A stretch of DNA of 64,000 nt, taken from a virus. Its lineage: Duplodnaviria; Heunggongvirae; Uroviricota; Caudoviricetes. A model generated the notes under the pieces. That model ran no database searches. It saw only the letters and a program-made list of their open reading frames with translations, and was not told the DNA's origin. Of the stretch, positions 1-64,000 are shown one piece after another. The DNA is taken from the IMG/VR virus record IMGVR_UViG_3300042473_000506. One strand, written 5' to 3'. Position numbers and translations under genes: made by a program. Within the stretch, counting starts at the first letter, position 1. Every line of letters begins with the position of its first letter.

Positions 1-8
1 CAAATAGG

Positions 9-156
9 TTTTTGAGAGACCAGCTATCTTTCTCAAGGACTCACTGGCTTGTCTCGTATGAAGGAGTTTAAACTACCTTGTGTTGCTACTGGTGTGTCAG
101 TCTCAAGAATAGGGACCTAGCGCACAAGGGACTCTACTTCAACGTCTATCTCAAAA
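9..156 (-). ncRNA. Structured ncRNA in tRNA array (family unknown)
   Basis: Terminal helix TTTTGAGATAGAC/GTCTCTCAAAA, inner helix CCTTGTG/CACAAGG; sits in a tRNA slot; shares AAGTAGAGTC..CTAGG with 724-934. Confidence 0.55.
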
Positions 157-158
157 CT

Positions 159-234
159 TGGCGTCCCATAGCGGATTCGAACCGCTGTAAATACCGTGAA
201 AGGGTACTATCCTAGGCCTCTAGATGAATGGGAC
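159..234 (-). tRNA. tRNA-Glu(TTC)
   Basis: Cloverleaf, loop CT-TTC-AC, GGTTCGAATCC, encoded CCA. Confidence 0.92.
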
Positions 235-239
235 ATGTT

Positions 240-314
240 TGGTAGTAACGGTGAGATTCGAACTCACACCGGGCACCGTATGAAGGTGTTGCACAACCAT
301 TATGCTACGTTACC
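240..314 (-). tRNA. tRNA with CAT anticodon (Met or Ile2)
   Basis: Cloverleaf, loop TT-CAT-AC, CCA. Confidence 0.85.
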
Positions 315-321
315 ATATCAA

Positions 322-398
322 AACACACTAGCGGAATCGAACCGTTACGCCTCCTGCACTACGTGAGGAAGCGGATGCCCACACTAGTTCTAGTGAGC
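322..398 (-). pseudogene. Degenerate or atypical tRNA-like element
   Basis: T-arm CGG-TTCGATT-CCG, weak acceptor, elongated anticodon arm with GTA at tip, no CCA. Confidence 0.45.
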
Positions 399-405
399 TT
401 TGATA

Positions 406-483
406 TGGTAGGACTGTCCGGATTCGAACCGGAACCTGGCGGATTAAAAGTCCGCTGTGCTAAACCGTTGACACTACAATCCC
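406..483 (-). tRNA. tRNA-Lys(TTT)
   Basis: GCGGA-CTTTTAA-TCCGC, T-arm, CCA. Confidence 0.93.
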
Positions 484-488
484 ATATA

Positions 489-565
489 TGGTCCCTAGCG
501 TCAGATTCGAACTGACACCTCATCGGTTAAGAGCCGAGTACGCTACCGTTAAACGCCAGCTAGGG
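489..565 (-). tRNA. tRNA-Lys(CTT)
   Basis: Loop CT-CTT-AA, T-arm GTCAG-TTCGAAT-CTGAC, CCA. Confidence 0.9.
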
Positions 566-631
566 TTGTTGCATATTAAATTTGTCTTTAATGTGCCAAC
601 CCTAGACCATATACGGGATCTAAGATTGACA

Positions 632-655
632 CTATCGTTTACCTGAACGTTTCAT
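632..655 (-). CDS. Mini-ORF MKRSGKR, putative regulatory leader peptide
   Basis: SD GAGGT 6 nt upstream, downstream of a perfect promoter, stop codon overlaps a 16-bp hairpin. Confidence 0.55.
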   Translation of the reverse strand: MKRSGKR

Positions 656-684
656 GTCATTACCTCTTTTGTGTTTAAGTTTCT

Positions 685-713
685 ATTATACAACCTTTTA
701 GGGTAGTTGTCAA
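685..713 (-). promoter_or_regulatory. sigma70 promoter
   Basis: TTGACA-17-TATAAT exact. Confidence 0.9.
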
Positions 714-723
714 CCGCATTGAA

Positions 724-934
724 TTTGTAAGCTGTTGCGTCCCTCATATCGCAACCATTTTCCCTTGTAATAAAGCCGGCAGGGTCAAGATACGTCACTT
801 GGGCTTTGTCCAGACGATACTCCAACTGTATTCCGATCTTCCGATCGGACGGGGATCGAACCCGCTACCTTCTACTGTTTTGGTAGTTCGAACATACCTA
901 GACAGCGTGACTCTACTTGCTGACACTTACAAAA
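724..934 (-). ncRNA. Structured ncRNA with internal T-arm; CAGCAA-family-like closing stem
   Basis: TTGTAAG/CTTACAA stem, then 3 nt + CAGCAA; GCGGG-TTCGATC-CCCGT; hairpin TCCGATC-GGAA-GATCGGA. Confidence 0.6.
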
Positions 935-936
935 CT

Positions 937-1014
937 TGGTGGACGATAGTGGAATCGAACCACTGTCACGGCAGGGTTGCTACCGCCTGTTATCCTTTAC
1001 AACAGTCATCGCCC
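937..1014 (-). tRNA. Atypical tRNA, anticodon uncertain (GCA or AGC)
   Basis: Good acceptor, T-arm and CCA; 8-nt anticodon loop TAGCAACC lacking U33. Confidence 0.55.
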
Positions 1015-1021
1015 ATTAACT

Positions 1022-1096
1022 TGGTGCCCACATATGGAATCGAACCACAATCCCCGGTTTCGTAGACCAGTGTATTATCCATTATACTATGCGGGC
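1022..1096 (-). tRNA. tRNA-Arg(ACG)
   Basis: Loop CT-ACG-AA, CCA. Confidence 0.9.
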
Positions 1097-1104
1097 AAAT
1101 AAAA

Positions 1105-1164
1105 CAGGATAGCATTTTTGGTTTCATTAACAGTGAAATTTTTGATTTTGCTGTTGCTATCCTA
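1105..1164 (-). ncRNA. CAGCAA stem-loop element 1
   Basis: AGGATAG-CAA-CAGCAA...CTATCCTG. Confidence 0.75.
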
Positions 1165-1227
1165 AAAATTTGTGCTGGGTAGGTGCTCCAGCGCCGATCG
1201 TCTTGATATTATCTCACGGCCCTTGTT

Positions 1228-1303
1228 TGGTGCCACAAACTGGACTCGAACCAGTAACACACGAATTTTCAATCCGCTGCTCTACCATTGGAGCTATTGT
1301 GGC
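1228..1303 (-). tRNA. tRNA-Phe(GAA)
   Basis: Loop TT-GAA-AA, CCA. Confidence 0.93.
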
Positions 1304-1311
1304 AAAATGTT

Positions 1312-1386
1312 TGGTGGAGGCCGGGGGTATCGAACCCCTCTAGTCACGATGCTTGCAAGGCAACGCCGCAGCCCTCTGCTGCCCCC
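1312..1386 (-). tRNA. tRNA-Ala(TGC), atypical D-arm
   Basis: G3:U70, loop CT-TGC-AA, CCA. Confidence 0.75.
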
Positions 1387-1395
1387 AAATTGTAT

Positions 1396-1474
1396 TGGCT
1401 CCGTGTGTGAGGATCGAACTCACCTAATCATTGATTAACAGTCAAGTCCTTGCACCATGCTTGGATTTCACGGA
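1396..1474 (-). tRNA. tRNA-Asn(GTT)
   Basis: Loop CT-GTT-AA, G73, CCA. Confidence 0.85.
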
Positions 1475-1482
1475 ATAAATTT

Positions 1483-1557
1483 TGGCGATCCTGCGGGGAA
1501 TCGAACCCCGATATCCGACTAGACAGGCCGGTATAATAACCACTATATGACAGGACC
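1483..1557 (-). tRNA. tRNA-Asp(GTC)
   Basis: CCGGC-CTGTCTA-GTCGG, CCA. Confidence 0.9.
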
Positions 1558-1564
1558 ATTAACT

Positions 1565-1651
1565 TGGTGGAGACGACTGGAGTCGAACCAGTAGTGCCTT
1601 TCGGGCGGCGGATTTACAGTCCACTGGGGTTACCAATTTTCCTACATCTCC
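1565..1651 (-). tRNA. tRNA-Tyr(GTA)
   Basis: Loop CT-GTA-AA, long variable arm, CCA. Confidence 0.92.
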
Positions 1652-1657
1652 ATAACT

Positions 1658-1733
1658 TGGCGCCACAGACGGGAATCGAACCCGCCTAAATCGGATAGAC
1701 AATCCGGTGCCCTACCCAGAGGACTACTGTGGC
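1658..1733 (-). tRNA. tRNA-Asp(GTC), second copy
   Basis: CCGGA-TTGTCTA-TCCGA, CCA. Confidence 0.88.
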
Positions 1734-1739
1734 AAAACT

Positions 1740-1838
1740 AATAACACAAGCATAACATTAACCAGTTATGCCTGCCACTCTCATCCCTCGCTGGCAGGGA
1801 GACTGAATGCCATCCTACAGTGCGTTGAGTGTTGTTAA
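1740..1838 (-). ncRNA. Structured ncRNA between tRNAs
   Basis: Terminal AACAACAC/GTGTTATT; hairpins CTGCCA/TGGCAG and GCATAAC/GTTATGC. Confidence 0.45.
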
Positions 1839-1840
1839 CT

Positions 1841-1917
1841 TGGTACTCCGTACGGGACTCGAACCCGTTTTTCCAACTTGAAAGGCTAGCGTCCTAAACC
1901 ACGTAGACGAACGAAGT
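1841..1917 (-). tRNA. tRNA-Glu(TTC), second copy
   Basis: Loop CT-TTC-AA, CCA. Confidence 0.88.
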
Positions 1918-1921
1918 AAAA

Positions 1922-2034
1922 TTCTTATACAACTACACACTCACAGGACTCGAACCTGCCAACTGGACTTCTCGTCCAGCTAGATACCACCTCTATCTGC
2001 TTGGCCTAAGCATTTGTGTGTATGTGTATAAGAA
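1922..2034 (-). ncRNA. tRNA-like RNA on an extended stem
   Basis: D-like, anticodon-like, variable and T (GGTTCGAGTCC) arms closed by ACACAC/GTGTGT plus TTCTTATAC/GTATAAGAA; no CCA. Confidence 0.65.
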
Positions 2035-2051
2035 CTTCTTATACTGTAAAT

Positions 2052-2063
2052 TTTTAAAGAACA
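2052..2063 (-). promoter_or_regulatory. boxA-like antitermination element
   Basis: TGTTCTTTAAAA after a CTAA-GCAA-TTAG hairpin, just downstream of a promoter. Confidence 0.55.
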
Positions 2064-2093
2064 TTTACATCTAATTGCTTAGTGTATGTGTTA

Positions 2094-2122
2094 ATTATAG
2101 CAAGGTTTTACCTCCTTGTCAA
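2094..2122 (-). promoter_or_regulatory. sigma70 promoter
   Basis: TTGACA-17-TATAAT exact. Confidence 0.9.
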
Positions 2123-2167
2123 TAGTCTTTGCAACTATTTTTGTTGTATTTTAACAACACTATTAAA

Positions 2168-2230
2168 CAGGATACTGTTTGCTTTTCACAGCCAAAAAGT
2201 GAAATATTTTGGTTTGCTGTAAGTATCCTA
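2168..2230 (-). ncRNA. CAGCAA stem-loop element 2
   Basis: AGGATAC-TTA-CAGCAA...GTATCCTG. Confidence 0.75.
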
Positions 2231-2233
2231 AAC

Positions 2234-2307
2234 TGGTGCGGGGTAAGGGAATCGAACCCTTAACTACTGGGTGGAAGCCAGTGATCTTACCATTAAACGA
2301 ACCACGC
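2234..2307 (-). tRNA. tRNA-Gly(TCC)
   Basis: ACTGG-CTTCCAC-CCAGT, CCA. Confidence 0.92.
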
Positions 2308-2314
2308 ATAAACT

Positions 2315-2389
2315 TGGCCCTCGAGGTGTATGTCGCAGTACACATTACTAACTATTGGCAAGGGTGTATACGGCCCCGCTTAACTCAAG
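2315..2389 (-). pseudogene. Degenerate tRNA-like element (TT-GCC-AA loop)
   Basis: Acceptor CCTTGAG/CTCGAGG + G-CCA; non-canonical T-loop; unpaired anticodon stem. Confidence 0.4.
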
Positions 2390-2397
2390 GATAAAAT

Positions 2398-2473
2398 TGG
2401 TGCAACCTGTAGGGATCGAACCTACTTCAATGGCTCTTCAGACCACCGCTATGACCACATCAGCTAAAGTTGC
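2398..2473 (-). tRNA. tRNA-Phe(GAA), second copy
   Basis: Loop CT-GAA-GA, CCA. Confidence 0.88.
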
Positions 2474-2480
2474 ATTGTAT

Positions 2481-2556
2481 TGGTGCCCCAGTCCGGAATC
2501 GAACCGACTTCCCCTGCTTACAAGACAGGACCTCATCCATTAAAGGCTTCAAGGGC
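2481..2556 (-). tRNA. tRNA-Thr(TGT)
   Basis: CCTGT-CTTGTAA-GCAGG, CCA. Confidence 0.85.
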
Positions 2557-2563
2557 AATAAAC

Positions 2564-2640
2564 TGGAACATCGGGTGGGACTCGAACCCACGACTGGACG
2601 GATTTGCAATCCGCTACATTGGCCGCTCTGTCACCGATGC
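2564..2640 (-). tRNA. tRNA-Cys(GCA)
   Basis: Loop TT-GCA-AA, U73, CCA. Confidence 0.92.
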
Positions 2641-2646
2641 ATAAAC

Positions 2647-2725
2647 TGGTCTGTGTGGCAGGATTCGAACCTGCGACCTCCGACTTCCAAGGCCGGCCGT
2701 CTGACCTGACTGACATTACACACAG
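2647..2725 (-). tRNA. tRNA-Pro(TGG)
   Basis: CCGGC-CTTGGAA-GTCGG, CCA. Confidence 0.9.
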
Positions 2726-2732
2726 ATAAAAT

Positions 2733-2807
2733 TGGTAGCCACGGACAATTTCGAAATGTCGACTCCCGCCTTATCAAGACGGTACTCTGCCTCTGAGTTA
2801 CGTGGCC
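2733..2807 (-). tRNA. tRNA-Ile(GAT)
   Basis: Loop TT-GAT-AA, CCA. Confidence 0.9.
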
Positions 2808-2812
2808 ATAAA

Positions 2813-3214
2813 TTACCACTCTGCGTATTCTGTTATTATACGAGAGTTTTTATCTTTTCTTTTTGTTGATTCTACACATCGCAGTTTAACTTCTTTTACA
2901 TCGCATATTTCTGCAATAGGAACGAGATATACTTTATCTAATTCATTTACATAGACTGCAATATAATCGATGTTACTTTCATTGTAAGAAACTCTATTTG
3001 TAAATGTGTTTTGAGATAGTTTAATTGTAACTATTCCGTTACTTTCTAACGATCTAAACTTAACTTGAATTCGTAAAAGTTTACCGTCGTGTCTATCTAA
3101 CACATAATCATAAGGACAACCTTGTGGCATTTTGCCAGTCCAATATCCTCTTTTGGCAGAAACGAGCACAAATGCTGCTTCTCCTATTTCACCTTTTTCG
3201 TTTGATATACTCAT
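2813..3214 (-). mobile_element. Free-standing PD-(D/E)XK endonuclease (group I intron-associated type), putative homing endonuclease
   Basis: GEIGE..YDYVLD..IQVK motifs; SD GGAG; TATAAATA upstream; inserted in the tRNA array. Confidence 0.75.
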
Positions 3215-3238
3215 AGTGTTCTCCTACAAGTATTTATA

Positions 3239-3284
3239 ACGCTCGCCAGGAAAGCGATTGTTATACCATTTAACTACAAGAGGA
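3239..3284 (-). pseudogene. 5' half of a tRNA (acceptor 5' strand, D-arm, anticodon arm; no T-arm)
   Basis: CCTCTTG-TA-GTTA-AATGGTA-TAAC-A-ATCGC-TTTCCTG-GCGA, then runs into the endonuclease promoter. Confidence 0.5.
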
Positions 3285-3296
3285 ATAAACTGCTTA

Positions 3297-3369
3297 GGGG
3301 TGACTAACGGGATTTGAACCCGTACTGACAAGGTCACAACATGTAGTGCTACCATTACACTATAGCCAC
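3297..3369 (-). tRNA. tRNA-His(GTG), CCA not encoded
   Basis: Loop TT-GTG-AC, C73. Confidence 0.85.
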
Positions 3370-3392
3370 ACCTAAGAAGTCTAACAAAATAT

Positions 3393-3466
3393 TGGCACCC
3401 GGACTAGGGATCGAACCTAGGCTAACAGAGTCAAAGTCTGTTGTGCTACCATTACACAATCCGGGA
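3393..3466 (-). tRNA. tRNA-Gln(TTG)
   Basis: ACAGA-CTTTGAC-TCTGT, CCA. Confidence 0.92.
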
Positions 3467-3474
3467 ACAAAAAA

Positions 3475-3531
3475 CAGGATGCTTATTTTTCAATTAAAAG
3501 TTGAATTTTTTGATTTGCTGGACGCATCCTA
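3475..3531 (-). ncRNA. CAGCAA stem-loop element 3
   Basis: AGGATGC-GTC-CAGCAA...GCATCCTG. Confidence 0.75.
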
Positions 3532-3535
3532 AAAC

Positions 3536-3610
3536 TGGCATACCCCCTTGGATTTGAACCAAGCCTAACGGTTTTGGAGACCGGCGTGCTGCCGCTGACA
3601 CTAGGGATAC
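3536..3610 (-). tRNA. tRNA-Trp(CCA)
   Basis: Loop CT-CCA-AA, G73, CCA. Confidence 0.88.
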
Positions 3611-3619
3611 ATAATAAAA

Positions 3620-3681
3620 CAGGATCAACTTTGGTTTTTTTGAATAATAAAAAAGTTTTTAAGTTTGCTGAACTGATCCTA
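3620..3681 (-). ncRNA. CAGCAA stem-loop element 4
   Basis: AGGATCA-GTT-CAGCAA...TGATCCTG. Confidence 0.75.
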
Positions 3682-3685
3682 AAAC

Positions 3686-3801
3686 TGGTACGACCGGTAG
3701 GTCTCGAACCTACAAGAGCACGGTAACTATGTTATGTGCCCCTTCCCCTGACCTATGCTATGAGCATAACGGGAGGTCTGCCATATTCCACTTACGGTCG
3801 C
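3686..3801 (-). tRNA. Atypical 116-nt Leu-like tRNA with elongated anticodon arm (CAT at tip)
   Basis: Acceptor GCGACCG/CGGTCGT, A73, CCA, T-arm, long variable arm, extra TATGC-TCATA-GCATA hairpin. Confidence 0.65.
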
Positions 3802-3809
3802 ATAATGTA

Positions 3810-3838
3810 ATTATACAATCTTATGTAGAATTTGTCAA
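3810..3838 (-). promoter_or_regulatory. sigma70 promoter
   Basis: TTGACA-17-TATAAT exact. Confidence 0.9.
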
Positions 3839-3844
3839 TTGTCT

Positions 3845-3936
3845 TGGCGGAAAGCAGAGGAGTCGAACCCCATCCCATTTCTGAGAACCCAGTTTTCAAG
3901 GCTGGTCGCAGGACCAACCCCGCTGCATTACTTTCC
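3845..3936 (-). tRNA. tRNA-Ser(TGA)
   Basis: Loop CT-TGA-AA, long variable arm, G73, CCA. Confidence 0.9.
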
Positions 3937-3945
3937 ATTTAAACT

Positions 3946-4021
3946 TGGTCTCGCATGAAGGACTCGAACCTTCGAAATCCTGGCCCCAAACCAGGTGGCA
4001 TAGCCGCTAACCGAATGCGAG
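3946..4021 (-). tRNA. tRNA-Pro(TGG), second copy
   Basis: CCTGG-TTTGGGG-CCAGG, CCA. Confidence 0.88.
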
Positions 4022-4028
4022 ATAAAAT

Positions 4029-4117
4029 TGGTGGAGCCTGAAGGAATTGAACCTCTTGCCAGCCACCCCACTTAATAATGGCTACCAGGTTACAGCTGGC
4101 AATGGGGGACAAGCTCC
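4029..4117 (-). tRNA. Atypical tRNA-Tyr(GTA) with truncated D-arm
   Basis: GCCAG-CTGTAAC-CTGGT, long variable arm, CCA, D region about 10 nt. Confidence 0.6.
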
Positions 4118-4331
4118 AAATTGTTAACACTCTCTTTCGAAAGTGCTTATTAAAACAAACTGTTACGCTATGCGTCCTGTTCTGATTCAGAGTCAGCAGG
4201 TACCAATTTGCTTTAATAACTAGTATTTTTTTATCCACATAAGGATAAGCCATCCACTAGTCCGCCCGTTTAGAACATGTTTTAAGTGCGTTCCCCGGGC
4301 CTCGTTCCCGTACTATATTACACTTTGCGAT

Positions 4332-4481
4332 CTACGACCGCCCTTGAGCAATCTCTCGCTTCCTACTTGCTTCGTAATACGCAGTTGCACGTTGTAACTT
4401 TTCCAAAATCATCTTGCGAAGATCTTGTTTAGTTAAAGTATGCGCTTTTGTAAACTCAGCTTGTCTCTTCAAATCTGTCAT
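4332..4481 (-). CDS. Hypothetical 49-aa protein directly after the attenuator
   Basis: SD AAGGA before ATG at 4481 (MTDLKRQ...). Confidence 0.6.
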   Translation of the reverse strand: MTDLKRQAEFTKAHTLTKQDLRKMILEKLQRATAYYEASRKREIAQGRS

Positions 4482-4493
4482 TCTTCCTTGCGG

Positions 4494-4528
4494 AAAACAA
4501 AAAACCCCAGGGTTTTTAATCCTAGGGT
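4494..4528 (-). terminator. Rho-independent terminator (attenuator 3:4 hairpin)
   Basis: ACCCTAGG-9nt-CCTGGGGT followed by TTTTTGTTTT. Confidence 0.85.
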
Positions 4529-4557
4529 CCTTGAAGTTTGTTGTGTTAACTTGTGTG

Positions 4558-4704
4558 TTACACGACAGTCCTCCGGACCCTAGAAATCTCTGGTGTACGA
4601 TCATATGATAGACTTCCCGCATTAATCGATAACCAACCGCAGGCTATTACACCTACCTGTTTGGGCATCGTATTAAATTGTTGATGTCTATTGGACGATT
4701 GCAT
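4558..4704 (-). CDS. 48-aa leader peptide containing all 20 amino acids
   Basis: MQSSNRHQQFNTMPKQVGVIACGWLSINAGSLSYDRTPEISRVRRTVV; AG-rich SD; contains the antiterminator strand. Confidence 0.75.
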   Translation of the reverse strand: MQSSNRHQQFNTMPKQVGVIACGWLSINAGSLSYDRTPEISRVRRTVV

Positions 4705-4763
4705 TTTGTTTTCTCTTTAAAACCTTTTGTTACATACACTACCTTATTGCAGTGTATGTTCTA

Positions 4764-4792
4764 ATTATACAGTTATTTAGCATTGTTGTCAA
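4764..4792 (-). promoter_or_regulatory. sigma70 promoter heading the leader/tRNA array
   Basis: TTGACA-17-TATAAT exact. Confidence 0.9.
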
Positions 4793-4926
4793 CCCTTATT
4801 TGTTCTTTTGAACAAAAAGTTTTTAACAACTTCTCTTCCTAACTAGTCTCTATTGTACTGCTTCTATTTATGTCTGTCAATAAGTATGTGGTTAAAATGC
4901 CACAATTTTGGCGAATTTTTATTTTA

Positions 4927-5412
4927 TTACTTTTCTACTACACCGACAAGGTGTAGCCTAGGGTCATCAGAGCAATTCATAAAAGTGTGGGGCTTTCGAG
5001 TATCAACCCACCAAACTAATTTTTTATTCAAGTGTATTATTCTACCAGATTGAAAAACAAAATAGCAACTAGGATTAGTTATTAAAGGTATGTGTATTCT
5101 TGGAGTTTCGTCTCGATGGATACTATAACATGCATAAGGGTCTACCCACATTAATCTAGTTCTAGTTAATTTATATTGAGCTATTATATTTTCAAATATA
5201 GTATTTTTAAAAAATGGATTTAAATTAGTATATGTTAATTCCTGTCCAGTACTTCTTCCTACTGCACTAGTCCAAGGATCTTCATTATCTTTAAACTGAA
5301 CTCCGGCTTGTCGCCCTTTGTGTCCGTAGGATGTCCATTGGATGTTTTCTTCAATTAGATTAAAGGCATCTAATATTTCTTGTTCGTCAATTTTTCCTAA
5401 AACTTTTATCAT
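4927..5412 (-). CDS. 2OG-Fe(II) oxygenase (Asp/Asn beta-hydroxylase-like)
   Basis: HRD...RIHIPLITN...HTFMN...RLHLV. Confidence 0.75.
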   Translation of the reverse strand: MIKVLGKIDEQEILDAFNLIEENIQWTSYGHKGRQAGVQFKDNEDPWTSAVGRSTGQELTYTNLNPFFKNTIFENIIAQYKLTRTRLMWVDPYACYSIHRDETPRIHIPLITNPSCYFVFQSGRIIHLNKKLVWWVDTRKPHTFMNCSDDPRLHLVGVVEK

Positions 5413-5460
5413 GCTAAAATTATATCCGCGGCTTGGTCTTCAGTAATTCGTTGTCAACCA

Positions 5461-5964
5461 CTATTTTCCAAATGTTATGGTATGCACTTTGTAACTACTA
5501 TTTAATGCAAAATCTAACACATCTACTACTTCATTAACTGATAATCTATTACCTAGAATATGTTTAACTCTGTTAGTATCGATTAATCCCGGCTTTAAAT
5601 TAATTATATATGGTAAGGTAAACTCTTTAGACTTGCAAAATATATCCTGTAGTTCTTTATCTTTGCAATATTTTTCAGGACCAGTAGTGTATCGGGATGA
5701 TATATTAACAATAACTTTGTTTGTTCCTTCCCATAGCGTGTAAACTTCTTTTAATAATTGTAACTGAGAATCATCAAAATTATTGTATGCATTGTTGATA
5801 AACATATCAGCATCTTTAATTTCTTCTAAAATTTTAATTCTGGATACCGGACTGAATATGTTGTAACCGTTGCTTCTTGAAAATCCAAGAACATCGTGCG
5901 ACTGAAAATGATCAAAGAACGCTTTCCCTAATCCTTGTGTATGACCTGTTATTGCAATTTTCAT
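5461..5964 (-). CDS. Short-chain dehydrogenase/Rossmann-fold protein
   Basis: IAITGHTQGLG, FINNA, IVNISS. Confidence 0.8.
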   Translation of the reverse strand: MKIAITGHTQGLGKAFFDHFQSHDVLGFSRSNGYNIFSPVSRIKILEEIKDADMFINNAYNNFDDSQLQLLKEVYTLWEGTNKVIVNISSRYTTGPEKYCKDKELQDIFCKSKEFTLPYIINLKPGLIDTNRVKHILGNRLSVNEVVDVLDFALNSSYKVHTITFGK

Positions 5965-6608
5965 AGTTTACACTTTAATCTCAGACTTAATCCAATTTTA
6001 GGAACACGGTTAGTAGTAACTGAGAAGTGTAACTGGTTGCATGGGAAACTAACTAAACTTCCTATTTTCCAACTAATTATAGTGTCAATGCTCATTCCGT
6101 CTAATGTTGAATCTGTGAAAATTATACCTAACTCGTTTAATCGAGAATCCCACTTGTTATACTCAAGTCCTTGAATATCTTCATAACTTGTAACCATATT
6201 GTTCCATCCCTTAGTCCAAGGCTGTTTGACAAAGGTAGTTGCTTCACCTAGCCATTTTTGATTTAACAATAGCAAATACGAAACACTATCTTCAGGAATA
6301 TATAAAGGAAACAAAAAAACTGTATAATCTAAACTGTGAGTATTGTCTTTACCAGTATCAACGTGAATGGGATACTGACTTGCAGTTTCGAGATAGTTCC
6401 CACTAGGTTCGTCATCTAAAATAACATAACCTAAAGACTCAATAAATGTGTATAATTCAGGTATATCTGTTCGAGTAGGAGGTGTTCCTCTAAGATCTTT
6501 TCCTTTAAAGTTGGTATCATAGGATTGTTGTTTTTTATAAAAGTCTAGCATCTTTGCTACTAGATCTAAAGGAACTGTGTCTTTTGACCAAGAAATAATT
6601 TTGCTCAT
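5961..6608 (-). CDS. Hypothetical, possible 2OG-Fe(II) oxygenase fold
   Basis: HVD...LH spacing. Confidence 0.5.
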   Translation of the reverse strand: MSKIISWSKDTVPLDLVAKMLDFYKKQQSYDTNFKGKDLRGTPPTRTDIPELYTFIESLGYVILDDEPSGNYLETASQYPIHVDTGKDNTHSLDYTVFLFPLYIPEDSVSYLLLLNQKWLGEATTFVKQPWTKGWNNMVTSYEDIQGLEYNKWDSRLNELGIIFTDSTLDGMSIDTIISWKIGSLVSFPCNQLHFSVTTNRVPKIGLSLRLKCKL

Positions 6609-6612
6609 AATA

Positions 6613-7620
6613 TCAAGTCATCCACCAAAATAGCCTGTTAGACCAGCCTTTTGTATTCCATTTCATATCCCAATCTTCTGCCCAACTTTTATAAAAATAT
6701 AAATTAGATCCTCTTGCACCGTCTACATAGGGTATTGTTTGATAATCATCAAGTTTTTCTAACACGTTCATAGGAAAATATAAAAGACTGGCATGCTTAG
6801 GATGCACGATAAGATGTGTATCTATACGTCCCCAATAGTTTTTAGCAGTATGATAATCTTGTATAGTATAAGGAGTCATTGCAAAATTTATACTAACATC
6901 GCTGACTTCTTTTAGATCACGGACACCACTTATTAATTCTTCCCAGGAAGATCCTCTGCGAAACCATTCGTATGTTTCTCCATAACCATCTGCACTGACA
7001 CTGCATTTAACAGATTGCCAACCCTTCCATAGTTCATCTCTAAAGGGACTAATGCCGTTTGTTATATATTCTAATGTACAATGACTTCTATCAAACTGCT
7101 GTAAGTATTCTAATATCTTCCAATGGTTAGGGTCGAGAAAAGGCTCGCCGCCGGTAAATTTTAGACAAGTTATCTGCGGTAGTAATTCTCCTAACTCTTT
7201 TAAAAATTCGTCAGTTAATTCAAAACTATCGGAAGCTATCGGAGTTATCTTTAAAAACTTTTTCCATCCTGTAGATAACTCAGGACCACAATGAGCACAA
7301 GTTAGTTGGCACTTGTTACTCATTTTAAATTGAATTGTTTTTAATGTCCTATCTTGTGTGGCAAACGGTGTACTGGTACGCATACTAGGTTGATCTGCAG
7401 ATTCTAAAATTTCGCATCTGTTACAAAATGGTCGAGTCTTTTTAGAATAACCGTTCTTTAACTCCTCTCTTAATTCTAGTAATTTAGAATTATTCCATGC
7501 TGCCTGTATTCCGTTATTAATATGTGCTATCCTTGCATCCTTAGACGGTTCTGCACAGCACGGTCGCGTCCATCCGTCTGTTTCGATGCTCATCATATTT
7601 TCTAACCAGGCACATTTCAT
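6613..7620 (-). CDS. Radical SAM protein with N-terminal Cys (twitch/SPASM-like) domain
   Basis: CQLTCAHC, TGGEPF, TNG; start at ATGA overlap with upstream stop. Confidence 0.85.
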   Translation of the reverse strand: MKCAWLENMMSIETDGWTRPCCAEPSKDARIAHINNGIQAAWNNSKLLELREELKNGYSKKTRPFCNRCEILESADQPSMRTSTPFATQDRTLKTIQFKMSNKCQLTCAHCGPELSTGWKKFLKITPIASDSFELTDEFLKELGELLPQITCLKFTGGEPFLDPNHWKILEYLQQFDRSHCTLEYITNGISPFRDELWKGWQSVKCSVSADGYGETYEWFRRGSSWEELISGVRDLKEVSDVSINFAMTPYTIQDYHTAKNYWGRIDTHLIVHPKHASLLYFPMNVLEKLDDYQTIPYVDGARGSNLYFYKSWAEDWDMKWNTKGWSNRLFWWMT

Positions 7621-9047
7621 ACTACAGCATTTGCAAAGTTTTGTGCCAATTGTATTCTTAATTGATTGTTCAAGCCTGGCCAGTGTACTACCCAATCACC
7701 CTGCTGCCACTGTCCGTCGTTGCCTAACATGTCAATTCCGTCGACTCCATACATCTTGTAATCGTAGCTGTTCATAGTACGTTGTGGTACAAGTTTAATA
7801 ATATCCTTGTAGGTAACATAAGTGTCGATAACACACTGCTGATCAAACCATTTCTTATCGTTGAGGTAGTCCTTGCGCTTACCGATCATATCCTCTAACC
7901 ACACCCGACTGTTCTCACTGTTCTTGACAAAGAAGCTGCCTGTGTTAAGACTGGCAATGTCAGTGGCCATGATGATGTCATAGCTGTCATCAATTACATC
8001 TTCTATCTTGCAATTGAAGTTGGTAATCATAGCATCGTTGTCTAACCACCACACCCAAGATAGATTAGGATTATCGTTCATTACTTGCAAAATATGCACA
8101 AACTTATCAAAGTGAACTGCTTCTGAACTAAAGTCGTCCATTTTAGAAAAGGCTTTGTATCCGCGATGTGTTGCATACTTGTCTTTGTTATTGAACCAAG
8201 TGTGTTTGGCAAGTTCAAAATGTGGCTCATTGAACATACTAACAATAGCGTACTTGCTAGGATCACCACGCTTCCAAAGTTGCGGAATACTGTACCACAA
8301 TCCCTCAAAATCAATGTAAGGATCTTTTAAGGACTCTAGTGTGATATGCAGGCTTAGGCTAGGAATAGGACTGAACAACATAACATCGTCTTTGTTCCAT
8401 ACCTGATTGATAGTTTCATTTTCATCTTTACGCAATATCCATTCTGCTGCATCATCAAAGTGTTTGCGATACTTGTCAAATACAGCACGACTGGCTAAGC
8501 AGGTATAGGTACTGTGCTTAACTGTACGATAATGCCTGTGGGGACCAAACAACAAAATGCTAGGGTAAACTTGTGCTGTGTAACGGTACACATCGTCATG
8601 CGGATTGACTGCAATCATCTTGCCTGTTTGCTGCTCAAACTGTGTTACAGTATCTAGCATGTCTTGTATTGCTGTTTGAAAATGCGGATAGTCATCTTCT
8701 GCATGATACCACAAGTCTGTACACTGTTGATCTACAATTTCATAGACTTTCTTGCAAGTGTAGCTAGCACCAGTTCCGCCTGTTACTGCTACAAACTCTG
8801 TAGACGATTTGCATTGTGCAAGGATGATTTTAAAATCAGCAACTGCTTCGGGTGTGCTGTTGTCATCTAAGACTACTAGCTTAACATCGTGCCCTTCACA
8901 GTGATTAATACTATCTACAATACTGCTAAGGCAAACATTTACAAGCTCATGCTTAGGTACTTTGTGATAGCGGCCGCCCATGTTTTCACCGTTGAGCATG
9001 TTAACACGGGTACAAGTTCTTAATACAATTAGTAAGTTTCTTTTCAT
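7617..9047 (-). CDS. Two-domain glycosyltransferase (GT-A plus GMA12/MNN10-like)
   Basis: LDDNS, AEDDY; WVWWLDNDA, LNTGSFF..N, DQQ, HWPG. Confidence 0.75.
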   Translation of the reverse strand: MKRNLLIVLRTCTRVNMLNGENMGGRYHKVPKHELVNVCLSSIVDSINHCEGHDVKLVVLDDNSTPEAVADFKIILAQCKSSTEFVAVTGGTGASYTCKKVYEIVDQQCTDLWYHAEDDYPHFQTAIQDMLDTVTQFEQQTGKMIAVNPHDDVYRYTAQVYPSILLFGPHRHYRTVKHSTYTCLASRAVFDKYRKHFDDAAEWILRKDENETINQVWNKDDVMLFSPIPSLSLHITLESLKDPYIDFEGLWYSIPQLWKRGDPSKYAIVSMFNEPHFELAKHTWFNNKDKYATHRGYKAFSKMDDFSSEAVHFDKFVHILQVMNDNPNLSWVWWLDNDAMITNFNCKIEDVIDDSYDIIMATDIASLNTGSFFVKNSENSRVWLEDMIGKRKDYLNDKKWFDQQCVIDTYVTYKDIIKLVPQRTMNSYDYKMYGVDGIDMLGNDGQWQQGDWVVHWPGLNNQLRIQLAQNFANAVV

Positions 9048-9655
9048 CTGTTCATCATCTGTGTAATGTATGCTGGGTCTGCAATCTTTTCAATCACACA
9101 CTCAATTTCGTAGCAGCCTTCGCTGTGTGTTGTATCTGGCAAACTGTAGTCAAAGCCTGCATCATTATCGCACATATGACGTAAGCGCCATTCACCTAGT
9201 GGGAGTGCCTCTTGGACTTCTGCAAGCAGAGTGCTAGGTAAGTAATAACGAAAATGCCCCGCACCTGCAAAGCGACTGGGCAGATCTTTCTTCTTTTCGT
9301 ATAACAACCAATGTGGTACAACAATTACCATGTAACCTCCCACTTTAAGTACTCGGAACCACTCCTGTAACACTTGTTCCCAATACGGAATGTGCTCAAG
9401 TACATGACTGCTATATACTGCATCTTGGCTAGCATCCTCAAACGGCAGGTGCAACCCGTCGTAGCCCGGATAACCCTGATCAATACCAATTGCATTTTCT
9501 ACAATAGGAACAACTTCTCGTCCTGCATTGTATCCTTGGTATCCAATTTCTAAAATGTTCTTACCGCTTAGGTACTTTTCTAAAAATCCACTTTCAATTT
9601 TCTGAGCATAACTTTTAATACTTTCTATGCCTACTGGTCTATTCTTGTCAAACAT
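9044..9655 (-). CDS. Class I SAM-dependent methyltransferase
   Basis: ILEIGY, SSHVLEHI, RVLKVGG. Confidence 0.85.
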   Translation of the reverse strand: MFDKNRPVGIESIKSYAQKIESGFLEKYLSGKNILEIGYQGYNAGREVVPIVENAIGIDQGYPGYDGLHLPFEDASQDAVYSSHVLEHIPYWEQVLQEWFRVLKVGGYMVIVVPHWLLYEKKKDLPSRFAGAGHFRYYLPSTLLAEVQEALPLGEWRLRHMCDNDAGFDYSLPDTTHSEGCYEIECVIEKIADPAYITQMMNR

Positions 9656-9763
9656 GATCTGTTCCTTTGAGATATTTAGTACATTATATACGCACAGAAT
9701 AAAATTATCTACTACTATATTGATTTTACCATTAACTGTAAATATAATAAACTGGAGTAGGAT

Positions 9764-10042
9764 ATGGGCGATTTCTTTAAATTAGTAGCAGAGTTAGGGT
9801 TTCCAATAGCTGGTGCAATAGCGGCTGGCTACTTTGTTTTCCTAACATTGAAGTTTATTTTAGCTGGTGTAACATCTAGCGTCAACGGAATGGGTGGTAT
9901 TATTAAAGGTCTAGACAGTCGAGTAGATACTATGACCAACCAATTACAACGTATTGATGTTAAAGTAAGTCATGCATTGGGACTACAGCCCGATTATGAT
10001 CGGATTGCTCGTGCTGATCAAGTTGATCAAAGGAAAGACTAA
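9764..10042 (+). CDS. Small membrane protein (holin-like, TM + coiled coil)
   Basis: LGFPIAGAIAAGYFVF; paralogous N-terminus to 10369. Confidence 0.6.
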   Translation: MGDFFKLVAELGFPIAGAIAAGYFVFLTLKFILAGVTSSVNGMGGIIKGLDSRVDTMTNQLQRIDVKVSHALGLQPDYDRIARADQVDQRKD

Positions 10043-10191
10043 TGAATAAGATTAAGCAACTGCAAACTGAACTAGCAAAAGATTTAGTAAATTTTGAACA
10101 GAGCGAGTTAACTGAAGAACAGTTAGAAATGATTGAAGAAACTTATCAGCAAGTATATCTTATTCTCGGCACAGTAGAAAGCACCTTATGA
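10042..10191 (+). CDS. Hypothetical 49 aa
   Basis: TAATG and ATGA couplings to neighbours. Confidence 0.55.
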   Translation: MNKIKQLQTELAKDLVNFEQSELTEEQLEMIEETYQQVYLILGTVESTL

Positions 10192-10367
10192 AATACTTAG
10201 ACTACGACTGGGATCTTCGAAAAGATCGAATTATTCTAGACAGAGAAATTAACATAGACAAGTTAGAGTGGCGTGCTGGAGATCACTTTGAGCTTAAAAA
10301 TATAGACGGGCAAAGTCAATTAGTCAAAGTAGACCCCGTACTAAAATTTACCAAAGGGTATAAGTAA
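10188..10367 (+). CDS. Hypothetical 59 aa
   Basis: ATGA overlap, open frame to TAA. Confidence 0.6.
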   Translation: MKYLDYDWDLRKDRIILDREINIDKLEWRAGDHFELKNIDGQSQLVKVDPVLKFTKGYK

Positions 10368-10368
10368 T

Positions 10369-10731
10369 ATGGATATAGCAGAAATGATCAACAAATATGG
10401 TTTTCCTATTGTTGCTGCGGGCGGCATGGGATACTTTATCTATTACGTGTGGACCTGGGTAACCACAGAAATCAAACCAGTTATAGGACAAGCCAATGGA
10501 ACTCTTATTGCTCTTATTGATCGTATTCGTATGCTGGACAATGACCTTATAAGATTAAATCAAAAAGTTGAAACAGTTATGGAATTGCGTGGCAAGACAA
10601 TTGAGAAAGAACGTATTGCTGCTGATGCATCTATTAACAAAGAACCTGAACCTGTTAAAGAAAAACTATCTCCAATACCTCAGAGAAAATTTACACCTCA
10701 AGAAATTAACGACGCAGCAGCAGACGATTAA
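10369..10731 (+). CDS. Small membrane protein (holin-like)
   Basis: YGFPIVAAGGMGYFIYYVW. Confidence 0.6.
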   Translation: MDIAEMINKYGFPIVAAGGMGYFIYYVWTWVTTEIKPVIGQANGTLIALIDRIRMLDNDLIRLNQKVETVMELRGKTIEKERIAADASINKEPEPVKEKLSPIPQRKFTPQEINDAAADD

Positions 10732-10824
10732 TTTCTTTAATGTTGTCAGAGTTTCCTAAAACAAAATAAGGCCAATAATATGCCAGGATCCAAAGCCTGG
10801 CATATTCATCTAGAACATCTTCTA

Positions 10825-12888
10825 TCACTTTGATGTAGCTCTGTAGGTACCGTCCCAATCTGCGGCTAGATCTCTTGTACGCATCTCAGCAATACGCTCA
10901 ATCCATAATTCGTAATAGTGATCCATCTTGCCGTCAAACTCACCTGTAAGTTCTTGGCACAGTGTAATGGCCTTGTCCCACTGTTGTTGACGATAATATT
11001 CTAACATTAGTTCATGATGCTCTCGAGCCATGATCCAATCTGCTGCCACAGTGGCATCTGGATTGTAAAACACTGTGAATATGTTAACGCCAATAGTCTT
11101 ACCTTTAACAGCAATACAGTCTAATGGAATTGTAAAGTAATTGTCGCCTACTCGAGCCTGTGTAAACTCGCTAATGATGATCAACACACCATAGTTCTTG
11201 GTCTGTCCTTCTAGTCGAGCAGTTAAACTTACTGAGTCGCCTAGTACGTCATAACCAAATCGATCCTTACTACCAATGTTACCAATTAGTGTAGGGCCAG
11301 TGTTGATACCCAATCCGCAACCTACTAAGGGCTTACCTTCTTTGGTAAGTTCAATATTAAACAGCTCAACAGCGTGCAACATTTCAAGACCTGTACGCAC
11401 TCCTGCTAACACATGATCCGGATCTTGTTCTTCTTGAATAGGAGCACCGTGTACGTGTAATGACGCATCACCTATGAACTTGATCAAACACCCATTGTTA
11501 CGCAGTATAGGCTCCGCAATGGCAGTCATGTAACGGTTCATAGTCTGTGTAAATGCCACAACGTCATCACCGTATGTCTCACCTAGTCCCGTAAAGTTAC
11601 GCATGTCGCTCATGATAACAGTTAAATCTTTCTTCTCACCACCCAGTTTGATAAAGCTAGGATCTTTTTGTAAGCGTTCAACAATAACAGGATTTACGTA
11701 ACTGCCAAACTGTTTCTTAATCTGACTCTTCTGTAGGAACTCGCTTACAAACTTGATGCCATAGGCATGCAGAGCGACCAAAGTTGTGCCAACTGCAAAG
11801 GCAGTAGCATCGAATAAGAATAAAAGACTGCTGTAAGCATAGATGCTGCCAGCAATGCCACCGCCAATAATAACAACTGTCGCTGCCAATCCCGCATAGG
11901 TCCACCTCGTTAAAAATAATAGCAATATACCTGCAATTAGAATAGCTACTGTTTCTAAGTCATCTGCGTAGCCTGGACGCTGAATAGTTTTGCCGTTAAG
12001 CATTGTACCTAATAAACTTGCCTGCATATCCTGTGGCCAAATTTCGCCGCGAGCAGTAGCTACTGGTTGAACTAATCCTGCCGCACTTAATCCCACTATA
12101 ACGATTTCACCGTTGAAGTCTTTGGGCAATTTGGCAAGACTGTGTTGCTTGGGTTGCTGGCTCCAATCAATCCATACACGACTCAATGGATCTACGTTGA
12201 TGCGATTCAGTTTAGGAATACGCACTGCTTCAACCCCCATGTCTGTAATCTTAACTTGTATTTTTGTATCTCCTGCCGCAGTCCTAAGTGTTTCTAAACC
12301 GATTGCAGGATGCACAGTTTCTCCGCTTAGTATTAGCAACGGCATACGACGAACAACACCGTCTATTTCAGGAAAAGTATTTACAACACCTACACCAGCC
12401 GCACGTTCTTCTAGCATAGGAACGTTGGCGATAATACCTGGATATTCTACTAGACTACCTTCTGGGTCAACGCCTACAATTTGTACAGCACTTCCGAACG
12501 TCTTATTCTTGCCTGTGGTGCTGGCAACCTGCGGCAGCACCACTGAATATTTTTCTAAGGCTTTGGCCAGTTGAGTATCTTGATTGAATCGATCTGATTC
12601 AGGCATGAGGATATTGAGCACAACAAGTCCAGCGTTTCTATCATATAGGTCTTTAATAATGTCAGCATATAGTCCTCGAGGAAAAGGGAATTGTCCATAC
12701 TTGTCTAATGCAGCTTCATCTATATTAACAGTATGTACAGGAATGTCTTGTTTAGGTTGGCTAATGATAAGTTGATCGAAGTATCGCAGTCTAACTGATT
12801 CAACAAATGCAGGATCTGCAAATCTGACACCTGCTATCAATACCAATGTAATTAATGCCAACCACGGGCTTAGTAATATTTTTTTCAT
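10825..12888 (-). CDS. CHASE2-domain adenylate/guanylate cyclase (class III)
   Basis: IDEAALDKYGQFPFPR (CHASE2), 3 TM, SDMRNFT, KFIGD, GDSVSLTARLE. Confidence 0.92.
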   Translation of the reverse strand: MKKILLSPWLALITLVLIAGVRFADPAFVESVRLRYFDQLIISQPKQDIPVHTVNIDEAALDKYGQFPFPRGLYADIIKDLYDRNAGLVVLNILMPESDRFNQDTQLAKALEKYSVVLPQVASTTGKNKTFGSAVQIVGVDPEGSLVEYPGIIANVPMLEERAAGVGVVNTFPEIDGVVRRMPLLILSGETVHPAIGLETLRTAAGDTKIQVKITDMGVEAVRIPKLNRINVDPLSRVWIDWSQQPKQHSLAKLPKDFNGEIVIVGLSAAGLVQPVATARGEIWPQDMQASLLGTMLNGKTIQRPGYADDLETVAILIAGILLLFLTRWTYAGLAATVVIIGGGIAGSIYAYSSLLFLFDATAFAVGTTLVALHAYGIKFVSEFLQKSQIKKQFGSYVNPVIVERLQKDPSFIKLGGEKKDLTVIMSDMRNFTGLGETYGDDVVAFTQTMNRYMTAIAEPILRNNGCLIKFIGDASLHVHGAPIQEEQDPDHVLAGVRTGLEMLHAVELFNIELTKEGKPLVGCGLGINTGPTLIGNIGSKDRFGYDVLGDSVSLTARLEGQTKNYGVLIIISEFTQARVGDNYFTIPLDCIAVKGKTIGVNIFTVFYNPDATVAADWIMAREHHELMLEYYRQQQWDKAITLCQELTGEFDGKMDHYYELWIERIAEMRTRDLAADWDGTYRATSK

Positions 12889-12891
12889 ATT

Positions 12892-13179
12892 TTATTCCTC
12901 GCAGTTCCAGCGAGACAGTGCTTTGGCTTTAGGAGTTGGACGACCTTTCTCGTCCTTCATAGGGCCTTTGTTACCCGACATGCGAGCACAAAAACTCTTG
13001 CGGCGTTTAGCATCCTTGCTGCCTGCTTTTAATTTACTAGGCTTAGTAGTTACAGCAGTCTTAAGTTTGCTGCCTGGATTCTCTCTACGATAAGCATTAA
13101 CAGCCTTTTGACTAAGGCCATCTGTCTTGTCTTGTTTGTTGACTTTGTTCCAGTCTTCTAAAAGTTCTTGAATCTTCAT
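12892..13179 (-). CDS. Basic hypothetical phage protein
   Basis: RRKSFCARM..SRWNC; CTS-like N-terminus. Confidence 0.7.
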   Translation of the reverse strand: MKIQELLEDWNKVNKQDKTDGLSQKAVNAYRRENPGSKLKTAVTTKPSKLKAGSKDAKRRKSFCARMSGNKGPMKDEKGRPTPKAKALSRWNCEE

Positions 13180-13508
13180 TTCTTAGCCTTCCCTGCTTTC
13201 ATATTGGCCATCCAATGTGCTAACTGACCTTTTCGACCACCTTGCTTGGCAACCTTACGCAGTGTACTTACTGACGATTTAGTAGGAACACCGTGACGCT
13301 TGCTGTCGCCTTTGTCTTGCGGGTTCTTACCATCTGCAAAGTTTTCTTCTAAACTGTGACCACCTTCCATCATAGCATATTCTAATGCTGTAAATTTTGG
13401 AGCAGGTTTATCCGCCATTTCTGCATCAAGTTTAGCCTGTAAACTTTCTGTATAGGTCAATGGCTTCTGCGGTTTGGCAGGTTTTTTAATAAGGTCGTCG
13501 AATCGCAT
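13176..13508 (-). CDS. Hypothetical phage protein
   Basis: TATAAATA upstream, coupled ORF. Confidence 0.7.
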   Translation of the reverse strand: MRFDDLIKKPAKPQKPLTYTESLQAKLDAEMADKPAPKFTALEYAMMEGGHSLEENFADGKNPQDKGDSKRHGVPTKSSVSTLRKVAKQGGRKGQLAHWMANMKAGKAKK

Positions 13509-13527
13509 CAGTTATTTATAGCAAAAT

Positions 13528-15513
13528 TTACTTGTTTCTAATAACTGATACCGAGCAGCCTGCTGGATTTGTACAGGTCTGTTGTAGTGTGTAGGCATCT
13601 CCTACACCTGTTTGTGTGACGCTAACAGTGTTTTTATTACCAATTAAGTTTAATAAAGTACTGTGTCCTGTGCCAGTTTGATTAACTGTTGCTGAGTTGT
13701 TGTCTCCGCTGACATTTACAATGCTTAGATTGTTGCTGCCGGCTTGTGTGTTGTTAACAGTGTTCCAATTGCCTGTTAATGTAGCATAACTTGCATTACC
13801 TGTTCCAGTCTTTTGTGTAATGTTTACAGTATTAATATCCCATGTAGTTTTTACACTAGCGGTATTGTTATTGCTCTGTTGTTGAGCAGTGACTGCATTA
13901 CCATTACCAGCACTTTCAAAATTGAATATATTGTTGTTGACATCACCACCGTTAGCAGTCTGTTGCTTAATGTCAATATTGTTGCCCCAGGCATTCATTT
14001 TAACACCTGCAATATTACCTTGTCCGAACTGTTTTATACTCAGTATGTTGCCGTTGCCATTTAACGTTGCCCACCCGCTGTCGGTTCCTGTAATGGCATT
14101 GTTATTTCCATCTTGCTCTAATGTAACGGAATTGTTTGTGCCAGCCACAACCTGTTTGATATAAATGCTGTTGCCACTAATGTTAGGAGCGGTTCGAGAA
14201 TATGTAGGAGCAGTTCCGTAAGTGGGTGTGATGGTATAGGTAGTGTTAGTAGTGCTACTTGGTGTACCGTTGCTAGTTGTAGTTGATCCGTCACTCCATG
14301 TAGTAGTAGTCACCGGTGTTGTAGTTGTTGTAGTCACTGTAGTTGTTCCTACGAACCCGTCAGTAAAGTTTCCTGTGGTAGTTGGGCGAGTAATTGTTAT
14401 AGATCCAGTGCTTGAACTAGATGAACTTGTGCTAATACTGTTGCTAGTTGATGTACCAACTACCGTTGGTCCTTCGTTGGATACTGCTGCACCTGCTGTA
14501 CCTGGATTGCTAGGTGTGCCACCTGAACCTGTATCACTGCTGGTTACTCCATCATTTAAATCGTAGTAGTAGGTAACTTCAGCAATCTGCACACTATTAC
14601 CGCTGTTATTTTTAATACTTGGAAACTTTATAAAGTAATAGACATAGGCGGTAGTGTTGTCCACTGTTATTTCACCACTGACACTAAATCTAGAATCAGA
14701 TAAAGTCAACGGACCTTCTTTAATCAGAGTCCAGTTAACACCATCATTAGATCCGTATAGTTTATAACTTGCTGGATCTCGTTCAACTGAATCATTAGCA
14801 GTAGTAATGGTAAACTTTTGAACTACACGACCTTGACTTAGTTTAACAGTGACACCTGCGTTCTGTTTATCAAAGTTCAAGTACTTAGTGCCAACGTTGC
14901 CGTCAAAGGCATTAGCAGCACCTTCGTTGCTGGGACTATTATAGCTGGTAGGATAGATGTTGCTGATTACAACTGGCGTGCTGTTGGTTCTAATCATTTG
15001 CCAGTTCGGTGTTGCAGGTGCCGGCTGTGCTGTTTGTCCTGCTGATAACGGTGTTGTGCTAGCAAATGTATAGTTATTTAGGTCACTGCTGGTAACACTA
15101 GTATCCATATTAGTAAATGTAGCACTAGCACCGTAGTTATAACCTTGTGCCGTTGTAATCACATTACCAAAGAACCCAGATCCAATATAGAAGATAGCAC
15201 CATTACCTAGAGCAGTAATATCGCCGTGATCATGGACAATACTGTGTTGTGTGCCGTTGCTGTTCATCAATTTCAATCCGTGCTTCCCTGGATTAGTTGT
15301 GCTATTAAAGAACTGAAAGTATTGTCCTGCGCTAACCGTCACTGTTTGAAAGTTCTTGTTGTAAGGTGCAATAAAGTTGCTGGCATATAATGTGGTACCA
15401 CTCCAGCTGTATTGTACGTCAAATATTTGATTGATGCCAAACTTGCCGTCGGTGATAGCACCAAAGGCATTTGTGCAGACTAGCAACATCATTAAAAATA
15501 TTTGTCTTATCAT
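13528..15513 (-). CDS. Secreted protein: discoidin (F5/8C-like) domain, Thr/Ser linker, curlin-like repeats
   Basis: Signal peptide; NAFDG..TKYL, TANDS.ERDP..LYGSNDG; QxGxxN repeats. Confidence 0.75.
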   Translation of the reverse strand: MIRQIFLMMLLVCTNAFGAITDGKFGINQIFDVQYSWSGTTLYASNFIAPYNKNFQTVTVSAGQYFQFFNSTTNPGKHGLKLMNSNGTQHSIVHDHGDITALGNGAIFYIGSGFFGNVITTAQGYNYGASATFTNMDTSVTSSDLNNYTFASTTPLSAGQTAQPAPATPNWQMIRTNSTPVVISNIYPTSYNSPSNEGAANAFDGNVGTKYLNFDKQNAGVTVKLSQGRVVQKFTITTANDSVERDPASYKLYGSNDGVNWTLIKEGPLTLSDSRFSVSGEITVDNTTAYVYYFIKFPSIKNNSGNSVQIAEVTYYYDLNDGVTSSDTGSGGTPSNPGTAGAAVSNEGPTVVGTSTSNSISTSSSSSSTGSITITRPTTTGNFTDGFVGTTTVTTTTTTPVTTTTWSDGSTTTSNGTPSSTTNTTYTITPTYGTAPTYSRTAPNISGNSIYIKQVVAGTNNSVTLEQDGNNNAITGTDSGWATLNGNGNILSIKQFGQGNIAGVKMNAWGNNIDIKQQTANGGDVNNNIFNFESAGNGNAVTAQQQSNNNTASVKTTWDINTVNITQKTGTGNASYATLTGNWNTVNNTQAGSNNLSIVNVSGDNNSATVNQTGTGHSTLLNLIGNKNTVSVTQTGVGDAYTLQQTCTNPAGCSVSVIRNK

Positions 15514-16646
15514 CTGTAGCTCTGATTAATAATGATACTGCCCTGCGGCTTGTTGAGTGATCCAGCAAAATTGAACGCATCGGTAATTCTATCTTGTGTA
15601 ACTACTACCAACACCTTGTTGTCATTAGTTAGACTTATAGCAGTAAAGTTATTTCCGTTAGCACTCAAACTCATATAGCCTATACCTAACTGATTTAAGT
15701 TTGGATTATCGTTCTTGTAGTATCGAACCACATGCTCGTTTTCAAATGCTTTGTCTGTTACTGCAACACCTTTATCTTTTAGTTCTGTTAATAAGGATAA
15801 GGCACGGTCTTCTGCATCTCGCTCCCTAGAAGTTCGTTCTTGATTATTTTTCTGCTGATCGTTAGTCGCTTTGGCTTCTGCCGAACTAGGATCTTTGTTG
15901 TCTTTCTTGTCATCGTCACGTTTGGCATCGCCAGTTTTTTCAGCAGCAGCACGAGCAGCTTGTTGTATACCAACACCTGACATAGTATTAGGCAAACGAA
16001 TCAATAAATTATTTCCAATTGCAGTATTAGCTAGATTAACTACTACAGGAATAGTAGGAGGGGTTGCCGCTGTTTCAACAATAGTTGCTTGATAAGGTTT
16101 GTCTAATGTAATTATTTTTGATCCGCTGTCAACATCTATTCGACCACTACCGCAAACCATTCCTTTTAAGTTAATGCTTTGATTTACTTCACAGGCAGGC
16201 ATTAACATAACAAGACTTTTACCTGTTTCATCTACTGACATTACAAAATCAGTGCCGCGAACAGCAATAGACGCAGTGGGTGTATTAATTTTTACACTGT
16301 TGGGGTTGTTGTGTGCGATATTACCAGATACATAACGTACAGTACCAGCAGCAGCCTTAAGGCTAAGTTTGCCGCCCGCAGCATTTTTAGGATCGTATAC
16401 AAAATCATCTATTACTAATGCACTGTTTTCAGTTATTTTAACAGTGGTGTTGTCTTTAAACTTGATGTTGACAACACCGTTTTTAGTTTCAACTTTATCA
16501 TTGGTTTCAACTACAGTGCCTTTAGCTACGGAGACGATTGTTTTGCCACGTTTAATAACTGCGGTGCCTGAAAGATCAACGACTGATCCTATATCAGCAA
16601 TCGCAGTGGTGCAAACCAACCATAGTGCAATGGCCCATAACTTCAC
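15510..16646 (-). CDS. FecR-domain periplasmic protein
   Basis: Signal peptide; F.DNT.V.ITENS, TPTASIAVRGTDF. Confidence 0.85.
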   Translation of the reverse strand: MKLWAIALWLVCTTAIADIGSVVDLSGTAVIKRGKTIVSVAKGTVVETNDKVETKNGVVNIKFKDNTTVKITENSALVIDDFVYDPKNAAGGKLSLKAAAGTVRYVSGNIAHNNPNSVKINTPTASIAVRGTDFVMSVDETGKSLVMLMPACEVNQSINLKGMVCGSGRIDVDSGSKIITLDKPYQATIVETAATPPTIPVVVNLANTAIGNNLLIRLPNTMSGVGIQQAARAAAEKTGDAKRDDDKKDNKDPSSAEAKATNDQQKNNQERTSRERDAEDRALSLLTELKDKGVAVTDKAFENEHVVRYYKNDNPNLNQLGIGYMSLSANGNNFTAISLTNDNKVLVVVTQDRITDAFNFAGSLNKPQGSIIINQSYR

Positions 16647-16658
16647 AGCATCCTCCGA

Positions 16659-17465
16659 TTAACGGCTCTTCTGAATGATGTTAAAAGTGCCACCTGCTGC
16701 TGTGGCTGAAATATTAGCAACGTTAGCATGGGTCCCAGTTTGACTGATGTTAAAAGTTGTTCCACCTGCACCGTTTTGTGCCAATACTAAACTGCTCATG
16801 CTTGCACTAGATTGCAGAACGTTAACAGTGTTGTTGTCACTACTTGACAAGTTAATCAACATTTGTTGACCAGCACCGGTAGAGCTAGATTGTTCTAAGT
16901 TAAGTGTATTACCGTTGCCTGTAACATACGCTGCTGCTTGAAGTGCTGTACCATTGCCGGTATAATTTGCAGTGTTGCTGTTACCAGTGAATCTTAAATC
17001 AAGCAATGCATTTTCATCAAGGCCAGCTTGTCCTGCACAGGTTGTTGTCAATCCACAACTTACATTGGCTGTGTTGCTGTTACCTGACTGTAGCAAGTAA
17101 ACATTAGCATCACTTCCGGTGATTTTCATGGTGTTGATAATGTTATTGTTACCTGTTTGGTCAATAGTAACAACTTGATTATTACCATCTAATATCATAC
17201 TGTTAATAGCACCTGCGGCAGTAGCACCAGCACGGTTACTGTTACCGTCTTGATTGATACTGACTGTAGGTGCAGATCCAGTCTGCTCTAGATAGATAAT
17301 GTTAGTTGTACTTGCACCTAATGCAGCCGTAACGCCTGCTGCAAAGCGTGTGGTACTGGCTGTAGTAATCGTGGGCGCACTGGCCTGCGTTGGTGCAGTA
17401 GGTGCTGTTTGTGCAAAAGCCGGCAGTGTTGCGGCTAATATAATTGCTAATAGTGTTTTTTTCAT
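16659..17465 (-). CDS. Curlin-like (CsgA/CsgB-like) repeat protein
   Basis: Signal peptide MKKTLL..AFA; repeated QxGxxN motifs. Confidence 0.7.
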   Translation of the reverse strand: MKKTLLAIILAATLPAFAQTAPTAPTQASAPTITTASTTRFAAGVTAALGASTTNIIYLEQTGSAPTVSINQDGNSNRAGATAAGAINSMILDGNNQVVTIDQTGNNNIINTMKITGSDANVYLLQSGNSNTANVSCGLTTTCAGQAGLDENALLDLRFTGNSNTANYTGNGTALQAAAYVTGNGNTLNLEQSSSTGAGQQMLINLSSSDNNTVNVLQSSASMSSLVLAQNGAGGTTFNISQTGTHANVANISATAAGGTFNIIQKSR

Positions 17466-17466
17466 T

Positions 17467-17661
17467 TTATTTGCTCCTGGTTTTGTTGACCGGTCTCGCT
17501 TTATTTTGTTGTTTGGATCCTGTTGCCTGATCCGTCGGTAGCATTCCAACTACCTTCTTCTTTACTTCCTCTAGCATTTTTTCCGTTGCTGGGCTGTACT
17601 GACGATGCGGAAGGTGTTTGGGCGGCTCCTTCACGTGGGGCTTCCTTTTGAACCAACTCAT
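17467..17661 (-). CDS. Small basic protein overlapping csgG 3' end
   Basis: MSWFKRKP; SD-like GGAG; ends 1 nt before the curlin ATG. Confidence 0.45.
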   Translation of the reverse strand: MSWFKRKPHVKEPPKHLPHRQYSPATEKMLEEVKKKVVGMLPTDQATGSKQQNKARPVNKTRSK

Positions 17662-18466
17662 TAGGTTTCTCCTTGAATTTCCATAGACCTAGATTTTTTC
17701 CACTTTTAACTAGCTCAATAATCCCTTGCTCAATTGCCGACCTTAGAGCATAGTTGCCTGGTTCATTAAAAGTTTGACTACTGTCAAACTCAAATGATCG
17801 CGTTCCTTGATTGTAAAATTTAACAGCAGTTGTACCGTCTTTGGTACTCAAAAGATTTTTCTCAATAGTAACACTGGTTAATATTTCTCCGGTTTGTACA
17901 CTGACTAATCTCATACTGATTACCACTTGATCTTGCATATACTGTGTGTATGGGCCAATTCCTAAAACTGCAAATCCAGTTCCGCCTGTTAGTACATTAC
18001 TGTTGTAGTCAATGATACCACCTTCTAGAATAACTCCAGCTAATGCCAAAGGTGGTAGCATTTTAGCATTAGCTCCGTCGTATATCTCACGAGTCTGTTT
18101 AATCATCTGACGTTCTTTTAATAGGTTGTCAAGATTAACACGTTCTACTACAGTAAACCATTGACGATTACCTGCTTCTTGTAAACTCTTGATTAGATAA
18201 CTTTCGGCACCTTGTGTTACTGCGGTTGAGAATAAACTCAGCGTGGTGCTGTTTTTTCTCTGTCCAGTCATGTCTTTAAATCCGTAAACTGCCACTGCAA
18301 TCTTAGGACCGTCTGGCGCAGGTAGTGTATCAATTTCTTTTTGTATAGTCTCTGTTACTTTTGGTATGTCTCCAATACCTACTTTGCCAAAAGGTCTAAC
18401 TACGGATGCACACCCCATCAATACTGCTGTTGCAAGAACAATAGTTGATAATTTAAATATTCTCAT
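17501..18466 (-). CDS. csgG: Curli secretion channel CsgG
   Basis: Lipobox VLMGC; VAVYGFKD.TGQRK, STAVTQGA, WFTVVER.NLDNLLKERQ. Confidence 0.9.
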   Translation of the reverse strand: MRIFKLSTIVLATAVLMGCASVVRPFGKVGIGDIPKVTETIQKEIDTLPAPDGPKIAVAVYGFKDMTGQRKNSTTLSLFSTAVTQGAESYLIKSLQEAGNRQWFTVVERVNLDNLLKERQMIKQTREIYDGANAKMLPPLALAGVILEGGIIDYNSNVLTGGTGFAVLGIGPYTQYMQDQVVISMRLVSVQTGEILTSVTIEKNLLSTKDGTTAVKFYNQGTRSFEFDSSQTFNEPGNYALRSAIEQGIIELVKSGKNLGLWKFKEKPNELVQKEAPREGAAQTPSASSVQPSNGKNARGSKEEGSWNATDGSGNRIQTTK

Positions 18467-18476
18467 CCATCGCTCC

Positions 18477-18965
18477 TTAAAAATTAAAACTAGATACTGG
18501 CACAGTGATAGTCTGTGTCGGACTTGCATTTGGAACAAATTTCTTGTCAACGATTTTTCCATCAAAAACATTCAGCGTAACATTATTCTCTAATTTAGTC
18601 CAGACAATTTTTTGTGTTTCAGTTACCATAAACTCACCTTTAGAACAATTTGATCCAGTACATTCTTTAAACAGATTGTTAGTTAACTGTGTAGCCAATT
18701 GACTGTATACTTGTCCTGTAAACAGATTCATAAATCTAGCCAACGGTGTATTTGCTGCGGCCGCTTCTGCTGCGGCTCTTTCTCCAGCCTCTCTTGACGC
18801 TTTACTGGCCTGTGCGCTCTGTCGCATTTGCTCCATAGTCAGCACTTGGCTGGCCCACCCTTGACCGCTAAAGGTAGGATTGTTGAATTGGTGTACCAAT
18901 TCTGCATTTGCAGTAGCAAGTCCTAGTGTAAGACATACTCCTAACGCTATTTTAATTTTCTTCAT
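18477..18965 (-). CDS. csgF: Curli assembly factor CsgF-like
   Basis: Signal peptide + ELVHQFNNPTFSG. Confidence 0.75.
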   Translation of the reverse strand: MKKIKIALGVCLTLGLATANAELVHQFNNPTFSGQGWASQVLTMEQMRQSAQASKASREAGERAAAEAAAANTPLARFMNLFTGQVYSQLATQLTNNLFKECTGSNCSKGEFMVTETQKIVWTKLENNVTLNVFDGKIVDKKFVPNASPTQTITVPVSSFNF

Positions 18966-19044
18966 TGCTCGCTCCGATGTCCTTACATATATTTAAGGGC
19001 ATTTGGAGAGCGATTATATACGCAGTTTTGTTGGGTTTAACAAT

Positions 19045-19413
19045 TCAAACTAACAAAAACCATATCATCCATATGTATGTGACTTGATGTGCTAGCTGGT
19101 CTAGACCGAACTGTGTCCAGAAGATAGGTTTAGTGTTGTCTTTGCTACCATACTTTACCTTGCTGTAATCCACAAGATAGTGAACAATACCTTCAATTAG
19201 AGTAACAAATATTATAGCAAACGCACCAACAGGAACAAAGAAACTGAAAATAAGCATTGCTATTAAAGTACAATACATATGATCTGTTGTATGACTAATT
19301 CCCGTGGGGTCCATCCACACACCTTTTTTAACGGTCTGTTGATAAGTCTGCAGGACAAAATCAGCATAACAATGCTTGATCTGCAAAAGAAGGAGTATTG
19401 AGAGCAGTTCCAT
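19045..19413 (-). CDS. DUF3307-like membrane protein
   Basis: KH..ADF.LQ, H...D, DQLAH. Confidence 0.75.
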   Translation of the reverse strand: MELLSILLLLQIKHCYADFVLQTYQQTVKKGVWMDPTGISHTTDHMYCTLIAMLIFSFFVPVGAFAIIFVTLIEGIVHYLVDYSKVKYGSKDNTKPIFWTQFGLDQLAHQVTYIWMIWFLLV

Positions 19414-19450
19414 CGTTAAGTATTTAGTATATACTTAACGACAGGAATAA

Positions 19451-20833
19451 TTAATTAAGTTTCCAGGTCATTGCACTATCCCATTTTGGAGCAGGATCTT
19501 TGTGCTCAAATGTAATAGTACCACCTACTTTTGAAGGCCATTTTACATCTGTTATAAATTGCTTGCCTTTAATAGTGGTTTTTAATAGAACAAAATTCTG
19601 TCCTAACAATTCAATCATACGTTTAGAAAAATTAGGAATGACGCCTTTCTTAACAGCACTATGAATTACATCCTTGACATAGTATCTCAAGTAGTACCAT
19701 AAAGGGTGTTTAGCAGTTATAGAAGTTTCCACTAACTTATATAGTTCTTGAAATTCTGCTGGAATTTGATCTAGTGTTTCTGGCACACCTTCGTTACGAG
19801 ATTTTAGAATAGTGGACAAATATATAAACAATTCGTCAGTAAAGGGTAAAAATTTACTTAATTCTCCCATTGAACCTGGATAGTTTTCTTCTAACCAATT
19901 TGCGGCATAGAACGGTTGTATCCATGCAGGTTTGGCATTTTGTTGCAACATGTCAATAAATGTAATTGCAGGATCTTTGCCAATCATTTTTCTCATGTTA
20001 TTGGGAATCTTTAATGCGGTTACACTGCTTGGCATGCCACCTCCAGCGCCCTTACTGCTGATAAAAATAGTATTTTCAGTTTTTCTGTTAACAAGAGCGT
20101 AACTATCTGCTACAGGATTACTAGAACTAGCCGGAAAATATAATACTAATTCCTCTAGATTGCCGCCCACGTGTTCGTAAAATGCTTCAGAATTTGGAAA
20201 ATTTGCAACACCTTTGATTAGGGCTTGTACTCCTAGATATTCAAATCCATAGTTTTGTATGTTGCCAATTTCTGATTTGCTGAGATCTGGAACCGTCGGA
20301 ATTTGTTCTGCATCAATTGCACGGGAAATTTCTTTAACAGCCGCACCAGCTGCACCCTGACTATCAAGATGTTTATTTGATTGTATCTTTTGCCCCAATT
20401 GTCCCGCAAGAAATGCCCCCAACTCCAAGGCAAGTTCGGGTGTTAGATTTTGATCTTTATTTGGGTCACCGTGTTGGAAGACCTGTCCTGGTCTAAGGCC
20501 AGCAACAGGAACTGCATCTGTGTCTTGTTGATTAGGAGGAACACTTTGACCACCGTATTCTTTTGTTTTTAAGAATGATCCCAGTGGATAGGGTTTTTGA
20601 TCTGCACCTAGTAGAGTTATAGTACCAGCAAATTTTCCTTGATCAAAAAGATCTTGTAATCGCTTTGCTTCTGTGTTTTTAATAACAACAGGAGTACCGT
20701 CTTTTAAGTATAAAGGGTTGCCGGCAGTAATATTAGCAATGAGCCTATCAAACCGTACCATATCTTTTGTCAGTTTGTTAGGATTAAGAGTTTGCTCGGA
20801 TTCTAATAGGGTTAAAAATTCACGTGATCGCAT
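19451..20833 (-). CDS. Hypothetical, possible capsid-internal protein
   Basis: 460-aa ORF, TAAATA upstream, CTS-like N-terminus. Confidence 0.75.
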   Translation of the reverse strand: MRSREFLTLLESEQTLNPNKLTKDMVRFDRLIANITAGNPLYLKDGTPVVIKNTEAKRLQDLFDQGKFAGTITLLGADQKPYPLGSFLKTKEYGGQSVPPNQQDTDAVPVAGLRPGQVFQHGDPNKDQNLTPELALELGAFLAGQLGQKIQSNKHLDSQGAAGAAVKEISRAIDAEQIPTVPDLSKSEIGNIQNYGFEYLGVQALIKGVANFPNSEAFYEHVGGNLEELVLYFPASSSNPVADSYALVNRKTENTIFISSKGAGGGMPSSVTALKIPNNMRKMIGKDPAITFIDMLQQNAKPAWIQPFYAANWLEENYPGSMGELSKFLPFTDELFIYLSTILKSRNEGVPETLDQIPAEFQELYKLVETSITAKHPLWYYLRYYVKDVIHSAVKKGVIPNFSKRMIELLGQNFVLLKTTIKGKQFITDVKWPSKVGGTITFEHKDPAPKWDSAMTWKLN

Positions 20834-20843
20834 AATAGAGTAT

Positions 20844-21515
20844 TTAGTGAAATTCCGGGAATAAGATTTCCTGTACGAATTTCTTCATAGTAGGTTCAGA
20901 TATGCCCATACTAATCATACTTTTGATCACATGGGGATTCTGTTTCTGATAATGGCAATAACGATTTTGTGCCATGTGATAATCAGCACCACTTTGTTGT
21001 TCTATTCCTACATTCTTTAGATAGAAATCTAATGTGGTTAATGCTGTATTGCATAGTTGGTCTATTTCAGCTTCGTCTTGTAGATTACCAGCAGCTACCA
21101 TAGCAGGACTGAAGATCTGTTGTGCCCACTCGGGTAATTGTCTAGGCTTGTTCCATTCTAGTCCATGCACCTGAGCTTTAAACCACAAATACATAAAACT
21201 ATTAGGATCACCAGCGTGACTGAAGTCGTGAAACGCACCTGTTATTTTGTTTGGGCCGCATACAGCATCAAACCCATAGATAGGGCTAGGATCGTTGAAG
21301 TGCGGAAATACTGTGACATGTAATATGTAGATATTGTAGGTCTCACGGAAATCTACAATTTCAACATGTGCTCTGCGGAATTGGTTACTGGACCATAGAG
21401 TATTATGCCAACCATATTGATGTGCAGACGGGGAATTAATCTGTTCCCCGACAACATTAAATCTTTCTGTAATATCAGCGGCTAGTTTACTAACCTTATC
21501 CCAAACTACTGTCAT
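20844..21515 (-). CDS. pcyX: Ferredoxin-dependent bilin reductase (PcyX/PcyA-like)
   Basis: FRRAHVE, LHVTVFP....PIYGFD, GAFHDFS; adjacent to heme oxygenase. Confidence 0.8.
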   Translation of the reverse strand: MTVVWDKVSKLAADITERFNVVGEQINSPSAHQYGWHNTLWSSNQFRRAHVEIVDFRETYNIYILHVTVFPHFNDPSPIYGFDAVCGPNKITGAFHDFSHAGDPNSFMYLWFKAQVHGLEWNKPRQLPEWAQQIFSPAMVAAGNLQDEAEIDQLCNTALTTLDFYLKNVGIEQQSGADYHMAQNRYCHYQKQNPHVIKSMISMGISEPTMKKFVQEILFPEFH

Positions 21516-22032
21516 AGTCCCTCATCATTCGTATTGCCCAATCAAAGGCCACATTGGCTTCATCGCCCATGCTGTCGTCCAGCTTGGCACGAATATTGGT
21601 CATCAGTGTTCGGGGATCTTCGAACTCTAAGTTACGATGTGCGCCCGGAACAATCTTCTTAATCATTTGGCCACCGAACATGTCACCCATGTGCCATGTA
21701 TACAAGTGTGCCATAATCTTGTTAGGATCTTTACTAATGCTTAGAATGTAATTGTAATAGTCAACAACGATATGACGGAACTCATGGCGGGGATTGTCCC
21801 CGTTCATTTCTTGATAATCCATTGCTAGATAAAATGCACGGCGTAAGTCTGGCAAGTCTCCTAACAATCGATTGGCCCCTGCGGCACCTTCAATGGCTCC
21901 ATAGAATAGCCACTTTTGATATGTCCAATCTACCCACAAATCAAAAGGCAGGGTTTGTGCAAACACTGCCTTCATAAACGGAGTAGATTCAGCCTCTGCA
22001 TGTTTAGCACTGGTTAAATCTTTTAAGCTCAT
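21496..22032 (-). CDS. hemO: Heme oxygenase
   Basis: LKDLT...H.EAE; HLYTWHMGDMFGGQMI. Confidence 0.9.
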   Translation of the reverse strand: MSLKDLTSAKHAEAESTPFMKAVFAQTLPFDLWVDWTYQKWLFYGAIEGAAGANRLLGDLPDLRRAFYLAMDYQEMNGDNPRHEFRHIVVDYYNYILSISKDPNKIMAHLYTWHMGDMFGGQMIKKIVPGAHRNLEFEDPRTLMTNIRAKLDDSMGDEANVAFDWAIRMMRDYDSSLG

Positions 22033-22040
22033 TTAAATCC

Positions 22041-22358
22041 TCATTCTGGTTCTACTTTAATTATCAAAGGGAATCCATTAGTACGAGCAAGATTGGTAGC
22101 ATCGATTCCTTTTTGGTCTGCAACTTCATAACTATAGATTCCTACAACAGCGTGTCCGTTGTTATGTATCTTTAAAGTCAATTCAAGAGAACTTTTTTCA
22201 CTATGTCTAAACACAGCAACTAGCATGGATATTACAAATTCAACAGGAGTAACATCGTCGTTGCAAACAATGACTTTGTACCTAGTAGGTTCTTGACTTT
22301 TTTCCTTATTTTTAGAAATAGTTTTTGTGTCTTTTTCGATAATTGTATCAGATGCCAT
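22041..22358 (-). CDS. clpS: N-end rule adaptor ClpS
   Basis: YKVIVCNDDVTPVEFV, IH..G..VVG.YSYEVA. Confidence 0.9.
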   Translation of the reverse strand: MASDTIIEKDTKTISKNKEKSQEPTRYKVIVCNDDVTPVEFVISMLVAVFRHSEKSSLELTLKIHNNGHAVVGIYSYEVADQKGIDATNLARTNGFPLIIKVEPE

Positions 22359-22400
22359 ATTATTCCTATTGGACGGGGAGTTGCCTCCCCCTGGGTTATA

Positions 22401-22832
22401 TTACTTGATTGCAATCACGCGAGGCTTGAGTGCTTCAGGTACTTCTCGTGTTAGTTTAACACTTAAAATACCGTTTGTCAATTCTGCATTGCCCACAATA
22501 ATGTGCTCTGCAAGAGTAAACGTGCGTTCGAAGTCTCGAGCTGCTAGTCCACGATATACATACTTAGATGTGTCGTCTTCTTTCTGGCGTTGGCCTTTAA
22601 TAATAAGTAGACTTTGATCTACCTCAATGCTGATATCCTCTCGATCAAATCCTGCAACAGCAACTTCAATTTCAAAAGAATTGTCGTCGTGCTTTAGAAC
22701 GTTGTATGGAGGATAGTTAGGAACGGAGTTTGAAAATCGTCTTTCAACATCGTTGAAAAGGCTATCAAATCCAATAAGTGCTCTGTTTAGTTGATTTAGA
22801 GCGGTGGTGTCGAAACGTGCGAGTTGATTCAT
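22401..22832 (-). CDS. Small heat-shock protein (Hsp20/IbpA-like)
   Basis: YPPYNV, AVAGF, YRGLAARDFERTF, NGIL. Confidence 0.92.
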   Translation of the reverse strand: MNQLARFDTTALNQLNRALIGFDSLFNDVERRFSNSVPNYPPYNVLKHDDNSFEIEVAVAGFDREDISIEVDQSLLIIKGQRQKEDDTSKYVYRGLAARDFERTFTLAEHIIVGNAELTNGILSVKLTREVPEALKPRVIAIK

Positions 22833-22905
22833 AGTTTTTCTCCTTAATAAGCAAGAATCATTTTGAGGTACCATACCTCAATGTAAAACCCTTACGGCGT
22901 CTTAC
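22833..22905 (-). promoter_or_regulatory. ROSE-like RNA thermometer
   Basis: CTTGCTT-ATT-AAGGAG (UUGCU pairing SD with bulged G) preceded by two hairpins. Confidence 0.65.
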
Positions 22906-22932
22906 AATATTATTTATACACGAAATATCAAA

Positions 22933-23184
22933 TTACTGCGAGAAATTTGAAAAAGTTTCCACAGTTTTTTGTTCATTTGGCACTATCTCGGCATTCCAGT
23001 GTAACGCCATCAATAATGCATCCTTATTACTTTTAAAAATAAAGTCCATGTAGTTTACATTGGCATGGGTTTCGAATCTGCCCCCAGGCAGGCCAAAATA
23101 TTCAATTGCCCATGTACATACTTCATTCCAATAGAATGAGTTATCATATTTACGAACCCACGATATACGTACAGTACTACTCAT
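22933..23184 (-). CDS. Hypothetical
   Basis: ATGA overlap with upstream stop. Confidence 0.65.
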   Translation of the reverse strand: MSSTVRISWVRKYDNSFYWNEVCTWAIEYFGLPGGRFETHANVNYMDFIFKSNKDALLMALHWNAEIVPNEQKTVETFSNFSQ

Positions 23185-24035
23185 ACTTCCACTATTTTTG
23201 TAATGTCCCAACCGCTGTCTTCACAGTATCCGTCGCTTTCATATCCGCGAGGGTTACAAACAATACGAGTCTCTCCAATGACATAGTCAAATGGGTGATG
23301 CGTATGTCCGTGTGTCCACAATTTGATCTGCGGATGGTCCATAATGAATTCACTTAGATCACTACTATAAGCACCGTTCATGAGATATTGAGATTTGTAC
23401 TGCTCATGTGTGCTCATCTTGCTAGGTGCATGATGTCCAATAACGACACACTTTTTGTCCTTGTGCTCACTGACAATGTGTTTGATGTATTGCAGTGTCT
23501 CACGATGACGAATAGCAGTATCAGCAGGCTTCAAAGGTGTGTAACCTTTTTCATCGTTTTTAATAATACGGAAGTCGTTCATCATATCACGAACAGCGTG
23601 AAGAGTTATAGGGTCACCCTTGTTCATATCAGTCCACAAAGTACCTCCTACAAACACAACATCATCGATGATCTTCGTGTCCTTTTCCAAGAAATAGACG
23701 TTAGAGTGTTTGGCGCATTCGTCACGCAGGTACTGAATACCTTTGTAGAACCCACCGTTGTAGAACTCATGGTTGCCAGCTACGTAGAAGACATGCGGAA
23801 ACTGGAAGGCACACCGCTTCAGGAAATCACGAAATCGAGCAACTCGTTGCAACTTGCGACCGAGATCAGCTAATGCTCCATTACTGTAGGGGCTAAAATC
23901 TGCGGCGTGATGGTCGTGCAAATCCTGAGAGATCATAATATCACCCGAAAGAATTAGCACATCTGCGCCTTCATCATTTGGAATTGTGATATCACTAAAT
24001 TCCAAATGTAGATCTGATACAATTTTGATTTTCAT
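23181..24035 (-). CDS. Calcineurin-like metallophosphoesterase
   Basis: SDLH, GD, GNHE, HH.P, HGHTH. Confidence 0.9.
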   Translation of the reverse strand: MKIKIVSDLHLEFSDITIPNDEGADVLILSGDIMISQDLHDHHAADFSPYSNGALADLGRKLQRVARFRDFLKRCAFQFPHVFYVAGNHEFYNGGFYKGIQYLRDECAKHSNVYFLEKDTKIIDDVVFVGGTLWTDMNKGDPITLHAVRDMMNDFRIIKNDEKGYTPLKPADTAIRHRETLQYIKHIVSEHKDKKCVVIGHHAPSKMSTHEQYKSQYLMNGAYSSDLSEFIMDHPQIKLWTHGHTHHPFDYVIGETRIVCNPRGYESDGYCEDSGWDITKIVEV

Positions 24036-24085
24036 AATAGTAATTATACACTCAATTAAATTTTTTGTCAATAAATACATACATT

Positions 24086-25300
24086 ATGATTAAGCCAAAA
24101 ACTCAAGATGTTATTGCCCAAAGTTTAGAAAAACTTAAAACAGAGGGTAATTATCGTACATTTACTGATATTCTACGTGAACGTGGAAGTTTTCCTAAAG
24201 CCATGTATTACGGACGTTATAACATCAAACATATAACCAACTGGTGCAGTAACGATTATCTAGGAATGGGTCAGCATAAAGTGGTAATCGATGCCATGCA
24301 TACAGCATTAGACACTACCGGAGCAGGGTCCGGTGGAACAAGAAATATCAGCGGAACTAGTCACTATCATGTTGCACTAGAACACGAACTAGCCAAGTTG
24401 CATGACAAGACTACAGCATTGACATTTACCAGTGGCTATGTTGCCAATCAAAGTACCCTAGGAGTACTAGGTAAGATGCTGCCAAACGTTCATTATATCA
24501 GCGACAGTGAAAATCACAACAGCATGATTGTAGGAATGAAATCTAGTCAAGCACCTATTACTGTTTGGCGTCATAATGATCTTACACATCTAAAAGAAAT
24601 TTTATCCACATTGTCCGATGATATTCAACCTATCATTGCCATGGAAGGTGTGTATAGTATGGACGGAGATCGAGGACTTGTTAGCGATGTATGCGATATT
24701 GCTCGACTATATGGAGCAATGGTATATGTTGACGAAGTACATGCTGTGGGACTCTATGGTCACAGAGGTGCTGGCATCGCTGAAGAACAGCGGTGCGTCG
24801 ATGGAGTAGACGTTATTCAAGGCACTTTAGCCAAGGCATTTGGTGTACAAGGAGGATACGTTGCAGGTAGCAGAGATCTTATAGATATGGTTCGTAGCTA
24901 TGCTAACGGATTTATTTTTTCAACGTCTATGAGTCCTGTATTATGTGCAGGAGCACTCGCTTCAGTTAAATGGGTTCAGGACCATCCTGATTTGCGTTCT
25001 AAAATTTTTGAAGTTGCAGGGGCAACAAGAGAACATCTTAAAAATGCAGGACTAGAAGTACATCTCAGCTCAGAAGGTGGACATATAGTCCCTGTTATGA
25101 TACGTGATGTTAAGAAATGTAAGGCAATCAGTGACTGGTTGTTGAACGAAAAGGCCATTTATGTGCAGCCTATAAATTATCCCACAGTTCCGTGGAGCAC
25201 AGAGCGTTTACGTTTTACGCCAACGCCAAATCATACAGAATCAGATATATATTATCTGGCTAAAAGCCTAAAGGAGGCATTTGATGTTTACAAAAATTAA
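24086..25300 (+). CDS. hemA: 5-aminolevulinate synthase (Shemin pathway)
   Basis: WCSNDYLGM, GAGSGGTRNISG, DEVHAVG, GTLAKAFG, INYPTV. Confidence 0.9.
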   Translation: MIKPKTQDVIAQSLEKLKTEGNYRTFTDILRERGSFPKAMYYGRYNIKHITNWCSNDYLGMGQHKVVIDAMHTALDTTGAGSGGTRNISGTSHYHVALEHELAKLHDKTTALTFTSGYVANQSTLGVLGKMLPNVHYISDSENHNSMIVGMKSSQAPITVWRHNDLTHLKEILSTLSDDIQPIIAMEGVYSMDGDRGLVSDVCDIARLYGAMVYVDEVHAVGLYGHRGAGIAEEQRCVDGVDVIQGTLAKAFGVQGGYVAGSRDLIDMVRSYANGFIFSTSMSPVLCAGALASVKWVQDHPDLRSKIFEVAGATREHLKNAGLEVHLSSEGGHIVPVMIRDVKKCKAISDWLLNEKAIYVQPINYPTVPWSTERLRFTPTPNHTESDIYYLAKSLKEAFDVYKN

Positions 25301-25706
25301 AAAGTATTTATGGTTTACAGCCGGTATCCTATTTCTAGGAATCGCATACATTGGAGTCATAGTGCCGGGAATCCCGTGGAGCACACCTAGTTTAATTGCT
25401 GCCTATTGTTTTGCTCGAAGTAGCGAAAGATTTCATAACTATATGCTCAATCACAAATTGTTTGGTCCGTTCATTACTAACTGGCGTGACGGGAAAGTTT
25501 ACCCAACTAAGGTAAAATGGATCATGTTTATCTGCATGGATGCTAGTTTAGTTATTATGTGGTTTGCTACACAGAACTGGAAAGCTGTAGCAGGTATGGG
25601 CGTATTCTTTGCATTGGTACTATTGTGGGCCAGTCGTTATCCAGGTAGCAAAGAAGAAAGCGACCGTAGAAAGGCTGCTGGCGAAAAGATCGGTTGGTTT
25701 AAGTAA
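25284..25706 (+). CDS. DUF454/YbaN family membrane protein
   Basis: GVIVPGIP.STP...AAYCFARSSER. Confidence 0.85.
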   Translation: MFTKIKKYLWFTAGILFLGIAYIGVIVPGIPWSTPSLIAAYCFARSSERFHNYMLNHKLFGPFITNWRDGKVYPTKVKWIMFICMDASLVIMWFATQNWKAVAGMGVFFALVLLWASRYPGSKEESDRRKAAGEKIGWFK

Positions 25707-25709
25707 CCA

Positions 25710-25740
25710 AAAAAAAGGACTCCTAAGAGTCCTTTTAAAA
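25710..25740. terminator. Terminator between convergent genes
   Basis: aaaaaggactc-ctaa-gagtcctttt. Confidence 0.75.
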
Positions 25741-25743
25741 CAC

Positions 25744-27141
25744 TTACGCTATTACAGCGTAACGTGGAGCGTTGATTGTAGCCAACATTACATTGACTGG
25801 ATCCAACGATTCGGCGCTTAGGATGCTCTTCATGATAGCAGGGCTGAATCCGCTAACAAGGGCAACACCCTTCTTGTCATGCTTAACTGGAACGTTGCCA
25901 GCACGAGCATTCAAGTTCCAGAATACAATGTTGGGAACAGTGTATCCTGCCGCTTCATACTTACGAGCGATCATTTCCATTGCCGAGTCGTCGTGACGAG
26001 CACAGTAATTGAATTCCATATCACTCATGATAAGGATATACTTTGGCATATCCTTTGCATCAACATTGCCCTTGACTGCGAAGTCAAGCACAGTGTTAAA
26101 TGCGGCGTGTAGATTAGTACTCATGTCCCATTCTGCACGTTGTAGTTGAGCCAACTTGCTCAACAGGTTACCCTTCAAGATTTCGATCTTGCTCTTGGTA
26201 GAGAAGGTCAAAAACATGTCCTTGAATGGACCAGTGTTCTTGTCAGCAAGGTACAAGCCCAAACTAACGCAAACATCCATACAGGTCAAGTTAGCGTTTC
26301 CGCCAACTGGAGAGCTCATAGAGCCAGACACGTCACACATTGGCAACACCAGTTCATCACCGATGTAGTTTGGCAATGCATCCCATTGTGCTTGCACAAC
26401 AGTGGCGTCACCACCAAACTTGTGGCTCTTGATAACGTCATATGGGTAAACAGCCGAAGCGTTAACCTTTGCGTCACCAGTAACCAACTTTGCCTTGTAA
26501 GCATCATAGCCTACAGGGTCGTGCTTCTTAAAAGCCTTTTGGTATCGAGCAGCCGCCAACGATGGTACGTGGCTATAGTTGATGTCATCCCAAGTGTTTG
26601 CACACATGTTCTGTTCAACTGTCTTGCTCAAGTTAACCAAACTCTTACGGTAGAACTTTGGGCTCATTCCGAAGAAGGTGCGGATTTCAGCAGCCAACGC
26701 ACCTTGACGTGGCATCCACTTTGCGGCCAGCCCGTTGCTTGCACGTAGCGCATCACCGATTAGGGTAAATGCTTGTGCCTTCACTTCCTTAGAAGTAAAG
26801 ATCAACAGGTCGTCCCAACGACCGAATTCAGCCAGGTGTGGCAAAATACGGGCAAGCGCCTTAGGGTTGGTCTTTTCAAGATTCAAAAGAATCTTACGAA
26901 CAACTTCACGTTCGCCTGCACCACCACGGACGTCACGAGCCCACATCAAAAGACGTAGAGCAAGAGTTTCGTCTTGTGCTAGTGCGCGAGCAAACTGAGT
27001 GCTCAAATCCTTACCACGGCTTGCACCAATGGCAAAGAACAAATCTACAAGATCACTCTTGCTAGATTCAAAAGTCTTCATACCGTTTGCGGTACGAGAT
27101 TCAACTGGAACGGACTTAACCGCTTCTACAAATGCGTTCAT
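25744..27141 (-). CDS. DUF2828-family vWA protein (TROVE/Ro60-like architecture inferred)
   Basis: RD.RGG.GER, GRWDDL, KW.PR, VPS.A, DVSGSM (MIDAS), SDMEF, FWNL, SGFSP. Confidence 0.8.
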   Translation of the reverse strand: MNAFVEAVKSVPVESRTANGMKTFESSKSDLVDLFFAIGASRGKDLSTQFARALAQDETLALRLLMWARDVRGGAGEREVVRKILLNLEKTNPKALARILPHLAEFGRWDDLLIFTSKEVKAQAFTLIGDALRASNGLAAKWMPRQGALAAEIRTFFGMSPKFYRKSLVNLSKTVEQNMCANTWDDINYSHVPSLAAARYQKAFKKHDPVGYDAYKAKLVTGDAKVNASAVYPYDVIKSHKFGGDATVVQAQWDALPNYIGDELVLPMCDVSGSMSSPVGGNANLTCMDVCVSLGLYLADKNTGPFKDMFLTFSTKSKIEILKGNLLSKLAQLQRAEWDMSTNLHAAFNTVLDFAVKGNVDAKDMPKYILIMSDMEFNYCARHDDSAMEMIARKYEAAGYTVPNIVFWNLNARAGNVPVKHDKKGVALVSGFSPAIMKSILSAESLDPVNVMLATINAPRYAVIA

Positions 27142-27153
27142 TTTATTTTCCTT

Positions 27154-27195
27154 CAGGTTACTTTTAAATTAAAAAATTTTGCTGTATATAACCTA
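27154..27195 (-). ncRNA. CAGCAA element 5, abutting the DUF2828 RBS
   Basis: AGGTTAT-ATA-CAGCAA...GTAACCTG followed by AAGGA SD. Confidence 0.7.
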
Positions 27196-27201
27196 TACAA
27201 G

Positions 27202-27440
27202 CAGGATGGGTGTGCCAATTTGTTTATTTTCTGGTCTGGCCAATTATAGCACCCAGACCCTATCGACAATTCATGTTGACTATCTAAACTTGTGTCTGCG
27301 TTAGAAACATACAAAGTCTTTCCCTTGTGTCATCCATTCCTTGAGTGTCTAGTTTCCTAGAACAGTATCTCCACTGTGTCCTACAACCACTTTCTATGGC
27401 ATTTAACTTTAGTATTGTTTTAATTGCTGAATCCATCCTA
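27202..27440 (-). ncRNA. CAGCAA element 6 with about 200-nt structured insert
   Basis: AGGATGG-ATT-CAGCAA...CCATCCTG; inner hairpins TCTAG-GAAA-CTAGA, ACAGT/ACTGT, GGTCTGG/CCAGACC. Confidence 0.7.
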
Positions 27441-27446
27441 GGATCA

Positions 27447-27475
27447 ATTATAGCACACGTTCGTCTGAGGTTCAA
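27447..27475 (-). promoter_or_regulatory. sigma70-like promoter with predicted start at the first base of element 6
   Basis: TTGAAC-17-TATAAT. Confidence 0.7.
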
Positions 27476-27501
27476 TTCAGTTGTAGTGCTATAAAATAAA
27501 A

Positions 27502-27666
27502 CAGGTTAGTTGTCGGCTGCTTTTATTCAACTCAGGCCACCACTCTGAGCTCGCTAGTCTATTTCAATGTTGACTCTTCAACGCACTCGGTCAAGACTCT
27601 GTGCTCCAATTCAACACCATAGGGTCTAGCAGTCCATATTAAATGAAAATTGCTGCACCTAACCTA
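27502..27666 (-). ncRNA. CAGCAA element 7 with about 130-nt insert
   Basis: AGGTTAG-GTG-CAGCAA...CTAACCTG; inner helices GCTAG/CTAGC, TTGAC/GTCAA, CTCAG/CTGAG. Confidence 0.7.
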
Positions 27667-27701
27667 AAACTTCTTTTAACAAGTTTCCTTGCTATATATC
27701 T

Positions 27702-27730
27702 ATTATAGTGTCATATAATTATCTTGTCAA
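27702..27730 (-). promoter_or_regulatory. sigma70 promoter
   Basis: TTGACA-17-TATAAT exact. Confidence 0.9.
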
Positions 27731-27768
27731 CAAAAATATGCACTATAATAGCCAAAATCTAGATGATT

Positions 27769-28875
27769 TTAAAATGCATCCATGTAGTTGTAGTACTTTT
27801 CTTTAATGCGGTTCAGTGTCACACGGTCACCGTCCTCGTTAATGAAAACAAACTTACCAGCAGTTGCATCAATCTGCTTGAGATCTTCTTGACCAAATCG
27901 AGCATCTTCCCAATTCCAGTCTGTTTCAATAGAAGCCAGACCGTCGAGTGCTGGCTCAGCACTCTTTGCATCTTCAAAGACCTTGTAGTCAATGCTGACA
28001 CGATTGGTCAGTGGATTGCCTGTCCAGACTTCTTGCTCAATCAACTCCGGATTAATGTCTAGGCCTTTGATCTGCAGGGCAACCTTGTACTTGCTGTCAC
28101 CACCGAACTCTGGCTTGGCGTTGAGCATACGCATAGCTTCGCTGGCAGTTTCTTTGTATCGATTCATTTCTTCAACCAATGCCTTCAGCATGTCAAAGTT
28201 GAACTGATCAAACATTGCCGCAACTCGGCATACACTGGCGATATGATCAACATTGTCCAGATTGTCTGCACAGTACTCCATAATGAAGTCTTGTTCCAGA
28301 CCTTTGAAGTCCAGTGAGTAGAAGATACGACCAGGACGGTTTCGCATGTGGCTGTCAATGCGCCACTTGTCGTTACAGGTTAGAATGAACAGCTTCTTGG
28401 AGGGATATACACCGTCCAATAGTGTCAGCATCTTTTCCTGGTCATCCTTGTCGTAGACCTTTTCAAACTCGTCAAATAGGATCACTGTGGGTTGCTCAAT
28501 CATCTGCATGAAGCTGTTAAAGCCTTCACCGCACCATGGCTCGTTGATAACAATTGTTGGCACCGCCGCTTCTGCGGCAGTGACTGCCAACAGTTTGGCT
28601 AACAGTGTCTTGCCCGAACCTTTTTCACCAGTAAGCATTACACCAGTGGATGCAGTACGGTCATTGAAAGTATTGAGAATACGTTGGCTCTGCTTGCGAG
28701 TATCTCCGTATACCTTGCCGCGGATCTCGAAGCTTTCGATCGCTTCAAGATAGAAACAGCCAGCCATCTTGTCAAATTTAACAGTGTAGTTGCCAACAGG
28801 CAGTTGCTCATGTAGATCCATTGCTTCCTTAGTGGAAACATTAAATCGTGTACCAGATTTCAAAAAATATGTCAT
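27769..28875 (-). CDS. AAA+ ATPase
   Basis: GEKGSGKT, ILFDEFEK, RNRPGR. Confidence 0.88.
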   Translation of the reverse strand: MTYFLKSGTRFNVSTKEAMDLHEQLPVGNYTVKFDKMAGCFYLEAIESFEIRGKVYGDTRKQSQRILNTFNDRTASTGVMLTGEKGSGKTLLAKLLAVTAAEAAVPTIVINEPWCGEGFNSFMQMIEQPTVILFDEFEKVYDKDDQEKMLTLLDGVYPSKKLFILTCNDKWRIDSHMRNRPGRIFYSLDFKGLEQDFIMEYCADNLDNVDHIASVCRVAAMFDQFNFDMLKALVEEMNRYKETASEAMRMLNAKPEFGGDSKYKVALQIKGLDINPELIEQEVWTGNPLTNRVSIDYKVFEDAKSAEPALDGLASIETDWNWEDARFGQEDLKQIDATAGKFVFINEDGDRVTLNRIKEKYYNYMDAF

Positions 28876-28952
28876 ACTGTCTTTCAGTGTGTTTTGTTGC
28901 TATGTGTAAATTATACAATAAAAACAAGGGGTTGTATAGCCCCTTGTTAGTT

Positions 28953-30347
28953 TTATTTGCGAGCGTTAGCTCGAACTTCTTCGAACGAAATCTCGTTGTA
29001 AAGTTTGCCGTTCTCGAATACCTTCTGTAGAGAAGACTTCCACTCGAGTCCTCGATCAGTCCAACCTTTTGGTTGTTCTACGGAGGATTGATATTCTCCG
29101 CCGGACTCCCACAGTTCGACTCGGCCTTTCTTGCTTTTCTTACCTGGATCAGTGACAGGATCTTTCTGGACATCTACCCAGGTTCCGTTGATACAGGCTG
29201 CACTTGCTTTTAGGGCAAACTTCTGCGTGTCACGATCTACAATCTGCAACAGGGCACCGCCCATACCAAAAGCAATGTTATCGGCACTCCAACCCATGGC
29301 CATGAACGCACCAAGGATACTGCGAACAGTGAGTTCGTTGATGCCGTCACCTTGGATCAGACGCACATTGTTCAGTACCTTGAATCCTTTAGCGTTAACT
29401 GTGTAGCCAAACTTCTCGCCCAGGATTTCAACTAGACGACGGTTGACTTCGACAGGATCGCCACTATCAGGCCTAATGACAACAGTAGCACCACTATCGA
29501 TAACCTGTTGGCGAAGTTCTTCGCCCCAGAGCTTAGAGGCTGCGTTGTAGATATCATAACTATCACTGACAACAGCGAGGATAGTACCGGGACGAGCGAA
29601 CTGGGTAAGCATATTTCTGTAAGCATCTACTTCCCCGTCACGACCCCAACTGGTGATTGTACTATGCTCTGCGGCTGGGATTGAGAAACCAGCAATACCA
29701 GCATTGTAATATTCACGAGCAAACAGAACACCAGTAATAGTGTCAGTTCCCATAAAGTTGACCAAGTGCGCGGCACTGCCAATGCCAGCACTTTCAAGGC
29801 TAGATACGCCACGAGCACCAAAGTCGTGCAACTTAAAATCGATAGTAGTAGGATCACCAGTTCTCTCCAAGAAGTCAAGAATGACTTGTTTAATTGTGTA
29901 TGATTGTGTTGCCACAGTAGTACCATACCACACTGCACGAAGCAGGGCAGTTTCCAACCAAGTGGTCAACCAGAAGCATTCTGGATCTGTGTTTTCAATT
30001 GTCGCAAGTACATTTTTGACGGGGACCACAGTTCCTTCTGGCACGGCCCGAATGACAACTGGGAGGTATCCACGGTGCTTGTCCAGTATGTATTGCCATC
30101 CTGCTCGGTTGAAAGGCTCACCGTGTAGGGTAAGGATTTCTTCAGCGATGTCAATGTCTGCTTGGGTGATGGGTTCGAGAAGGTACTCTTTGATAAAAGC
30201 CTGTAATCCGAAGAATACTGTTCTATCGTACCGCCCGCCTCTAGACTCGATATATGAATATACACCTGTAGTACCTGCTGGGTATTGTTTGAACATGCTG
30301 ACTTTGTAGCTGTCAGTGTTCAAAATAAGATTTTTTGCGAGTTTCAT
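28953..30347 (-). CDS. nadV: Nicotinamide phosphoribosyltransferase
   Basis: TDSYK, HDFGARG, PAAEHS, RPDSG, GDG, FGMGG. Confidence 0.92.
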   Translation of the reverse strand: MKLAKNLILNTDSYKVSMFKQYPAGTTGVYSYIESRGGRYDRTVFFGLQAFIKEYLLEPITQADIDIAEEILTLHGEPFNRAGWQYILDKHRGYLPVVIRAVPEGTVVPVKNVLATIENTDPECFWLTTWLETALLRAVWYGTTVATQSYTIKQVILDFLERTGDPTTIDFKLHDFGARGVSSLESAGIGSAAHLVNFMGTDTITGVLFAREYYNAGIAGFSIPAAEHSTITSWGRDGEVDAYRNMLTQFARPGTILAVVSDSYDIYNAASKLWGEELRQQVIDSGATVVIRPDSGDPVEVNRRLVEILGEKFGYTVNAKGFKVLNNVRLIQGDGINELTVRSILGAFMAMGWSADNIAFGMGGALLQIVDRDTQKFALKASAACINGTWVDVQKDPVTDPGKKSKKGRVELWESGGEYQSSVEQPKGWTDRGLEWKSSLQKVFENGKLYNEISFEEVRANARK

Positions 30348-30426
30348 AATAAAGTTCCTTTATCAAAATTGCCAGGCGTCTATCGCTTGGACTTGTTTAT
30401 AGTATAACACAGACCCTATGTCTGCG

Positions 30427-30900
30427 TCAACTAATTCTTTGGCCAAATTCTACTAGTGTGACTGTGCCGCCTTCAAGGGCAATTCGTCCGGCAAATACGT
30501 CGATCATGTCAACAATAGTTTCCTGTTCGCCACCGGCAAGTCCACACCCAATATAGGGCAAGCCAATCCGTTTGCCAGGAAAGACAAAGGCCAGCTTTTC
30601 CAAAATCAATTGAAAGGCAGTGTACTCAAATACATCAGTGCCGCGACTCATATTGTATTGAGTGTAAGCATTAACAATCAAAAACTTGCCGGTAAAGGCT
30701 GTGGTAAAATTGCCCAACTTGCGGTAGTCGCCTTTTACGGTCTCATTATCAACTAATGCAGCCATTGGATAACGCTCACGAATCTCACGAGCAATGCCGC
30801 CACCCATGGTGTTGAAGCAGTTACAGCCTTGGACAACAATGTCAAAGTCTCCCGCTTCTGCCAGGTCGAGCAGATTGCCTTTAGTATGTTTTAATGTCAT
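30427..30900 (-). CDS. Macrodomain (ADP-ribose binding/hydrolase) protein
   Basis: KGNLL, VQGCNC..TMGGGIA, P.IGCGLAGG. Confidence 0.88.
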   Translation of the reverse strand: MTLKHTKGNLLDLAEAGDFDIVVQGCNCFNTMGGGIAREIRERYPMAALVDNETVKGDYRKLGNFTTAFTGKFLIVNAYTQYNMSRGTDVFEYTAFQLILEKLAFVFPGKRIGLPYIGCGLAGGEQETIVDMIDVFAGRIALEGGTVTLVEFGQRIS

Positions 30901-31148
30901 AGTTCTACTCCGAAATGTTCTTTGATTCTCATACCGTTTGTTTTGGTAATATATCCACAACCAACTGAATTGGGTCTCTCCGTATCAGCAATCTCAGCAC
31001 ATTGCCTCACAATCTTCTCAGCGAAACGCTCCAAATCAACCATTACACTACTGTAGTAATCACCGTTCTCTAGTTTGTCGTATGGATCACAAATACAATC
31101 ATAAATGCCGCCTGTGATGGCTAAATCTCTAATCAGTTGTTTGTTCAT
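30897..31148 (-). CDS. Hypothetical phage protein
   Basis: FAEKIVRQC..EHFGVE; paralog of 31145. Confidence 0.7.
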   Translation of the reverse strand: MNKQLIRDLAITGGIYDCICDPYDKLENGDYYSSVMVDLERFAEKIVRQCAEIADTERPNSVGCGYITKTNGMRIKEHFGVEL

Positions 31149-31387
31149 TCTTCAACTCCGAAATGTTCTTCAATATCATTGATTGCTGTGGACATTGCTT
31201 CATCCACATTCCATCCATCTTCAATAGCCAGGTCTCTGTTGGCAGATACAAGTTCCACACATTCTCTCACAATCAACTCGGCGAACTTTTCTTTATCGAA
31301 CACGTCAAATGTCAAGCCGTCGTATGGAGGATGTCCGGGCATGTGGGAAGTAGCCTGTTCAGCAAGTTCTCGAATTCGTTCGTTCAT
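31145..31387 (-). CDS. Hypothetical phage protein
   Basis: FAELIVREC..EHFGVE. Confidence 0.7.
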   Translation of the reverse strand: MNERIRELAEQATSHMPGHPPYDGLTFDVFDKEKFAELIVRECVELVSANRDLAIEDGWNVDEAMSTAINDIEEHFGVEE

Positions 31388-31388
31388 A

Positions 31389-32408
31389 TTATGCTCCTAC
31401 AAAATGTGAGATGATTTCAAAATGGTCTTCAAAGCATTCTTCGCTTCGAACCTCTGCAATAGGTACCCAACGTGCTTTCTCAGCATCGTCACTGCCTTTT
31501 ACTTTTGGCAACTCACCGTCTGGCAGTTGGATGTGAAACGCATGTGTAATTATACGTCCTCTAGGACTTCTGTCAACCGCATCAAATACCTTACTGCGAA
31601 CAATCGATCCACGCAACACCGGAGCAGGCACTTTAATCATAGTTTCTTCACGCAGTTCACGGATAGCCGCATCTTCAACTGACTTGTCGGTATTGGCGTT
31701 GACGTAGCCGCCTGGCAGTGCCCACAAGCCCTTGCCGGGCTCTGCACGGCGTTTGATCATCAGCACATGACCTGAACAGATCACAACACTATCAGCAGTG
31801 CTGAAGATTGGAGGATATGGCAATGACGCATACTGTTTCTTATAGTTTGCAACAAACTCTCGCTCACGGATAATTTGTTCATATTCGGCATGGTGGCGGA
31901 ATTCATCCAAGAACTCAAACACAGTTTCTGGCACAACACCTTTAATGAACTTCATGTTGACATCACGCTTGAAGTAAAGATCACGAATGTCAACAGCACT
32001 AAGGAACTCAATCAGTTCCACGTTTTCATATCCCCATTGTGGGAACATGTCCAGATAGAAGCTACTGTCGTCTTTCTTGTGTCCAATAATACCAGTCTTG
32101 GTACCAAGGACTGCATACTTGCTGACAATGCCTTGGATACGCACTGCCCAGGCTTGATCGTTATAGATAGTGTCTACATTGGGTTCAATGTAGATTTGCA
32201 TATTCAATCCACGGGTAGCCGATTTGATCATGCCCGCACGTTCTGCACTTGTGAACGGATTCTTGTAAGTACGGGGTTGTGCGGCAGAACCAGTGATAAT
32301 TACTAACTGTTCGCATAGGGCAGTGGCACGTTTTACAATCTCAAGGTGAGCACTGTGAAATGGTTGAAAGCGCCCAATGAGCACTAGGGTGTGATATTTT
32401 TTAGTCAT
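31389..32408 (-). CDS. nadM: Bifunctional NMN adenylyltransferase/Nudix ADP-ribose pyrophosphatase
   Basis: GRFQPFHSAH; WALPGG...AAIRELREET. Confidence 0.92.
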   Translation of the reverse strand: MTKKYHTLVLIGRFQPFHSAHLEIVKRATALCEQLVIITGSAAQPRTYKNPFTSAERAGMIKSATRGLNMQIYIEPNVDTIYNDQAWAVRIQGIVSKYAVLGTKTGIIGHKKDDSSFYLDMFPQWGYENVELIEFLSAVDIRDLYFKRDVNMKFIKGVVPETVFEFLDEFRHHAEYEQIIREREFVANYKKQYASLPYPPIFSTADSVVICSGHVLMIKRRAEPGKGLWALPGGYVNANTDKSVEDAAIRELREETMIKVPAPVLRGSIVRSKVFDAVDRSPRGRIITHAFHIQLPDGELPKVKGSDDAEKARWVPIAEVRSEECFEDHFEIISHFVGA

Positions 32409-32761
32409 TTTGTGCCTTCCAACATGGCAAGTTTGCGGGCCAATTCTTTGCGAATTTGGGTAATCTCTGCTTTGGCTTTTGCTCGGGCTTCTGACATGAT
32501 TTCAGTAGTTAGAATCACTTTAGCTTGGATCTCGACTTCCAGAACTTCGATACTGACAACGTCTCGACGCATGTAGTCTGTGCTGGAGAATATTGGAATC
32601 TTGTCCAGCGATTCCCAAGTTTTGTCTTGGGAGAAGTAAGGGCTCCAATACGGATAACCGCCTGAGTGTGAATCAGTGTCGTAATAGACACGCTTGCCTG
32701 CCTTGTCAATTGCTGACAACGCATAGGTTTTTTTGATGGTGAATGTAGTTGCTTTTGACAT
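32405..32761 (-). CDS. Hypothetical
   Basis: ORF coupled to nadM. Confidence 0.7.
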   Translation of the reverse strand: MSKATTFTIKKTYALSAIDKAGKRVYYDTDSHSGGYPYWSPYFSQDKTWESLDKIPIFSSTDYMRRDVVSIEVLEVEIQAKVILTTEIMSEARAKAKAEITQIRKELARKLAMLEGTK

Positions 32762-32863
32762 ACAAAAATCCTTTGTATAATGTACGCTCGGAGTCTATCT
32801 CTTTGCTGTATGTATTTATTATACAGGGTTTTACGGACCCTGTAAACCGGTTATTTTGCCAAA

Positions 32864-33370
32864 TTAACTGTTTAATACTTTAGCAACACTATTCATGACA
32901 CTGGCAATACGTCCAATATCACGAAGTTGTTCCACTGTGTAGCCTTCTGTCTTCAATGTCTCGTAATGTGCTTTCACACAGAAGTGACACTTACCGACAA
33001 TGCTTGCGGCTAAACTGAATGCTTCAAAGTTGCTCTTGGTAGTTCCGCCATGATTGGCAATGGCGTTCATTCGCAACTGTGCCGGCAATCCTTTTAGACC
33101 AGGATCATCAGCCATTTCAACAAAGGGGTACCACGTGTTGTTTTGGCTCATAATTGAAGCGGCACACATAGCTGACTCTGCGTGGACAGGAGCATCCGCT
33201 AACAAGATGCCCAATACCTTACCGTTACCAGTTGCAGCCAATGCAGCCACAGCACAACCTATGGCCACATCTGCATCCAATGTGCTACGAAGTAGCACAG
33301 CGTCAAGATTTAACTTAGTGTCTTTGGCATAGTCTGGCAACGCACCTTTTACTGATTCAATAAAGCTCAT
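32864..33370 (-). CDS. ahpD: Alkyl hydroperoxide reductase AhpD
   Basis: YAKDTKLNL, SIVGKCHFCVKAH. Confidence 0.9.
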   Translation of the reverse strand: MSFIESVKGALPDYAKDTKLNLDAVLLRSTLDADVAIGCAVAALAATGNGKVLGILLADAPVHAESAMCAASIMSQNNTWYPFVEMADDPGLKGLPAQLRMNAIANHGGTTKSNFEAFSLAASIVGKCHFCVKAHYETLKTEGYTVEQLRDIGRIASVMNSVAKVLNS

Positions 33371-33371
33371 T

Positions 33372-34022
33372 TTAATATTTTCCTGATGCTAATACGATTT
33401 GGCAAATGTGTTCCAATCGTTCAATGTGTTCAAATGCACGCCACGGACTTGTATCAATTGCTACCACGCCGTGGCCCTTGATGCCCACAATATCATACTT
33501 AATGTTACCCGCACTGTCTAACTTAAGATTCTCATGGCAACGGTCAGCAAGCTCTTGACTAATTGGAGCAACATCACCCACATTAGGTGCTACCTTAGTG
33601 TAACGATTTAATTCTGGAAATGCTGAACTGATAGTACTTAAATCAATGCCGGCATGCATGGCCGCAATACAATAGGTAGGGTGTAAGTGAACTACTACTC
33701 TAACATCATTACTATGCTGACCCATATTCTTTTGTAAGCCAAAATGCAGAGGTAATTCTCCACTAGGTTTTAGCTTCTCACTGATGTCAGTATATGCCAA
33801 TTCTTTCCAAGAATAGTATGGCCTAGGAGGTTGGTCATAGTAGCCTTGTTCAATACCAATCTTCTTAAACTGGTCTGGCTGCATGGTTTGCTTACGGACG
33901 CCACTGGGTGTGATATAAAAGTGATCACGGTCGTGATGGCGAATCGAAACATTGCCATCACGACTGGTAATCCAGTTGCGTCTATATGCTTCAACCAAAG
34001 TATCGCATATAGTCTCTAACAT
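33372..34022 (-). CDS. Class II aldolase/adducin family protein
   Basis: GNVSIR, ITPSG, PSGELPLH, VHLHP, GHG. Confidence 0.88.
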   Translation of the reverse strand: MLETICDTLVEAYRRNWITSRDGNVSIRHHDRDHFYITPSGVRKQTMQPDQFKKIGIEQGYYDQPPRPYYSWKELAYTDISEKLKPSGELPLHFGLQKNMGQHSNDVRVVVHLHPTYCIAAMHAGIDLSTISSAFPELNRYTKVAPNVGDVAPISQELADRCHENLKLDSAGNIKYDIVGIKGHGVVAIDTSPWRAFEHIERLEHICQIVLASGKY

Positions 34023-34561
34023 TACAGAGTCTCGCCGCCAACTGTGCGGTTACATGCACACAGTTCGCCAGTCTGCAGGGCATCAAGCACACGCAGGGTT
34101 TCTTCTGGACTACGACCAACGTTCAAGTTGTTGACTGTGACGTGTTGGATTTCGTTGTTTGGATCAACAATGAATGTAGCACGAAGTGCAGCACCTGCTG
34201 GAGCGTAGAATACGCCTAATTGCTCAATCAAGCTCAACTCACCACGCTGTGTATCAGCAAATTGAGTGTGTGTGATCTTCTTTAAATCTGGGTGAGCCGT
34301 TTGCCAAGCTGTCTTACAGAATTCGTTATCGGTTGAACCGGTCAATAGAACGGCATCACGATCAAAAAAGTCATCTGTTAGTTTGTCGTATGCCACAATT
34401 TCTGTAGGGCATACAAATGTAAAGTCTTTTGGGTAGTATACGATTACTTTCCACTTGCCTGGCCAGCTCTCATCTGTAATTGTAAAGAAAGCGTCTTCTG
34501 GTTGTCCTGGCTTAACACCAGTGACTGCGAATGGGGCTAATTTGTCGCCAACTGTTTTCAT
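34022..34561 (-). CDS. ahpC: Peroxiredoxin AhpC
   Basis: YPKDFTFVCPTE, RATFIVD, LDALQT.ELC. Confidence 0.93.
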   Translation of the reverse strand: MKTVGDKLAPFAVTGVKPGQPEDAFFTITDESWPGKWKVIVYYPKDFTFVCPTEIVAYDKLTDDFFDRDAVLLTGSTDNEFCKTAWQTAHPDLKKITHTQFADTQRGELSLIEQLGVFYAPAGAALRATFIVDPNNEIQHVTVNNLNVGRSPEETLRVLDALQTGELCACNRTVGGETL

Positions 34562-34696
34562 AATATCTCCTTTGTGTGTGAAATGAAAAATTTGCAGAAT
34601 TATTCTGCGTGTGTTTATTGTACAGTTATTTACAATAGCAATCAACTAAAAACTCATGGTTTTCCATTGATTTTTCCTATGTCAATAATAGGTTAT

Positions 34697-34915
34697 TCAA
34701 AAATCAAATAATCTTCGTTTCGGTGCGACGAAGTCTTTGGCAATTCTAGCACCTTCTAATCTCACAGCAGGATCTCGACTGTTAAGCATCTCGTTAATCA
34801 GTGCTGTCTTTGCCATGTCGTTCATAGTTTTATCACGACTGACACTTTTCTCTACATCTGGATTTGTTGCACATCCCGTTAAGAGCAGTGCTGTAATAAT
34901 TATAATTGATTTCAT
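34697..34915 (-). CDS. Small lipoprotein
   Basis: Lipobox LLTGC. Confidence 0.7.
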   Translation of the reverse strand: MKSIIIITALLLTGCATNPDVEKSVSRDKTMNDMAKTALINEMLNSRDPAVRLEGARIAKDFVAPKRRLFDF

Positions 34916-34916
34916 A

Positions 34917-35165
34917 TTATGTTTCTTTTAATTTAAATTTGATGTCTTTATGTTTGACTATGATAAACAAAGTTATTTTATCATTAACTCGTATAGGCAA
35001 ATCTAAGTGTATAGTTACTTCCGGCCCGTCGATGTCGTTAATTTTGCGGTCATTACCTACTGTACCAACAAATGGGATTTTATTATAGTGACCAAATACA
35101 CGATCACCTATGTTATAGGTATGCTTGTATCCAATCTTGTTAAAATAATCAGTTTGATTGCCCAT
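34917..35165 (-). CDS. Hypothetical
   Basis: ORF, likely start MGNQ. Confidence 0.6.
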   Translation of the reverse strand: MGNQTDYFNKIGYKHTYNIGDRVFGHYNKIPFVGTVGNDRKINDIDGPEVTIHLDLPIRVNDKITLFIIVKHKDIKFKLKET

Positions 35166-35442
35166 ATACTTTCCAACAGTTATTTTCAACGTCCCAATGA
35201 CGATTGTCATAAAGAGTTGCGTTAATGCTGTAGCCAAACAGACCCAGACCTAATGTTGCACCAGAATGGTCGCATCGTGTTCTTACTGTAAAATCAAATT
35301 CTACAATGCAACCATTTTTAAGCAGCTCGAACTCCCAATGCTTATTTTTAAAAGGAGTAGCACCATGCCAATGTCGGATGTTCTTAAAACTCTTCCAACC
35401 TTTAAATCGAGGATTCTGTATGGCAAAGGTAATCGCTATCAT
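35149..35442 (-). CDS. Hypothetical
   Basis: Coupled ORF. Confidence 0.6.
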   Translation of the reverse strand: MIAITFAIQNPRFKGWKSFKNIRHWHGATPFKNKHWEFELLKNGCIVEFDFTVRTRCDHSGATLGLGLFGYSINATLYDNRHWDVENNCWKVYGQSN

Positions 35443-35759
35443 TCGTCATCCTCATCGAGATCTCCGTCATGCATATGTCCGATAATATCTTCATCGTCTA
35501 GTGTTGCACCTAGCATCCGAATGAGCCTAAGAACATCAGGGGGTCCTAGACTTAAAGTCATACTGGTTACATCAGTATGTAGAGTTAAAGTAGTTGATCC
35601 TGTTTCATTGTCGTAACCTACTCTATAGTGATCACGAAATTGATTTTTTGGAATATTAGGAATAGGAGGGATTGGATTAATTTTATTTTCCATATTTGTA
35701 TACCCGTGATTTTGGTTCTCGTCTCTAGAGTTTTTAAAATTTTTAAACCAGTCAAACAT
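35439..35759 (-). CDS. Hypothetical
   Basis: Coupled ORF. Confidence 0.6.
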   Translation of the reverse strand: MFDWFKNFKNSRDENQNHGYTNMENKINPIPPIPNIPKNQFRDHYRVGYDNETGSTTLTLHTDVTSMTLSLGPPDVLRLIRMLGATLDDEDIIGHMHDGDLDEDDE

Positions 35760-35828
35760 ATTAACGTCCTAGATTATCTTGGTCAGCGGCAGGAATGTCA
35801 GACCCAGGCGTTGCCAAATTTATCCAAA

Positions 35829-36110
35829 TTAAGATTCTGGATTAACTACAGAAATACCCTGATTTTGGAAATACATGATTAGAAATCGTTTAGCGGCCTG
35901 TGCATCAGATTTGCTTAGATTTTGGATAACTGTTTCAACTCTTACCAATTCTCCTGCTCGAATCTTTTGGTAAGTCTTGCTCATAACATCTAGAGATGCT
36001 TGTGCCCAAGACTCGTGAATTTCTACTTTGTTTTCGCCCACGTTTTTGCGGGCGTGAATACCGATTGAGCCGTCTCGGTAGTGACGAATTAATACATTAT
36101 GTTCTTTCAT
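35829..36110 (-). CDS. Hypothetical
   Basis: SD GGAG. Confidence 0.65.
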   Translation of the reverse strand: MKEHNVLIRHYRDGSIGIHARKNVGENKVEIHESWAQASLDVMSKTYQKIRAGELVRVETVIQNLSKSDAQAAKRFLIMYFQNQGISVVNPES

Positions 36111-36155
36111 ACAATTTCTCCTTGTAAAATGCCGTTTCTCACAGCATAAAATTTA

Positions 36156-36257
36156 TTAACGCTTTTTTGCGGCTCGACGAGCCATTTCGTTTACAGTCTT
36201 TGGCTTTGGGGGCTTTTTGCCTTTTAAGATTTGACTGACTTTGCGTGGGCTTGGCAT
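36156..36257 (-). CDS. 33-aa basic peptide
   Basis: MPSPRKVSQILKGKKPPKPKTVNEMARRAAKKR. Confidence 0.6.
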   Translation of the reverse strand: MPSPRKVSQILKGKKPPKPKTVNEMARRAAKKR

Positions 36258-36260
36258 AAG

Positions 36261-36338
36261 TTATTTCCTTTTTTTGACAATTCGACGTGCAGTAGCACGT
36301 ACTGATCGAGGATGATGTGCTCTAAATTTAGCCATCAT
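36261..36338 (-). CDS. 25-aa basic peptide
   Basis: MMAKFRAHHPRSVRATARRIVKKRK; ATGA coupling. Confidence 0.6.
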   Translation of the reverse strand: MMAKFRAHHPRSVRATARRIVKKRK

Positions 36339-36409
36339 TTTTTCTTTCTAAGTTGGCGGCGAACTGCAACTTTAATTGGACTTGTTGCCCTATCTGATCT
36401 ACGTGCCAT
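36335..36409 (-). CDS. 24-aa basic peptide
   Basis: MARRSDRATSPIKVAVRRQLRKKK; SD AAGGAG. Confidence 0.65.
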   Translation of the reverse strand: MARRSDRATSPIKVAVRRQLRKKK

Positions 36410-36433
36410 GATTATCTCCTTGTGTTTAGTGTA

Positions 36434-36973
36434 TTATTTATTGTTCAAGTTGTCAATGTTTAATTTACCCAAACTTTCTAGGTAGATGATTAACTTTTGT
36501 TGCTCATCTGACGACATATCTTGATAAAGATCAATGATAGTGGCTCTGCGTTCTTTATCCGAATTAGTATTTCCTCTATTTTCATTCAGACGCCTGCATC
36601 GGATACGTAGATTTCCTGGAACATCCTTGCCGCCGAGACTTTTTGGAACAATATGGTCTAGATTAGGAACATGCAGATAATCTGAGGTAATCAAATTTTT
36701 GCCCTTGCCCCAATCGTAATAATATTCATTTACTCCGTCAGTCCATTTTATTGAATTCTCTTTATGATCTTCAATAAATTGATCTGCTTGCTCTCTAGTC
36801 CATTTATATTCTTTTGCGTAATAACCGTAGACTGCTAGTTTAAAAAGAATAAACGGGTCGTCATGGTTATCACATACATAGTCATAAAGCTCGCCTGTAA
36901 AATAGGTACCTTCTTCACGCCCAGTAAAGAGGGACCTATTAGTTATAGCCTTGTTGATATCAATGTGGTTCAT
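36434..36973 (-). CDS. HNH-type nuclease
   Basis: DHIVPKSLGG..NL...C...N..RGN. Confidence 0.75.
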   Translation of the reverse strand: MNHIDINKAITNRSLFTGREEGTYFTGELYDYVCDNHDDPFILFKLAVYGYYAKEYKWTREQADQFIEDHKENSIKWTDGVNEYYYDWGKGKNLITSDYLHVPNLDHIVPKSLGGKDVPGNLRIRCRRLNENRGNTNSDKERRATIIDLYQDMSSDEQQKLIIYLESLGKLNIDNLNNK

Positions 36974-38190
36974 GGCTTCTTAGGAATTGCTTTAAATCCT
37001 GCAAGTGCAACTTCAACATCTTGTCCATTGTAATTAATTGGTGCCCAATTAATTGTAGGATGTACAATTTTGCACAATTTACCAATACCGGCCGCAAGAT
37101 ATCTTGGCTCGGAGCAGTCTAGAAACTTACCGGCTTTAGCATTATTTTCCAAAAACTCACGAAATACTTTTTTAATATCTAAGTGCATGCCACTACGAAC
37201 TGGATCTGTGTACTTGTAAGTAATTGCTTCCTGAATGTTCCAATCCAACTCCATTGAATCAGAGATGGGTCCGTTGTTTTCTTGTTCACGCAAGTATTCC
37301 ATAATTCCCCACGCATTTGCAGTAGAGAACGGTGCTTTGGCAAATATAGAACATACTATTCCCACCGCACGTTCGTAGATGTCGGCTCCGTAAACATCGT
37401 AGTATTTTAGCATGTTACCCACGCCTGTACATTCTTTTGGTAACACATTATCCGTGCCTTTACCTTTTTCTACAAATCGACTTCCGTATCGAGCATGAAT
37501 GTCAAACACATGTTCACATTTGATATCTTCGGCAATTAAATCAGTTCGACCTTCTGCCTTACGTACTTGATTTCGTCGAACCTTAATTCGAAACTCGTCA
37601 AAAGGGCTAGCAGACAATGTATGCAGATTGTCTGTTGCATACAGGTCAACGTCTACACTTTCAAAATCACTAACTTTCCATTCTACCGGAACTTCACGTA
37701 CCCCAATAATAATACATGCAAGTGTTCGATGTTGACCATTATTAAGATTGTAAGTACCGTCACTGAGCTGCCGAGCCAGTCCCATTAATACATGACTAGG
37801 CTCAAATTCAAAGAGGATGTCCTGCAATAGATGGCGTAACTGAATGCCGCGCTGAACAGAATTGTTTTTATATGCCTTGGCAGTGTGAATATAATGAGAA
37901 GGGTCGCGGAAAATTCCCCCATTTGACAAGGACATACACCAGTTAAGGTCAATACCATTTAGTGCCTTGGTATTCTTTAGTATTAACAGAATCTTGTTTG
38001 CAACCTGATAAAAGCTAGGACGTGGGCCAAGGTCGTCTGTTTCTACATATTCCGGTACTTTATCTAAAATAGCCTCTTTCTCAGCAGGAGTGAGTTTAGA
38101 AATATGTTTTCGAGCAGTGCGTGGTCCAAAAATTTGAATTAAGTCTTGCCCAAAATTATCTTTAGGGTCAGCATGTTGATTAAAAGCCAT
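36970..38190 (-). CDS. DGQHR/DUF262-like (ParB-fold) protein
   Basis: VQRG....L, YNLNNGQHRT motif. Confidence 0.5.
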   Translation of the reverse strand: MAFNQHADPKDNFGQDLIQIFGPRTARKHISKLTPAEKEAILDKVPEYVETDDLGPRPSFYQVANKILLILKNTKALNGIDLNWCMSLSNGGIFRDPSHYIHTAKAYKNNSVQRGIQLRHLLQDILFEFEPSHVLMGLARQLSDGTYNLNNGQHRTLACIIIGVREVPVEWKVSDFESVDVDLYATDNLHTLSASPFDEFRIKVRRNQVRKAEGRTDLIAEDIKCEHVFDIHARYGSRFVEKGKGTDNVLPKECTGVGNMLKYYDVYGADIYERAVGIVCSIFAKAPFSTANAWGIMEYLREQENNGPISDSMELDWNIQEAITYKYTDPVRSGMHLDIKKVFREFLENNAKAGKFLDCSEPRYLAAGIGKLCKIVHPTINWAPINYNGQDVEVALAGFKAIPKKP

Positions 38191-38263
38191 ATCAAATCCT
38201 TTTGTGTGTAAGTCTTTATTATACAAGAAAAAACCAGTCCTGTCAAGAACTGGTTTATCCAAA

Positions 38264-38794
38264 TTATCTAGGACGGATCTTCATTTTACTGTAGATATTT
38301 TGGACACCTACTGCTTGTCGGATAGCATCTTGCAGAGCATCGTGTTTCCCACCTTTGGGCATGTCCGGATCAAATCCTAGATCAAACAGAGTGCGAGTGT
38401 CGCGTAACTGCCAATAATTCCACGGCAACGGCTTACCAAGTTGGCGATAGATGTTTTCGATAATTACTAAGTCAAAGGTAGCACCGTGTGACCAAAATGC
38501 ATCACATCCCCAAGCAAACTTGTGAAACTGGTCCATTGCATCCGCAAGTGGAATTCGATTGTCTGGACTAAAGGCTTCTTCCATAATAACCGGATCTTGT
38601 TTACTCCACCAATCTAGTGTGTTTGGGTCAATTTCTCTACCCAATTTATCTTGGTCGTCGAGGTCAACACGGAAATAAATCTTCTCTCCATATCCGTTGC
38701 CCCAGGGATTAAAGTGTACAGCGCCTAAACTAAGGACAACTGCGTTTGGGGAGACAGCCATAGTCTCCATATCAATCATTAAGTGTTTTGCCAT
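38264..38794 (-). CDS. DEDD 3'-5' exonuclease (Rv2179c-like)
   Basis: MIDMET, W..GA.FD..I, RDTRT, HDAL.DA. Confidence 0.88.
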   Translation of the reverse strand: MAKHLMIDMETMAVSPNAVVLSLGAVHFNPWGNGYGEKIYFRVDLDDQDKLGREIDPNTLDWWSKQDPVIMEEAFSPDNRIPLADAMDQFHKFAWGCDAFWSHGATFDLVIIENIYRQLGKPLPWNYWQLRDTRTLFDLGFDPDMPKGGKHDALQDAIRQAVGVQNIYSKMKIRPR

Positions 38795-38800
38795 ACTGTA

Positions 38801-38829
38801 AGTATAACACACTTAATGATCTTTGTCAA
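38801..38829 (-). promoter_or_regulatory. sigma70 promoter
   Basis: TTGACA-17-TATACT. Confidence 0.75.
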
Positions 38830-39059
38830 TACATTTTTTTAGGTAGTTCGTTATCGCGTAGTTTCTTTTGCCAACGAGATTTAGCTGCGCCTTTTTTTCG
38901 CTTTCTTTCGGTAGTTGGTTTTTCGTAAAACATTTTAGATCGGAGTGTTTCTAGTACTCCACTATCTTCTACCTTTTGTTTGAATTTTCTTAATGCCACA
39001 TTTAATGGCAAGTCGCCAACGATAACTTTATTACCGACTGCTTTATTTTGTTTGCTCAT
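38826..39059 (-). CDS. rpsU: Ribosomal protein bS21
   Basis: ALRKFK.KV...G....R..FYEKPT.ERKR. Confidence 0.9.
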   Translation of the reverse strand: MSKQNKAVGNKVIVGDLPLNVALRKFKQKVEDSGVLETLRSKMFYEKPTTERKRKKGAAKSRWQKKLRDNELPKKMY

Positions 39060-40272
39060 TTTTCTTTTTATCAAAAATCATTATGGCAGGTTTGCCATCA
39101 ATCGTATCTTTACTTATGCGAATAGCTGTTAAACCTCGAGCAACTAAGTCAACTGCATCAAATTGATATGGCAGCAATGTTTTTTCGATGATGTTTTTAA
39201 GTCCCCTAGCATTAGTTTTGAGATCTTTGGCTTTACGGGCAATTTCTTTTAGAGCTTGAATTTCAAATTCTAATTTAATACCATCTAACTCAAACATATA
39301 CTGATATTGTTTAACTGGGCTATTTTTAGTTTCAGTAAGGATATTGACTAGTTGATCCTCTGACAATTCGTCTACATTAGTAATAAGCCCAAATCGTCCT
39401 ACAAACTCGGGAATAAGACCGTATTTGATAAGATCTTTTGTACTGATGTCTTGTAGAACACTTGCGTCTTCGTCGATGTTGTCTACATTTGCATGGAATC
39501 CGACTGACTTTGCACCCTTACGCTGTTTAATGATTTTGTCCAAGCCTACAAATGCTCCACCGCATATAAACAATATACCCCTAGTGTCAATTTCCTGCAT
39601 ATCACTTCCGGGATGTTTTCGTTTACCAGTCGATGGCACTCGCATAATCGATCCCTCGATCATTTTCAACAAGGCCTGTTGTACACCTTCTCCACTAACA
39701 TCTCGGCTAATACTAACATTTTCGCCCTTCTTGGAAATTTTATCAATTTCGTCAATGTAGACAATGCCACGAGCCGCTTTATCAAGATCACCATCTGCTT
39801 CGTTGATTAATCTTGTTAAAATGCTCTCAACATCATCACCGACATAACCTGCTTCTGTAATACCTGTGGCATCACATATGGCAAAAGGTAATTCTAAATA
39901 TTGTGCAATTTTACGTGCCATCATGGTCTTACCGCAGCCCGTGGGTCCTAACAATAACACGTTGGTTTTCTCGAGCTCAATATCTTTACTAGGATTATTG
40001 ATGCGTTTGTAATGCTGACTAACTGCAACACTAAGGCTAATTTTAGCATCATCCTGTCCTATAACGTACTCGTCAAGATAGTCTTTGATAGCAACAGGAT
40101 TTAGAAGTTTAGAAGGTTCAGCAACTTTTTCTTTTTTGTCTTTTAGTATATCGACACAAAGGTCTACGCACTCGTTACAAATAGCCGCATGTTCACCTAC
40201 GATCAGTTTCTCGACATCTTCTTTGCTCTTTCCGCAGAAGTCACAAGAGTGATCACTTTCTGTTTTGTTCAT
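39043..40272 (-). CDS. clpX: ATP-dependent unfoldase ClpX
   Basis: CDFCGK zinc domain, GPTGCGKT, EAGYVGDD, RDVSGEGVQQALLK. Confidence 0.95.
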   Translation of the reverse strand: MNKTESDHSCDFCGKSKEDVEKLIVGEHAAICNECVDLCVDILKDKKEKVAEPSKLLNPVAIKDYLDEYVIGQDDAKISLSVAVSQHYKRINNPSKDIELEKTNVLLLGPTGCGKTMMARKIAQYLELPFAICDATGITEAGYVGDDVESILTRLINEADGDLDKAARGIVYIDEIDKISKKGENVSISRDVSGEGVQQALLKMIEGSIMRVPSTGKRKHPGSDMQEIDTRGILFICGGAFVGLDKIIKQRKGAKSVGFHANVDNIDEDASVLQDISTKDLIKYGLIPEFVGRFGLITNVDELSEDQLVNILTETKNSPVKQYQYMFELDGIKLEFEIQALKEIARKAKDLKTNARGLKNIIEKTLLPYQFDAVDLVARGLTAIRISKDTIDGKPAIMIFDKKKNEQTK

Positions 40273-40654
40273 TGAATGCCTTTTCTAAAAATGTTTCAAT
40301 ATTAGTTATCCGATCTTGGTTTATGTAGTGATAAACTGCGGACAGGCTTTCATCATCAACTTTATAGAATGTATTCTTTTTCCCTACAATGTATCCACTG
40401 AGTGATCGAGTGACATCATTAACTTCGTTGAGATCGATGTATTTGTAATCGCATCTAGCCAACGCATGAAAGAGCCAAGGTAAATCTATTTCGTGATCGT
40501 AGAAGTATACATTAATATGTTCTTCGATGTCTGATTCAGCTAACCATTTACTAACTAATTGTTGATCGGAATCGCTTAGATGCATAAACAGTACACTATA
40601 CGAATCATTTTCAAAAATGTCGGGAGGGGTGATGAGTGTAATTTTTCCGTTCAT
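40253..40654 (-). CDS. Hypothetical
   Basis: Coupled ORF. Confidence 0.7.
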   Translation of the reverse strand: MNGKITLITPPDIFENDSYSVLFMHLSDSDQQLVSKWLAESDIEEHINVYFYDHEIDLPWLFHALARCDYKYIDLNEVNDVTRSLSGYIVGKKNTFYKVDDESLSAVYHYINQDRITNIETFLEKAFNEQNRK

Positions 40655-41928
40655 TATCTTCTCGCTCTGATATCTAATAAAAGATGTTCTGGAATATCTG
40701 CCATTGTAATTTCTTTGTTTCTAAGTTTTGTCAACCACTCGTTAAGTGTTGCTTCCTGTCTGCTAATTTCTGTATATTCTTCCTGACTAATAGCTTTAGC
40801 TGTTTTAGTCCATAGGCCACTATTTGACTGTTCTTCGTTTTGAACAAATAGCGGTTCTTCTAGAACCTGTAATTCTGTTTCGGGCGCAACTGCTGAGCGA
40901 TCATTCATTCTTTCTAGTTCGGGCTTATACACCATAGGTGCTAGATCTTTGAAATGTACAAACGGCTCTAACAGATAAGGATGGTGTGCTAAAATAGATG
41001 TGACAGTGGTTGCCGTGGAGACTACGTCATCAATCGGACCTGTTGGGCTGTCACCCTCCGTAGTCTCTTGTTGTTCTGTAACAGTAGGCGGCTCTGGGTC
41101 TACGACCTCGGTGGTCCCTCCGGGGCTGTTACCCTCCACTAATTCCTTTTTACGGTCACGGAAATTCTGGAAACTGATCTGACTAGCTAACAATAAGATA
41201 ACTGCCAACGGATCAAATACCACAATAAGAACAATAATTACCCATGTAACTGCTTTTTCCAAAATTGTAGGATCTGTTTCACCGTAGACAAACTGTGCAA
41301 TATATTTTATCGGACCAACTTCTGCTTCAACCTTGCGTACTTCGGCTGCAATTGGCGCACGTTCTTCGCTAATAGAGGTAATAGTTTTCTGTTCGGCTTG
41401 GATCTCAGATTGAAGGCGGGCACGCTCTTTTTGTTGTGCGCGGCGTATAGCAACTGCCTTGTCGGCACCCGTTTCCGAACTGCTTCTTGCCATGACTTGG
41501 TCCACAGCCTCATCCATCTGTTTAAGCGCCTTACGGTTTGCATCTATATTTTCCTTTGCGGTTTTTATCTTTTCATCGTAGACTGCAATCTTACTCTGCA
41601 CGTCACCCGACACTAAACTTTGGTCACTGTGAGCCTGGCTGAGGAATCCAAAAATTCCCATCGAAGTAACGCCCATGAGAACAGCAATGGCAGTCAGCAG
41701 GTATGTTCTAACTAACCAGTGTGCAATTTTCCAATTTTGTTTGAGCCAAAGAGTAGCAGCAATCTTACCAATGCCCAATACAATGCCCATAATGATTACG
41801 GGAATTTGGGCGGCGGCAAAGATTGCAGTAAAGCCGATGATACTGTAGAATTCGGCGACTAGGCTGATAGCGAGACCGCTAAACAGTGCAAGATAGGCTA
41901 TTAGTTTTTCATTTAATGTTACAGGCAT
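40654..41928 (-). CDS. Membrane protein with coiled coil
   Basis: 3 N-terminal TM, coiled coil, further TM. Confidence 0.75.
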   Translation of the reverse strand: MPVTLNEKLIAYLALFSGLAISLVAEFYSIIGFTAIFAAAQIPVIIMGIVLGIGKIAATLWLKQNWKIAHWLVRTYLLTAIAVLMGVTSMGIFGFLSQAHSDQSLVSGDVQSKIAVYDEKIKTAKENIDANRKALKQMDEAVDQVMARSSSETGADKAVAIRRAQQKERARLQSEIQAEQKTITSISEERAPIAAEVRKVEAEVGPIKYIAQFVYGETDPTILEKAVTWVIIVLIVVFDPLAVILLLASQISFQNFRDRKKELVEGNSPGGTTEVVDPEPPTVTEQQETTEGDSPTGPIDDVVSTATTVTSILAHHPYLLEPFVHFKDLAPMVYKPELERMNDRSAVAPETELQVLEEPLFVQNEEQSNSGLWTKTAKAISQEEYTEISRQEATLNEWLTKLRNKEITMADIPEHLLLDIRARR

Positions 41929-41937
41929 AGATGATAT

Positions 41938-42330
41938 TTATCGACGCATGTTGGCAATGGCCACAGCTTCCTCATCGCTAAAAATAGGCACAGCATTGCT
42001 CTTATGCATAGTACCGATACCTTTAATTTTAGTGCCTGTATAGACCTTAGCTGGTGCCAGTGCGGCAACGCCTGCTCCGGAATTTAAACTTTTGATGTGA
42101 TGAGTATTTGTCCTACCAACAGGTGTCGGTAATGAATATGACAATGTCTCTGCACTCATTGCTCGTTTACGCTTTTTGTCCTCTGCCTCTACTCCCCATT
42201 TCTTTTGGAGGGTGTTCCATTGCTCATCGAGCTCACGTGCCTTACGTGCTTCTTCAGCATTACGGAATTTGACTTTGCCCTTCTTCTTGCCGTTAAGACT
42301 AAGGCTAGGGTGATGCAGATGCATTGACAT
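41938..42330 (-). CDS. Conserved T4-like phage hypothetical
   Basis: YTGTKIKGIGTMHKSNAVP. Confidence 0.75.
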   Translation of the reverse strand: MSMHLHHPSLSLNGKKKGKVKFRNAEEARKARELDEQWNTLQKKWGVEAEDKKRKRAMSAETLSYSLPTPVGRTNTHHIKSLNSGAGVAALAPAKVYTGTKIKGIGTMHKSNAVPIFSDEEAVAIANMRR

Positions 42331-42662
42331 TATGCAAGCTCAGTTTGAGGGAAGTTGATAGGATTGGCAGTATTTGATGCATGTGACTCAAATGTCTTTT
42401 GAACCTTGCTAGGGATACCTGTAAATCGTGCTACAGTACCATTGGGATTAATTTTAAGCGAACCGGCTACTACCCAAATTTGTTTGCCAGCTGGGTCAAT
42501 ACCTGCTAACTTTCGTACTACACCGTTAATCAATCCAGTTGCGGTATCCTTGCCTCTGTTCCATTGATATGTAGTATCTTTATTAAACCAAATCTGTTCA
42601 TCTTTAGATTGGGCAATGCACCAAAGTTTCAATTGTGTAAGTGTATGTTCAGCATTATTCAT
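42330..42662 (-). CDS. Hypothetical
   Basis: Coupled ORF. Confidence 0.7.
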   Translation of the reverse strand: MNNAEHTLTQLKLWCIAQSKDEQIWFNKDTTYQWNRGKDTATGLINGVVRKLAGIDPAGKQIWVVAGSLKINPNGTVARFTGIPSKVQKTFESHASNTANPINFPQTELA

Positions 42663-42805
42663 AGAACCTCCTAATGTGTATGTCTATGCACTACTATACA
42701 ACAAAACTGGTTTTATTGCAACCGAAAATTTTACCAAAAGAAAAGCACCCGAAGGTGCCAGTGCTGACTACTTATCACATTATACGCCGTCAGCCGGCGA
42801 GTATC

Positions 42806-43810
42806 TTATTTGATCTGTGTCCAAACACGTTCACGGATCTGCTTTGTCAAGCTGTCAGGCAATGCCACATAGTCTAGGTCGGCAGCATCTTTCTTACCAT
42901 TCTTGAATGCCCAATCAAAGAACTTTAATACTTCGTCACTAGTAGCTTTGTTAGCAGGAGTTTTGTACATGATGATAAAACTTGCTGAACTCACTGGCCA
43001 TGCATTGGGATTCTTTTGATCCACGATGCTAAGTCCCATACCTGGAACACTGAACCAATCAGCACCATCTGCTGCGGCAGCAAATGTCAAGTCGTCCGGG
43101 CTTACATACTTGCCACTCTTGTTTTGTAGTTGCAGGAATGTCATGTTGTTTTTCTTAACATAAGCATACTCTACATAACCAATTGAACCTTTGATTCTGT
43201 TCACATTGGCAGCAACACCTTCATTGCCCTTGCCACCTACTGAAGTGGCTGCTGGCCACTTGACTGCGGCGCCACGACCCACACGTTGTAGCCACTCAGG
43301 GCTTACTGTGGCCAAGTAATCGGTCCAGTTGAATGTTGTACCTGAACCATCAGCACGATGAACAATGGTGATGTTCTCGTTAGGTAGGTTCTTGCCTGGA
43401 TTTAATGCAGCCAGTTTAGGGTCATTCCACTTGGTGATGTTGCCCATAAACACTTCAGCCATAACTGGACCAGTGATGCGTAGTTCTCCGGGTTTGAATC
43501 CGTCTAAGTTTACCACAGGAACTGTGCCGCCAATGATAGCAGGAAATTGAACCTGTCCGTTCTTGTCCAAGTTCTCACCGCTTACCGGAGCATCTGTTGC
43601 ACCAAAGTCAACGGTCTTTGCATTGATTTGACGAATGCCACCCGAACTTCCGATGCTTTGATAGTTCATGCCTGTACCTGTGGCTTTTTTGTAGCCTTCA
43701 GCCCACTTGGCATAGATTGGGAATGGGAAGGTAGCTCCGGCACCTGTAATGTCTGCGGCTTGTGCTGACACTGCTACGGCTGCAAATAGAATAGCAAATA
43801 ATTTTTTCAC
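42806..43810 (-). CDS. pstS: Phosphate-binding protein PstS
   Basis: GAGATFP, YQSIGSSGG, RADGSGTT; GTG start with SD GGAG. Confidence 0.95.
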   Translation of the reverse strand: MKKLFAILFAAVAVSAQAADITGAGATFPFPIYAKWAEGYKKATGTGMNYQSIGSSGGIRQINAKTVDFGATDAPVSGENLDKNGQVQFPAIIGGTVPVVNLDGFKPGELRITGPVMAEVFMGNITKWNDPKLAALNPGKNLPNENITIVHRADGSGTTFNWTDYLATVSPEWLQRVGRGAAVKWPAATSVGGKGNEGVAANVNRIKGSIGYVEYAYVKKNNMTFLQLQNKSGKYVSPDDLTFAAAADGADWFSVPGMGLSIVDQKNPNAWPVSSASFIIMYKTPANKATSDEVLKFFDWAFKNGKKDAADLDYVALPDSLTKQIRERVWTQIK

Positions 43811-43855
43811 TGTAAGTCTCCTTGTGTTTGTGATATTAATATTTAAACACAAAAC

Positions 43856-43877
43856 GATTACAATATGATTACAATTT
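43856..43877 (-). promoter_or_regulatory. Pho-box-like direct repeat
   Basis: TTGTAATC repeated with 11-bp period upstream of pstS. Confidence 0.6.
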
Positions 43878-43892
43878 TAAGAAATTTTTGCC

Positions 43893-43919
43893 AAAAAGAA
43901 ACCCGCCGAAGCGGGTTCT
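43893..43919 (-). terminator. Rho-independent terminator after tmRNA
   Basis: AACCCGC-TTCG-GCGGGTT + T tract. Confidence 0.88.
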
Positions 43920-44337
43920 GCTATTTTGGGTGACAAGGTATAACTACCTCGTGGAGATCACGCTGCTAGGCGGTCTTCTCCAAAGTATGCATCGTTTGCA
44001 TTTAGGTTTTTTGCTTCTGCGACCGGGTCACCCCAATCCTAACGGCTTCTACATTGCCGGACTGTCCATTTCAATACTCTTGACCCAATCGATCCTGTGT
44101 CAGGCCCATTATAAAACATACTCACCCGAATGGACATTGTCACCTCCGCCTACTGTCGGAAATATGTTTTATGGTGGACCTGGCGGGCACTGCCCCCGCG
44201 TCTTGAATCCTTTTCTGTCTACTTCATACAGTCTTAACTTTTAACAGACTTCCCAGGGTGTGTTTGGCCTCTGCTAAGCCTGCAGGAATCTCACCTACTG
44301 CATATCTGCTACGCAAACTTGCCCCTGCGAAAGTCTA
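43920..44337 (-). ncRNA. ssrA: Circularly permuted (two-piece) tmRNA
   Basis: Acceptor piece ends CAGGTCCACCA at 44172; coding piece starts GGGCCTG at 44107 (G3:U70); tag ORF 43999-43958 = ANDAYFGEDRLAA*. Confidence 0.9.
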
Positions 44338-44343
44338 TTATTT

Positions 44344-44373
44344 ATTATACAACAGGATTGCCTTGACTGTCAA
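44344..44373 (-). promoter_or_regulatory. sigma70 promoter of tmRNA
   Basis: TTGACA-18-TATAAT. Confidence 0.75.
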
Positions 44374-44836
44374 GTTCCATCCAAGTATGATCACCCATAT
44401 ATTTTACGTGAGCAATATATTCATAATCTTCAGGAGCACTACTTGACCATCCATCCGGTCCCTGAAACACTAACAATGTTTTTGATTTCCTCTTGTCCCA
44501 AGTTAACCAGTATGATTGTCCTAGCACAGGGCTGAATTGATATTCAGCGGCATGTACTGCGTCAGTTATTTCTAACCGTCGTTTGATCTGCTGGGCTTGT
44601 GTTTCAAGTACAGATACTAACTGCATAATCCGATCATATTCTTGCTGGGCATATATCCTAGCATGGTTGATCATGATATCTTTTTGCTTAGTTACGGGAA
44701 CTAGGTCAAATTTGATACCGCCTGCTTCTGTGGGATATTCACTGACGTTTCTATTGAAGAACGGAATTAACGAACCAGTAGATGTAGAATCATAACTGGT
44801 TCTTCCTTTGGCAAGATTTGAACGTTCATCAGCCAA
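44345..44836 (-). CDS. Hypothetical (DUF2452-like)
   Basis: AEYQFSPVLGQSY.L. Confidence 0.65.
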   Translation of the reverse strand: MADERSNLAKGRTSYDSTSTGSLIPFFNRNVSEYPTEAGGIKFDLVPVTKQKDIMINHARIYAQQEYDRIMQLVSVLETQAQQIKRRLEITDAVHAAEYQFSPVLGQSYWLTWDKRKSKTLLVFQGPDGWSSSAPEDYEYIAHVKYMGDHTWMELDSQGNPVV

Positions 44837-44975
44837 TTCGGGTCCAGTTTAACACGTTACCTGAACCGTACTGTGCTTCTGCAAGCATCTTGGCCTGCAG
44901 GTCATCGTTAGCATTTACGCGAACGTGTGCGGTTTGATATGCGTTAAGTCGGATCCAAACTTCGTATGTGTACAT
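44829..44975 (-). CDS. Hypothetical 48 aa
   Basis: MYTYEVW..., coupled to cspA stop. Confidence 0.6.
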   Translation of the reverse strand: MYTYEVWIRLNAYQTAHVRVNANDDLQAKMLAEAQYGSGNVLNWTRIG

Positions 44976-44976
44976 T

Positions 44977-45186
44977 TTAAACTTTCTTAGTTGATCGAAT
45001 ATTTTGAGCTTGCTTACCTTTGTCACCTTCAGTTAGATCAAATTCTACTTCTTGTCCAACTGCCAGTGTCTTATATCCTTCCATTTGGATTTGACTAAAG
45101 TGTGCAAACACATCATCAGTTGTACCATCTGGAACGATAAATCCAAAACCTTTTGAATTATTAAACCATTTAACTTTTCCCTGCAT
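44977..45186 (-). CDS. cspA: Cold-shock protein
   Basis: GKVKWFN, KGFGFI, VFAHFS. Confidence 0.95.
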
Positions 45187-45206
45187 ACTGCTTCCTACTT
45201 GTTTAT

Positions 45207-45235
45207 ATTATACTGTGATTTTACCAGTTTGTCAA
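45207..45235 (-). promoter_or_regulatory. sigma70 promoter
   Basis: TTGACA-17-TATAAT exact. Confidence 0.88.
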
Positions 45236-45239
45236 CCGA

Positions 45240-46067
45240 TTATTTGGTAATTCTCCAGCAACTTACCCAACTTGGATTACTTGCCGCTGTACCACCCGGG
45301 TATGAAATTGTAACATCGCCATCATTTGGATTATTACTTGCTTTTGGACTTTGATTCCCGCCAACAAAAGTAAACTTTCCATTGTTAGCCGTGTAGACAA
45401 AGTTTACGTGCCTATAACTCCAAAATGCAATATCACCTGGCTGTGCTTGATCTTTAGGTACCTGCACTGCACCCCAACGTTCGGGTGTGGTTGTTATTGC
45501 GGCTGCACTTGCAGTCTGGACATATTTGTATCCTGAACACTTTAATCCAAAGTTTATGAAACCCATGCACCATGCAGTTTGATCACTGACCCACGGTCCT
45601 GAATTAGGGTATCCTAGATTGGACCATATACCTGTAATATTTTTATTACTAACGCCTCCGGCCTGACCAGTTTCTCTCCACATACCTCGACCTGCTTCTT
45701 CCATAGTGCGTTGCAAGAACGGAACGATATCGGATGCTGAAGTCGATGTGCTAACTGTACCTGTATTGAATGTTTGGTCTTCAATAGGTGCGTAATTTCC
45801 TTTTACTCCGTCAACTGCTGCCTCTGGAGTATAATATTGATTTTGTCCGGAAGGGTTTGCTATCTGCGCCGCAACAAGATCGTTTGTCTGAGTTGCAATA
45901 GCAACTTCTACATCAGGCGGAATTGTTATTGCACTAGATGCACTTACACCTGCAAAGGCAGAACTGCCCCCGGGTGCAAGCCACAAGGCGACAGGAACAT
46001 TGTTTACATACACATTTCCGCTGCGATATACATCGCTAATTCTACCACCACCAGGAATATAAGGCAT
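45240..46067 (-). CDS. TIGR02594-like NlpC/P60 peptidoglycan hydrolase
   Basis: TAWCMGF, PGDI..W, HVNFV, GGNQS. Confidence 0.8.
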   Translation of the reverse strand: MPYIPGGGRISDVYRSGNVYVNNVPVALWLAPGGSSAFAGVSASSAITIPPDVEVAIATQTNDLVAAQIANPSGQNQYYTPEAAVDGVKGNYAPIEDQTFNTGTVSTSTSASDIVPFLQRTMEEAGRGMWRETGQAGGVSNKNITGIWSNLGYPNSGPWVSDQTAWCMGFINFGLKCSGYKYVQTASAAAITTTPERWGAVQVPKDQAQPGDIAFWSYRHVNFVYTANNGKFTFVGGNQSPKASNNPNDGDVTISYPGGTAASNPSWVSCWRITK

Positions 46068-46076
46068 AAGTTTAGT

Positions 46077-46544
46077 TTACAATGGAATAGCGGTACCGGT
46101 TATCTTATACCAGTTACCGTTAAAATAAAATGCAGGCTTACTATTATCATTGGATACAGCACCTATCATACCGTTATCTGGATCAATGCTAATAGGGGTA
46201 TCTACAATGACAATGTTTTGAGTTACGGCTAATACTGCGCCCGAAGTGTTATTTTCTCTTAATTGGACGATGAAAAATTCTGGACCTTCAGGTGGTGTAG
46301 TAGTGTTTGTCGACATTGTTTTGGTAAAGGTAACTACACCGGATAATAAACTATCCGGTAATGTAATGTCTCCCCAAAGCCCAAAAACATCAGAAAAGTC
46401 TGTTGCATTAGCAAATGTACTGGTTCCTGATTTAATAGTAACACCGTATGTACTAGTAGAACCGTCAGTTACATCAACCGTAAAAACAACACTGCCGCCT
46501 TCATCGACTTCTATAATGTCCGGGGTAATAGAATATATCGCCAT
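46077..46544 (-). CDS. Calx-beta-like virion protein
   Basis: VDEGGSVVFTV, EGPEFF.V.L. Confidence 0.55.
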   Translation of the reverse strand: MAIYSITPDIIEVDEGGSVVFTVDVTDGSTSTYGVTIKSGTSTFANATDFSDVFGLWGDITLPDSLLSGVVTFTKTMSTNTTTPPEGPEFFIVQLRENNTSGAVLAVTQNIVIVDTPISIDPDNGMIGAVSNDNSKPAFYFNGNWYKITGTAIPL

Positions 46545-46565
46545 ATTGATCTCTTAAACTAGTAT

Positions 46566-46853
46566 TTAAGCCATTGCTATACCAGTAGTACCTTGCATAT
46601 ATTGATCTGCGGCTTCCTTTTGACTAGGTACCATACAAAATACGTGTGCTTTTTGTAATGTGATTATATTTTTTGCACCCAAGAACAACCAAGGAATCAT
46701 TCCTAATCCTTGTGCATTCATAGTCAATGCTTTTGGTCTGTCTAATTTAATCTCAGTGGCTGTTTCGCCTTCAAAACGTGCGATAATTTCGTCACCGTTT
46801 AATAATTTAAGACTTACTACATCTCCTGTAGCGATTTGTTTTTCTAATAACAT
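46566..46853 (-). CDS. Conserved phage hypothetical (Sm-like?)
   Basis: GDVVSLKL.NG.EIIAR. Confidence 0.65.
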   Translation of the reverse strand: MLLEKQIATGDVVSLKLLNGDEIIARFEGETATEIKLDRPKALTMNAQGLGMIPWLFLGAKNIITLQKAHVFCMVPSQKEAADQYMQGTTGIAMA

Positions 46854-46856
46854 GTT

Positions 46857-47015
46857 TTATCCTTTTCGTTGTGCTAAAATGTTTATGTCTTGTTTACGTC
46901 GGGCGTTTTCTCTTTCTATAAAAGAGACACGCTGATTTAATTCTTTAACCTGCTGAGTTAGCCTAGCAAGTTGCTGCTCAAGTGCAGCTATCTTTTGATC
47001 TTTAGGATCCGTCAT
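46857..47015 (-). CDS. 52-aa coiled-coil protein
   Basis: MTDPKDQKIAALEQQLARL...; fills the gap between genes. Confidence 0.6.
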   Translation of the reverse strand: MTDPKDQKIAALEQQLARLTQQVKELNQRVSFIERENARRKQDINILAQRKG

Positions 47016-47448
47016 CTTTCTTCTCAGGTATCTCGCACAGTGCTTCTAGAGTTTTATAATGCTGGTATGCTTTCTGGAGTGCCTCAAAGTGCTCTAACTT
47101 GGCCGGATCCGGAGTTAGGATAGCCAGTCTCTTTTCAATAGTAGTTAACAGTTCTCCAAGGCTTCGGCCCTTCCATTTAATGTCGCCATCAAACTTAGCA
47201 TCGCTAGTAACGTGTAGCCCTGCGTGTGACATGCTTGCTACGCTGGAATTAGCAGTTGTAAAAACATAAGGGTTAGTTGCCCATGTTCCGTTACCCCCTG
47301 CTCCAGTAGATACATAATAAGATCCCGAAGCTCCTGTTGCACCAGTTGATGAAAAAGAGTAGTTCATCGTATTGCTAATGTCTATTGACATGGTATTGTC
47401 GAGTGGATCATCTAAAGAGATGGATAGTTCATCATCACTATTAGCCAT
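47002..47448 (-). CDS. Hypothetical
   Basis: Coupled ORF. Confidence 0.7.
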   Translation of the reverse strand: MANSDDELSISLDDPLDNTMSIDISNTMNYSFSSTGATGASGSYYVSTGAGGNGTWATNPYVFTTANSSVASMSHAGLHVTSDAKFDGDIKWKGRSLGELLTTIEKRLAILTPDPAKLEHFEALQKAYQHYKTLEALCEIPEKKDDGS

Positions 47449-47665
47449 TTAGTTTTGCCTTTAGTTCGGTGAAGCCGCCAACTAGCTCCCCATCTAAAAA
47501 GATTTGGGGAACTGCTCTAGCTGTTGGTACAGCTTCTAATAATTCTTCTTTGGTATAACCATCACCTATTTTCTTTTCTTCAAAGGCAATGCCTTTCTGT
47601 TTTAGTAATGCCTTTGCTTGATCGCAGTAGGGGCAATGGTACTTAGACCACACAATCGCTTTCAT
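47441..47665 (-). CDS. Glutaredoxin
   Basis: CPYC, VPQIF, VGGF.EL. Confidence 0.93.
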   Translation of the reverse strand: MKAIVWSKYHCPYCDQAKALLKQKGIAFEEKKIGDGYTKEELLEAVPTARAVPQIFLDGELVGGFTELKAKLNG

Positions 47666-47690
47666 TTTATATTTCCTTTAAACTGATAAT

Positions 47691-48017
47691 TCATACTCTA
47701 AAACTTTCACCGCATCCACATCGGTCACGTTCGTTAGGATTCTTAAATTCAAATCCTTCATTAAGTCCGTTGCGTACCCAGTGTACTTCCAATCCATTAA
47801 CATACGGATAAGATTTTCCATCTACCCAAACTTTAACACCGTTGCTTTCGTAGACAAATTGATCGCGAGTTACTGGAACATGATCTACAAATTCTAACGT
47901 ATAAGCCAAGCCAGAACACCCTGTGGTTTTTACACCGATACGTATCCCTAGCCCTTTGCCTCTTCGTTCTAGATGTTTCTTAACTTTAGCGGCAGCTTGT
48001 TCCATTAATGTTATCAT
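47691..48017 (-). CDS. iscA: Fe-S carrier IscA
   Basis: TTGCSG, NPN....CGCGESF. Confidence 0.93.
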
Positions 48018-48392
48018 TTAATGTTTTTTACGATAATCTTCAACAGCAGCTTTAATAGCATCTTCAGCCAATATACTGCAATGTATCTTAACGGGCGGTA
48101 GTGCTAATTCTTCAGCAATCTGGCTATTACGAATGTTACTAGCATCATCCACATGCATTCCTTTAACCATCTCAGTGACAAGACTGGAGCTGGCGATTGC
48201 TGAACCACATCCATATGTCTTGAAACGAGCATCTCTAATAATACCATTTTCATCTACCTTTATCTGTAATTTCATTACGTCACCGCAAGCAGGTGCACCG
48301 ACCATGCCTGTACCTACAGTGTCGTCTATTTCAAACTTACCTACATTACGAGGGTTTTCGTAATGGTCAATTACTTTATTTGAGTATGCCAT
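48018..48392 (-). CDS. iscU: Fe-S scaffold IscU
   Basis: DHYENPRNVG, PACGD, GCGSAIA, KIHCS. Confidence 0.95.
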   Translation of the reverse strand: MAYSNKVIDHYENPRNVGKFEIDDTVGTGMVGAPACGDVMKLQIKVDENGIIRDARFKTYGCGSAIASSSLVTEMVKGMHVDDASNIRNSQIAEELALPPVKIHCSILAEDAIKAAVEDYRKKH

Positions 48393-48396
48393 AGTT

Positions 48397-49497
48397 TTAT
48401 AAATCCGGTAATTCGTCGTAACTAACTGCATCACTCATAACACCGATGACATAGTTAGTACTTTCGTTTTCTTGCAAGGCGGTCTGTTTCTTATTGATAT
48501 TAACGTGTTTGTTGAACCAAGGGATAGGACTAAACTTAGGATGCTCTCCTTGATACTTAATACCAATTTCCTTTAAACGCACAAACGCAGTGTAGTCAAC
48601 AAAGTCAGACAGGATAGTAGCATTAAGGCCAATAACTGGTCCTAGCTTGAACAAATAATCTGCCCACTCTTTTTCTTCTCGGATGACATCCATATAGAGG
48701 GTATAGACTTCTTCTGCACATTCTTCTTCAAGTTTTACAAAGTCTGTATCATCTTTAGTCACGTTGTTGATCAGCCAGGCAGTCCATTCTGTATGTAACA
48801 ACTCATCTTGTAGAATCAAACTGATGATGTTACCGTTGCCAATATAGATCTTATTCTCTACCATTGCTAGACTTGTGGCAAAACTTACCATGAAGCGTAG
48901 AGCCTCCAATGCATATGATGCGTGTAAGGCCAACCATATGGCTCGCTTATGAGTATGGAGTTCAATTTCCTCGCCCAACTCTTTACGACAGTTGAGCTGA
49001 TGAAGATCCTCATAGTAGCGACCAATGTTAGCAGCCATGCCAACAATTTCAGCCGTGTCGTGAATCTTGTTAAATTCTTCTTTAGGTACGCCATAGACAT
49101 TACGAATAATGTGACTGTAAGATTTTGAGTGAATATTTGTTTCAAAGAAACTCCAATTGCTTACTAATGCTTCTAGTTCAGGAATACTGATAACAGGTTG
49201 AAATACTTGATTAGGTGCGCGACCTTGAATACTATCTAATGCTGTCTGACGCAGTAAGTTACTAGTAAAAATATGCTTAACTGCATCACTTGCATCCTTG
49301 TGATCCATCTTGTCTTTAGTAAGACTGATCTCTTCTGGGACCCAAAAGAATCCACGAGCAAGTTCTTCGTACTTGGTAATCTTAGGGTACTTGACTTCTT
49401 CAAAGCGTTGCACAGTAACTGGACCAGCTGGATCCAGAAACATTGTACGTTTTAGATAGTTTGTTTGTTTTGATAGATTGTATTGTTCTTTGCTCAT
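48397..49497 (-). CDS. nrdB: Ribonucleotide reductase class Ia beta subunit
   Basis: FFWVPEE, DSIQGR, ETNIHSKSY, EALRF, DE.LH. Confidence 0.95.
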   Translation of the reverse strand: MSKEQYNLSKQTNYLKRTMFLDPAGPVTVQRFEEVKYPKITKYEELARGFFWVPEEISLTKDKMDHKDASDAVKHIFTSNLLRQTALDSIQGRAPNQVFQPVISIPELEALVSNWSFFETNIHSKSYSHIIRNVYGVPKEEFNKIHDTAEIVGMAANIGRYYEDLHQLNCRKELGEEIELHTHKRAIWLALHASYALEALRFMVSFATSLAMVENKIYIGNGNIISLILQDELLHTEWTAWLINNVTKDDTDFVKLEEECAEEVYTLYMDVIREEKEWADYLFKLGPVIGLNATILSDFVDYTAFVRLKEIGIKYQGEHPKFSPIPWFNKHVNINKKQTALQENESTNYVIGVMSDAVSYDELPDL

Positions 49498-49509
49498 GTG
49501 TGGTTCTCT

Positions 49510-51840
49510 TTATAATTTACAGGCTTCGCAATCATCATCGTACAATACTACATTATCTGCGGCATTGATTGCAATGGGGATAGATATGTTAGTGTTTGTT
49601 ACATCTGCCTTTGCACCCATTTTATTAATTAAACTGTAATAGATTGTCTTAATGCCCCATTTGTAGGCTAACATTAAATTTTTAGCAATTAATGTACCCG
49701 GCACTTTTCCTCCAGCAAAATGTGCCGGGTTGTAGAATGTATTAGTGCTCAGGCTTTGATCAATGTAGGCAGCAAGCACAGCACTGGTCTTCAAATAGTC
49801 AACACAGTCCTTCTGATCCCACATCAACTGATAACGATTCTTTAGACGTTTGTACTCTGGCACGACTTGTACAAACGATCCAGCTTTCGATTCCTTTACA
49901 GAAATCAATTCCATCGGCATTTCAATTCCGTTGGTAGAGTTTAACACAACTGAACTGGACTCTACTGGTGCCACGGCCATTAAGGTAGCATTACGAATAC
50001 CGTACTTGATCATTCTTTCACGTAATGGTTCCCAATCCATACTAGGAGTAAAGTCAGTTAATTCGTTAACTCCAGGTTTACGACGCTCCCAGGGAAACAC
50101 TCCCTTACCATAGTAAGTGTACTGACTACGTCCGCATGGGCCACGTTCTTGGGCAAGCTCGACACTCATTTCGGTTAGGTAGTATGCTTGGTGTTCCGTC
50201 CAACGCTTAACTTCAGCTAATGCTTCATCGGTCCCGTATTTGAAACTTTTACGTGCATGCCAGTAAGCAAGATTAGTAATGCCAACTCCAAGTGGTTCGA
50301 AGTCTTGATTAGCGAGTTTACTTTGTACACTTAAAAAATCTTGATATTGTAGTAAATTACTTAAACTTCGGACCAGCACACGACAGGCTTTTCTCATCTC
50401 TTGTGGGTTACGGAACGCTCCCCAGTTGATGCTGCCAAGAGTGCAAAGAGCAATTCGTCCCTCTGGATCTTCAATTCTCTGGAAAGGGCGGGTGGGTAAA
50501 AGTATCTCCTGGCATAAGTTTGATTGATATATTGGATCCAAGGTTGTATCAAATGGACCCTGGTTAATAACGTTGTCGATATTGACAAGATATATACGCC
50601 CCGTATCAGTTCGCTCTTTAAGGATTCCATTTTTGAATATCTCATCCGCTGATACAACTTTCTTTTTCTTTGTCTTATCTTGTTCATATTGTAGATACAA
50701 CTTTTCAAATTCTGCTGAGTCTCTGTAGTAGGCTTCGTATAGATCCGGAACTTCTGCTGGATCAAACAAACTCATTGTTTCGCCACGCTTATACCGATTC
50801 CAGAACATAGCATTAACAACAACACTATAGTCCATTTGGCGTACCCGCACTTCCTCGGTACCTTGGTTGTTCTTTAGAACAATAAGGTCCTCAAACTGAT
50901 AATGCCAGATGGGAAAAGTTACTGTACAGCTAGCATTACGAATACCGCCTTGACTGCAACTGCGAAGGTCTGCAAACCATTTCTTTAAGAATGGTATCAT
51001 ACCCGTATGCTTGATCTCACCGTTGCGAATAGGGGCCCCTAAGGGGCGGATTCTGCCAATTTCGAGACCAATTCCGGCTCGTTTTGAAGCATATTTGGCC
51101 ATCATTTCGCCTGCGGCAAAGATCGAATCAAGAGTATCATCACTACTAATAAGTACGCAACTACTGAATTGTTTAGTTGTGGTGCCAAGGCCAGCAAGGA
51201 CAGGGGTAGCTAAAGTAAAGTGGCCATCACTTGCACACTCATAATATTCCTTTACTAATTTTAGTCTTTTATCCTTAGATTCATTGTGAAAAGCTGTTGC
51301 GGCGGCAATAGCATAACGAACCTGAGGAGTTTCATAGATTATACCTGTAGCACGATTTTGTACTAGATACTTTTCAGCCAATTGTGCCACGGCTGCATAG
51401 GTATAGTTTTCATCTTTGCTATGATCAATGAATAGGTCAATAATATCCCATTCTTCTTGTGTATACCATTCTAGCAGATCACTAGTATACATACCTAGCT
51501 CTACATTCTTTTTAACAATGCTGTATAGTTTAGGAGGATCATACTCTCCGTATACTTCTTTACGTAACATACTGACTTTTTGCCTGCCAGCTACCTGTTG
51601 ATAGTTTACATTATTAATTTCTGGATTTTCTGTTTCGTCGATCAAGTCGACCATTGCTTTTAACAGTAGTTCGTCGATGGTTTTAGTGGTCATTCCGTCG
51701 TGTAGTTCAATCTGTGCCTTGATCTCAATCATGGATGGACTTACTCCATCTATACCTCTACACGAATATGCTACCTGTCTTTGTATCTTTGCTATGTCTA
51801 AGGGGACACGATTCCCATTACGTTTAACCACTGTAATCAT
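49510..51840 (-). CDS. nrdA: Ribonucleotide reductase class Ia alpha subunit with ATP cone
   Basis: VVKRNG, FSSC, QSNLCQE, P.ESSS, C-terminal CEACKL. Confidence 0.95.
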   Translation of the reverse strand: MITVVKRNGNRVPLDIAKIQRQVAYSCRGIDGVSPSMIEIKAQIELHDGMTTKTIDELLLKAMVDLIDETENPEINNVNYQQVAGRQKVSMLRKEVYGEYDPPKLYSIVKKNVELGMYTSDLLEWYTQEEWDIIDLFIDHSKDENYTYAAVAQLAEKYLVQNRATGIIYETPQVRYAIAAATAFHNESKDKRLKLVKEYYECASDGHFTLATPVLAGLGTTTKQFSSCVLISSDDTLDSIFAAGEMMAKYASKRAGIGLEIGRIRPLGAPIRNGEIKHTGMIPFLKKWFADLRSCSQGGIRNASCTVTFPIWHYQFEDLIVLKNNQGTEEVRVRQMDYSVVVNAMFWNRYKRGETMSLFDPAEVPDLYEAYYRDSAEFEKLYLQYEQDKTKKKKVVSADEIFKNGILKERTDTGRIYLVNIDNVINQGPFDTTLDPIYQSNLCQEILLPTRPFQRIEDPEGRIALCTLGSINWGAFRNPQEMRKACRVLVRSLSNLLQYQDFLSVQSKLANQDFEPLGVGITNLAYWHARKSFKYGTDEALAEVKRWTEHQAYYLTEMSVELAQERGPCGRSQYTYYGKGVFPWERRKPGVNELTDFTPSMDWEPLRERMIKYGIRNATLMAVAPVESSSVVLNSTNGIEMPMELISVKESKAGSFVQVVPEYKRLKNRYQLMWDQKDCVDYLKTSAVLAAYIDQSLSTNTFYNPAHFAGGKVPGTLIAKNLMLAYKWGIKTIYYSLINKMGAKADVTNTNISIPIAINAADNVVLYDDDCEACKL

Positions 51841-51875
51841 GAGGTACTTCCTTTATTTTTCTTCTAAGCTGGTAT

Positions 51876-52310
51876 TTACCTGGGGGCAGTAACTTCAACT
51901 AGATTTTCTATCTTAAATGACCCGTTGACTTTATCAACTGGTACAGGTCCGTTGTCGTCATAATTGACAACCCACTTATCATCAATATAAACTAAATTAT
52001 ACTCTCTCGTTTGGTTGTTGTCTACTAAAGTGCGGACTTCAATGTTACTATCCTTAAATTTTTTTGTCAATTTAAGCGTCCAGCTAATCATTAGTGCTTT
52101 GGTAAAATCGTCGTAGACGTTTTCTACAATAATTTCCCAAGGACTGGGCCAGCTTTGTTGATAGTAAGGATCAATTGATCTATTATATGGTATGAAGGGG
52201 GCATGGTGCCAAAAATCCCAAACTACCTGTAAGGGATTCTCAACCTCGTCTAATTTCCTTCTATGATTTGTCCACTCTGTTAATCTGTCATCTACAGGTT
52301 GGTTAAACAT
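51876..52310 (-). CDS. Hypothetical
   Basis: ORF. Confidence 0.7.
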   Translation of the reverse strand: MFNQPVDDRLTEWTNHRRKLDEVENPLQVVWDFWHHAPFIPYNRSIDPYYQQSWPSPWEIIVENVYDDFTKALMISWTLKLTKKFKDSNIEVRTLVDNNQTREYNLVYIDDKWVVNYDDNGPVPVDKVNGSFKIENLVEVTAPR

Positions 52311-52317
52311 ATTTTCC

Positions 52318-54249
52318 TTACAGCATTAATTTATTTTGGAATTCAAGAACTACGGGAACTGTTATAACAGGACCAAAATTTGTGTCTGTATTTAAACTTG
52401 CACTAATTTCGTAATAGCTTCCTGTATTATTTACGCTGACAAAGAACGCTAGGCCACCGTCTGAATTAATAAAGTTGTAATCGTCAGTGACCAATACATT
52501 AGGGTTTGCACTATCTTGTAGGTAAACACCTAGGTTACCCATTCTATCTAACTGTGAAGCAAAAGCTAAAATGTCAGTTGCCGCCAATGTAACAGTATTT
52601 GAAAATGTGATCGTATTTGTATCATAATCAACCGCATCAATTACTGTATTAGGTGGAATAACTGAAGTTACTGTAGAAGCTACAAGAATTTCAACGGTAG
52701 AAAACTCTAACACTGAAGTAGTATCATTTATAGTAGCAGTGGTTCCGTTTATTGTGCCAATAATAACAGTAGCAGTACTTGCTCCTGCATTTTGTCTAAA
52801 TGCACTGTACTTAATACCTAAATGTTGACTGTTGCCTGTAATAGGTAATCTTAAGAAGGTAGTTGCAGTGTTGCCAGGATAGATAGTTGCAGTGGTAACA
52901 AATACTTCGTCTAGTGTAGTTCTTCCGTCAACTAGAGGTCTATAATATGTAGTTAAAGGAGTGTTGATATATTGCTTATGAACAAGTGCTCGTCTAAAAT
53001 GATCATTGATGCTGGAGTTTTGATCAGATAAGAAACTAATAACCGCGCTGGCGGTTGATCCTATGTCACCGTATTCGTCATCGTGTCGTATGCCAACTCT
53101 TTCAAAAAAGTTGTTCTGACTTATTACATAACTACCTGTGTTAGAACCATTACTACCTACGTAAATAGCTTCTCGTTCTATAACATCAAATCTGTTGTTG
53201 GCAATTTTTACAAAGGTAGGTCCAACTAAGGCTGTTCCGTCTTTAGGATCATTAAATGTTACGCCTCTTACCAATGTATTAAATTCTGAGTTTTGAATCG
53301 TAATTGTTTTAATATCATGATTAGATATAACTCCAGAATAAAGACCATCAAAGGAACAATTGTCAATAATAGAATTAGCATGTGTTCCGTTTTCTGTCTT
53401 ACCTCGTAGGTTTAATCCTACGTAACCTGATGTAGTTAATACTCCAGTTCCCGTTGTGTGATTGCCTTTAAACTCTACATTCCTAATTAACGAGTTGTCG
53501 GCACAGTCAAGACTTAACAAACTCATTGCTGATGTAACAGTTGTAGCTGTATTATACTGTAATGTAAGATCACTCATTTGAATGAATCTTGCAGTACCTG
53601 TAGTTACAAAACCACCTGAGTCGAATGTAAGTGGGTTAAGGCCACTGACGGACCGACTATCCATTGTTTTAATCATAGCAGATGTATTCGTTGTCAAAAC
53701 AAATACAGTCTTTCCAATACCATCACCTATAATATTAGTATAAGCAGGAATATAAACAGTTCCTGTTATGTAATATGTACCGGCTGGAAAATACAACTTT
53801 TTAGCCGGATCAATATTGTACTTTGCATTATTTAAAAACAGCCTATCAATAGTAAATTGTAACCTATCTAGATCCCAATCATTACCATTGCCGTAAACTC
53901 CAAAATCTCTTACACTAACAATATCATCTAATTTATCTTGTATAGTTCGATCCCATTCGGCACCACCATACTCAGTAATACCGTCAATTCCTGCCACAGC
54001 AGAAGCCGAACCTTCTCTATAGATATAAGTTGATGTTGTGAAACTAACTTGGAAGAAGTTCTTCAGATGATTTTCTGTTAGAATTTCTACATTTGCGTCA
54101 CGTGACCCACCGTCATCTCTTCTTAAGCCGACGAACAGACGTTCTGTATCAGCAGCCCAAGCAAATTCGCCACCTGCAAGTGCAGGTATTCCTGTTTGAT
54201 TTTCTTGTCCTCTTCGGACCTGGATTTTTGCAATCTCGATGACAGCCAT
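52318..54249 (-). CDS. Virion structural protein with beta-helix (pectate-lyase-like) domain
   Basis: KIQVRRG, VSVRDFGV.G.G, LYFPAGTY. Confidence 0.7.
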   Translation of the reverse strand: MAVIEIAKIQVRRGQENQTGIPALAGGEFAWAADTERLFVGLRRDDGGSRDANVEILTENHLKNFFQVSFTTSTYIYREGSASAVAGIDGITEYGGAEWDRTIQDKLDDIVSVRDFGVYGNGNDWDLDRLQFTIDRLFLNNAKYNIDPAKKLYFPAGTYYITGTVYIPAYTNIIGDGIGKTVFVLTTNTSAMIKTMDSRSVSGLNPLTFDSGGFVTTGTARFIQMSDLTLQYNTATTVTSAMSLLSLDCADNSLIRNVEFKGNHTTGTGVLTTSGYVGLNLRGKTENGTHANSIIDNCSFDGLYSGVISNHDIKTITIQNSEFNTLVRGVTFNDPKDGTALVGPTFVKIANNRFDVIEREAIYVGSNGSNTGSYVISQNNFFERVGIRHDDEYGDIGSTASAVISFLSDQNSSINDHFRRALVHKQYINTPLTTYYRPLVDGRTTLDEVFVTTATIYPGNTATTFLRLPITGNSQHLGIKYSAFRQNAGASTATVIIGTINGTTATINDTTSVLEFSTVEILVASTVTSVIPPNTVIDAVDYDTNTITFSNTVTLAATDILAFASQLDRMGNLGVYLQDSANPNVLVTDDYNFINSDGGLAFFVSVNNTGSYYEISASLNTDTNFGPVITVPVVLEFQNKLML

Positions 54250-54279
54250 AAAAAATATCCCCGTTATGGGATATTTATC

Positions 54280-55005
54280 TTACTGAGTGAGCATTTGCTT
54301 TAAGCCCTGCATGCCTTTAGTGTAGTATTCTTCTACTTTTCCTAACCACATGTCTTCGTACTTGTTAAAGTTGTCTTTGTTTAGATCAAACTGCTGATAC
54401 TGTAAATCGCGGCTGCACATAAAAATAACACCCCTACGAATGTTAGTTCCGTAGACTTCATTATGTGCTAATATATAGGCAACTAACTGTACATAATAGT
54501 CCTCGACCCACTCTGCTTTTTTAGGCTTGTTAGTCTGCTTATGATCGCATACTGCTGGCTCATCCTCGAATACTCCAACTAGGTCAGTAGTACCACTGTA
54601 TAGTCCCGGGAAATACAGGCTCTGTTCCATGGCCCATACTTCGTTCATTTTACTCAGTCCGTTTTCAATGATGATATCAGCCATTTTATTAGCCTGCACA
54701 TGCACTGGGTTATTACCGGGCTGTCGCTGTTCACCAATTAGGAATCGTTCTAAATTGGCGTGCATGGCTGTACCTACGCCTGCTGCCTCTGTGGTGATCT
54801 GTTGCGCTTTCTCAGCACCTACTCGTTTACGCCATTCAATCAAGTGCGTCTGATCTTTGGTGGCACTGAGGATAGTAGTTACGCTGGGTAGCTTTTCACC
54901 GTCAGGTGTTTGATAAACTCGTTTCCGTGTTACGGGATCATTTATCTGCTGACAATTTTTGTATTGGAATCGTTCAATGAACGGGGGAGGAGTATAAACT
55001 TGCAT
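54280..55005 (-). CDS. PD-(D/E)XK exonuclease
   Basis: LPSVTTIL, GT.MH..LE, YSGTTD....DHKQ. Confidence 0.85.
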   Translation of the reverse strand: MQVYTPPPFIERFQYKNCQQINDPVTRKRVYQTPDGEKLPSVTTILSATKDQTHLIEWRKRVGAEKAQQITTEAAGVGTAMHANLERFLIGEQRQPGNNPVHVQANKMADIIIENGLSKMNEVWAMEQSLYFPGLYSGTTDLVGVFEDEPAVCDHKQTNKPKKAEWVEDYYVQLVAYILAHNEVYGTNIRRGVIFMCSRDLQYQQFDLNKDNFNKYEDMWLGKVEEYYTKGMQGLKQMLTQ

Positions 55006-55037
55006 TACTATAATTATAGCATCGCAAGTTTATAAGG

Positions 55038-55376
55038 TCAAATATTTGGCGATAATTGTTTGGCGTTGCTAGATGCCATTGCATCTACTGCCGGGGAACC
55101 TGTGGGTTCTTGTGGTTGATTTGGATTTGCTTCGCCTGTATTAAGGATAACATTTCCTTGATCATCAATGTCTTGAATAACATCTCCTGCTGGATCTACT
55201 TCATTTTTAAGAGCAATTAACCCGTCTGGAGTACTAATTCCCAAACCAAATGGTCTAATTAGTTTTATGACAACAGCAAAAGGCAAAGTTGAACTTTGCC
55301 CTGCTCTATTTGCCTGTCCTTGAAGAACTGCTAAGACATCCCTAGCACTTCCTAAGTCTACTTCAAATAATCTCAT
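55038..55376 (-). CDS. Hypothetical late protein
   Basis: MRLFE N-terminus. Confidence 0.7.
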   Translation of the reverse strand: MRLFEVDLGSARDVLAVLQGQANRAGQSSTLPFAVVIKLIRPFGLGISTPDGLIALKNEVDPAGDVIQDIDDQGNVILNTGEANPNQPQEPTGSPAVDAMASSNAKQLSPNI

Positions 55377-56686
55377 TTTGCCAATTTAGACATAATGCTG
55401 TGAGACTCGGCCAACTTGCGGGCAAAACGGCTTTCACGCATTTCTCGACCTGTTGTGCCCATGCCTGCTGCTGCATCACTAGCACCAAACTCGTCACCGG
55501 CCGGTGCAGGTGCATTCATATCGTCTGGTGCCGCAATATCCATGCTTGGATCATCTGTTGGCATACCTGCGTCCATGCCTGGCTCCATTCCCATATTGCC
55601 CATGTCTGGAGTAGCTTCGCCTGCCAACACTGCAACTGCGCCGCTTACTGCTTCACGCTGTTGTGTCAATACTTCTAGTGTTGCGCTCAGTGCCGGGCCT
55701 ACGGATGCCTTGAATGCTTCTGCTTCTTGTGCTCCAAAGTCTGCCTTGATAGCATCAGCCAATTCAATCATTGTCTTTGTCTGATATTGACCAACACGTT
55801 GCATCCAACTTGTAAAGTCATTGACCATGTCGCCTGCGGCTGTGATAGCCTTGGCCTTGCCTTCTTCGTCTTCTTGCAATAAGAACTGTAGGCTCTCATT
55901 TACAAAGTGAACGTTGTGGTTAAATTGGCTTTCTTTCATAGCCTTCTTAGCTTTCTTATCGCTGTCTGGTGCTTTAGGAGCATCCTTACCACCGTAGTTC
56001 TTGCCTGCTGTGTGCTTTAGACCTGTAGCAGTTTTAGTAATCTCGCCACCTGTGCTTGACTTCTTCTTCTCGCCTGCTTTCATACTGGCTGTACCAGCGG
56101 CTGCTTTCTTAGCATCGTCAACAGTTGGGAAACCTTCTTTGACTTTTTTGTCTTTAACGGCTTTCTTCATCGGTTCTTTTTTATTACCGTCTTTGTCCAT
56201 GTCGAGGAAGTCTGGCTTAGATCCTTTACCTTCTTCAAATGGCTTGCCTGACTTGGCAGCAGCTTTAGCACGACTACCCCAGACTTCGTCCTTAGGGCTT
56301 TCTTTCTTGCCATCGCCGTCGTAGTCTTTAGCAGAGGTACCCTGTGAGTGAATCTTGTACTTAGGTGCTTTGACGCCCTTTTTAGCTTCACTTAGCTCTG
56401 TCATTTTGTCACGTAGTTTTTTGATGTCTTCACCTAGCATTTCTTTAATCCTTGTGTTGAGCAAGTCCAACATGGCCTTGTCTTTTTGGTATGTTTCGTT
56501 AGTTAGCAGATCGTTAATACCTGCACGTCCTTCTTGTTGGAACACCCTTGTGCGTAGTTTGTTACGCATATCTTCTAGCTGCTCTCTGTCATATTTGTCA
56601 AGATGAACGTTAAGGCCAAACATTTTATTCATGTTTTCCTTTAGTTTAAAACTAGTAATTGTAGCTGAAAAATCTGTTGTCTTCAT
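55373..56686 (-). CDS. Prohead-core/scaffold-like charged protein
   Basis: Lys/Glu-rich, DxDxDG motifs, coiled coils. Confidence 0.55.
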   Translation of the reverse strand: MKTTDFSATITSFKLKENMNKMFGLNVHLDKYDREQLEDMRNKLRTRVFQQEGRAGINDLLTNETYQKDKAMLDLLNTRIKEMLGEDIKKLRDKMTELSEAKKGVKAPKYKIHSQGTSAKDYDGDGKKESPKDEVWGSRAKAAAKSGKPFEEGKGSKPDFLDMDKDGNKKEPMKKAVKDKKVKEGFPTVDDAKKAAAGTASMKAGEKKKSSTGGEITKTATGLKHTAGKNYGGKDAPKAPDSDKKAKKAMKESQFNHNVHFVNESLQFLLQEDEEGKAKAITAAGDMVNDFTSWMQRVGQYQTKTMIELADAIKADFGAQEAEAFKASVGPALSATLEVLTQQREAVSGAVAVLAGEATPDMGNMGMEPGMDAGMPTDDPSMDIAAPDDMNAPAPAGDEFGASDAAAGMGTTGREMRESRFARKLAESHSIMSKLAK

Positions 56687-56716
56687 AGTGGTTCCGAAAG
56701 AATTGGTTAAATTTAT

Positions 56717-57187
56717 TTATCTAAACCGCATTAGTTTCTCGAAGACTTTCTTAACTTCAAACATGTGCTGATTCTTTTTGTGTCTTGCAATAATTGACTT
56801 TGTGTACATCATTTCGGCTTTGTCTAGGTCTTTTTTACCTAGGCTGCGCTCAGCTAAATGAGTATGCAATTCTTCATCGAAATGTGCATGGCCATATTTT
56901 GTATCTGCCTGCATTATATTGTCATCTATATACTTGCCCAGTGCTAACCTGTTGGCCTGTATTGCTGCGGTTTGCGGTAAGTTTATACGATTAAGTATAA
57001 CTTCATTTTTAAAATCCAGTATGGAGTAAAATCCAGACCCTTCTTTTTTGATGCTGTACGAACCTATTTGAATAGATCCATCACGTTTCTTTACAGGAAC
57101 AACAATGCCCTGACGTTTAAGTGTTTCCTTAACATCAGTGCTGATTTGTTGAATCTTTAAATAAATTTCATCTGAAGTTATTTTCAT
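56717..57187 (-). CDS. Hypothetical
   Basis: ORF. Confidence 0.7.
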   Translation of the reverse strand: MKITSDEIYLKIQQISTDVKETLKRQGIVVPVKKRDGSIQIGSYSIKKEGSGFYSILDFKNEVILNRINLPQTAAIQANRLALGKYIDDNIMQADTKYGHAHFDEELHTHLAERSLGKKDLDKAEMMYTKSIIARHKKNQHMFEVKKVFEKLMRFR

Positions 57188-57377
57188 CTAATTTCTTTAT
57201 AATTGATCGGCTGTCATTACTTAGTTCATAGATGCCCTTGCGTACAAGGTTCTGAGCAATCCATTTATCTCGCTCGTCTAGTGCGTTGATAGTGGCTTCA
57301 GGGAAACGCTTTACAAATTTTTGTTCTTCATTTGTAAGTGCAATTGAAACACCGTCTAAAAGTTGTGCAATTTTCAT
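57168..57377 (-). CDS. Hypothetical
   Basis: ORF. Confidence 0.65.
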   Translation of the reverse strand: MKIAQLLDGVSIALTNEEQKFVKRFPEATINALDERDKWIAQNLVRKGIYELSNDSRSIIKKLDENNFR

Positions 57378-57378
57378 A

Positions 57379-57795
57379 TTACATTGTTCCCTGTGCAGGA
57401 GTTGTTTGGCCTGGCAGGGTAGCAGGCTTTTGTCCCATTGGCTGACCTGGCTTTTGTGCAGATAATTGTTTTAGAGCAGTTGCAAATCCTTGATTCTTCA
57501 TCATAGGATTAACTAGTTTACCTAACAGCTCTTGCTGATCAGGCCTTAATTGTTTAGGATTCTGCATGGCAACTTGCAGAGCGGATGTGGCATTGTTTAG
57601 ATCTTCCGGGTTTGTAATACCCTGTGGCATCAACAACTTGGCCATCTTTTCTTGATCGGGATTTGTGGTTGCCTTATTATCAGTATTGGTCGGTGCAGAT
57701 GATTGACTAACTTGAGGAACCTGACCAGGAGTGCCTGCAGTTGAGCCCACACTGCCAATTGGTTGAATCTGCTCTAGAAGTTCGAATATACGCAT
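57379..57795 (-). CDS. Hypothetical Q/P-rich late protein
   Basis: MRIFELLE N-terminus. Confidence 0.7.
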   Translation of the reverse strand: MRIFELLEQIQPIGSVGSTAGTPGQVPQVSQSSAPTNTDNKATTNPDQEKMAKLLMPQGITNPEDLNNATSALQVAMQNPKQLRPDQQELLGKLVNPMMKNQGFATALKQLSAQKPGQPMGQKPATLPGQTTPAQGTM

Positions 57796-57796
57796 G

Positions 57797-58102
57797 TTAT
57801 TTTATAAATTTTAAGATAGTGTCAGCATGTGCTGTTGCCCAACCTAATACTATCATTCCGCCGGCAAACGTATACATCCACCTGTCTTTTAATCTTTCCA
57901 TGGCAGATATTTTTTTAGCCAGTTCCTCGTGCTGCTGGCAACTGGCCTGATACATAGTATCAAGTTTAACTCCTAGTTCATCACGAGTTTTATCTAGACA
58001 ATCGTGCATTTCTTTTACATCGACTTTAAGATTGTCTAATTTTTCATCTAAGTTAGTGACCTTGGTCTCTACTATACCAAGTCGCTCTACTGTTGTTGCC
58101 AT
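57797..58102 (-). CDS. Coiled coil + C-terminal TM protein (holin-like)
   Basis: Heptad repeats, then W.YTFAGGMIVLGW. Confidence 0.55.
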   Translation of the reverse strand: MATTVERLGIVETKVTNLDEKLDNLKVDVKEMHDCLDKTRDELGVKLDTMYQASCQQHEELAKKISAMERLKDRWMYTFAGGMIVLGWATAHADTILKFIK

Positions 58103-58140
58103 TGAGGCTCTCCTTAATTTTTAAAACTGAAACTTACTAC

Positions 58141-58566
58141 TTAGTTATTGCCTTGGATTGCCTTGATGATGGTATTTTTAGTGGCGGCGTTTTTTAACTC
58201 AAACATGGCCGTATCCATATTTATAGTTTCTGTCAATTTTTGGATAACGGGGACTCCGTTGACATCGTCGAGTAGTGCGCCAACTTCGTTGTTTCCTTCT
58301 ATGTAAGCCCCACTACGATCTGGATAGAATCGGAATGTCCATACCCTGTGTTTGCCCTTGTATTGTGATCCAAATCCTAGATCCTTGATGTCGACTGTTT
58401 CCACAGTTGGACTAGCGTCATAGCTGATAATAGATCTAATCTCAACACATTGTCTCAGTGTTGTAAAGTTTCGATATTGATCGTGTGCTAGAACAGATCC
58501 TTGATTGGGTCTAGCGACTTTAGTGTCTGTAATGTCTACAAGTGTTTGAATTTCGATGGTTTGCAT
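58141..58566 (-). CDS. Hypothetical
   Basis: ORF. Confidence 0.7.
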   Translation of the reverse strand: MQTIEIQTLVDITDTKVARPNQGSVLAHDQYRNFTTLRQCVEIRSIISYDASPTVETVDIKDLGFGSQYKGKHRVWTFRFYPDRSGAYIEGNNEVGALLDDVNGVPVIQKLTETINMDTAMFELKNAATKNTIIKAIQGNN

Positions 58567-58605
58567 AAAGTACCTATTTAATTACAGATATTTATGTCAA
58601 AGAAA

Positions 58606-58632
58606 AAGGACGCTAAAAAACGTCCTTCTCTT
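58606..58632 (-). terminator. Terminator
   Basis: aaggacg-ctaaaaaa-cgtcctt with T tract on the minus strand. Confidence 0.65.
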
Positions 58633-58647
58633 ATCTAAGTAATTAGA

Positions 58648-59052
58648 TTATAGTGCGTAAGCAACTACGGTAGCATTTGCAAGGTTAACACCCTGGTGTG
58701 TACCAGCGGCAATAACTAGGTCTTCTAGGTGAACAGCGAAAGCTTCGCTGTTTGTACCGTCATATGTGTCAGCACCGTATGCACCGCCGATTGCTGCAAC
58801 AGCAATACGTAGGCCATTACCAGCACCGCCAGTTGCATCACCTGCACCGATAATTTCGATGCTAGCAACTTGTGCAATTGCTTCTAGAGCAACAGCAACT
58901 GGGCTGCGTGGAGCATTTGGGAATCCAACTGGGTCAGAATCGAACATTGCAGATACGTCTGCGCCGAAGTCAATTTGGAAGAACTGTAGTGTTACGCCGT
59001 TCTTGTAAAAAGGTGCTACTACCTTTTCGTTTTTGTTTGTTAATGTTGCCAT
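58648..59052 (-). CDS. Probable virion structural protein
   Basis: Ala/Gly-rich, strong SD, own terminator. Confidence 0.6.
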   Translation of the reverse strand: MATLTNKNEKVVAPFYKNGVTLQFFQIDFGADVSAMFDSDPVGFPNAPRSPVAVALEAIAQVASIEIIGAGDATGGAGNGLRIAVAAIGGAYGADTYDGTNSEAFAVHLEDLVIAAGTHQGVNLANATVVAYAL

Positions 59053-59145
59053 TTTAATGGTCTCCTTAATCGTTTTTGAACTCCCCTATGGAGCTCGTTA
59101 TGTTTTTATTTAGTCTCTTTGAAAAAAATTTACTCAAATGACTGA

Positions 59146-59475
59146 TTAATCGTCATCTTTTAGGTCACCCTCGATAACTTTTAACCCTTTAGCAGTTTCT
59201 TTACTATCACGTAACTTACGTATACCCCTAGTAAATTTAGTAGGATCACCTGCTTTGATGCTGTTTAAGAGGCGCCGCTCTAACTCATACGCCTGCTCAG
59301 GTGGGAAATTTTCCTTAATGATTGCTAAAAGATTAATTGCGCTATTAATGACATGAGCAGCTCTACTTTCTACAATAGCTTCGCCGTCTTTCTTAAGCGT
59401 AATTGAATTTAGTTCTTCTAATAGGCTTTTTGTGGCTCTTTTCAAGTTAGTATCCTTTGCAATATTTAGTTTCAA
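59146..59475 (-). CDS. Conserved phage hypothetical
   Basis: IVESRA.HVINSAINL, RRLLNSIK. Confidence 0.7.
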   Translation of the reverse strand: MKLNIAKDTNLKRATKSLLEELNSITLKKDGEAIVESRAAHVINSAINLLAIIKENFPPEQAYELERRLLNSIKAGDPTKFTRGIRKLRDSKETAKGLKVIEGDLKDDD

Positions 59476-59595
59476 ATAAAGTATAATAGATATTTTGGTA
59501 AAATACTATCTTGTTTTAACTCAGTAGAAACACTAATATATAAATACAGAGTCAGTAGAAACCATGAGTCTACCCACACTTACAGAGGAAAAAAT

Positions 59596-59772
59596 ATGAA
59601 AATTATATCAGAATTTATGCTAGGACTAATGGAACGTTTAAGTGAGATGTTTCCGGGATCTAGTTATCAAAGCCGCTTAGACGCATATCTAAGCACCAAA
59701 GGCATTACCGATGCCGCACAGTTGGAAACTTACGTCCGACAATTTAATTCTCAAAAGGAAAACTATCTATGA
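59596..59772 (+). CDS. Small protein (DUF3563-like)
   Basis: SD GAGG; RLDAYLS...DAAQLE..VRQF. Confidence 0.6.
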   Translation: MKIISEFMLGLMERLSEMFPGSSYQSRLDAYLSTKGITDAAQLETYVRQFNSQKENYL

Positions 59773-59891
59773 AAAAATTACTAAACATTCTATACGAAAT
59801 TGGCCTAAGCATTGGTCAAGCTCGTGCTGCTTCTGCTATGGTTCGTGCAGGCATGCACAAAGAAGCACAGACATTACTGGCTGGCAAGTAA
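59769..59891 (+). CDS. 40-aa protein
   Basis: ATGA coupling. Confidence 0.55.
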   Translation: MKKLLNILYEIGLSIGQARAASAMVRAGMHKEAQTLLAGK

Positions 59892-59997
59892 TATCGTATT
59901 TTGTCAGATCGCTTTACACAGCGTAACAAGATCTATATAATAAATACTTAGGCAGTAATGATACTGCTTATACAAACATACACACAAGGAGAAAAAT

Positions 59998-60252
59998 ATG
60001 TTTTCAGCATTTGCACCATACTTTACGCTCGAGGCACAGATCGATGCGTTTCAAACTACCAAGCGTGGTTTAACAGATAAGATCATCACTGATCCTACAT
60101 TGAACAAAGCGGCACACCAATACATCGATGCTCAGACTACATTTGCCAAGATGTTGTCTAAGAACTTCGCTGATCTTGCCAAGTATTCCGTGGATTCTTT
60201 TGCCAACAAGGCATTTCCACAGACTAAAGAAAAAGCCACTACTAAGGCTTAA
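59998..60252 (+). CDS. Phasin-like helical protein (weak)
   Basis: SD AAGGAG; amphipathic helices. Confidence 0.5.
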   Translation: MFSAFAPYFTLEAQIDAFQTTKRGLTDKIITDPTLNKAAHQYIDAQTTFAKMLSKNFADLAKYSVDSFANKAFPQTKEKATTKA

Positions 60253-60274
60253 TACACACATACAGGAAAAAAAT

Positions 60275-60544
60275 ATGACAGACTTTAATACACCAAAGCT
60301 ACCAGAAGTTAAATTTAATAAGAACGGCTACGAAATCCGTACAGACATTCTAGGCATGGCAAAAAGCCTAGTACAAGAAGATTTCCATGCTAAATTTCAA
60401 GGCTGGGAAATGACTGCTACTCGTGACGAGAAGACTGGTCAGATCGTCAGTACTGTTGCAATGCCGACTTTTCCAGGACTAGACAAAGTTCTTGAAACAG
60501 CAGAAAAAATGTACGCATTTGTCAACGCTGGCGCCAAGAAATAA
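60275..60544 (+). CDS. Hypothetical
   Basis: SD AGGA; KNGYEIRTDIL.MAK. Confidence 0.65.
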   Translation: MTDFNTPKLPEVKFNKNGYEIRTDILGMAKSLVQEDFHAKFQGWEMTATRDEKTGQIVSTVAMPTFPGLDKVLETAEKMYAFVNAGAKK

Positions 60545-60592
60545 TTTATAATAATATTAGGGCATAGCCCATAAAATAATATACTAGAAAAT

Positions 60593-60619
60593 AAAAAAGG
60601 ACCTTCGGGTCCTTTTTTT
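60593..60619. terminator. Bidirectional terminator
   Basis: aaaaaaggacc-ttcg-ggtcctttttt. Confidence 0.9.
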
Positions 60620-61022
60620 ATAGTGGCTTGCTTCTTAGATAGTTAGGATATCGTTTATTGAAGTTACGCATAATAACTCCTGCTATCTCATGTGCTTGAT
60701 TTTCATGCGGACTACCTGTTTCACCACTAGTATCCGTTAGCTCACCTTGCTGATCTTGTTTGTAATGAACCAGCTCGTGTGCCACTGTTCTCAGTATGTC
60801 AACAGGGTGACGGTTCTTTAAGGCAACTAACAGCATATTCTCACTCGGCACGTATGCACCAAAGCTGGGCTGCTCGCCTGTATTTAGATCCGGGGCAAAC
60901 TGCATCTTAGGCAACTGATCTATTTCAAGGATCTCCATAGCTAGAGGTAGAAACTTTTGAAACATTTCCACAACGTTGGCATTTTCCTCTGCGCCTTCAA
61001 CAATAAACTGACGTGCTCTCAT
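60618..61022 (-). CDS. Zincin-like metallopeptidase
   Basis: RTVAHELVH...E.EA. Confidence 0.7.
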   Translation of the reverse strand: MRARQFIVEGAEENANVVEMFQKFLPLAMEILEIDQLPKMQFAPDLNTGEQPSFGAYVPSENMLLVALKNRHPVDILRTVAHELVHYKQDQQGELTDTSGETGSPHENQAHEIAGVIMRNFNKRYPNYLRSKPL

Positions 61023-61030
61023 AGCAGTAT

Positions 61031-64000
61031 TTAGCGCCGAACAAAATGATAATCACCGTCGGGTCCGTTGTTGCTAAAGATACCCAAACAGTCGAACCCT
61101 TGTGTGTCCATATATGCTATTACATCATCTTTTAACGGGGCACCTTTATTGTATTCTACAACCTGTAGTTCTAGAATAACATGTTTCACTGTGGATAATG
61201 TTTCTACAGCACCCTTTAGCACATCTAACTCTGCACCTTGTACATCCATTTTAATCATATCTGGGGGAGGAAAGTTTTTAAGGCGGCGTACAGCATCTAG
61301 GGTCACTGTCTTTAGCCTACGACGATGTGTTTCGTTAAAGTAGTTGACTGTTTCGGGATTTACTTCTTCGTTTTCTTTGTAATAACTGTTGCCACCCGGA
61401 TGTACATCATTTTGATAGAAGTCAACTTCTTTGCCACTCTGGTCACTTAGCACACCCATATGATATTGCAAATTACGTTCTTTATATAGGAACTCGCTAC
61501 TGTCCATTGCTTCAAATACAACATACTTTGCTCGATCCCAAATACGTTGTGCTTCGTTAGTCCAGTGCAGAACACATGCACCGATATCGTATATAACCTT
61601 TGGTTCAAACCCTTCATTCTTGAGTTTGGCAAGATAATCTACATGGTTACGAGGAATCAGTCGTTGACTTCCTAACTCCCGTAAACGATCCTGTATGTTA
61701 AACGGTGTTACATCTGGGGCAGCAGTAATGGCATTATCTACATTAAAAGTAAAGCTGCCAGTATGGCTGCATAACACACTGGGATCTGCCCAAATTTTAA
61801 ATCCTTTGTCCCGGGCCTTGCGACAGAAATCTACATCTTCTGAAACAGTGTTCCTATGATCGATAGCACTATAATACTTAAATTGTGGATAACCTATTTC
61901 ACACATAACTTCTGCTTTGACTAGAGCACAACCAAATCCACAGCCGGCAATTTCAACTAAAGGTCTACCCTTTAGCTTTTCATACGGCATATTGCTTACT
62001 CCGCCATTCTGATTGTGTTCATATATTTCTAAAATATGTAATCCAGGTTTACGTTGTATGTATAAACCGCTGACAACATCCTTATCGTGCGATAGCAACT
62101 TTGACAGTGTGTTAGGAGGGAAGCTAATATCACTATCTACACTGAATAGATAATCAAATCCTTTTACTACCCAGTCGGCAATCAAGTTGCGTACCTGATC
62201 AATATTGTATCCGTAAAAATATTGGAACGTTGCTTCGTAGCCCTCGGGGATGATTAAGTCATAGATACTTTTAAAAGTTTCCGGTTCAATATTACGAGCT
62301 GTTGGAATTGCTATGAGAATCTTTTTTTTAGATGGATTCATTTTTTTAATAATAGATTTAGCTGCTACGTTTTGTTCAATAGCATTTACTTTGTAATCGT
62401 TGAGTGGATTAACATCATTGTAATTATATACAATATCTTGTAGACATTTAACTTTACTAGGATCAGCATTTTCGATTAGTGCATAGAAAATACTGCCGTC
62501 ACCGCCTGCCTTATACCATGCACCTGTGTCATCTTGGAATAGGCTATCGTCTAGACCGTCAATTAACTGTTGTTTAAATGTGCGTAGGTGTGTGTAAGGT
62601 AAGATCCAATTAAAGTGATGATTCCTGTATTCTTTGCTGTTCTTTACGTGCTCGGGATAAGGCTGACTAATCAATGGAATATTATCAACCATTGACCAGC
62701 AACTACCGTAGGTAAATTCTGTTGTGCCGTCATACACATTGTTATAGTAGCTGAACACAGTGTTGTCATTAACTAGACTGTCGTCACCGTCGAGTATCAT
62801 TACAATAGCATTGGGATCTTGTAGACTTCTAAATGTATCTATTTGATTTTTTACTGCGCCTACGTTATTTTGATTTTCAATAACTTCAAACTTGGCTCGA
62901 ATGTGTGCAGGATAGGCTGACAGTGCAGTGTACAATGCTTCCAGTGTATTATCAGTACTTGCATCGTCTACCAAAATACATCGATAGTTGTCGTAGTCTT
63001 GTGTAGCAATACTGTTGATGCAACGTGCAATATAATTTTTGCAATTGTAGAATGTGCTAACAACCACAATAGGTTGCTCTGTTCCCGGCTTGTAATCTTC
63101 TAATTCAACTGTATTATGAAACTTGCGATTGTAAATCTTGTGCAGTCTGTGGTTGATTTTGCTAACAGCACGATAGTCACTGCTGCTTAGATAATGTCCT
63201 GTCTTTTTATAAAAATGCTGCTTCCATTGCAGTGCTACACTGTCCCAACCCGCAATGTCTTTAACAATGTTGCAATAGTATTGTTTCTGTTGATGTAGAT
63301 ACGGATTACGATATGCTTCTACCGTGGTCTTGACAAACTGTTCAACCTGTGTTGGTACACTGATATCCGGAAACAGTCCATTGGGTTCAATAGCATAGTC
63401 AATTAAGTAACAAGCACCTGCCACTGCAATTTCTTCTAATGCACCAAAGCGGCAAGTTATGATAGGAGTGTTGTAGCATAAACTCTCCATTGATGAAATG
63501 CCGTAGGTTTCCGGAAACGCTGCCGGATACAGCATGAAGTTAGCAGTAGTTAGTATATCGGCAATTTCTTTCTGCGGTATAACACCTGTAAATTCTATAC
63601 CTTGTGCTGCTAGCTGCGGATCAGCAGCCATCTCGCGCCAATCTTTTTCTTGTTGATCAGGTTCTGCATTTGTGCTAAATCTATAGTAGCCGCCTATGAC
63701 TTTTAGTTTAGCTTCAGGTATATGTCGCTTGACATGTGGCCAGATCATTTTAACCAGCGGAATCATTCCTTTGGTCACTGATGCATTATAAACAAACAAA
63801 TTCTTATCTTTGGCTTTGATATCCACTTCGCGATTATAGATGCGTACACCGTTACGTGTGATGAACATCTTACGCTTTAGTACTTCGAAGTTTCGTCTGC
63901 GGCCATGATGACAGTTAGTAACATAGGTTAGGTGGAAATCGCTTAGTGTAAAGATGTCTGTAATTCTATCTGCAACAGCAAGCTCTTCGATCAAGTTATC
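61031..64000 (-). CDS. Multi-domain glycosyltransferase (GT4 + GT2 + GT-A + FkbM methyltransferase), 5' end outside the window
   Basis: ETYGISSMES; DDAST.N, LDGDD; SEDVDFC; YDIGA, IKMDVQGAE. Confidence 0.85.
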   Translation of the reverse strand, partial: DNLIEELAVADRITDIFTLSDFHLTYVTNCHHGRRRNFEVLKRKMFITRNGVRIYNREVDIKAKDKNLFVYNASVTKGMIPLVKMIWPHVKRHIPEAKLKVIGGYYRFSTNAEPDQQEKDWREMAADPQLAAQGIEFTGVIPQKEIADILTTANFMLYPAAFPETYGISSMESLCYNTPIITCRFGALEEIAVAGACYLIDYAIEPNGLFPDISVPTQVEQFVKTTVEAYRNPYLHQQKQYYCNIVKDIAGWDSVALQWKQHFYKKTGHYLSSSDYRAVSKINHRLHKIYNRKFHNTVELEDYKPGTEQPIVVVSTFYNCKNYIARCINSIATQDYDNYRCILVDDASTDNTLEALYTALSAYPAHIRAKFEVIENQNNVGAVKNQIDTFRSLQDPNAIVMILDGDDSLVNDNTVFSYYNNVYDGTTEFTYGSCWSMVDNIPLISQPYPEHVKNSKEYRNHHFNWILPYTHLRTFKQQLIDGLDDSLFQDDTGAWYKAGGDGSIFYALIENADPSKVKCLQDIVYNYNDVNPLNDYKVNAIEQNVAAKSIIKKMNPSKKKILIAIPTARNIEPETFKSIYDLIIPEGYEATFQYFYGYNIDQVRNLIADWVVKGFDYLFSVDSDISFPPNTLSKLLSHDKDVVSGLYIQRKPGLHILEIYEHNQNGGVSNMPYEKLKGRPLVEIAGCGFGCALVKAEVMCEIGYPQFKYYSAIDHRNTVSEDVDFCRKARDKGFKIWADPSVLCSHTGSFTFNVDNAITAAPDVTPFNIQDRLRELGSQRLIPRNHVDYLAKLKNEGFEPKVIYDIGACVLHWTNEAQRIWDRAKYVVFEAMDSSEFLYKERNLQYHMGVLSDQSGKEVDFYQNDVHPGGNSYYKENEEVNPETVNYFNETHRRRLKTVTLDAVRRLKNFPPPDMIKMDVQGAELDVLKGAVETLSTVKHVILELQVVEYNKGAPLKDDVIAYMDTQGFDCLGIFSNNGPDGDYHFVRR

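Follow-up and report, generated by a model that had tools for sequence, protein, structure and literature searches.

In leaders of the trpL, hisL, pheL, thrL and leuL type, a short frame led by a Shine-Dalgarno (SD) sequence carries regulatory codons that match the regulated pathway. The position of the ribosome chooses between overlapping alternative hairpins, with an intrinsic terminator as the final structure, and more of the product, a biosynthetic enzyme, is made when the cognate charged tRNA is scarce. In the translational attenuation of ermC and cat, a drug stalls the ribosome within a tiny leader frame; with transcription already under way, this stall rearranges the hairpins 3' of the frame and makes the SD of a protein gene accessible. 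T-box riboswitches, which act in cis as leader RNAs, sense how much of one particular tRNA is available, and the bar minigenes of phage lambda, which are not tied to a tRNA gene, act through drop-off of peptidyl-tRNA at their last sense codon. As for the maturation of tRNA itself, pairing of a leader with the 3' RCCA or with the nucleotides of the cleavage site inhibits bacterial RNase P (PMC9433436), and a designed leader switch gates RNase P processing in E. coli (PMC7897497).

Genes for tRNA are usually seen as constitutive, with regulation by promoters only. Here we describe a phage leader, the Lys leader, in front of two tRNA-Lys genes, which we regard with a probability of roughly 0.6 as a leader-peptide attenuator whose output is the folding of tRNA and its access to RNase P. 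A full-text literature search returned no description of a tRNA gene controlled by a leader peptide. If our reading is true, the principle of attenuation has been applied to a tRNA, whose acceptor stem stands in for the terminator; the leader would be a natural counterpart of the engineered RNase P riboswitch, and it would tie the tRNA supply of the phage directly to decoding stress at AAA.

A leader with overlapping pairings precedes two tRNA-Lys genes

The window (the whole stretch of 64,000 nucleotides that was analysed) belongs to a virus record of IMG/VR that is 98.6 kb long and judged ~28% complete, which corresponds to a phage of roughly 350 kb, and the same DNA is contained in lake-water metagenomes. 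At its left end, ARAGORN identified an array of at least 21 tRNA genes on the minus strand, and a promoter scan found four perfect TTGACA-17-TATAAT promoters in this array, the last of which is followed by the Lys leader. The features of the leader and of the two tRNA genes behind it are as follows.

685-713, minus strand: promoter of the sigma-70 type, TTGACA-17-TATAAT, score 12/12 (TTGACA at 713-708, TATAAT at 690-685)
662-666, minus strand: SD sequence GAGGT, 6 nt 5' of the ATG, read from the sequence
632-655, minus strand: mini-ORF ATG AAA CGT TCA GGT AAA CGA TAG (MKRSGKR, then stop), read from the sequence
593-632, minus strand: hairpin A, 5' arm 632-617, loop 616-609, 3' arm 608-593, from folding and covariation
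572-596, minus strand: spacer hairpin C, 592-587 with 580-575, flanks 596-594 and 573-571, from the fold of 608-557
560-605, minus strand: pairing B2, 605-597 (3' arm of hairpin A) with 568-560, a perfect 9-bp complement
479-619, minus strand: pairing B1, 619-605 with 493-479, 15 bp in the window
489-565, minus strand: tRNA-Lys(CUU), ARAGORN; Rfam tRNA model, 33.8 bits
406-483, minus strand: tRNA-Lys(UUU), which reads the AAA sensor codon and contributes its 5' strand to B1, ARAGORN; Rfam, 57.9 bits

A preliminary description of this DNA had already drawn attention to the promoter, the SD, the MKRSGKR frame with its two AAA codons, the 16-bp hairpin on the stop codon and the 9-nt complement, and we found every one of them in its place. 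The order in which it gave the tRNAs, tRNA-Lys(CTT) and then tRNA-Lys(TTT), was confirmed by ARAGORN and Rfam at 565-489 and 483-406.

On the minus strand, the codons of the mini-ORF are ATG at 655-653, AAA at 652-650, the AAA that we call the sensor codon at 640-638 and the stop UAG at 634-632, and the G of this stop codon (G632) is at the same time the first base of hairpin A. Hairpin A has 16 bp, four of them G-U, and an 8-nt loop (-20.9 kcal/mol, z = -5.5 against shuffled sequences). Its 3' arm contains CUAGGGUUG (605-597), which in B2 is exactly complementary to CAACCCUAG (568-560), that is, to the last 3 nt of the leader and the first 6 nt of tRNA-Lys(CUU), and B2 excludes both hairpin A and the acceptor stem of the tRNA. 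An alternative hairpin at 608-557, which uses B2 and is closed by spacer hairpin C, reaches z = -5.7. When both conformers were folded, as the preliminary description had proposed, this hairpin and hairpin A proved isoenergetic in the window, at -20.9 kcal/mol each. Spacer hairpin C is kept in relatives with other sequences, either CAUUAAA..UUUAAUG or CGUAAAA..UUACG.

The leader side of B1 runs from the top of the 5' arm of hairpin A across the loop into the first part of the 3' arm. Its target comprises G72, A73 and the CCA of tRNA-Lys(CUU), the 5-nt spacer UAUAU between the two tRNAs, and GGGAU at positions +1 to +5 of tRNA-Lys(UUU). The tRNA-Lys(CUU), which has an unusual C1-C2-C3 start and an encoded ACCA end, is nested inside the loop of this pairing. 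The minimum-energy fold computed with ViennaRNA for leader and tRNA in the window consists of the long-range pairings B1 and B2 and lacks hairpin A. Linked through shared strands, the possible pairings exclude one another in series: the 5' arm of hairpin A with its 3' arm, the 3' arm and loop with the 5' strands of the tRNAs and the CCA end, and the 5' with the 3' strands of the tRNAs.

A search with cmscan (E up to 1) returned only matches to the tRNA clan in 400-720, with no T-box and no aptamer family, and a scan for terminators found nothing between 406 and 713, nor is there a U-tract after hairpin A or after the alternative hairpin. ARAGORN reported no tmRNA in the window, and the mini-ORF precedes a complete tRNA-Lys instead of being enclosed by it.

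Several other elements of the array deserve mention in their own right. The remaining perfect 12/12 sigma-70 promoters are found on the minus strand at 2094-2122, 3810-3838 and 4764-4792, and the leaders 3' of them are dissimilar to one another. A PD-(D/E)XK endonuclease of 133 aa is encoded between tRNA genes on the minus strand at 2813-3214 (PF11645, E 7e-19). At 765-890, within an element at 724-934 (minus strand), contigs from two metatranscriptome runs reach a depth of ~900-24,000, against 5-170 nearby, which points to a stable RNA of very high abundance that contains a T-arm-like GGGTTCGATCCC; neither ARAGORN nor Rfam calls an RNA there. Further tRNA-like sequences with T-arms are present on the minus strand at 930-1015, with an acceptor-like GGGCGAU...AUCGUCC-A-CCA, and at 315-405, and neither of these is called by ARAGORN or Rfam.

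The cassette recurs in a large family of phage contigs

A first set of IMG/VR contigs was picked solely by a 16-mer from the 3' arm of hairpin A. This 16-mer is present in 68 contigs, 64 of which are true homologues of the whole region. IMG/VR was scanned with two further patterns, one on the frame and one on the hairpin and spacer, and counts from these scans hold among the matches listed. The three scans pooled gave at least 141 distinct standard cassettes on at least 141 phage contigs, and among the matches listed the contigs with a cassette are up to ~0.5 Mb long. To judge from sequence comparison, the recurrence of the whole unit in at least 141 versions with covarying pairings is more than chance.

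A strong promoter lies directly upstream in 47 of the 139 cassettes evaluable among the matches listed; the 5' context is otherwise another tRNA (18/139) or other sequence (74/139). Since only about one third of the relatives have a promoter directly upstream, the promoter does not belong to the conserved unit, which starts at the SD. At the other end, tRNA-Lys(CUU) starts with CC[C/A/U] and ends with ACCA in all 141 relatives among the matches listed. The A/U-rich spacer hairpin between hairpin A and tRNA-Lys(CUU) is duplicated in five contigs (L017, L020, L059, L072 and L083), which lengthens the leader by ~32 nt and leaves the other pairings undisturbed.

A BLAST search of INPHARED with the region of the window and the cassettes of two relatives recovered no leader, solely generic tRNA-Lys matches, and the nearest of these, in Synechococcus phage B3, has no mini-ORF upstream. 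A scan of bacterial and archaeal genomes yielded almost exclusively chance matches; the two true copies lie on short contigs of metagenome-assembled genomes (MAGs; L191 and L287) and say nothing about the host. Contigs from four metatranscriptome runs span the leader and bridge it to tRNA-Lys(CUU), with the ends of the RNA invisible and carry-over of DNA possible. Reading differences in depth or uncovered parts of these RNA-library contigs was considered and rejected, because the depths sum over relatives and DNA may be present.

At six loci, ARAGORN reports a 'tRNA-Lys' that has no leader cassette (L080:400-472, L149:7875-7948, L155:6311-6384, L058:6597-6670, L076:8298-8369 and L160:11213-11284). 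All six are preceded by a different conserved element of ~150 nt, of the form ...GGTCGCAAAAGACGACTGA...CAGCAAC...CAGCACATCGCAGTAG, and this element probably represents a separate family of non-coding RNAs or tRNA mimics.

The mini-ORF is conserved in frame and linked to lysine

In the set selected by the 16-mer, all 45 distinct versions keep the SD and ATG AAA ... AAA NNN TAG in frame. The set selected by hairpin and spacer has an in-frame ORF in 98 of 98 distinct versions and a recognisable SD in 97 of them, among the matches listed, and the one version with a weak SD was left untallied. Thus all but one of the 143 versions that were unselected on the frame have a recognisable SD (among the matches listed). 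In the 97 tallied versions of the hairpin/spacer set, again among the matches listed, 88 have AAA at codon 2 and nine have AAG, and codon n-1, two before the stop, is AAA and the stop TAG in every one. The ORFs of this set among the matches listed are 7, 8, 9 or 10 codons long (6-9 sense codons), always in frame. The core of the SD is GGAG/GAGG in 106 of 141 cassettes and AGGA/AAGG in 33, and it is separated from the ATG by 6-7 nt in 102 of the 106 GGAG/GAGG cassettes, all among the matches listed. The six-base distance from the sensor AAA to the base of hairpin A is likewise constant across the cassettes among the matches listed. Of the two AAA codons named in the preliminary description, the strictly invariant one is therefore the sensor codon at n-1, and codon 2 can be AAG.

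The remaining codons vary widely, as in MKRAKR, MKRGKL, MKLDKI, MKASAKQ, MKDTAKQ and MKVSTKQ, and 14 different codons serve as the last sense codon in the 141 cassettes among the matches listed. Since these codons are free to vary, the peptide is not the point, and a function of the peptide was rejected because it is not conserved. Codon bias does not account for the invariant AAA at n-1 either, because AAA makes up just 57% of the Lys codons in the long ORFs of the window, and TAG ends none of its 29 ORFs of at least 200 aa (window 1-64000; TAA 20, TGA 9, TAG 0).

Among the 154 matches listed for the frame pattern, a tRNA-Lys follows directly in 131 and another tRNA in none. These 131 comprise 110 with Lys(CUU) and then Lys(UUU), 14 with Lys(CUU) and no second tRNA called, and seven with Lys(UUU) first. 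Recurrent SD-led mini-ORFs before non-Lys tRNAs were not found for any of the 2,696 tRNAs in the retrieved loci. At the level of sequence, the link between cassette and lysine is absolute in these data.

Three competing pairings covary

RNAalifold applied to a MAFFT alignment of hairpin A recovered only seven pairs, as bulges misalign the arms, and anchored and alignment-free tests were used instead. In the alignment-free test, the duplex energies of cognate and non-cognate partners were compared for 97 distinct cassettes among the matches listed. Cognate partners were strongly favored for hairpin A (z -15.2), B2 (z -12.0) and B1 (z -14.2) in these cassettes, as against z between -3 and +2.5 for three control pairings of equal relatedness. 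The same test gave no covariation (z 0) for a possible 'hairpin 0', in which the SD would pair with the 5' arm of hairpin A (97 cassettes, among the matches listed).

Individual substitutions agree with this result. In hairpin A, a compensatory swap from U-A to A-U changes CUCUAGAU:GGUCUAGGG into CUCAAGAU:GGUCUUGGG, and in L160, which also has AAG at codon 2, the base of the hairpin has changed from GUGUC:GGCAC to GAGCC:GGCUC. RNAalifold finds 12 double changes at one pair of B2, a pairing in which GGGUUG:CAACCC is replaced by GGAUGG:CCAUCC. Ungapped pairs 1-13 of B1 are 85-100% canonical, with many swaps of the types A-U/U-A and G-C/G-U/U-A, and beyond pair 14 the values fall to background (140 cassettes, among the matches listed); within B1, UGGUC of the leader and GACCA of tRNA-Lys(CUU) form 5 bp that are invariant in the cassettes among the matches listed. 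The covariation that the preliminary description had asked related phages to provide is therefore present in both hairpin A and the 9-bp complement. Its proposal that this complement locks the tRNA needs amendment: B2 does covary, and the stronger and better conserved target is the 13-15-bp B1, which had been missed.

The few cassettes that lack tRNA-Lys(CUU) are informative as to what the leader addresses. In these, the same leader segment pairs directly with positions ~-12 to +5 of tRNA-Lys(UUU), at -19 to -28.5 kcal/mol. The conserved target is therefore the site at which the AAA-reading tRNA is processed at its 5' end. Taken together, sequence comparison establishes the anatomy of the leader, its conservation, the covariation of the three pairings and the fact that they exclude one another.

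Equal stability of hairpin A and its rival, as seen in the window, was rejected as a rule for the family, in which the mean advantage of hairpin A is 4.8 kcal/mol. In terms of modelled energies, this extra stability fits a default in which hairpin A forms unless its 5' arm is covered.

Predicted folding depends on the position of the ribosome

We modelled the effect of the ribosome by keeping its footprint unpaired, a stretch that begins 15 nt 5' of the first P-site base and ends 14 nt 3' of it, a size (-15/+14) assumed from general knowledge. For the nascent transcript of the window, hairpin A is the predicted minimum-energy structure when either AAA occupies the A site, and B2 takes its place with UAG in the A site as well as on the ribosome-free transcript; the energy gaps in this nascent-chain model are small, at 1-4 kcal/mol. 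In the family, the acceptor stem of tRNA-Lys(CUU) is part of the predicted minimum in the following numbers of cassettes, all among the matches listed.

No ribosome: 102/141 cassettes
Ribosome at codon 2: 124/141 cassettes
AAA(n-1) in the A site: 97/141 cassettes
Ribosome at the stop codon: 29/141 cassettes

With the ribosome at the stop codon, the 5' strand of the tRNA is predicted to pair with the leader in 91 of 141 cassettes among the matches listed, and the contrast between stall and stop is robust for footprint edges from +11 to +16. The suggestion of the preliminary description, that a ribosome at the stop codon leaves the tRNA sequestered and that stalling at AAA lets hairpin and tRNA form, thus gains support from the comparative evidence and from the fold models. 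Since the tRNA is predicted to fold even without a ribosome in 102 of the 141 cassettes, the device would work only if most transcripts are translated.

For the full precursor, the models give a different picture. The locked state B is the predicted global minimum at any position of the ribosome in 81-86 of 88 versions among the matches listed, and it is better by 9.8 kcal/mol on average, and by 17.6 kcal/mol in the window, according to the nearest-neighbour model. With B as the ground state of the full precursor, control must therefore be kinetic and co-transcriptional, or rest on the tertiary stability of the tRNA, which the model ignores, together with irreversible processing as another possible basis for the choice between states.

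A putative attenuator of tRNA maturation and its alternatives

We propose the following mechanism. A strong ribosome-binding site would direct translation of a frame of 6-9 codons, in which codon n-1 is an AAA read by tRNA-Lys(UUU). When Lys-tRNA(UUU) is plentiful, the ribosome would reach the UAG and cover the 5' arm of hairpin A, and the 3' arm thus freed would capture the 5' strands of the tRNAs and their RNase P sites, so that both tRNA-Lys are locked. When Lys-tRNA(UUU) is scarce, the ribosome would pause at the AAA, its leading edge reaching as far as the base of hairpin A; the intact hairpin would then hold the anti-tRNA segment, and both cloverleaves could fold and be processed. The product tRNA would decode the sensor codon in a direct feedback loop, which may raise phage tRNA-Lys when demand rises or when the tRNA-Lys of the host is depleted. 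Translation of the frame, stalling, the direction of control and its physiological purpose are all presumed in this scheme. The single sensor codon, in place of the runs of codons found in classical attenuators, counts against it.

The alternative that we take most seriously, unlikely as we consider it, is that B1 and B2 together form a processing scaffold and not a lock, a quasi-continuous duplex of ~23 bp that loops out tRNA-Lys(CUU) in the manner of the RNase III sites flanking rRNA, with the mini-ORF serving only to protect or unfold the leader and with hairpin A as a transient folding intermediate. The prediction of state B as thermodynamically most stable in nearly all full-length precursors among the matches listed, the rank of B1 as the best conserved pairing, and the frequent location of the cassette inside polycistronic tRNA transcripts without a promoter of its own are all in keeping with a scaffold. 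However, B1 and B2 use the 5' acceptor strands of the tRNAs and the CCA end, and cuts there would damage the tRNAs without releasing them; a scaffold also gives no role to the invariant spacing of AAA-NNN-UAG to the base of the hairpin or to the specificity for Lys, and hairpin A covaries as strongly as B1. Less probable still is a folding switch operated by protein or RNA, in which the mini-ORF is untranslated and ATGAAA, the second AAA and TAG are kept at the RNA level, as a small hairpin or for protein binding. Small hairpins with the second AAA in the loop can indeed be drawn inside the frame, and the entropies of codon positions 1, 2 and 3 (0.30, 0.63 and 0.76) lack the classic coding pattern. 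Yet almost all versions among the matches listed have their SD at the optimal spacing of 6-7 nt, the length of the frame changes solely in steps of three, codon 2 changes synonymously between AAA and AAG, and an in-frame stop falls exactly at the base of the hairpin in every version among the matches listed, all of which argues for translation.

A further alternative is that the switch acts on transcription and not on tRNA folding, by read-through into the tRNAs or by access of Rho, as in a classical attenuator with whose trpL-type leaders it shares its overall logic. We regard this as improbable, given that neither hairpin is followed by a U-tract, that the terminator scan of 406-713 was empty, and that the segments competing with hairpin A are the strands of the tRNAs themselves. 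The product of the frame could also matter in itself, whether as a basic micro-peptide (MKRxKR) or as a minigene that traps peptidyl-tRNA in the manner of lambda bar, and the many basic versions, such as MKRAKR and MKRSGKR, would suit the former. We consider this the least probable reading: MKLDKI, MKASAKQ, MKDTAKQ and MKVSTKQ share just two Lys, and the last sense codon, the target of a bar-type minigene, is the very codon that varies among 14 forms in the matches listed.

Returning to attenuation of tRNA maturation, a possible use is suggested by two defence systems of bacteria: tRNA-Lys(UUU) is cleaved by PrrC (PMC10264068), and the tRNA reading AAA is the target of the anti-phage nuclease PARIS AriB (PMC11464382). 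A role of the Lys leader in counter-defence against PrrC or PARIS is plausible. A more far-reaching proposal, to which we give slightly less than even odds, is that the Lys leader represents the first natural case of translation-controlled tRNA maturation. A one-codon sensor of 'hungry' ribosomes would keep phage tRNA-Lys(UUU) and tRNA-Lys(CUU) in an anti-acceptor lock and free them only at a shortage of Lys-tRNA(UUU), possibly late in infection or after cuts by PrrC or PARIS AriB, and would thereby provide an on-demand counter-defence that is widespread in giant freshwater phages. The cassette is self-contained at ~270 nt, and at least 141 natural variants with compensatory changes make these proposals testable in vitro and in E. 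coli.

Relation to known systems

The Lys leader resembles T-box riboswitches in being a cis-acting leader RNA that would respond to the supply of one specific tRNA. T-boxes differ in their direct binding of uncharged tRNA and in their targets, which are aminoacyl-tRNA synthetase or amino-acid genes, and the Rfam model detects no specifier loop and no T-box sequence in 400-720. With the lambda bar minigenes it has in common a very short, SD-led phage frame that interacts, or here would interact, with tRNA supply; its last sense codon is variable, however, and a tRNA-Lys gene lies downstream. What it would share with ermC and cat is the rearrangement of 3' hairpins, with transcription already under way, by a ribosome that is held up in a tiny leader frame, but the stall proposed here would be limited by tRNA instead of induced by a drug, and the output would be a tRNA and not the exposed SD of a protein gene.

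The closest parallel in overall layout is with leaders of the trpL type. Here, too, a short SD-led frame, presumably translated, carries regulatory codons that are cognate to the regulated product, namely AAA at n-1 and Lys at codon 2 ahead of a tRNA-Lys; hairpin A, B2 and B1 overlap in mutually exclusive, strand-sharing pairings, each of which covaries, and the choice among them would fall to the position of the ribosome, with more product proposed at scarcity of the cognate charged tRNA. In contrast to trpL-type leaders, the final helix is the acceptor stem of a tRNA, and no intrinsic terminator was found as a final structure in 406-713; the product under control is the decoder of the sensor codon, a tRNA in place of a biosynthetic enzyme; there is one sensor codon and not a run; and the stop codon is located at the start of region 1, not after it. 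Because the terminator is missing, the output is an acceptor stem and the product is the decoder of the sensor, we do not count the Lys leader as a member of the trpL-type attenuators.

In its presumed output, the leader is nearer to the natural anti-determinants of RNase P, in which pairing of the leader with the 3' RCCA or occlusion of the cleavage site slows the enzyme (PMC9433436). B1 pairs the leader with the CCA end and with the 5' side of the following tRNA, and by analogy it may have the same effect on RNase P; the natural anti-determinants are short local pairings without a switch, whereas the pairing of the Lys leader spans two tRNAs. The switch itself has its counterpart in the synthetic theophylline RNase P riboswitch (PMC7897497), in which a leader with two folds gates the 5' processing of a tRNA. 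That device is man-made and driven by a ligand, while the effector proposed for the Lys leader, to which the conserved SD and ORF point, is the translating ribosome.

Follow-up and report, generated by a model that had tools for sequence, protein, structure and literature searches.

Our analysis identifies, at the head of a phage tRNA array, a compact element (positions 4494 to 4792, minus strand) in which a short leader ORF calling for every amino acid runs into two alternative RNA helices, one of them a predicted transcription terminator. To judge from its sequence and from that of its relatives, the element is real, widespread and strongly selected. We propose that it is a ribosome-mediated transcription attenuator that times the decoding of an all-amino-acid sample, fast decoding leading to termination and slow decoding to read-through, and we would put the probability of this reading at about 60%. 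The window analysed here, a stretch of 64,000 nucleotides, is part of a 98.6-kb IMG/VR viral contig from fresh water that is rated 28% complete, so that the phage as a whole would measure roughly 350 kb. Genes in the window run on the minus strand, and 21 tRNA genes lie within its first 4 kb. In the order of transcription, the features of the element and of its immediate surroundings are the following.

4852-4880, minus strand: upstream tandem promoter P2, TTGACA-17-TACAAT, scoring 11/12
4764-4792, minus strand: promoter P1, TTGACA (4792-4787), 17-nt spacer, TATAAT (4769-4764), scoring 12/12 and kept in the 54-locus alignment
4734-4757, minus strand: 9-bp hairpin at the 5' end of the transcript, from the predicted fold
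4705-4733, minus strand: A-rich spacer with a purine-rich, Shine-Dalgarno-like AAAGAG, from the sequence and its homologues
4558-4704, minus strand: leader ORF of 48 sense codons plus TAA (ATG 4704-4702, TAA 4560-4558), open in all homologues
4622-4676, minus strand: conserved hairpin within the ORF (TTAAT/ATTAA, CCA/TGG, AGGY/GCCT), from the RNAalifold consensus
4585-4602, minus strand: 18-nt core GATCGYACACCRGAGATT encoding DRTPEI, nearly invariant, with variation at two synonymous positions only
4575-4585, minus strand: segment 2, the 5' arm of the putative antiterminator, TTCTAGGGTCC in codons 40-44, with the conserved core AGGGTCC (4581-4575)
4531-4574, minus strand: interior of the antiterminator, a middle helix (GAGG/CTTC) and an inner hairpin with the stop codon, from fold and covariation
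4520-4530, minus strand: segment 3, common to antiterminator and terminator, GGACCCTAGGA, predicted to pair with segment 2 or with segment 4
4494-4528, minus strand: predicted intrinsic terminator, ACCCTAGG (4528-4521) and CCTGGGGT (4511-4504), followed by the tail TTTTTGTTTT (4503-4494)
4332-4481, minus strand: first gene past the terminator, a charged 49-aa ORF with a strong ribosome-binding site, AAGGAAG
3849-4021, minus strand: tRNA-Pro (3946-4021) and a tRNA-like 88-nt gene (3849-3936), without a consensus promoter of their own

Scanning viral contigs with the 48-aa leader peptide gave a first homologue set of 72 loci, some of them on contigs of 345-383 kb. An exact-match scan with the 18-nt core found the element in at least 114 uncultured viral contigs, beside tRNA arrays wherever the flanking sequence is long enough. 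One more copy comes from a contig of 6 kb that had been binned with a Polynucleobacter MAG, the sole pointer to a host. The complete unit of promoter, ORF and switch is kept in dozens of related contigs, and the number of distinct leader peptides rose from 55 in the first set to 87 in the enlarged set, with lengths of 43-64 aa. Among the isolated phages of the GenBank collection, searched by blastn and tblastn, there was no relative of the element; the one match to these phages, a distant one, concerned a neighbouring hydroxylase.

The perfect TTGACA-17-TATAAT promoter on which the original prediction was built is present at 4764-4792. That prediction had not included the P2 promoter (4880-4852), the 9-bp hairpin at the 5' end or the strong overall fold of the transcript. 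Tandem promoters recur in the relatives, since in 68/77 related loci the 500 nt before the leader ATG contain 2-4 near-consensus promoters, about 85-100 nt apart. The 5'-end hairpin, which probably stabilises the transcript, shows compensatory changes at the 3 outer of 6 predicted pairs (e.g. CG 23, UA 14, AU 12), and the 264-nt transcript as a whole has a predicted folding energy of -82.5 kcal/mol (z = -6.0 against shuffles). The start context of the leader, AAAATG, is invariant, and the homologues carry a GAG/AGGA stretch 9-13 nt upstream of it.

The alignments argue that the leader ORF is really coding. Its 48 codons in the window are of 37 kinds (including AGA, AGG twice, CGG, ATA, CTA and five Ser codons) and specify all 20 amino acids, as had been read from the sequence. 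A conserved ORF was also to be expected upstream of the tRNA arrays of related phages, and we found it open in every homologue. The frame is open in 72/72 first-round loci, with 46-51 codons where the stop is included, and spans 43-64 codons in the enlarged set, in which the few longer values reflect upstream in-frame ATGs. Indels within the ORF are all multiples of three, in contrast to those past the stop, whose length is unrestricted. The two alternative frames contain 0-8 stops, and all but two peptides have stops there.

The terminator lies where it had been placed (4528-4494, an 8-bp stem followed by TTTTTGTTTT); its stem is G+C-rich, extendable to 12 bp, and closes a 9-nt loop. The 11-bp helix proposed between segments 2 and 3 has to be narrowed: it is present in the window, with one G-U pair, but only its 7-bp core is general and the outer 4 pairs are specific to the window. 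Nearly all of the 54 homologues have the same three-tier antiterminator fold, with predicted energies of -21 to -33 kcal/mol; the terminator reaches -15 to -18 kcal/mol. The tiers are an outer helix with the core AGGGUCC/GGACCCU, a middle helix GGAG/CUYC and an inner hairpin with the stop codon. In all homologues this codon is located between segments 2 and 3 and so falls within the antiterminator domain.

Both helices, 2:3 and 3:4, had been expected to covary in relatives. Both are conserved and both do covary, including at a nucleotide that they share. In 84 distinct sequences realigned with a covariance model, a procedure that favours the model, pairing in the antiterminator is 91%, with compensatory changes at 15/18 pairs, which 0/500 shuffles matched; slid controls were 21-62% paired. 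Its middle helix and inner hairpin carry compensatory changes in 11/11 pairs. The terminator is 98.9-99.8% paired in 53-84 distinct sequences, again with compensatory changes. The variable shared base of segment 3 is matched on both sides, as an A/G position in the antiterminator (AU 52, GC 26, GU 5) and as a G/A position in the terminator (UG 46, CG 23, UA 11), and distant relatives alter segments 2, 3 and 4 jointly, for example from GGGTCC/GGACCC to GGGTTCC/GGAACCC. In the MAFFT alignment, variants of GGGGTCCC are shifted by one column, which makes some cells of two antiterminator pairs look falsely unpaired; the covariance-model realignment removed this artefact in part. When folding was predicted without a ribosome, segment 2 stayed in a weak local hairpin until segment 3 was present, after which the 2:3 helix had a probability of 1.0. 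Folding was also used to look for a trp-like 1:2 protector helix, and none of any strength was found; thus an untranslated leader should give read-through and not termination. A search of positions 1-12000 against Rfam 15 (E <= 1), including the T-box, tmRNA, 6S, RNase P and SRP families, gave no match in 4494-4792.

Which genes would such a switch control? Homologues of the 49-aa ORF (48-58 aa) follow directly after the terminator in 38/53 loci; this ORF has no match in Pfam or PHROGs. Beyond it come the tRNA genes: in 49/49 loci scanned, an array of 12-26 tRNA genes begins 400-1200 nt downstream of the element and on its strand, and the element is likewise on the same strand upstream of a tRNA array in 20/21 further loci. 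The interval from the terminator to the first tRNA is free of promoters scoring at least 11/12 in 42/54 loci, and in many of them the leader's proximal promoter is the sole one at this threshold through the 4 kb downstream, a distance that takes in 15-22 tRNAs. Since these loci offer no alternative consensus promoter, transcripts of the array must there cross the leader's terminator. For the window, a caveat of the original prediction holds, namely that internal promoters also feed the array. The next perfect promoter lies at 3838-3810, preceded only by the 49-aa ORF, tRNA-Pro and one tRNA-like gene, and internal perfect promoters at 3838, 2122 and 713 independently feed most of the array. The region that would be directly controlled in the window also spans an unannotated conserved stretch.

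Our counts indicate that the amino-acid inventory of the leader is itself under selection. All 20 amino acids are present in 54/55 peptides of the first set and in 77/87 distinct peptides of the enlarged set, the rest having 19. The 10/87 that are incomplete lack one amino acid, mostly Cys, so that the rule of 'all 20' is not absolute. By comparison, 2.2% of 48-aa windows taken from the long ORFs of the window hold all 20 residues, and in the 49-aa ORF behind the terminator, a control of similar size, the set is complete in 3/38 loci. Shuffling residues within alignment columns left 27 +/- 2.7 of 55 peptides complete; the highest count among 2000 shuffles was 36, below the 54 observed. This excess exists because rare residues relocate between columns rather than vanish: Cys is found in 8 different alignment columns, Lys, His and the internal Met relocate too, and Tyr shifts from SYD to SYW exactly where SYD turned into SLD. 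Very divergent relatives, which share little beyond DRTPEI, still hold the complete set in 43-50 residues. The inventory is complete within the stretch from Met1 to PE, upstream of segment 2, in 48/55 peptides (the null rate for 39 residues is 0.36%), and in the remaining 7/55 one residue type is confined to the arm or beyond. Codon diversity is high as well, with 33-41 distinct codons per leader where null windows average 28.9, and 0.16% of the 48-codon null windows reach 37 or more. The leader is not enriched for any single residue; all 20 are present, the rare ones once or twice.

We also matched the leader codons to the tRNAs of the phages. Coverage in 13 loci was 0.80, compared with 0.82 in other phage genes. 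Leader codons thus show no enrichment for those read by phage tRNAs, and neither an adaptation of the leader to these tRNAs nor a dedicated feedback on them finds support. The leader, if it is a gauge, would read the total tRNA pool. As a separate observation, when leaders lacking Cys were set against arrays lacking tRNA-Cys, the counts were 0/3 informative arrays versus 12/17, in few, related loci with incomplete arrays.

How could these parts work together? According to our proposal, transcription would start at a tandem pair of host-type promoters, of which relatives have as many as four, and yield a short mRNA that begins with a stabilising hairpin. A ribosome would load on the A-rich leader, translate 36-40 codons that call for every amino acid and for an unusually wide set of codons, and then meet segment 2 of the antiterminator, within whose domain the ORF stops. 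If the ribosome keeps pace with the polymerase, it would cover segment 2 or would already have melted it, 3:4 would pair, and transcription would end at about 4494. If it is late, 2:3 would form before the terminator can, and the polymerase would carry on into the small ORF and then the tRNA genes. Such a delay could arise when a tRNA is in short supply or has been cleaved, when an amino acid is missing, or when translation is damaged. Our data show the anatomy of the element and its conservation, the selected inventory, the covarying helices and the layout of the promoters; from these we infer the race, the direction in which it would run in vivo and what would set it off.

The geometry of the ribosome sets a limit on what the leader could sense. 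Position +13 is, from ribosome footprints, roughly the point at which the mRNA exits from the entry channel of the ribosome. When codon 39 (GAG) occupies the A site, the codon in the P site begins at 4593 and position +13 is 4581, the first base of the core of segment 2, so that a ribosome held in codons 1-39 would leave the arm free, and one that has moved beyond would cover or melt it. Stalling on any codon had been thought to suffice for read-through; this has to be given up, as sensing would be limited to about codons 1-39 and later stalls would cover the antiterminator arm. At the stop codon the ribosome would sit just past segment 2, and a block of 2:3 from there is a steric argument only. 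The hairpin inside the ORF, which shows few compensatory changes (CG 33, UG 16, AU 3), might, and this is speculation, act as a polymerase pause or timing element that synchronises polymerase and ribosome. More tentatively still, and with odds that we place somewhat short of even, the kinetic race could be a sensor of the whole decoding apparatus, such that any shortage or cleavage of tRNA opens the transcription of the phage tRNAs. Host anticodon nucleases or a mismatch in codon usage could produce a shortage of this kind. If this is true, the element would provide a tRNA supply on demand and a counter-measure to tRNA-targeting defence.

The conservation of the leader goes further than these roles demand. 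The peptide had been expected to diverge between relatives, and it does not: ten residues, DRTPEI among them, are invariant, and synonymous sites are under constraint as well, with a synonymous divergence (pS) of 0.32 in the leader versus 0.67 in the small ORF beside it. W25, D, R, T, P, E and I never change at the amino-acid level, and all changes within the core are synonymous. Such conservation is far above the need of a pure codon sampler, and our model leaves the near-invariant DRTPEI core unexplained.

An attenuator with additional trans-acting products would explain both the invariant core and the constrained synonymous sites, if the terminated leader RNA, the conserved peptide or both had a second job of their own. 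The stabilising 5' hairpin and the 2-4 tandem promoters point to a short RNA of very high abundance, and the leader has the highest contig depth in RNA libraries of the 1.2-kb stretch, a confounded figure. There is also a precedent for an attenuator-derived sRNA and leader peptide acting in trans: in Sinorhizobium meliloti, the short RNA of the attenuator (rnTrpL) and its leader peptide (peTrpL) are reported to be functional themselves (PMC6614838, PMC7298713). A comparable second function is a possible reason for the extra conservation of our element, which shares no sequence similarity with rnTrpL/peTrpL and has no predicted trans target. We nevertheless regard a second job as unlikely. Our analysis yielded no target or partner, and the triple constraint on segment 3, together with the overlap between coding sequence and RNA structure, already explains much of the conservation. 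AlphaFold, run on the leader peptide with a 55-sequence alignment, gave no confident fold (pLDDT 59, pTM 0.21), a result that lends no support to a fold and is not evidence of disorder, and Pfam and PHROGs returned nothing for the peptide at E <= 1.

These protein-level results bear equally on a simpler possibility, a stand-alone micro-protein gene, in which the 48-aa peptide would be functional, a leaky terminator would end the gene, and the complete inventory and the 2:3 helix would be by-products. The conserved frame, the in-frame indels and the invariant DRTPEI motif are what one would see in such a gene, and the unit does have its own promoter, ribosome-binding site and terminator. The constraint on the protein is weak, however. 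The pN/pS of the leader in the homologue alignment is 0.66, entropy is near-equal across the three codon positions (26.6, 26.0 and 30.9), without codon-position periodicity, and these values, with the lack of a confident fold, disfavour a folded protein as the main selected product. The peptide, whose longest hydrophobic stretch is about 14 residues, did not come out as transmembrane or type I toxin-like. A micro-protein would also leave aside the relocation of rare residues, by which the expectation from column shuffling is far exceeded, the stop codon that always falls within a covarying antiterminator sharing an arm with the terminator, and the downstream tRNAs, which in most loci have no other consensus promoter. 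We therefore consider this possibility rather improbable.

The invariant residues could, on the other hand, mark an arrest peptide, in the manner of TnaC, SecM and SpeFL. A specific factor or small molecule would then cause the nascent W...SYDRTPEI to stall the ribosome just ahead of segment 2, and the leader would be no gauge of general tRNA supply. The invariance of W25, D, R, T, P, E and I and the purely synonymous changes of the core would fit, and, from the geometry given above, the motif would end exactly where a stalled ribosome leaves the antiterminator arm free. An arrest peptide would leave unexplained, however, the selection for all 20 amino acids and for high codon diversity. The spacing of W, D and P is unlike that of TnaC, and the genomic context suggests no ligand or factor, so that we give this explanation a poor chance. 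Finally, a structured non-coding RNA with an incidental ORF, to which the strong fold, the helices covarying throughout and the constrained synonymous sites would point, is scarcely credible given an ORF that stays open in every homologue despite many indels, all in frame, other frames rich in stops, an invariant AAAATG start context and no Rfam family match.

The attenuator reading can be compared with known systems. As occurs in our element, the trpL, hisL, pheL, leuL, thrL and ilvL leaders of enterobacteria combine a short 5'-leader ORF with a terminator arm that has an alternative upstream partner overlapped by the ORF, and in these leaders, as proposed here, the position of the ribosome chooses the helix. 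Among them, ilvL and thrL sense more than one amino acid. The element differs from all of these in several respects: it has no run of a single codon, each amino acid occurring mostly once to three times; unlike the trp type, it has no 1:2 protector, so that its untranslated state should read through; its downstream genes are phage tRNAs, whereas those of the enterobacterial attenuators are biosynthetic; and its peptide and RNA are strongly conserved. T-box riboswitches also choose between terminator and antiterminator according to tRNA charging, which they have in common with our proposal for the leader RNA. In contrast, a T-box binds one uncharged tRNA directly, is devoted to one species each and needs no translation, and the element has no T-box match.

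In its logic the element would resemble more closely PA5471.1, the leader upstream of armZ in Pseudomonas aeruginosa, in which full translation of the leader leads to the 3:4 terminator and stalled ribosomes lead to read-through (PMC13041342). Such general-stalling leaders react to many kinds of trouble in translation, among them the faulty maturation of tRNAs in a cca mutant, and the paper on PA5471.1 gives no composition rule for its leader (PMC13041342). The vmlR, bmrCD and mef/msr leaders are grouped with PA5471.1-armZ as general ribosome-stalling attenuators. As far as sequence allows us to say, the element would follow the logic of this type, which has no protector helix, and not the trp logic for untranslated leaders. 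The PA5471.1-type leaders are cellular, control antibiotic-resistance factors and have no link to tRNA genes, whereas the element precedes a phage small ORF and 12-26 tRNA genes.

Full-text searches of the literature brought up neither a leader ORF or attenuator placed before phage tRNA genes nor an all-amino-acid leader. The principle of attenuation is known; its use for sampling all amino acids and gating phage tRNA genes is, as far as we could find, undescribed for tRNA genes or for viruses, and the literature showed the proposed logic only for single amino acids or antibiotics. The proposal would bear on how phages control their tRNA genes and on why large phages carry near-complete tRNA sets. 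If our proposal is true, the expression of phage tRNAs would be homeostatic, responding to depletion or cleavage of host tRNAs, the element would be a compact natural reporter of global decoding speed, and the leader would be a rare case of selection on the amino-acid inventory of a peptide, not on its sequence or fold.

Metatranscriptomes give a weak hint that the leader is expressed. Contig depth is 5-20x higher on 4497-4701 than just past the terminator, a drop that coincides with a drop in conservation and, being confounded in this way, is not counted as evidence of termination. The contigs of relatives align to the conserved part only, and assembled contigs can show neither ends nor levels, nor rank regions; this applies as well to one near-identical 134-nt contig that ends exactly at 4494. 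The leader itself was found in lake metatranscriptome contigs of four studies, some of which bridge the terminator.

If the switch, the proposed attenuator in which an antiterminator competes with the intrinsic terminator at 4494-4528 (-), acts as proposed, the first gene under its control would be a small ORF lying directly behind it, which is followed by a conserved stretch ahead of tRNA-Pro, the first tRNA gene of the array:

4332-4481 (-), 49-aa ORF, highly charged, with a strong ribosome-binding site
about 4195-4335 (-), stretch past the small ORF and ahead of tRNA-Pro, its nucleotide sequence conserved in many loci

In the window the ORF starts 13 nt past the terminator tail, and homologues of 48-58 aa were found behind the terminator in 38 of the 53 loci; searches of Pfam and PHROGs gave no match for it. 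The stretch that follows is possibly a small RNA not described before. The pseudo-peptide read from it ('MAYPYVDKKI...') turns up again in differing contexts, and the stretch is covered by contigs assembled from lake metatranscriptomes (RNA-library contigs), with a fold z-score of only -1.7.

Among the related loci carrying the leader on other contigs, L160 (IMGVR_UViG_3300008110_005229) is a natural deletion variant that lacks the antiterminator's interior; the 3' arm of the terminator directly adjoins segment 2, and the leader ORF continues to 52 codons. The sole leader copy found among prokaryote genome contigs, L084, lies on a 6.2-kb contig of a Polynucleobacter sp. MAG (JBBAKF010000113.1). 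This is probably a phage contig that was binned with the MAG, and it gives a weak lead to the host. The leaders also differ in their Cys content: tRNA-Cys was found in none of the three arrays behind Cys-less leaders (L172, L165 and L144) and in 12 of the 17 arrays behind leaders that contain Cys, but these counts are too small, and the loci too related, to support a link.

Within the tRNA array of the window, the following further features were located, all on the (-) strand:

3849-3936 (-), tRNA-like gene of 88 nt; acceptor stem clean, T arm present, variable arm long
3810-3838, 2094-2122 and 685-713 (-), three further perfect TTGACA-17-TATAAT promoters
3475-3529, 3620-3679 and 2168-2228 (-), a 55-61-nt element present three times between tRNA genes
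2813-3214 (-), PD-(D/E)XK endonuclease ORF of 133 aa (PF11645, E = 7e-19)

The tRNA-like gene was not called by ARAGORN, and its best Rfam match, tRNA-Sec, scored 33.9 bits, below the 47-bit threshold; RNA-library contigs span this gene as well. The number of internal promoters in the array varies widely among related phages. The three copies of the 55-61-nt element share the folded pattern GGAU-N6...CAGCAA...N6-AUCCUG and gave weak matches to the Rfam family 'Class I RNA', and the endonuclease ORF located within the array may encode a mobile or homing-type nuclease.

No tmRNA was found in a search of the window. In several relatives a tmRNA gene lies upstream of the leader at a distance of 1-3.5 kb, and its tag peptide ends in AMAA, ALAA or a similar sequence:

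L037, 2125-2541, tmRNA
L039, 2029-2498, tmRNA
L040, 1277-1675, tmRNA
L044, 2795-3211, tmRNA
L069, 502-962, tmRNA
L071, 2175-2606, tmRNA

Finally, the phage encodes a protein with two recognised domains:

10825-12888 (-), 687-aa protein in which a CHASE2 sensor domain is combined with an adenylate/guanylate cyclase domain

What the first reader, a model, noticed from the sequence alone, without database searches (positions are those of the whole stretch)
25744..27730. DUF2828/vWA gene preceded by three copies of an unrecognised CAGCAA RNA motif, one abutting its own RBS: candidate Ro60/Y-RNA-like RNP
Seen in sequence: the minus-strand leader contains elements at 27666-27502, 27440-27202 and 27195-27154. 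Each has U-AGG(A/U)U-NN (7-bp closing stem) + exactly 3 nt + CAGCAA ... complementary strand ending CCUG, with compensatory stem changes (AGGTTAG/CTAACCT, AGGATGG/CCATCCT, AGGTTAT/GTAACCT). Two promoters feed them, and the one at 27447-27475 would start at the first base of element 6. The smallest copy ends 1 nt before the AAGGA SD. Established: Ro60/Rsr proteins (helical TROVE + vWA) bind Y RNAs encoded next to them and act in structured-RNA and tRNA metabolism. Inference: this helical + vWA protein binds the CAGCAA helix, autoregulates via element 5, and is loaded with cargo-bearing RNAs (elements 6 and 7). The motif does not match the Y-RNA consensus as I know it, so it would be a distinct family.
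Basis: partly seen in the sequence, partly recalled or inferred. Interest (0 to 1): 0.9.

Follow-up and report, generated by a model that had tools for sequence, protein, structure and literature searches.

The report
Ro60-like phage protein with handle RNAs
A giant lake-water phage encodes a ring-shaped protein that folds like the RNA-binding autoantigen Ro60. In front of the gene and in its tRNA array lie seven small RNAs sharing one conserved "handle"; they are most likely the protein's partner RNAs, and I found no paper describing this RNA family.

Summary
Seven exact copies of AGG(A/T)T-N5-CAGCAA lie on the minus strand (0.08 expected). Each is closed by a different 7-8 bp stem ending CCUG. 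Three fill the leader of the DUF2828/DUF7788 gene and four sit in tRNA slots.

The protein model (pLDDT 94.9) matches only Ro60 structures over its whole length (Z 21, 405 residues). It has a complete MIDAS motif but no detectable TROVE sequence match.

The pairing holds in both directions. RNA-model hits lie beside the gene in six cultured phages of five host genera, and in none of five phages lacking it. Of 50 viral contigs picked by the RNA motif alone, 30 encode the protein, including all 7 that are at least 40% complete.

Rfam finds no Y RNA or YrlA. It gives sub-threshold full-length hits to Dictyostelium Class I RNA.

A conserved strong promoter drives the three-element leader. The second promoter sits in a 55-nt insert that the relatives compared lack. 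The smallest element abuts the Shine-Dalgarno in nearly all relatives, so translational autoregulation is plausible but untested.

A 2024 preprint already calls the Bas63 orthologue Ro60-like and a counter of Ppl defence; the RNAs were only guessed at. This scan has reported the same system on other DNA.

The parts
27702..27730 (-). Promoter P1, TTGACA-17-TATAAT, about 36 nt upstream of the first leader element
   Evidence: 12 of 12 consensus match. In 32 of 34 distinct related leaders, a match of at least 10 of 12 ends 9-39 nt upstream of the first element, with a 17-nt spacer in 31 of them.
27502..27666 (-). Leader element 7: 165-nt handle RNA (stem AGGUUAG/CUAACCU, GUG, CAGCAA) with a large structured body
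   Evidence: In relatives the element keeps its size class, the closing stem covaries (4 stem pairs change on both sides), and the body motifs CUGGAGC and UUGAAGG are conserved.
27447..27475 (-). Promoter P2 (TTGAAC-17-TATAAT with TG), inside a 55-nt insert (about 27445-27499) that is absent from the relatives compared
   Evidence: Relatives have 10-14 nt between the two large elements. Contigs from three metatranscriptome runs skip 27445-27499.
27202..27440 (-). Leader element 6: 239-nt handle RNA (stem AGGAUGG/CCAUCCU, AUU, CAGCAA) with a large multi-helix body
   Evidence: The size class and an inner hairpin are conserved, with compensatory changes, in 16 relatives.
27154..27195 (-). Leader element 5: 42-nt minimal handle (stem AGGUUAU/GUAACCU) ending directly at the Shine-Dalgarno; candidate translational operator
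   Evidence: RNA model R1 scores it 42.5 bits, E 1.4e-6. The same position is kept in 45 of 54 distinct related leaders by an automatic scan, and by eye in 8 of the other 9.
27149..27153 (-). Shine-Dalgarno AAGGA, 7 nt before the ATG at 27141
   Evidence: Read directly from the sequence.
25744..27141 (-). Gene for a 465-aa Ro60-fold protein (DUF2828 + DUF7788: helical ring plus vWA domain with MIDAS D270-x-S272-x-S274, T342, D374)
   Evidence: Pfam matches 7.2e-30 and 1.5e-51. MIDAS residues are invariant in 72 homologues. AlphaFold2 pLDDT 94.9. Ro60 is the top structural match: Z 21.1, 405 residues, rmsd 3.8; Foldseek E 7e-8.
25713..25736 (-). Intrinsic terminator-like hairpin with a T-run, after the gene
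   Evidence: 10-bp stem followed by TTTTTTTT.
3620..3681 (-). Short handle RNA in a tRNA slot (stem AGGAUCA/UGAUCCU)
   Evidence: R1 scores it 53.8 bits. RF01414 scores it 24.3 bits.
3475..3531 (-). Short handle RNA in a tRNA slot (stem AGGAUGC/GCAUCCU)
   Evidence: R1 scores it 62.7 bits. RF01414 scores it 29.4 bits.
2168..2230 (-). Short handle RNA in a tRNA slot (stem AGGAUAC/GUAUCCU), carrying CUUACAGCAA as in the Class I RNA consensus
   Evidence: R1 scores it 58 bits. RF01414 aligns over its full length 1-56 at 29.4 bits.
1105..1164 (-). Short handle RNA in the tRNA array (stem AGGAUAG/CUAUCCU, extendable to 10 bp)
   Evidence: R1 scores it 62.2 bits. Fold z-score -4.4.

Best explanation
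The CAGCAA elements are genes or modules for small structured RNAs that share one protein-docking 'handle'. The handle is a 7-8 bp stem joining the RNA's 5' and 3' ends, then 3 nt and an unpaired CAGCAA on the 5' side, and a 3' strand ending CCUG.

The docking protein is most likely the Ro60-fold DUF2828/DUF7788 protein encoded at 25744-27141. Together they would form ribonucleoproteins analogous to Ro60-Y RNA particles. The variable bodies range from 26 nt to about 220 nt and would be displayed or used as adaptors.

Three handle RNAs are transcribed with the gene from a conserved strong promoter. The last and smallest one ends at the Shine-Dalgarno, so a protein bound there would block the ribosome and hold its own synthesis in step with the supply of free handles.

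By analogy with Bas63 gp130, the particle probably acts in RNA or tRNA metabolism during infection and helps the phage against a host defence.

Shown here: the RNA family, its covariation, the protein fold, the co-occurrence and the conserved leader layout.
Inferred: binding, autoregulation and the biological role.
For: 1. Motif: 7 exact copies on one strand against 0.08 expected, with seven different complementary stems.

2. Close relatives: in 80 related viral loci, the rule stem + 3 nt + CAGCAA + complement gives 205 hits on the gene strand and 14 on the other. In a 30-sequence alignment, 5 of 8 stem pairs change on both sides (covariation 0.587 against 0.151 shuffled, and at most 0.099 when the partner is slid).

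3. Protein: pLDDT 94.9. The ten best VIA-align rows are all Ro60 structures (Z 12.5-21.1 over about 380-408 residues), before a drop to Z about 10 for vWA-only matches. Foldseek against PDB and Swiss-Prot agrees. MIDAS residues are invariant.

4. Forward co-occurrence: whole-genome searches with RNA model R1 hit 5 of 5 DUF2828 phages (hosts Mycobacterium, Vibrio, Salmonella, Listeria, Campylobacter). In four of the five records the top hits lie within about 1 kb of the gene on its strand. In locus-restricted searches, Ralstonia phage RSP15 and Bas63 behave the same way. T4, T5, phiKZ, SPO1 and G (1.2 Mb in all) have neither the RNA nor the protein.

5. Reverse co-occurrence: of 50 viral contigs chosen by the RNA motif alone, 30 encode the protein, including 7 of 7 that are at least 40% complete. 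The base rate is 705 of 50,697 phage records.

6. Leader layout: P1 is conserved. The small element is followed within 1-3 nt by the purine run of the ribosome-binding site in 37 of 45 distinct leaders, although the stems differ.

7. Published work: Ro60 proteins bind RNAs encoded next to them on the same strand (PMC4201824), and phage phiLo Ro60 binds two upstream Y-like RNAs (PMC12135203). Bas63 gp130 is Ro60-like and counters Ppl (10.1101/2024.10.10.617714); it is this protein's orthologue.
Against: - No binding data exist for any member of this protein family with these RNAs.
- The protein shows no TROVE sequence match. A profile comparison with a phage TROVE protein aligns only the vWA part, at 9.9% probability.
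- The handle has none of the known Ro60-binding signatures: no Rfam Y_RNA or YrlA hit and no CGAA in the three leader elements (read).
- Ro60-style docking cannot therefore be assumed in detail.
- The only protein shown to bind Dictyostelium Class I RNAs directly is an RRM protein, not a Ro60-like one (PMC7919456).
- The abutment with the ribosome-binding site is clade-specific. In Felix O1-type phages and mycobacteriophages the handles lie downstream of the gene.
- All elements here are tightly packed, so adjacency may reflect compaction or shared processing rather than regulation.
Confidence: 0.62

Rival explanations
1. The leader handles do bind the protein, but the 42-nt element is simply the last RNA of a packed array. 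There is no translational feedback. Its position at the ribosome-binding site reflects compaction, or a shared 3' processing cut that also creates the 5' end of the mRNA.
For: All elements are tightly packed. The two large elements are 10-14 nt apart in relatives, and elements sit 3-8 nt from tRNA ends in the array. In Felix O1-type phages, mycobacteriophages and KVP40, the handles are not at the gene's start at all. In L024, L025 and L027 the Shine-Dalgarno lies about 12 nt further on.
Against: The 1-3 nt gap between the handle end and the purine run holds in 37 of 45 distinct leaders, across protein identities from 98% down to 57% and with six or more different stem sequences. Campylobacter phage PC14 also has a handle ending 21 nt before the start codon.
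Confidence: 0.3
2. The handles are punctuation for RNA processing or stability in polycistronic tRNA and ncRNA transcripts, recognised by host RNases or another factor. The Ro60-fold protein works on the same transcripts without docking on the handle.
For: Four copies occupy tRNA slots, flanked by the same U-rich spacers as the tRNAs. The 7-bp stem plus single-stranded 3' tail loosely recalls an acceptor stem. No binding has been shown.
Against: Phages with large tRNA arrays but no DUF2828 gene (T4, T5, SPO1, G) have no handle at E<=1. In Listeria, Campylobacter and mycobacteriophage genomes the handles cluster at the gene. An invariant unpaired CAGCAA beside a freely covarying stem is typical of a protein-recognition site.
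Confidence: 0.12
3. The handle is bound by a different protein, from the host or the phage, such as an RRM-type protein as for Dictyostelium Class I RNAs. The DUF2828 protein is only a genomic neighbour in the same pathway.
For: The one direct binder known for the look-alike Class I RNAs is the RRM protein Rnp1A (PMC7919456). Three short copies align full-length to RF01414.
Against: No other gene travels with the handles. The AAA ATPase next door is present in only 9 of 80 related loci and the phosphoesterase in 13 of 80. By contrast, the DUF2828 gene is present in every sufficiently complete record picked by the RNA motif.
Confidence: 0.1
4. The copies are DNA-level repeats (a mobile element, recombination or homing sites) or chance matches, not RNA.
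For: None beyond the repetition itself.
Against: There are 7 copies against 0.08 expected. The strand bias is strict (205 against 14). Stems change while pairing is kept. Bodies differ entirely in size and sequence. A conserved promoter stands in front.
Confidence: 0.01

Closest known systems
Ro60 (Rsr, TROVE + vWA) with Y RNAs: Deinococcus Yrn1, Salmonella/Mycobacterium YrlA and YrlB (PMC4201824), Thermus phage phiLo Ro60 with Yrl1 and Yrl2 (PMC12135203; PDB 9KOP, 9L5Y)
   Same: The protein is a helical ring closed by a vWA domain with a MIDAS motif (Z 21 to Xenopus Ro60, Z 16 to phiLo Ro60). Partner-RNA candidates are encoded beside the gene on the same strand. Each RNA is closed by a stem of its 5' and 3' ends with a conserved recognition element next to it. 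Several RNAs with different bodies accompany each protein.
   Different: There is no TROVE sequence match; structural alignments show 10-16% identity. The handle is stem + 3 nt + CAGCAA, not the bulged Y-RNA helix or the CGAA motif. No Rfam Y_RNA or YrlA hit was found. No tRNA-like domain was detected in the three leader RNAs. Phage G, which has a canonical TROVE protein, has no CAGCAA handles.
Bas63 (Escherichia phage JohannRWettstein) gp130, PhageMaP preprint 10.1101/2024.10.10.617714
   Same: It is an orthologue: bas63_0130 is the DUF2828 gene of a Felix O1-type phage, and Felix O1-type homologues share about 43% identity with the window protein over 96% of its length. The authors note its structural similarity to Ro60 and its place in front of the tRNA array, and show that it counters the Ppl defence system.
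   Different: The authors only guessed that some annotated tRNAs might be Y RNAs. Here the candidates are unannotated handle RNAs in the gaps of that array (L214:3253-3321, 3420-3479, 3875-3944). In the window, three handles precede the gene and one touches its ribosome-binding site. Whether this lake phage meets Ppl is unknown.
Dictyostelium Class I RNAs (Rfam RF01414; PMC7919456)
   Same: Both are 42-65 nt long, with a short stem joining the 5' and 3' ends, a conserved motif next to the 5' stem strand (Rfam consensus CUUACAGCAA, identical in copy 2168-2230), an A/U-rich variable rest and a 3' end reading C-UG. Alignments cover the full model (1-56) at 29.4, 29.4 and 24.3 bits.
   Different: The scores are below the gathering threshold of 41.5 bits. 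The Dictyostelium RNAs are eukaryotic, have their own promoter element, are reported as unique to dictyostelids, and are bound by an RRM protein. I could not test whether dictyostelids encode a DUF2828 protein. The likeness may be convergence.
Translational operators bound by the encoded RNA-binding protein (for example MS2 coat protein, T4 RegA and gp32, ribosomal-protein operons); established knowledge, not tested here
   Same: A copy of the protein's presumed RNA ligand sits at the ribosome-binding site of the protein's own mRNA.
   Different: No repression has been measured. The operator here would be a complete minimal member of the ligand family, not a mimic.

Membership tests
Ro60 / TROVE protein family | Sequence match to the TROVE domain (Pfam PF05731) | tested here: not met
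   Pfam lists only DUF2828 and DUF7788, even at E<=10. PF05731 finds nothing in the Rumpelstiltskin or SP116 genomes. hhalign of the 72-sequence profile against the phage G TROVE protein aligns only the vWA part, at 9.9% probability. A profile search of PDB sequences gives E 0.03-0.26 to TROVE/Ro60, at the MIDAS segment only.
Ro60 / TROVE protein family | Fold: alpha-helical repeat ring closed by a C-terminal vWA domain | tested here: met
   Model pLDDT 94.9. 1yvp_A gives Z 21.1, rmsd 3.8, 405 residues aligned, covering model residues 11-446. The ten best rows are all Ro60. Foldseek gives TM 0.66 and E 7e-8. In Swiss-Prot the top five are Ro60 from mouse, frog, Deinococcus, human and worm.
Ro60 / TROVE protein family | MIDAS motif (DxSxS ... 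T ... D) in the vWA domain | tested here: met
   D270, S272, S274, T342 and D374 are invariant in 72 homologues sharing 41-55% identity with the window protein.
Ro60 / TROVE protein family | Binds Y RNA on the ring's outer surface and single-stranded RNA ends in the central hole | not testable with these tools
   Needs biochemistry or a solved structure.
Y RNA / YrlA (Rfam RF00019, RF02553) | Match to the Rfam covariance models | tested here: not met
   No hit at E<=1 in window 24000-30000 or 1-4800, none at E<=10 in 27140-27700, and none at E<=0.1 in five DUF2828 loci of cultured phages.
Y RNA / YrlA (Rfam RF00019, RF02553) | Stem formed by the 5' and 3' ends, next to a conserved protein-binding element; gene beside the protein gene on the same strand | tested here: met
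   Folds, covariation and position and strand.
Y RNA / YrlA (Rfam RF00019, RF02553) | tRNA-like domain (YrlA) and GNCGAAN0-1G / CGAA motif | tested here: not met
   ARAGORN and Rfam find no tRNA-like part in 27154-27666. CGAA is absent from all three leader elements (read). A possible eighth element at 725-932 does carry a T-arm-like GGGTTCGATCCC.
Dictyostelium Class I RNA (Rfam RF01414) | Score at or above Rfam's gathering threshold (41.5 bits) | tested here: not met
   Best scores are 29.4, 29.4 and 24.3 bits over the full model length. The 42-nt leader copy and the two large ones are not hit.
Dictyostelium Class I RNA (Rfam RF01414) | Short 5'-3' stem, conserved 11-nt motif ending ACAGCAA next to the 5' strand, variable rest, 3' CUG(U), 42-65 nt | tested here: met
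   The alignment meets these features, as do the five short copies of 42-63 nt. The features are as described in PMC7919456.
Dictyostelium Class I RNA (Rfam RF01414) | Dictyostelid genomic context (upstream DUSE promoter element, nuclear gene) | tested here: not met
   These are phage genes behind sigma-70-type promoters or inside a tRNA operon.

The most novel reading that the evidence does not exclude
The CAGCAA-handle RNAs and the DUF2828 Ro60-fold proteins form a second, ancient branch of Ro-type ribonucleoproteins. It would be widespread in phages of many bacterial phyla and homologous to the Dictyostelium Class I RNAs, rather than merely similar. If so, Class I RNAs, published as unique to dictyostelids and with no known mechanism, would be the eukaryotic members of a family whose partner is a DUF2828 protein. 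In this phage the particle would also set its own level through a handle placed on the ribosome-binding site.
Probability: 0.12. Interest if true: 0.9.

Novelty: new variant of a known kind. Interest (0 to 1): 0.68.

Why it matters
Ro60-Y RNA particles are a classic but still poorly understood RNA surveillance system, and they are an autoantigen in lupus and Sjogren's syndrome.

This work points to a parallel system that is far more common in phages: 705 of 50,697 phage records, including Felix O1, KVP40, Listeria P100-type phages and Campylobacter phages. It has a different protein sequence family and a different, very simple RNA handle.

One orthologue already has a phenotype: Bas63 gp130 counters the Ppl defence system. 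Knowing the likely partner RNAs makes that mechanism directly testable in E. coli.

The handle on the ribosome-binding site offers a simple assay for binding in vivo. The likeness to Dictyostelium Class I RNAs gives a concrete lead for RNAs whose function has been open for twenty years.

Tried and rejected
1. Known RNA family: Rfam at permissive thresholds gave no Y_RNA, YrlA, riboswitch or leader family for the three leader elements. The only sensible hit anywhere was the sub-threshold RF01414 on three short copies.

2. tRNA-like bodies in the two large leader RNAs: ARAGORN and Rfam found none. Alignments of 15-16 relatives show conserved motifs and some covarying inner helices, but the consensus folds are weak (-10 kcal/mol) and I could not assign the bodies to any known RNA.

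3. Sequence link to Ro60: phmmer of the single protein against PDB gave nothing. The profile gave only the MIDAS segment, and hhalign gave 9.9% probability.

4. An obligate protein partner next door: the AAA ATPase (27769-28875) is adjacent in only 9 of 80 loci and the metallophosphoesterase in 13 of 80. I dropped the idea of a MoxR-type ATPase-vWA pair.

5. Expression: contigs from four metatranscriptome runs cover the gene and the leader up to about 27678, and none covers 27679-27755, which would fit a start at P1. These are assembled contigs of relatives, from libraries that may contain DNA, so this is no more than a weak hint.

6. Close cultured relatives: megablast of 20 kb found none.

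7. Literature: searches for DUF2828, DUF7788, PF11443, 'Ro-like' and Y RNA-like phage RNAs found no description of the RNA family. The library lacks most subscription journals.

8. Whether dictyostelids encode a DUF2828 protein could not be tested with the tools available; the Swiss-Prot fold search lists none.

9. No protein-RNA complex prediction was possible.
Full report
**What is in the sequence**

The 627-nt ORF-free stretch between the AAA-ATPase gene (27769-28875) and the gene at 25744-27141, both on the minus strand, holds three elements of one design:
- 27666-27502, 165 nt
- 27440-27202, 239 nt
- 27195-27154, 42 nt

Each starts U-AGG(A/U)U-NN, then has 3 nt and CAGCAA, and ends with the complement of the first strand followed by G. 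The stems differ: AGGTTAG/CTAACCT, AGGATGG/CCATCCT and AGGTTAT/GTAACCT. All three minimum-energy folds close with that 8-bp stem.

The pattern AGGWT-N5-CAGCAA occurs exactly seven times in the 64-kb window, always on the minus strand, against 0.08 expected. The other four copies (1105-1164, 2168-2230, 3475-3531, 3620-3681) are 57-63 nt long and have four further stem sequences. They sit in the tRNA array like extra tRNA genes, three of them 3-4 nt after an upstream tRNA's CCA.

**Transcription signals**

A perfect TTGACA-17-TATAAT lies at 27730-27702. A second promoter, TTGAAC-17-TATAAT with a TG extension, lies at 27475-27447, placed so that transcription would begin at the first base of the 239-nt element. 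A terminator-like hairpin follows the gene at 25736-25713.

The first promoter is conserved. In 32 of 34 distinct related leaders, a match of at least 10 of 12 ends 9-39 nt upstream of the first element, with a 17-nt spacer in 31 of them.

The second promoter is absent from the relatives compared. There the two large elements are only 10-14 nt apart, and contigs from three metatranscriptome runs join 27444 directly to 27500. It lies in a 55-nt insert peculiar to this phage.

**The protein**

The 465-aa product matches Pfam DUF2828 and DUF7788 and nothing else. The family is very large: 6264 cluster representatives at E<=0.001.

With a 72-sequence alignment, AlphaFold2 gives pLDDT 94.9. The structural matches are:
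- Foldseek's 13 significant PDB matches are all Ro60/TROVE structures.
- VIA-align gives Z 21.1, rmsd 3.8 Å over 405 residues to Xenopus Ro60.
- It gives Z about 16 to the Ro60 of Thermus phage phiLo and Z 12.5 to Deinococcus Rsr.
- Below these there is a drop to Z about 10 for matches to the vWA domain alone.
- Swiss-Prot models give the same picture.

The MIDAS residues D270, S272, S274, T342 and D374 are invariant.

At sequence level the link is not detectable. There is no TROVE Pfam match, only the MIDAS segment in a profile search of PDB, and 9.9% probability by hhalign against the phage G TROVE protein. It is a Ro60-fold protein of a separate sequence family.

**Is the RNA tied to the protein?**

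*Close relatives.* In 80 viral contigs encoding homologues of 57-98% identity, a mechanical scan for 7-nt stem + 3 nt + CAGCAA + complement finds 205 elements on the gene strand and 14 on the other. Most loci repeat the same three-part leader of about 163, about 240 and about 54 nt.

*Distant relatives.* I built covariance model R1 from 30 short elements. In that alignment 5 of 8 stem pairs change on both sides. The sequences had been selected for pairing, so the percentage of paired positions is not independent evidence. In the window, R1 finds only the five short copies and nothing else at E<=1.
- Run over whole genomes, R1 hits all five DUF2828-bearing cultured phages tested: Mycobacterium phage Rumpelstiltskin, Vibrio phage KVP40, Salmonella phage SP116, Listeria phage LMTA-57 and Campylobacter phage PC14.
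- In four of those five records the best hits lie within about 1 kb of the gene on its strand.
- In 7.3-7.5-kb loci from seven such phages, all 12 hits are on the gene strand.
- T4, T5, phiKZ, SPO1 and G (1.2 Mb in all) have neither the RNA nor the protein. Phage G carries a canonical TROVE-type protein, so the CAGCAA handle goes with the DUF2828 type, not with Ro60 in general.

*Reverse test.* I scanned IMG/VR for the RNA motif alone and searched the first 50 records for the protein. Thirty have it. All 7 records that are at least 40% complete have it, and the 20 without it are fragments of at most 20% completeness. The base rate is 705 of 50,697 phage records.

**What the RNA resembles**

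Rfam gives no Y_RNA or YrlA hit anywhere, and CGAA, the motif used to find bacterial and phiLo Y-like RNAs, is absent from the three leader elements.

The only meaningful Rfam result is RF01414, the Class I RNA of Dictyostelium. It aligns over its whole length to three short copies at 29.4, 29.4 and 24.3 bits, against a threshold of 41.5. Copy 2168-2230 carries the consensus CUUACAGCAA and the 3' C-UG.

Class I RNAs are described as 42-65 nt, with a short terminal stem, an 11-nt motif next to its 5' strand and a 3' CUGU. They are said to be unique to dictyostelids and are bound by an RRM protein (PMC7919456). The likeness is real but sub-threshold. I could not test whether it reflects common descent.

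**The element at the ribosome-binding site**

In the window the 42-nt element ends at G 27154. AAGGA follows at once, and the ATG lies 7 nt further on.

Among 54 distinct leaders of the clade, 45 have a small handle ending within 40 nt of the start codon. In 37 of those 45 the purine run of the Shine-Dalgarno begins 1-3 nt after the terminal G, even though the stems differ: AGGTTAT, AGAATGT, AGTTTAG, AGGTTAA, TGAATGC, AGATTAG.

Of the nine the scan missed, eight show such a handle by eye:
- four have the same layout with a variant core, CCGCAA;
- four were missed because of my distance or mismatch limits.

A 52-kDa protein docked on a helix that touches the Shine-Dalgarno would be expected to block 30S binding, as in classic translational operators. 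That is established principle applied by inference; nothing here measures it.

The arrangement is not universal. In Felix O1-type phages and mycobacteriophages the handles lie downstream of the gene. Dense packing of all elements offers a simpler reading.

**What is already known**

SEA-PHAGES and RefSeq annotate homologues as 'Ro-like RNA binding protein' or 'RNA-binding protein'.

The PhageMaP preprint (10.1101/2024.10.10.617714) reports that Bas63 gp130 has high structural similarity to Ro60 and counters the Ppl defence system. It speculates that some tRNA genes downstream might be Y RNAs. I confirmed that bas63_0130 is the DUF2828 orthologue. R1 finds three handle RNAs in unannotated gaps of that tRNA array.

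Canonical phage Ro60 with upstream Y-like RNAs is published for Thermus phage phiLo (PMC12135203) and for mycobacteriophages (PMC4201824). I found no paper describing the CAGCAA-handle RNAs or a function for DUF2828.

Earlier reports of this scan describe the same protein-RNA pairing in many other phage genomes. I retested the central claims here rather than relying on them.

**Verdict**

This is a real and widespread phage RNA family linked to a Ro60-fold protein. It is best read as a new variant of the Ro60-Y RNA type of ribonucleoprotein.

My confidence in each step:

| Claim | Confidence |
|---|---|
| RNA family and its linkage to the gene | about 0.9 |
| Direct binding of the handle by this protein | about 0.65 |
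| Translational autoregulation through the 42-nt element | about 0.35 |
| Homology with Dictyostelium Class I RNAs | about 0.1-0.15 |

Noticed in passing
window 725-932 (-): A possible eighth handle RNA with a different stem (TTGTAAG/CTTACAA, then TGT, then CAGCAA). It is 208 nt long and contains a T-arm-like GGGTTCGATCCC. My stem scan found it, but neither the AGG pattern nor model R1 did.
   Followed up: partly
window 3700-3850 (-): Behind a TTGACA...TATAAT promoter lies a tRNA-like RNA of about 115 nt. It has an acceptor-like stem (GCGACCG...CGGTCGTACCA), a T-arm and a long internal insertion, and ARAGORN does not call it. The handle element 3620-3681 follows it directly. RF01852 also gives a sub-threshold tRNA-Sec-like hit at 3849-3936.
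   Followed up: no
window 28953-30347 (-) and 31389-32408 (-): A nicotinamide phosphoribosyltransferase gene (NAMPT) and a gene fusing a cytidylyltransferase-like domain with a NUDIX domain lie just upstream of the locus. From memory, this looks like a phage NAD+ salvage pair of the kind reported to counter NAD-depleting defences; I did not check this.
   Followed up: no
window 21496-22874 (-): Heme oxygenase, ClpS adaptor and Hsp20 homologues lie in a row downstream of the locus.
   Followed up: no
L084:1470-2021 (Listeria phage LMTA-57, KJ591605.1): A ROOL RNA (RF03087; 88.5 bits, E 1e-16, just under the 99.1-bit threshold) lies about 1 kb upstream of the DUF2828 gene and its three handle RNAs. 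An RtcB-type 'tRNA-splicing ligase' gene lies 1.3 kb downstream.
   Followed up: no
G041:C1:30181-32567 and G049:C1:114278-116805 (IMG/VR records behind L133 and L141): In two records the DUF2828 gene matches in two pieces about 0.9-1 kb apart (query residues about 2-170 and 122-462). This suggests an insertion, such as an intron or a homing-endonuclease gene, or a disrupted gene.
   Followed up: no
L017, L019, L020, L021, about 70 nt upstream of the gene start at 3001: The handle that abuts the ribosome-binding site has the core CCGCAA instead of CAGCAA, with an intact AGGTTAA/TTAACCT stem. This natural variant of the otherwise invariant core is useful for defining what the binding partner tolerates.
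   Followed up: partly
L214:3875-3944 (Bas63, MZ501086.1): One handle-RNA hit overlaps the annotated 50-aa minus-strand CDS bas63_0137, so that small ORF may be a mis-annotation of an RNA gene.
   Followed up: no
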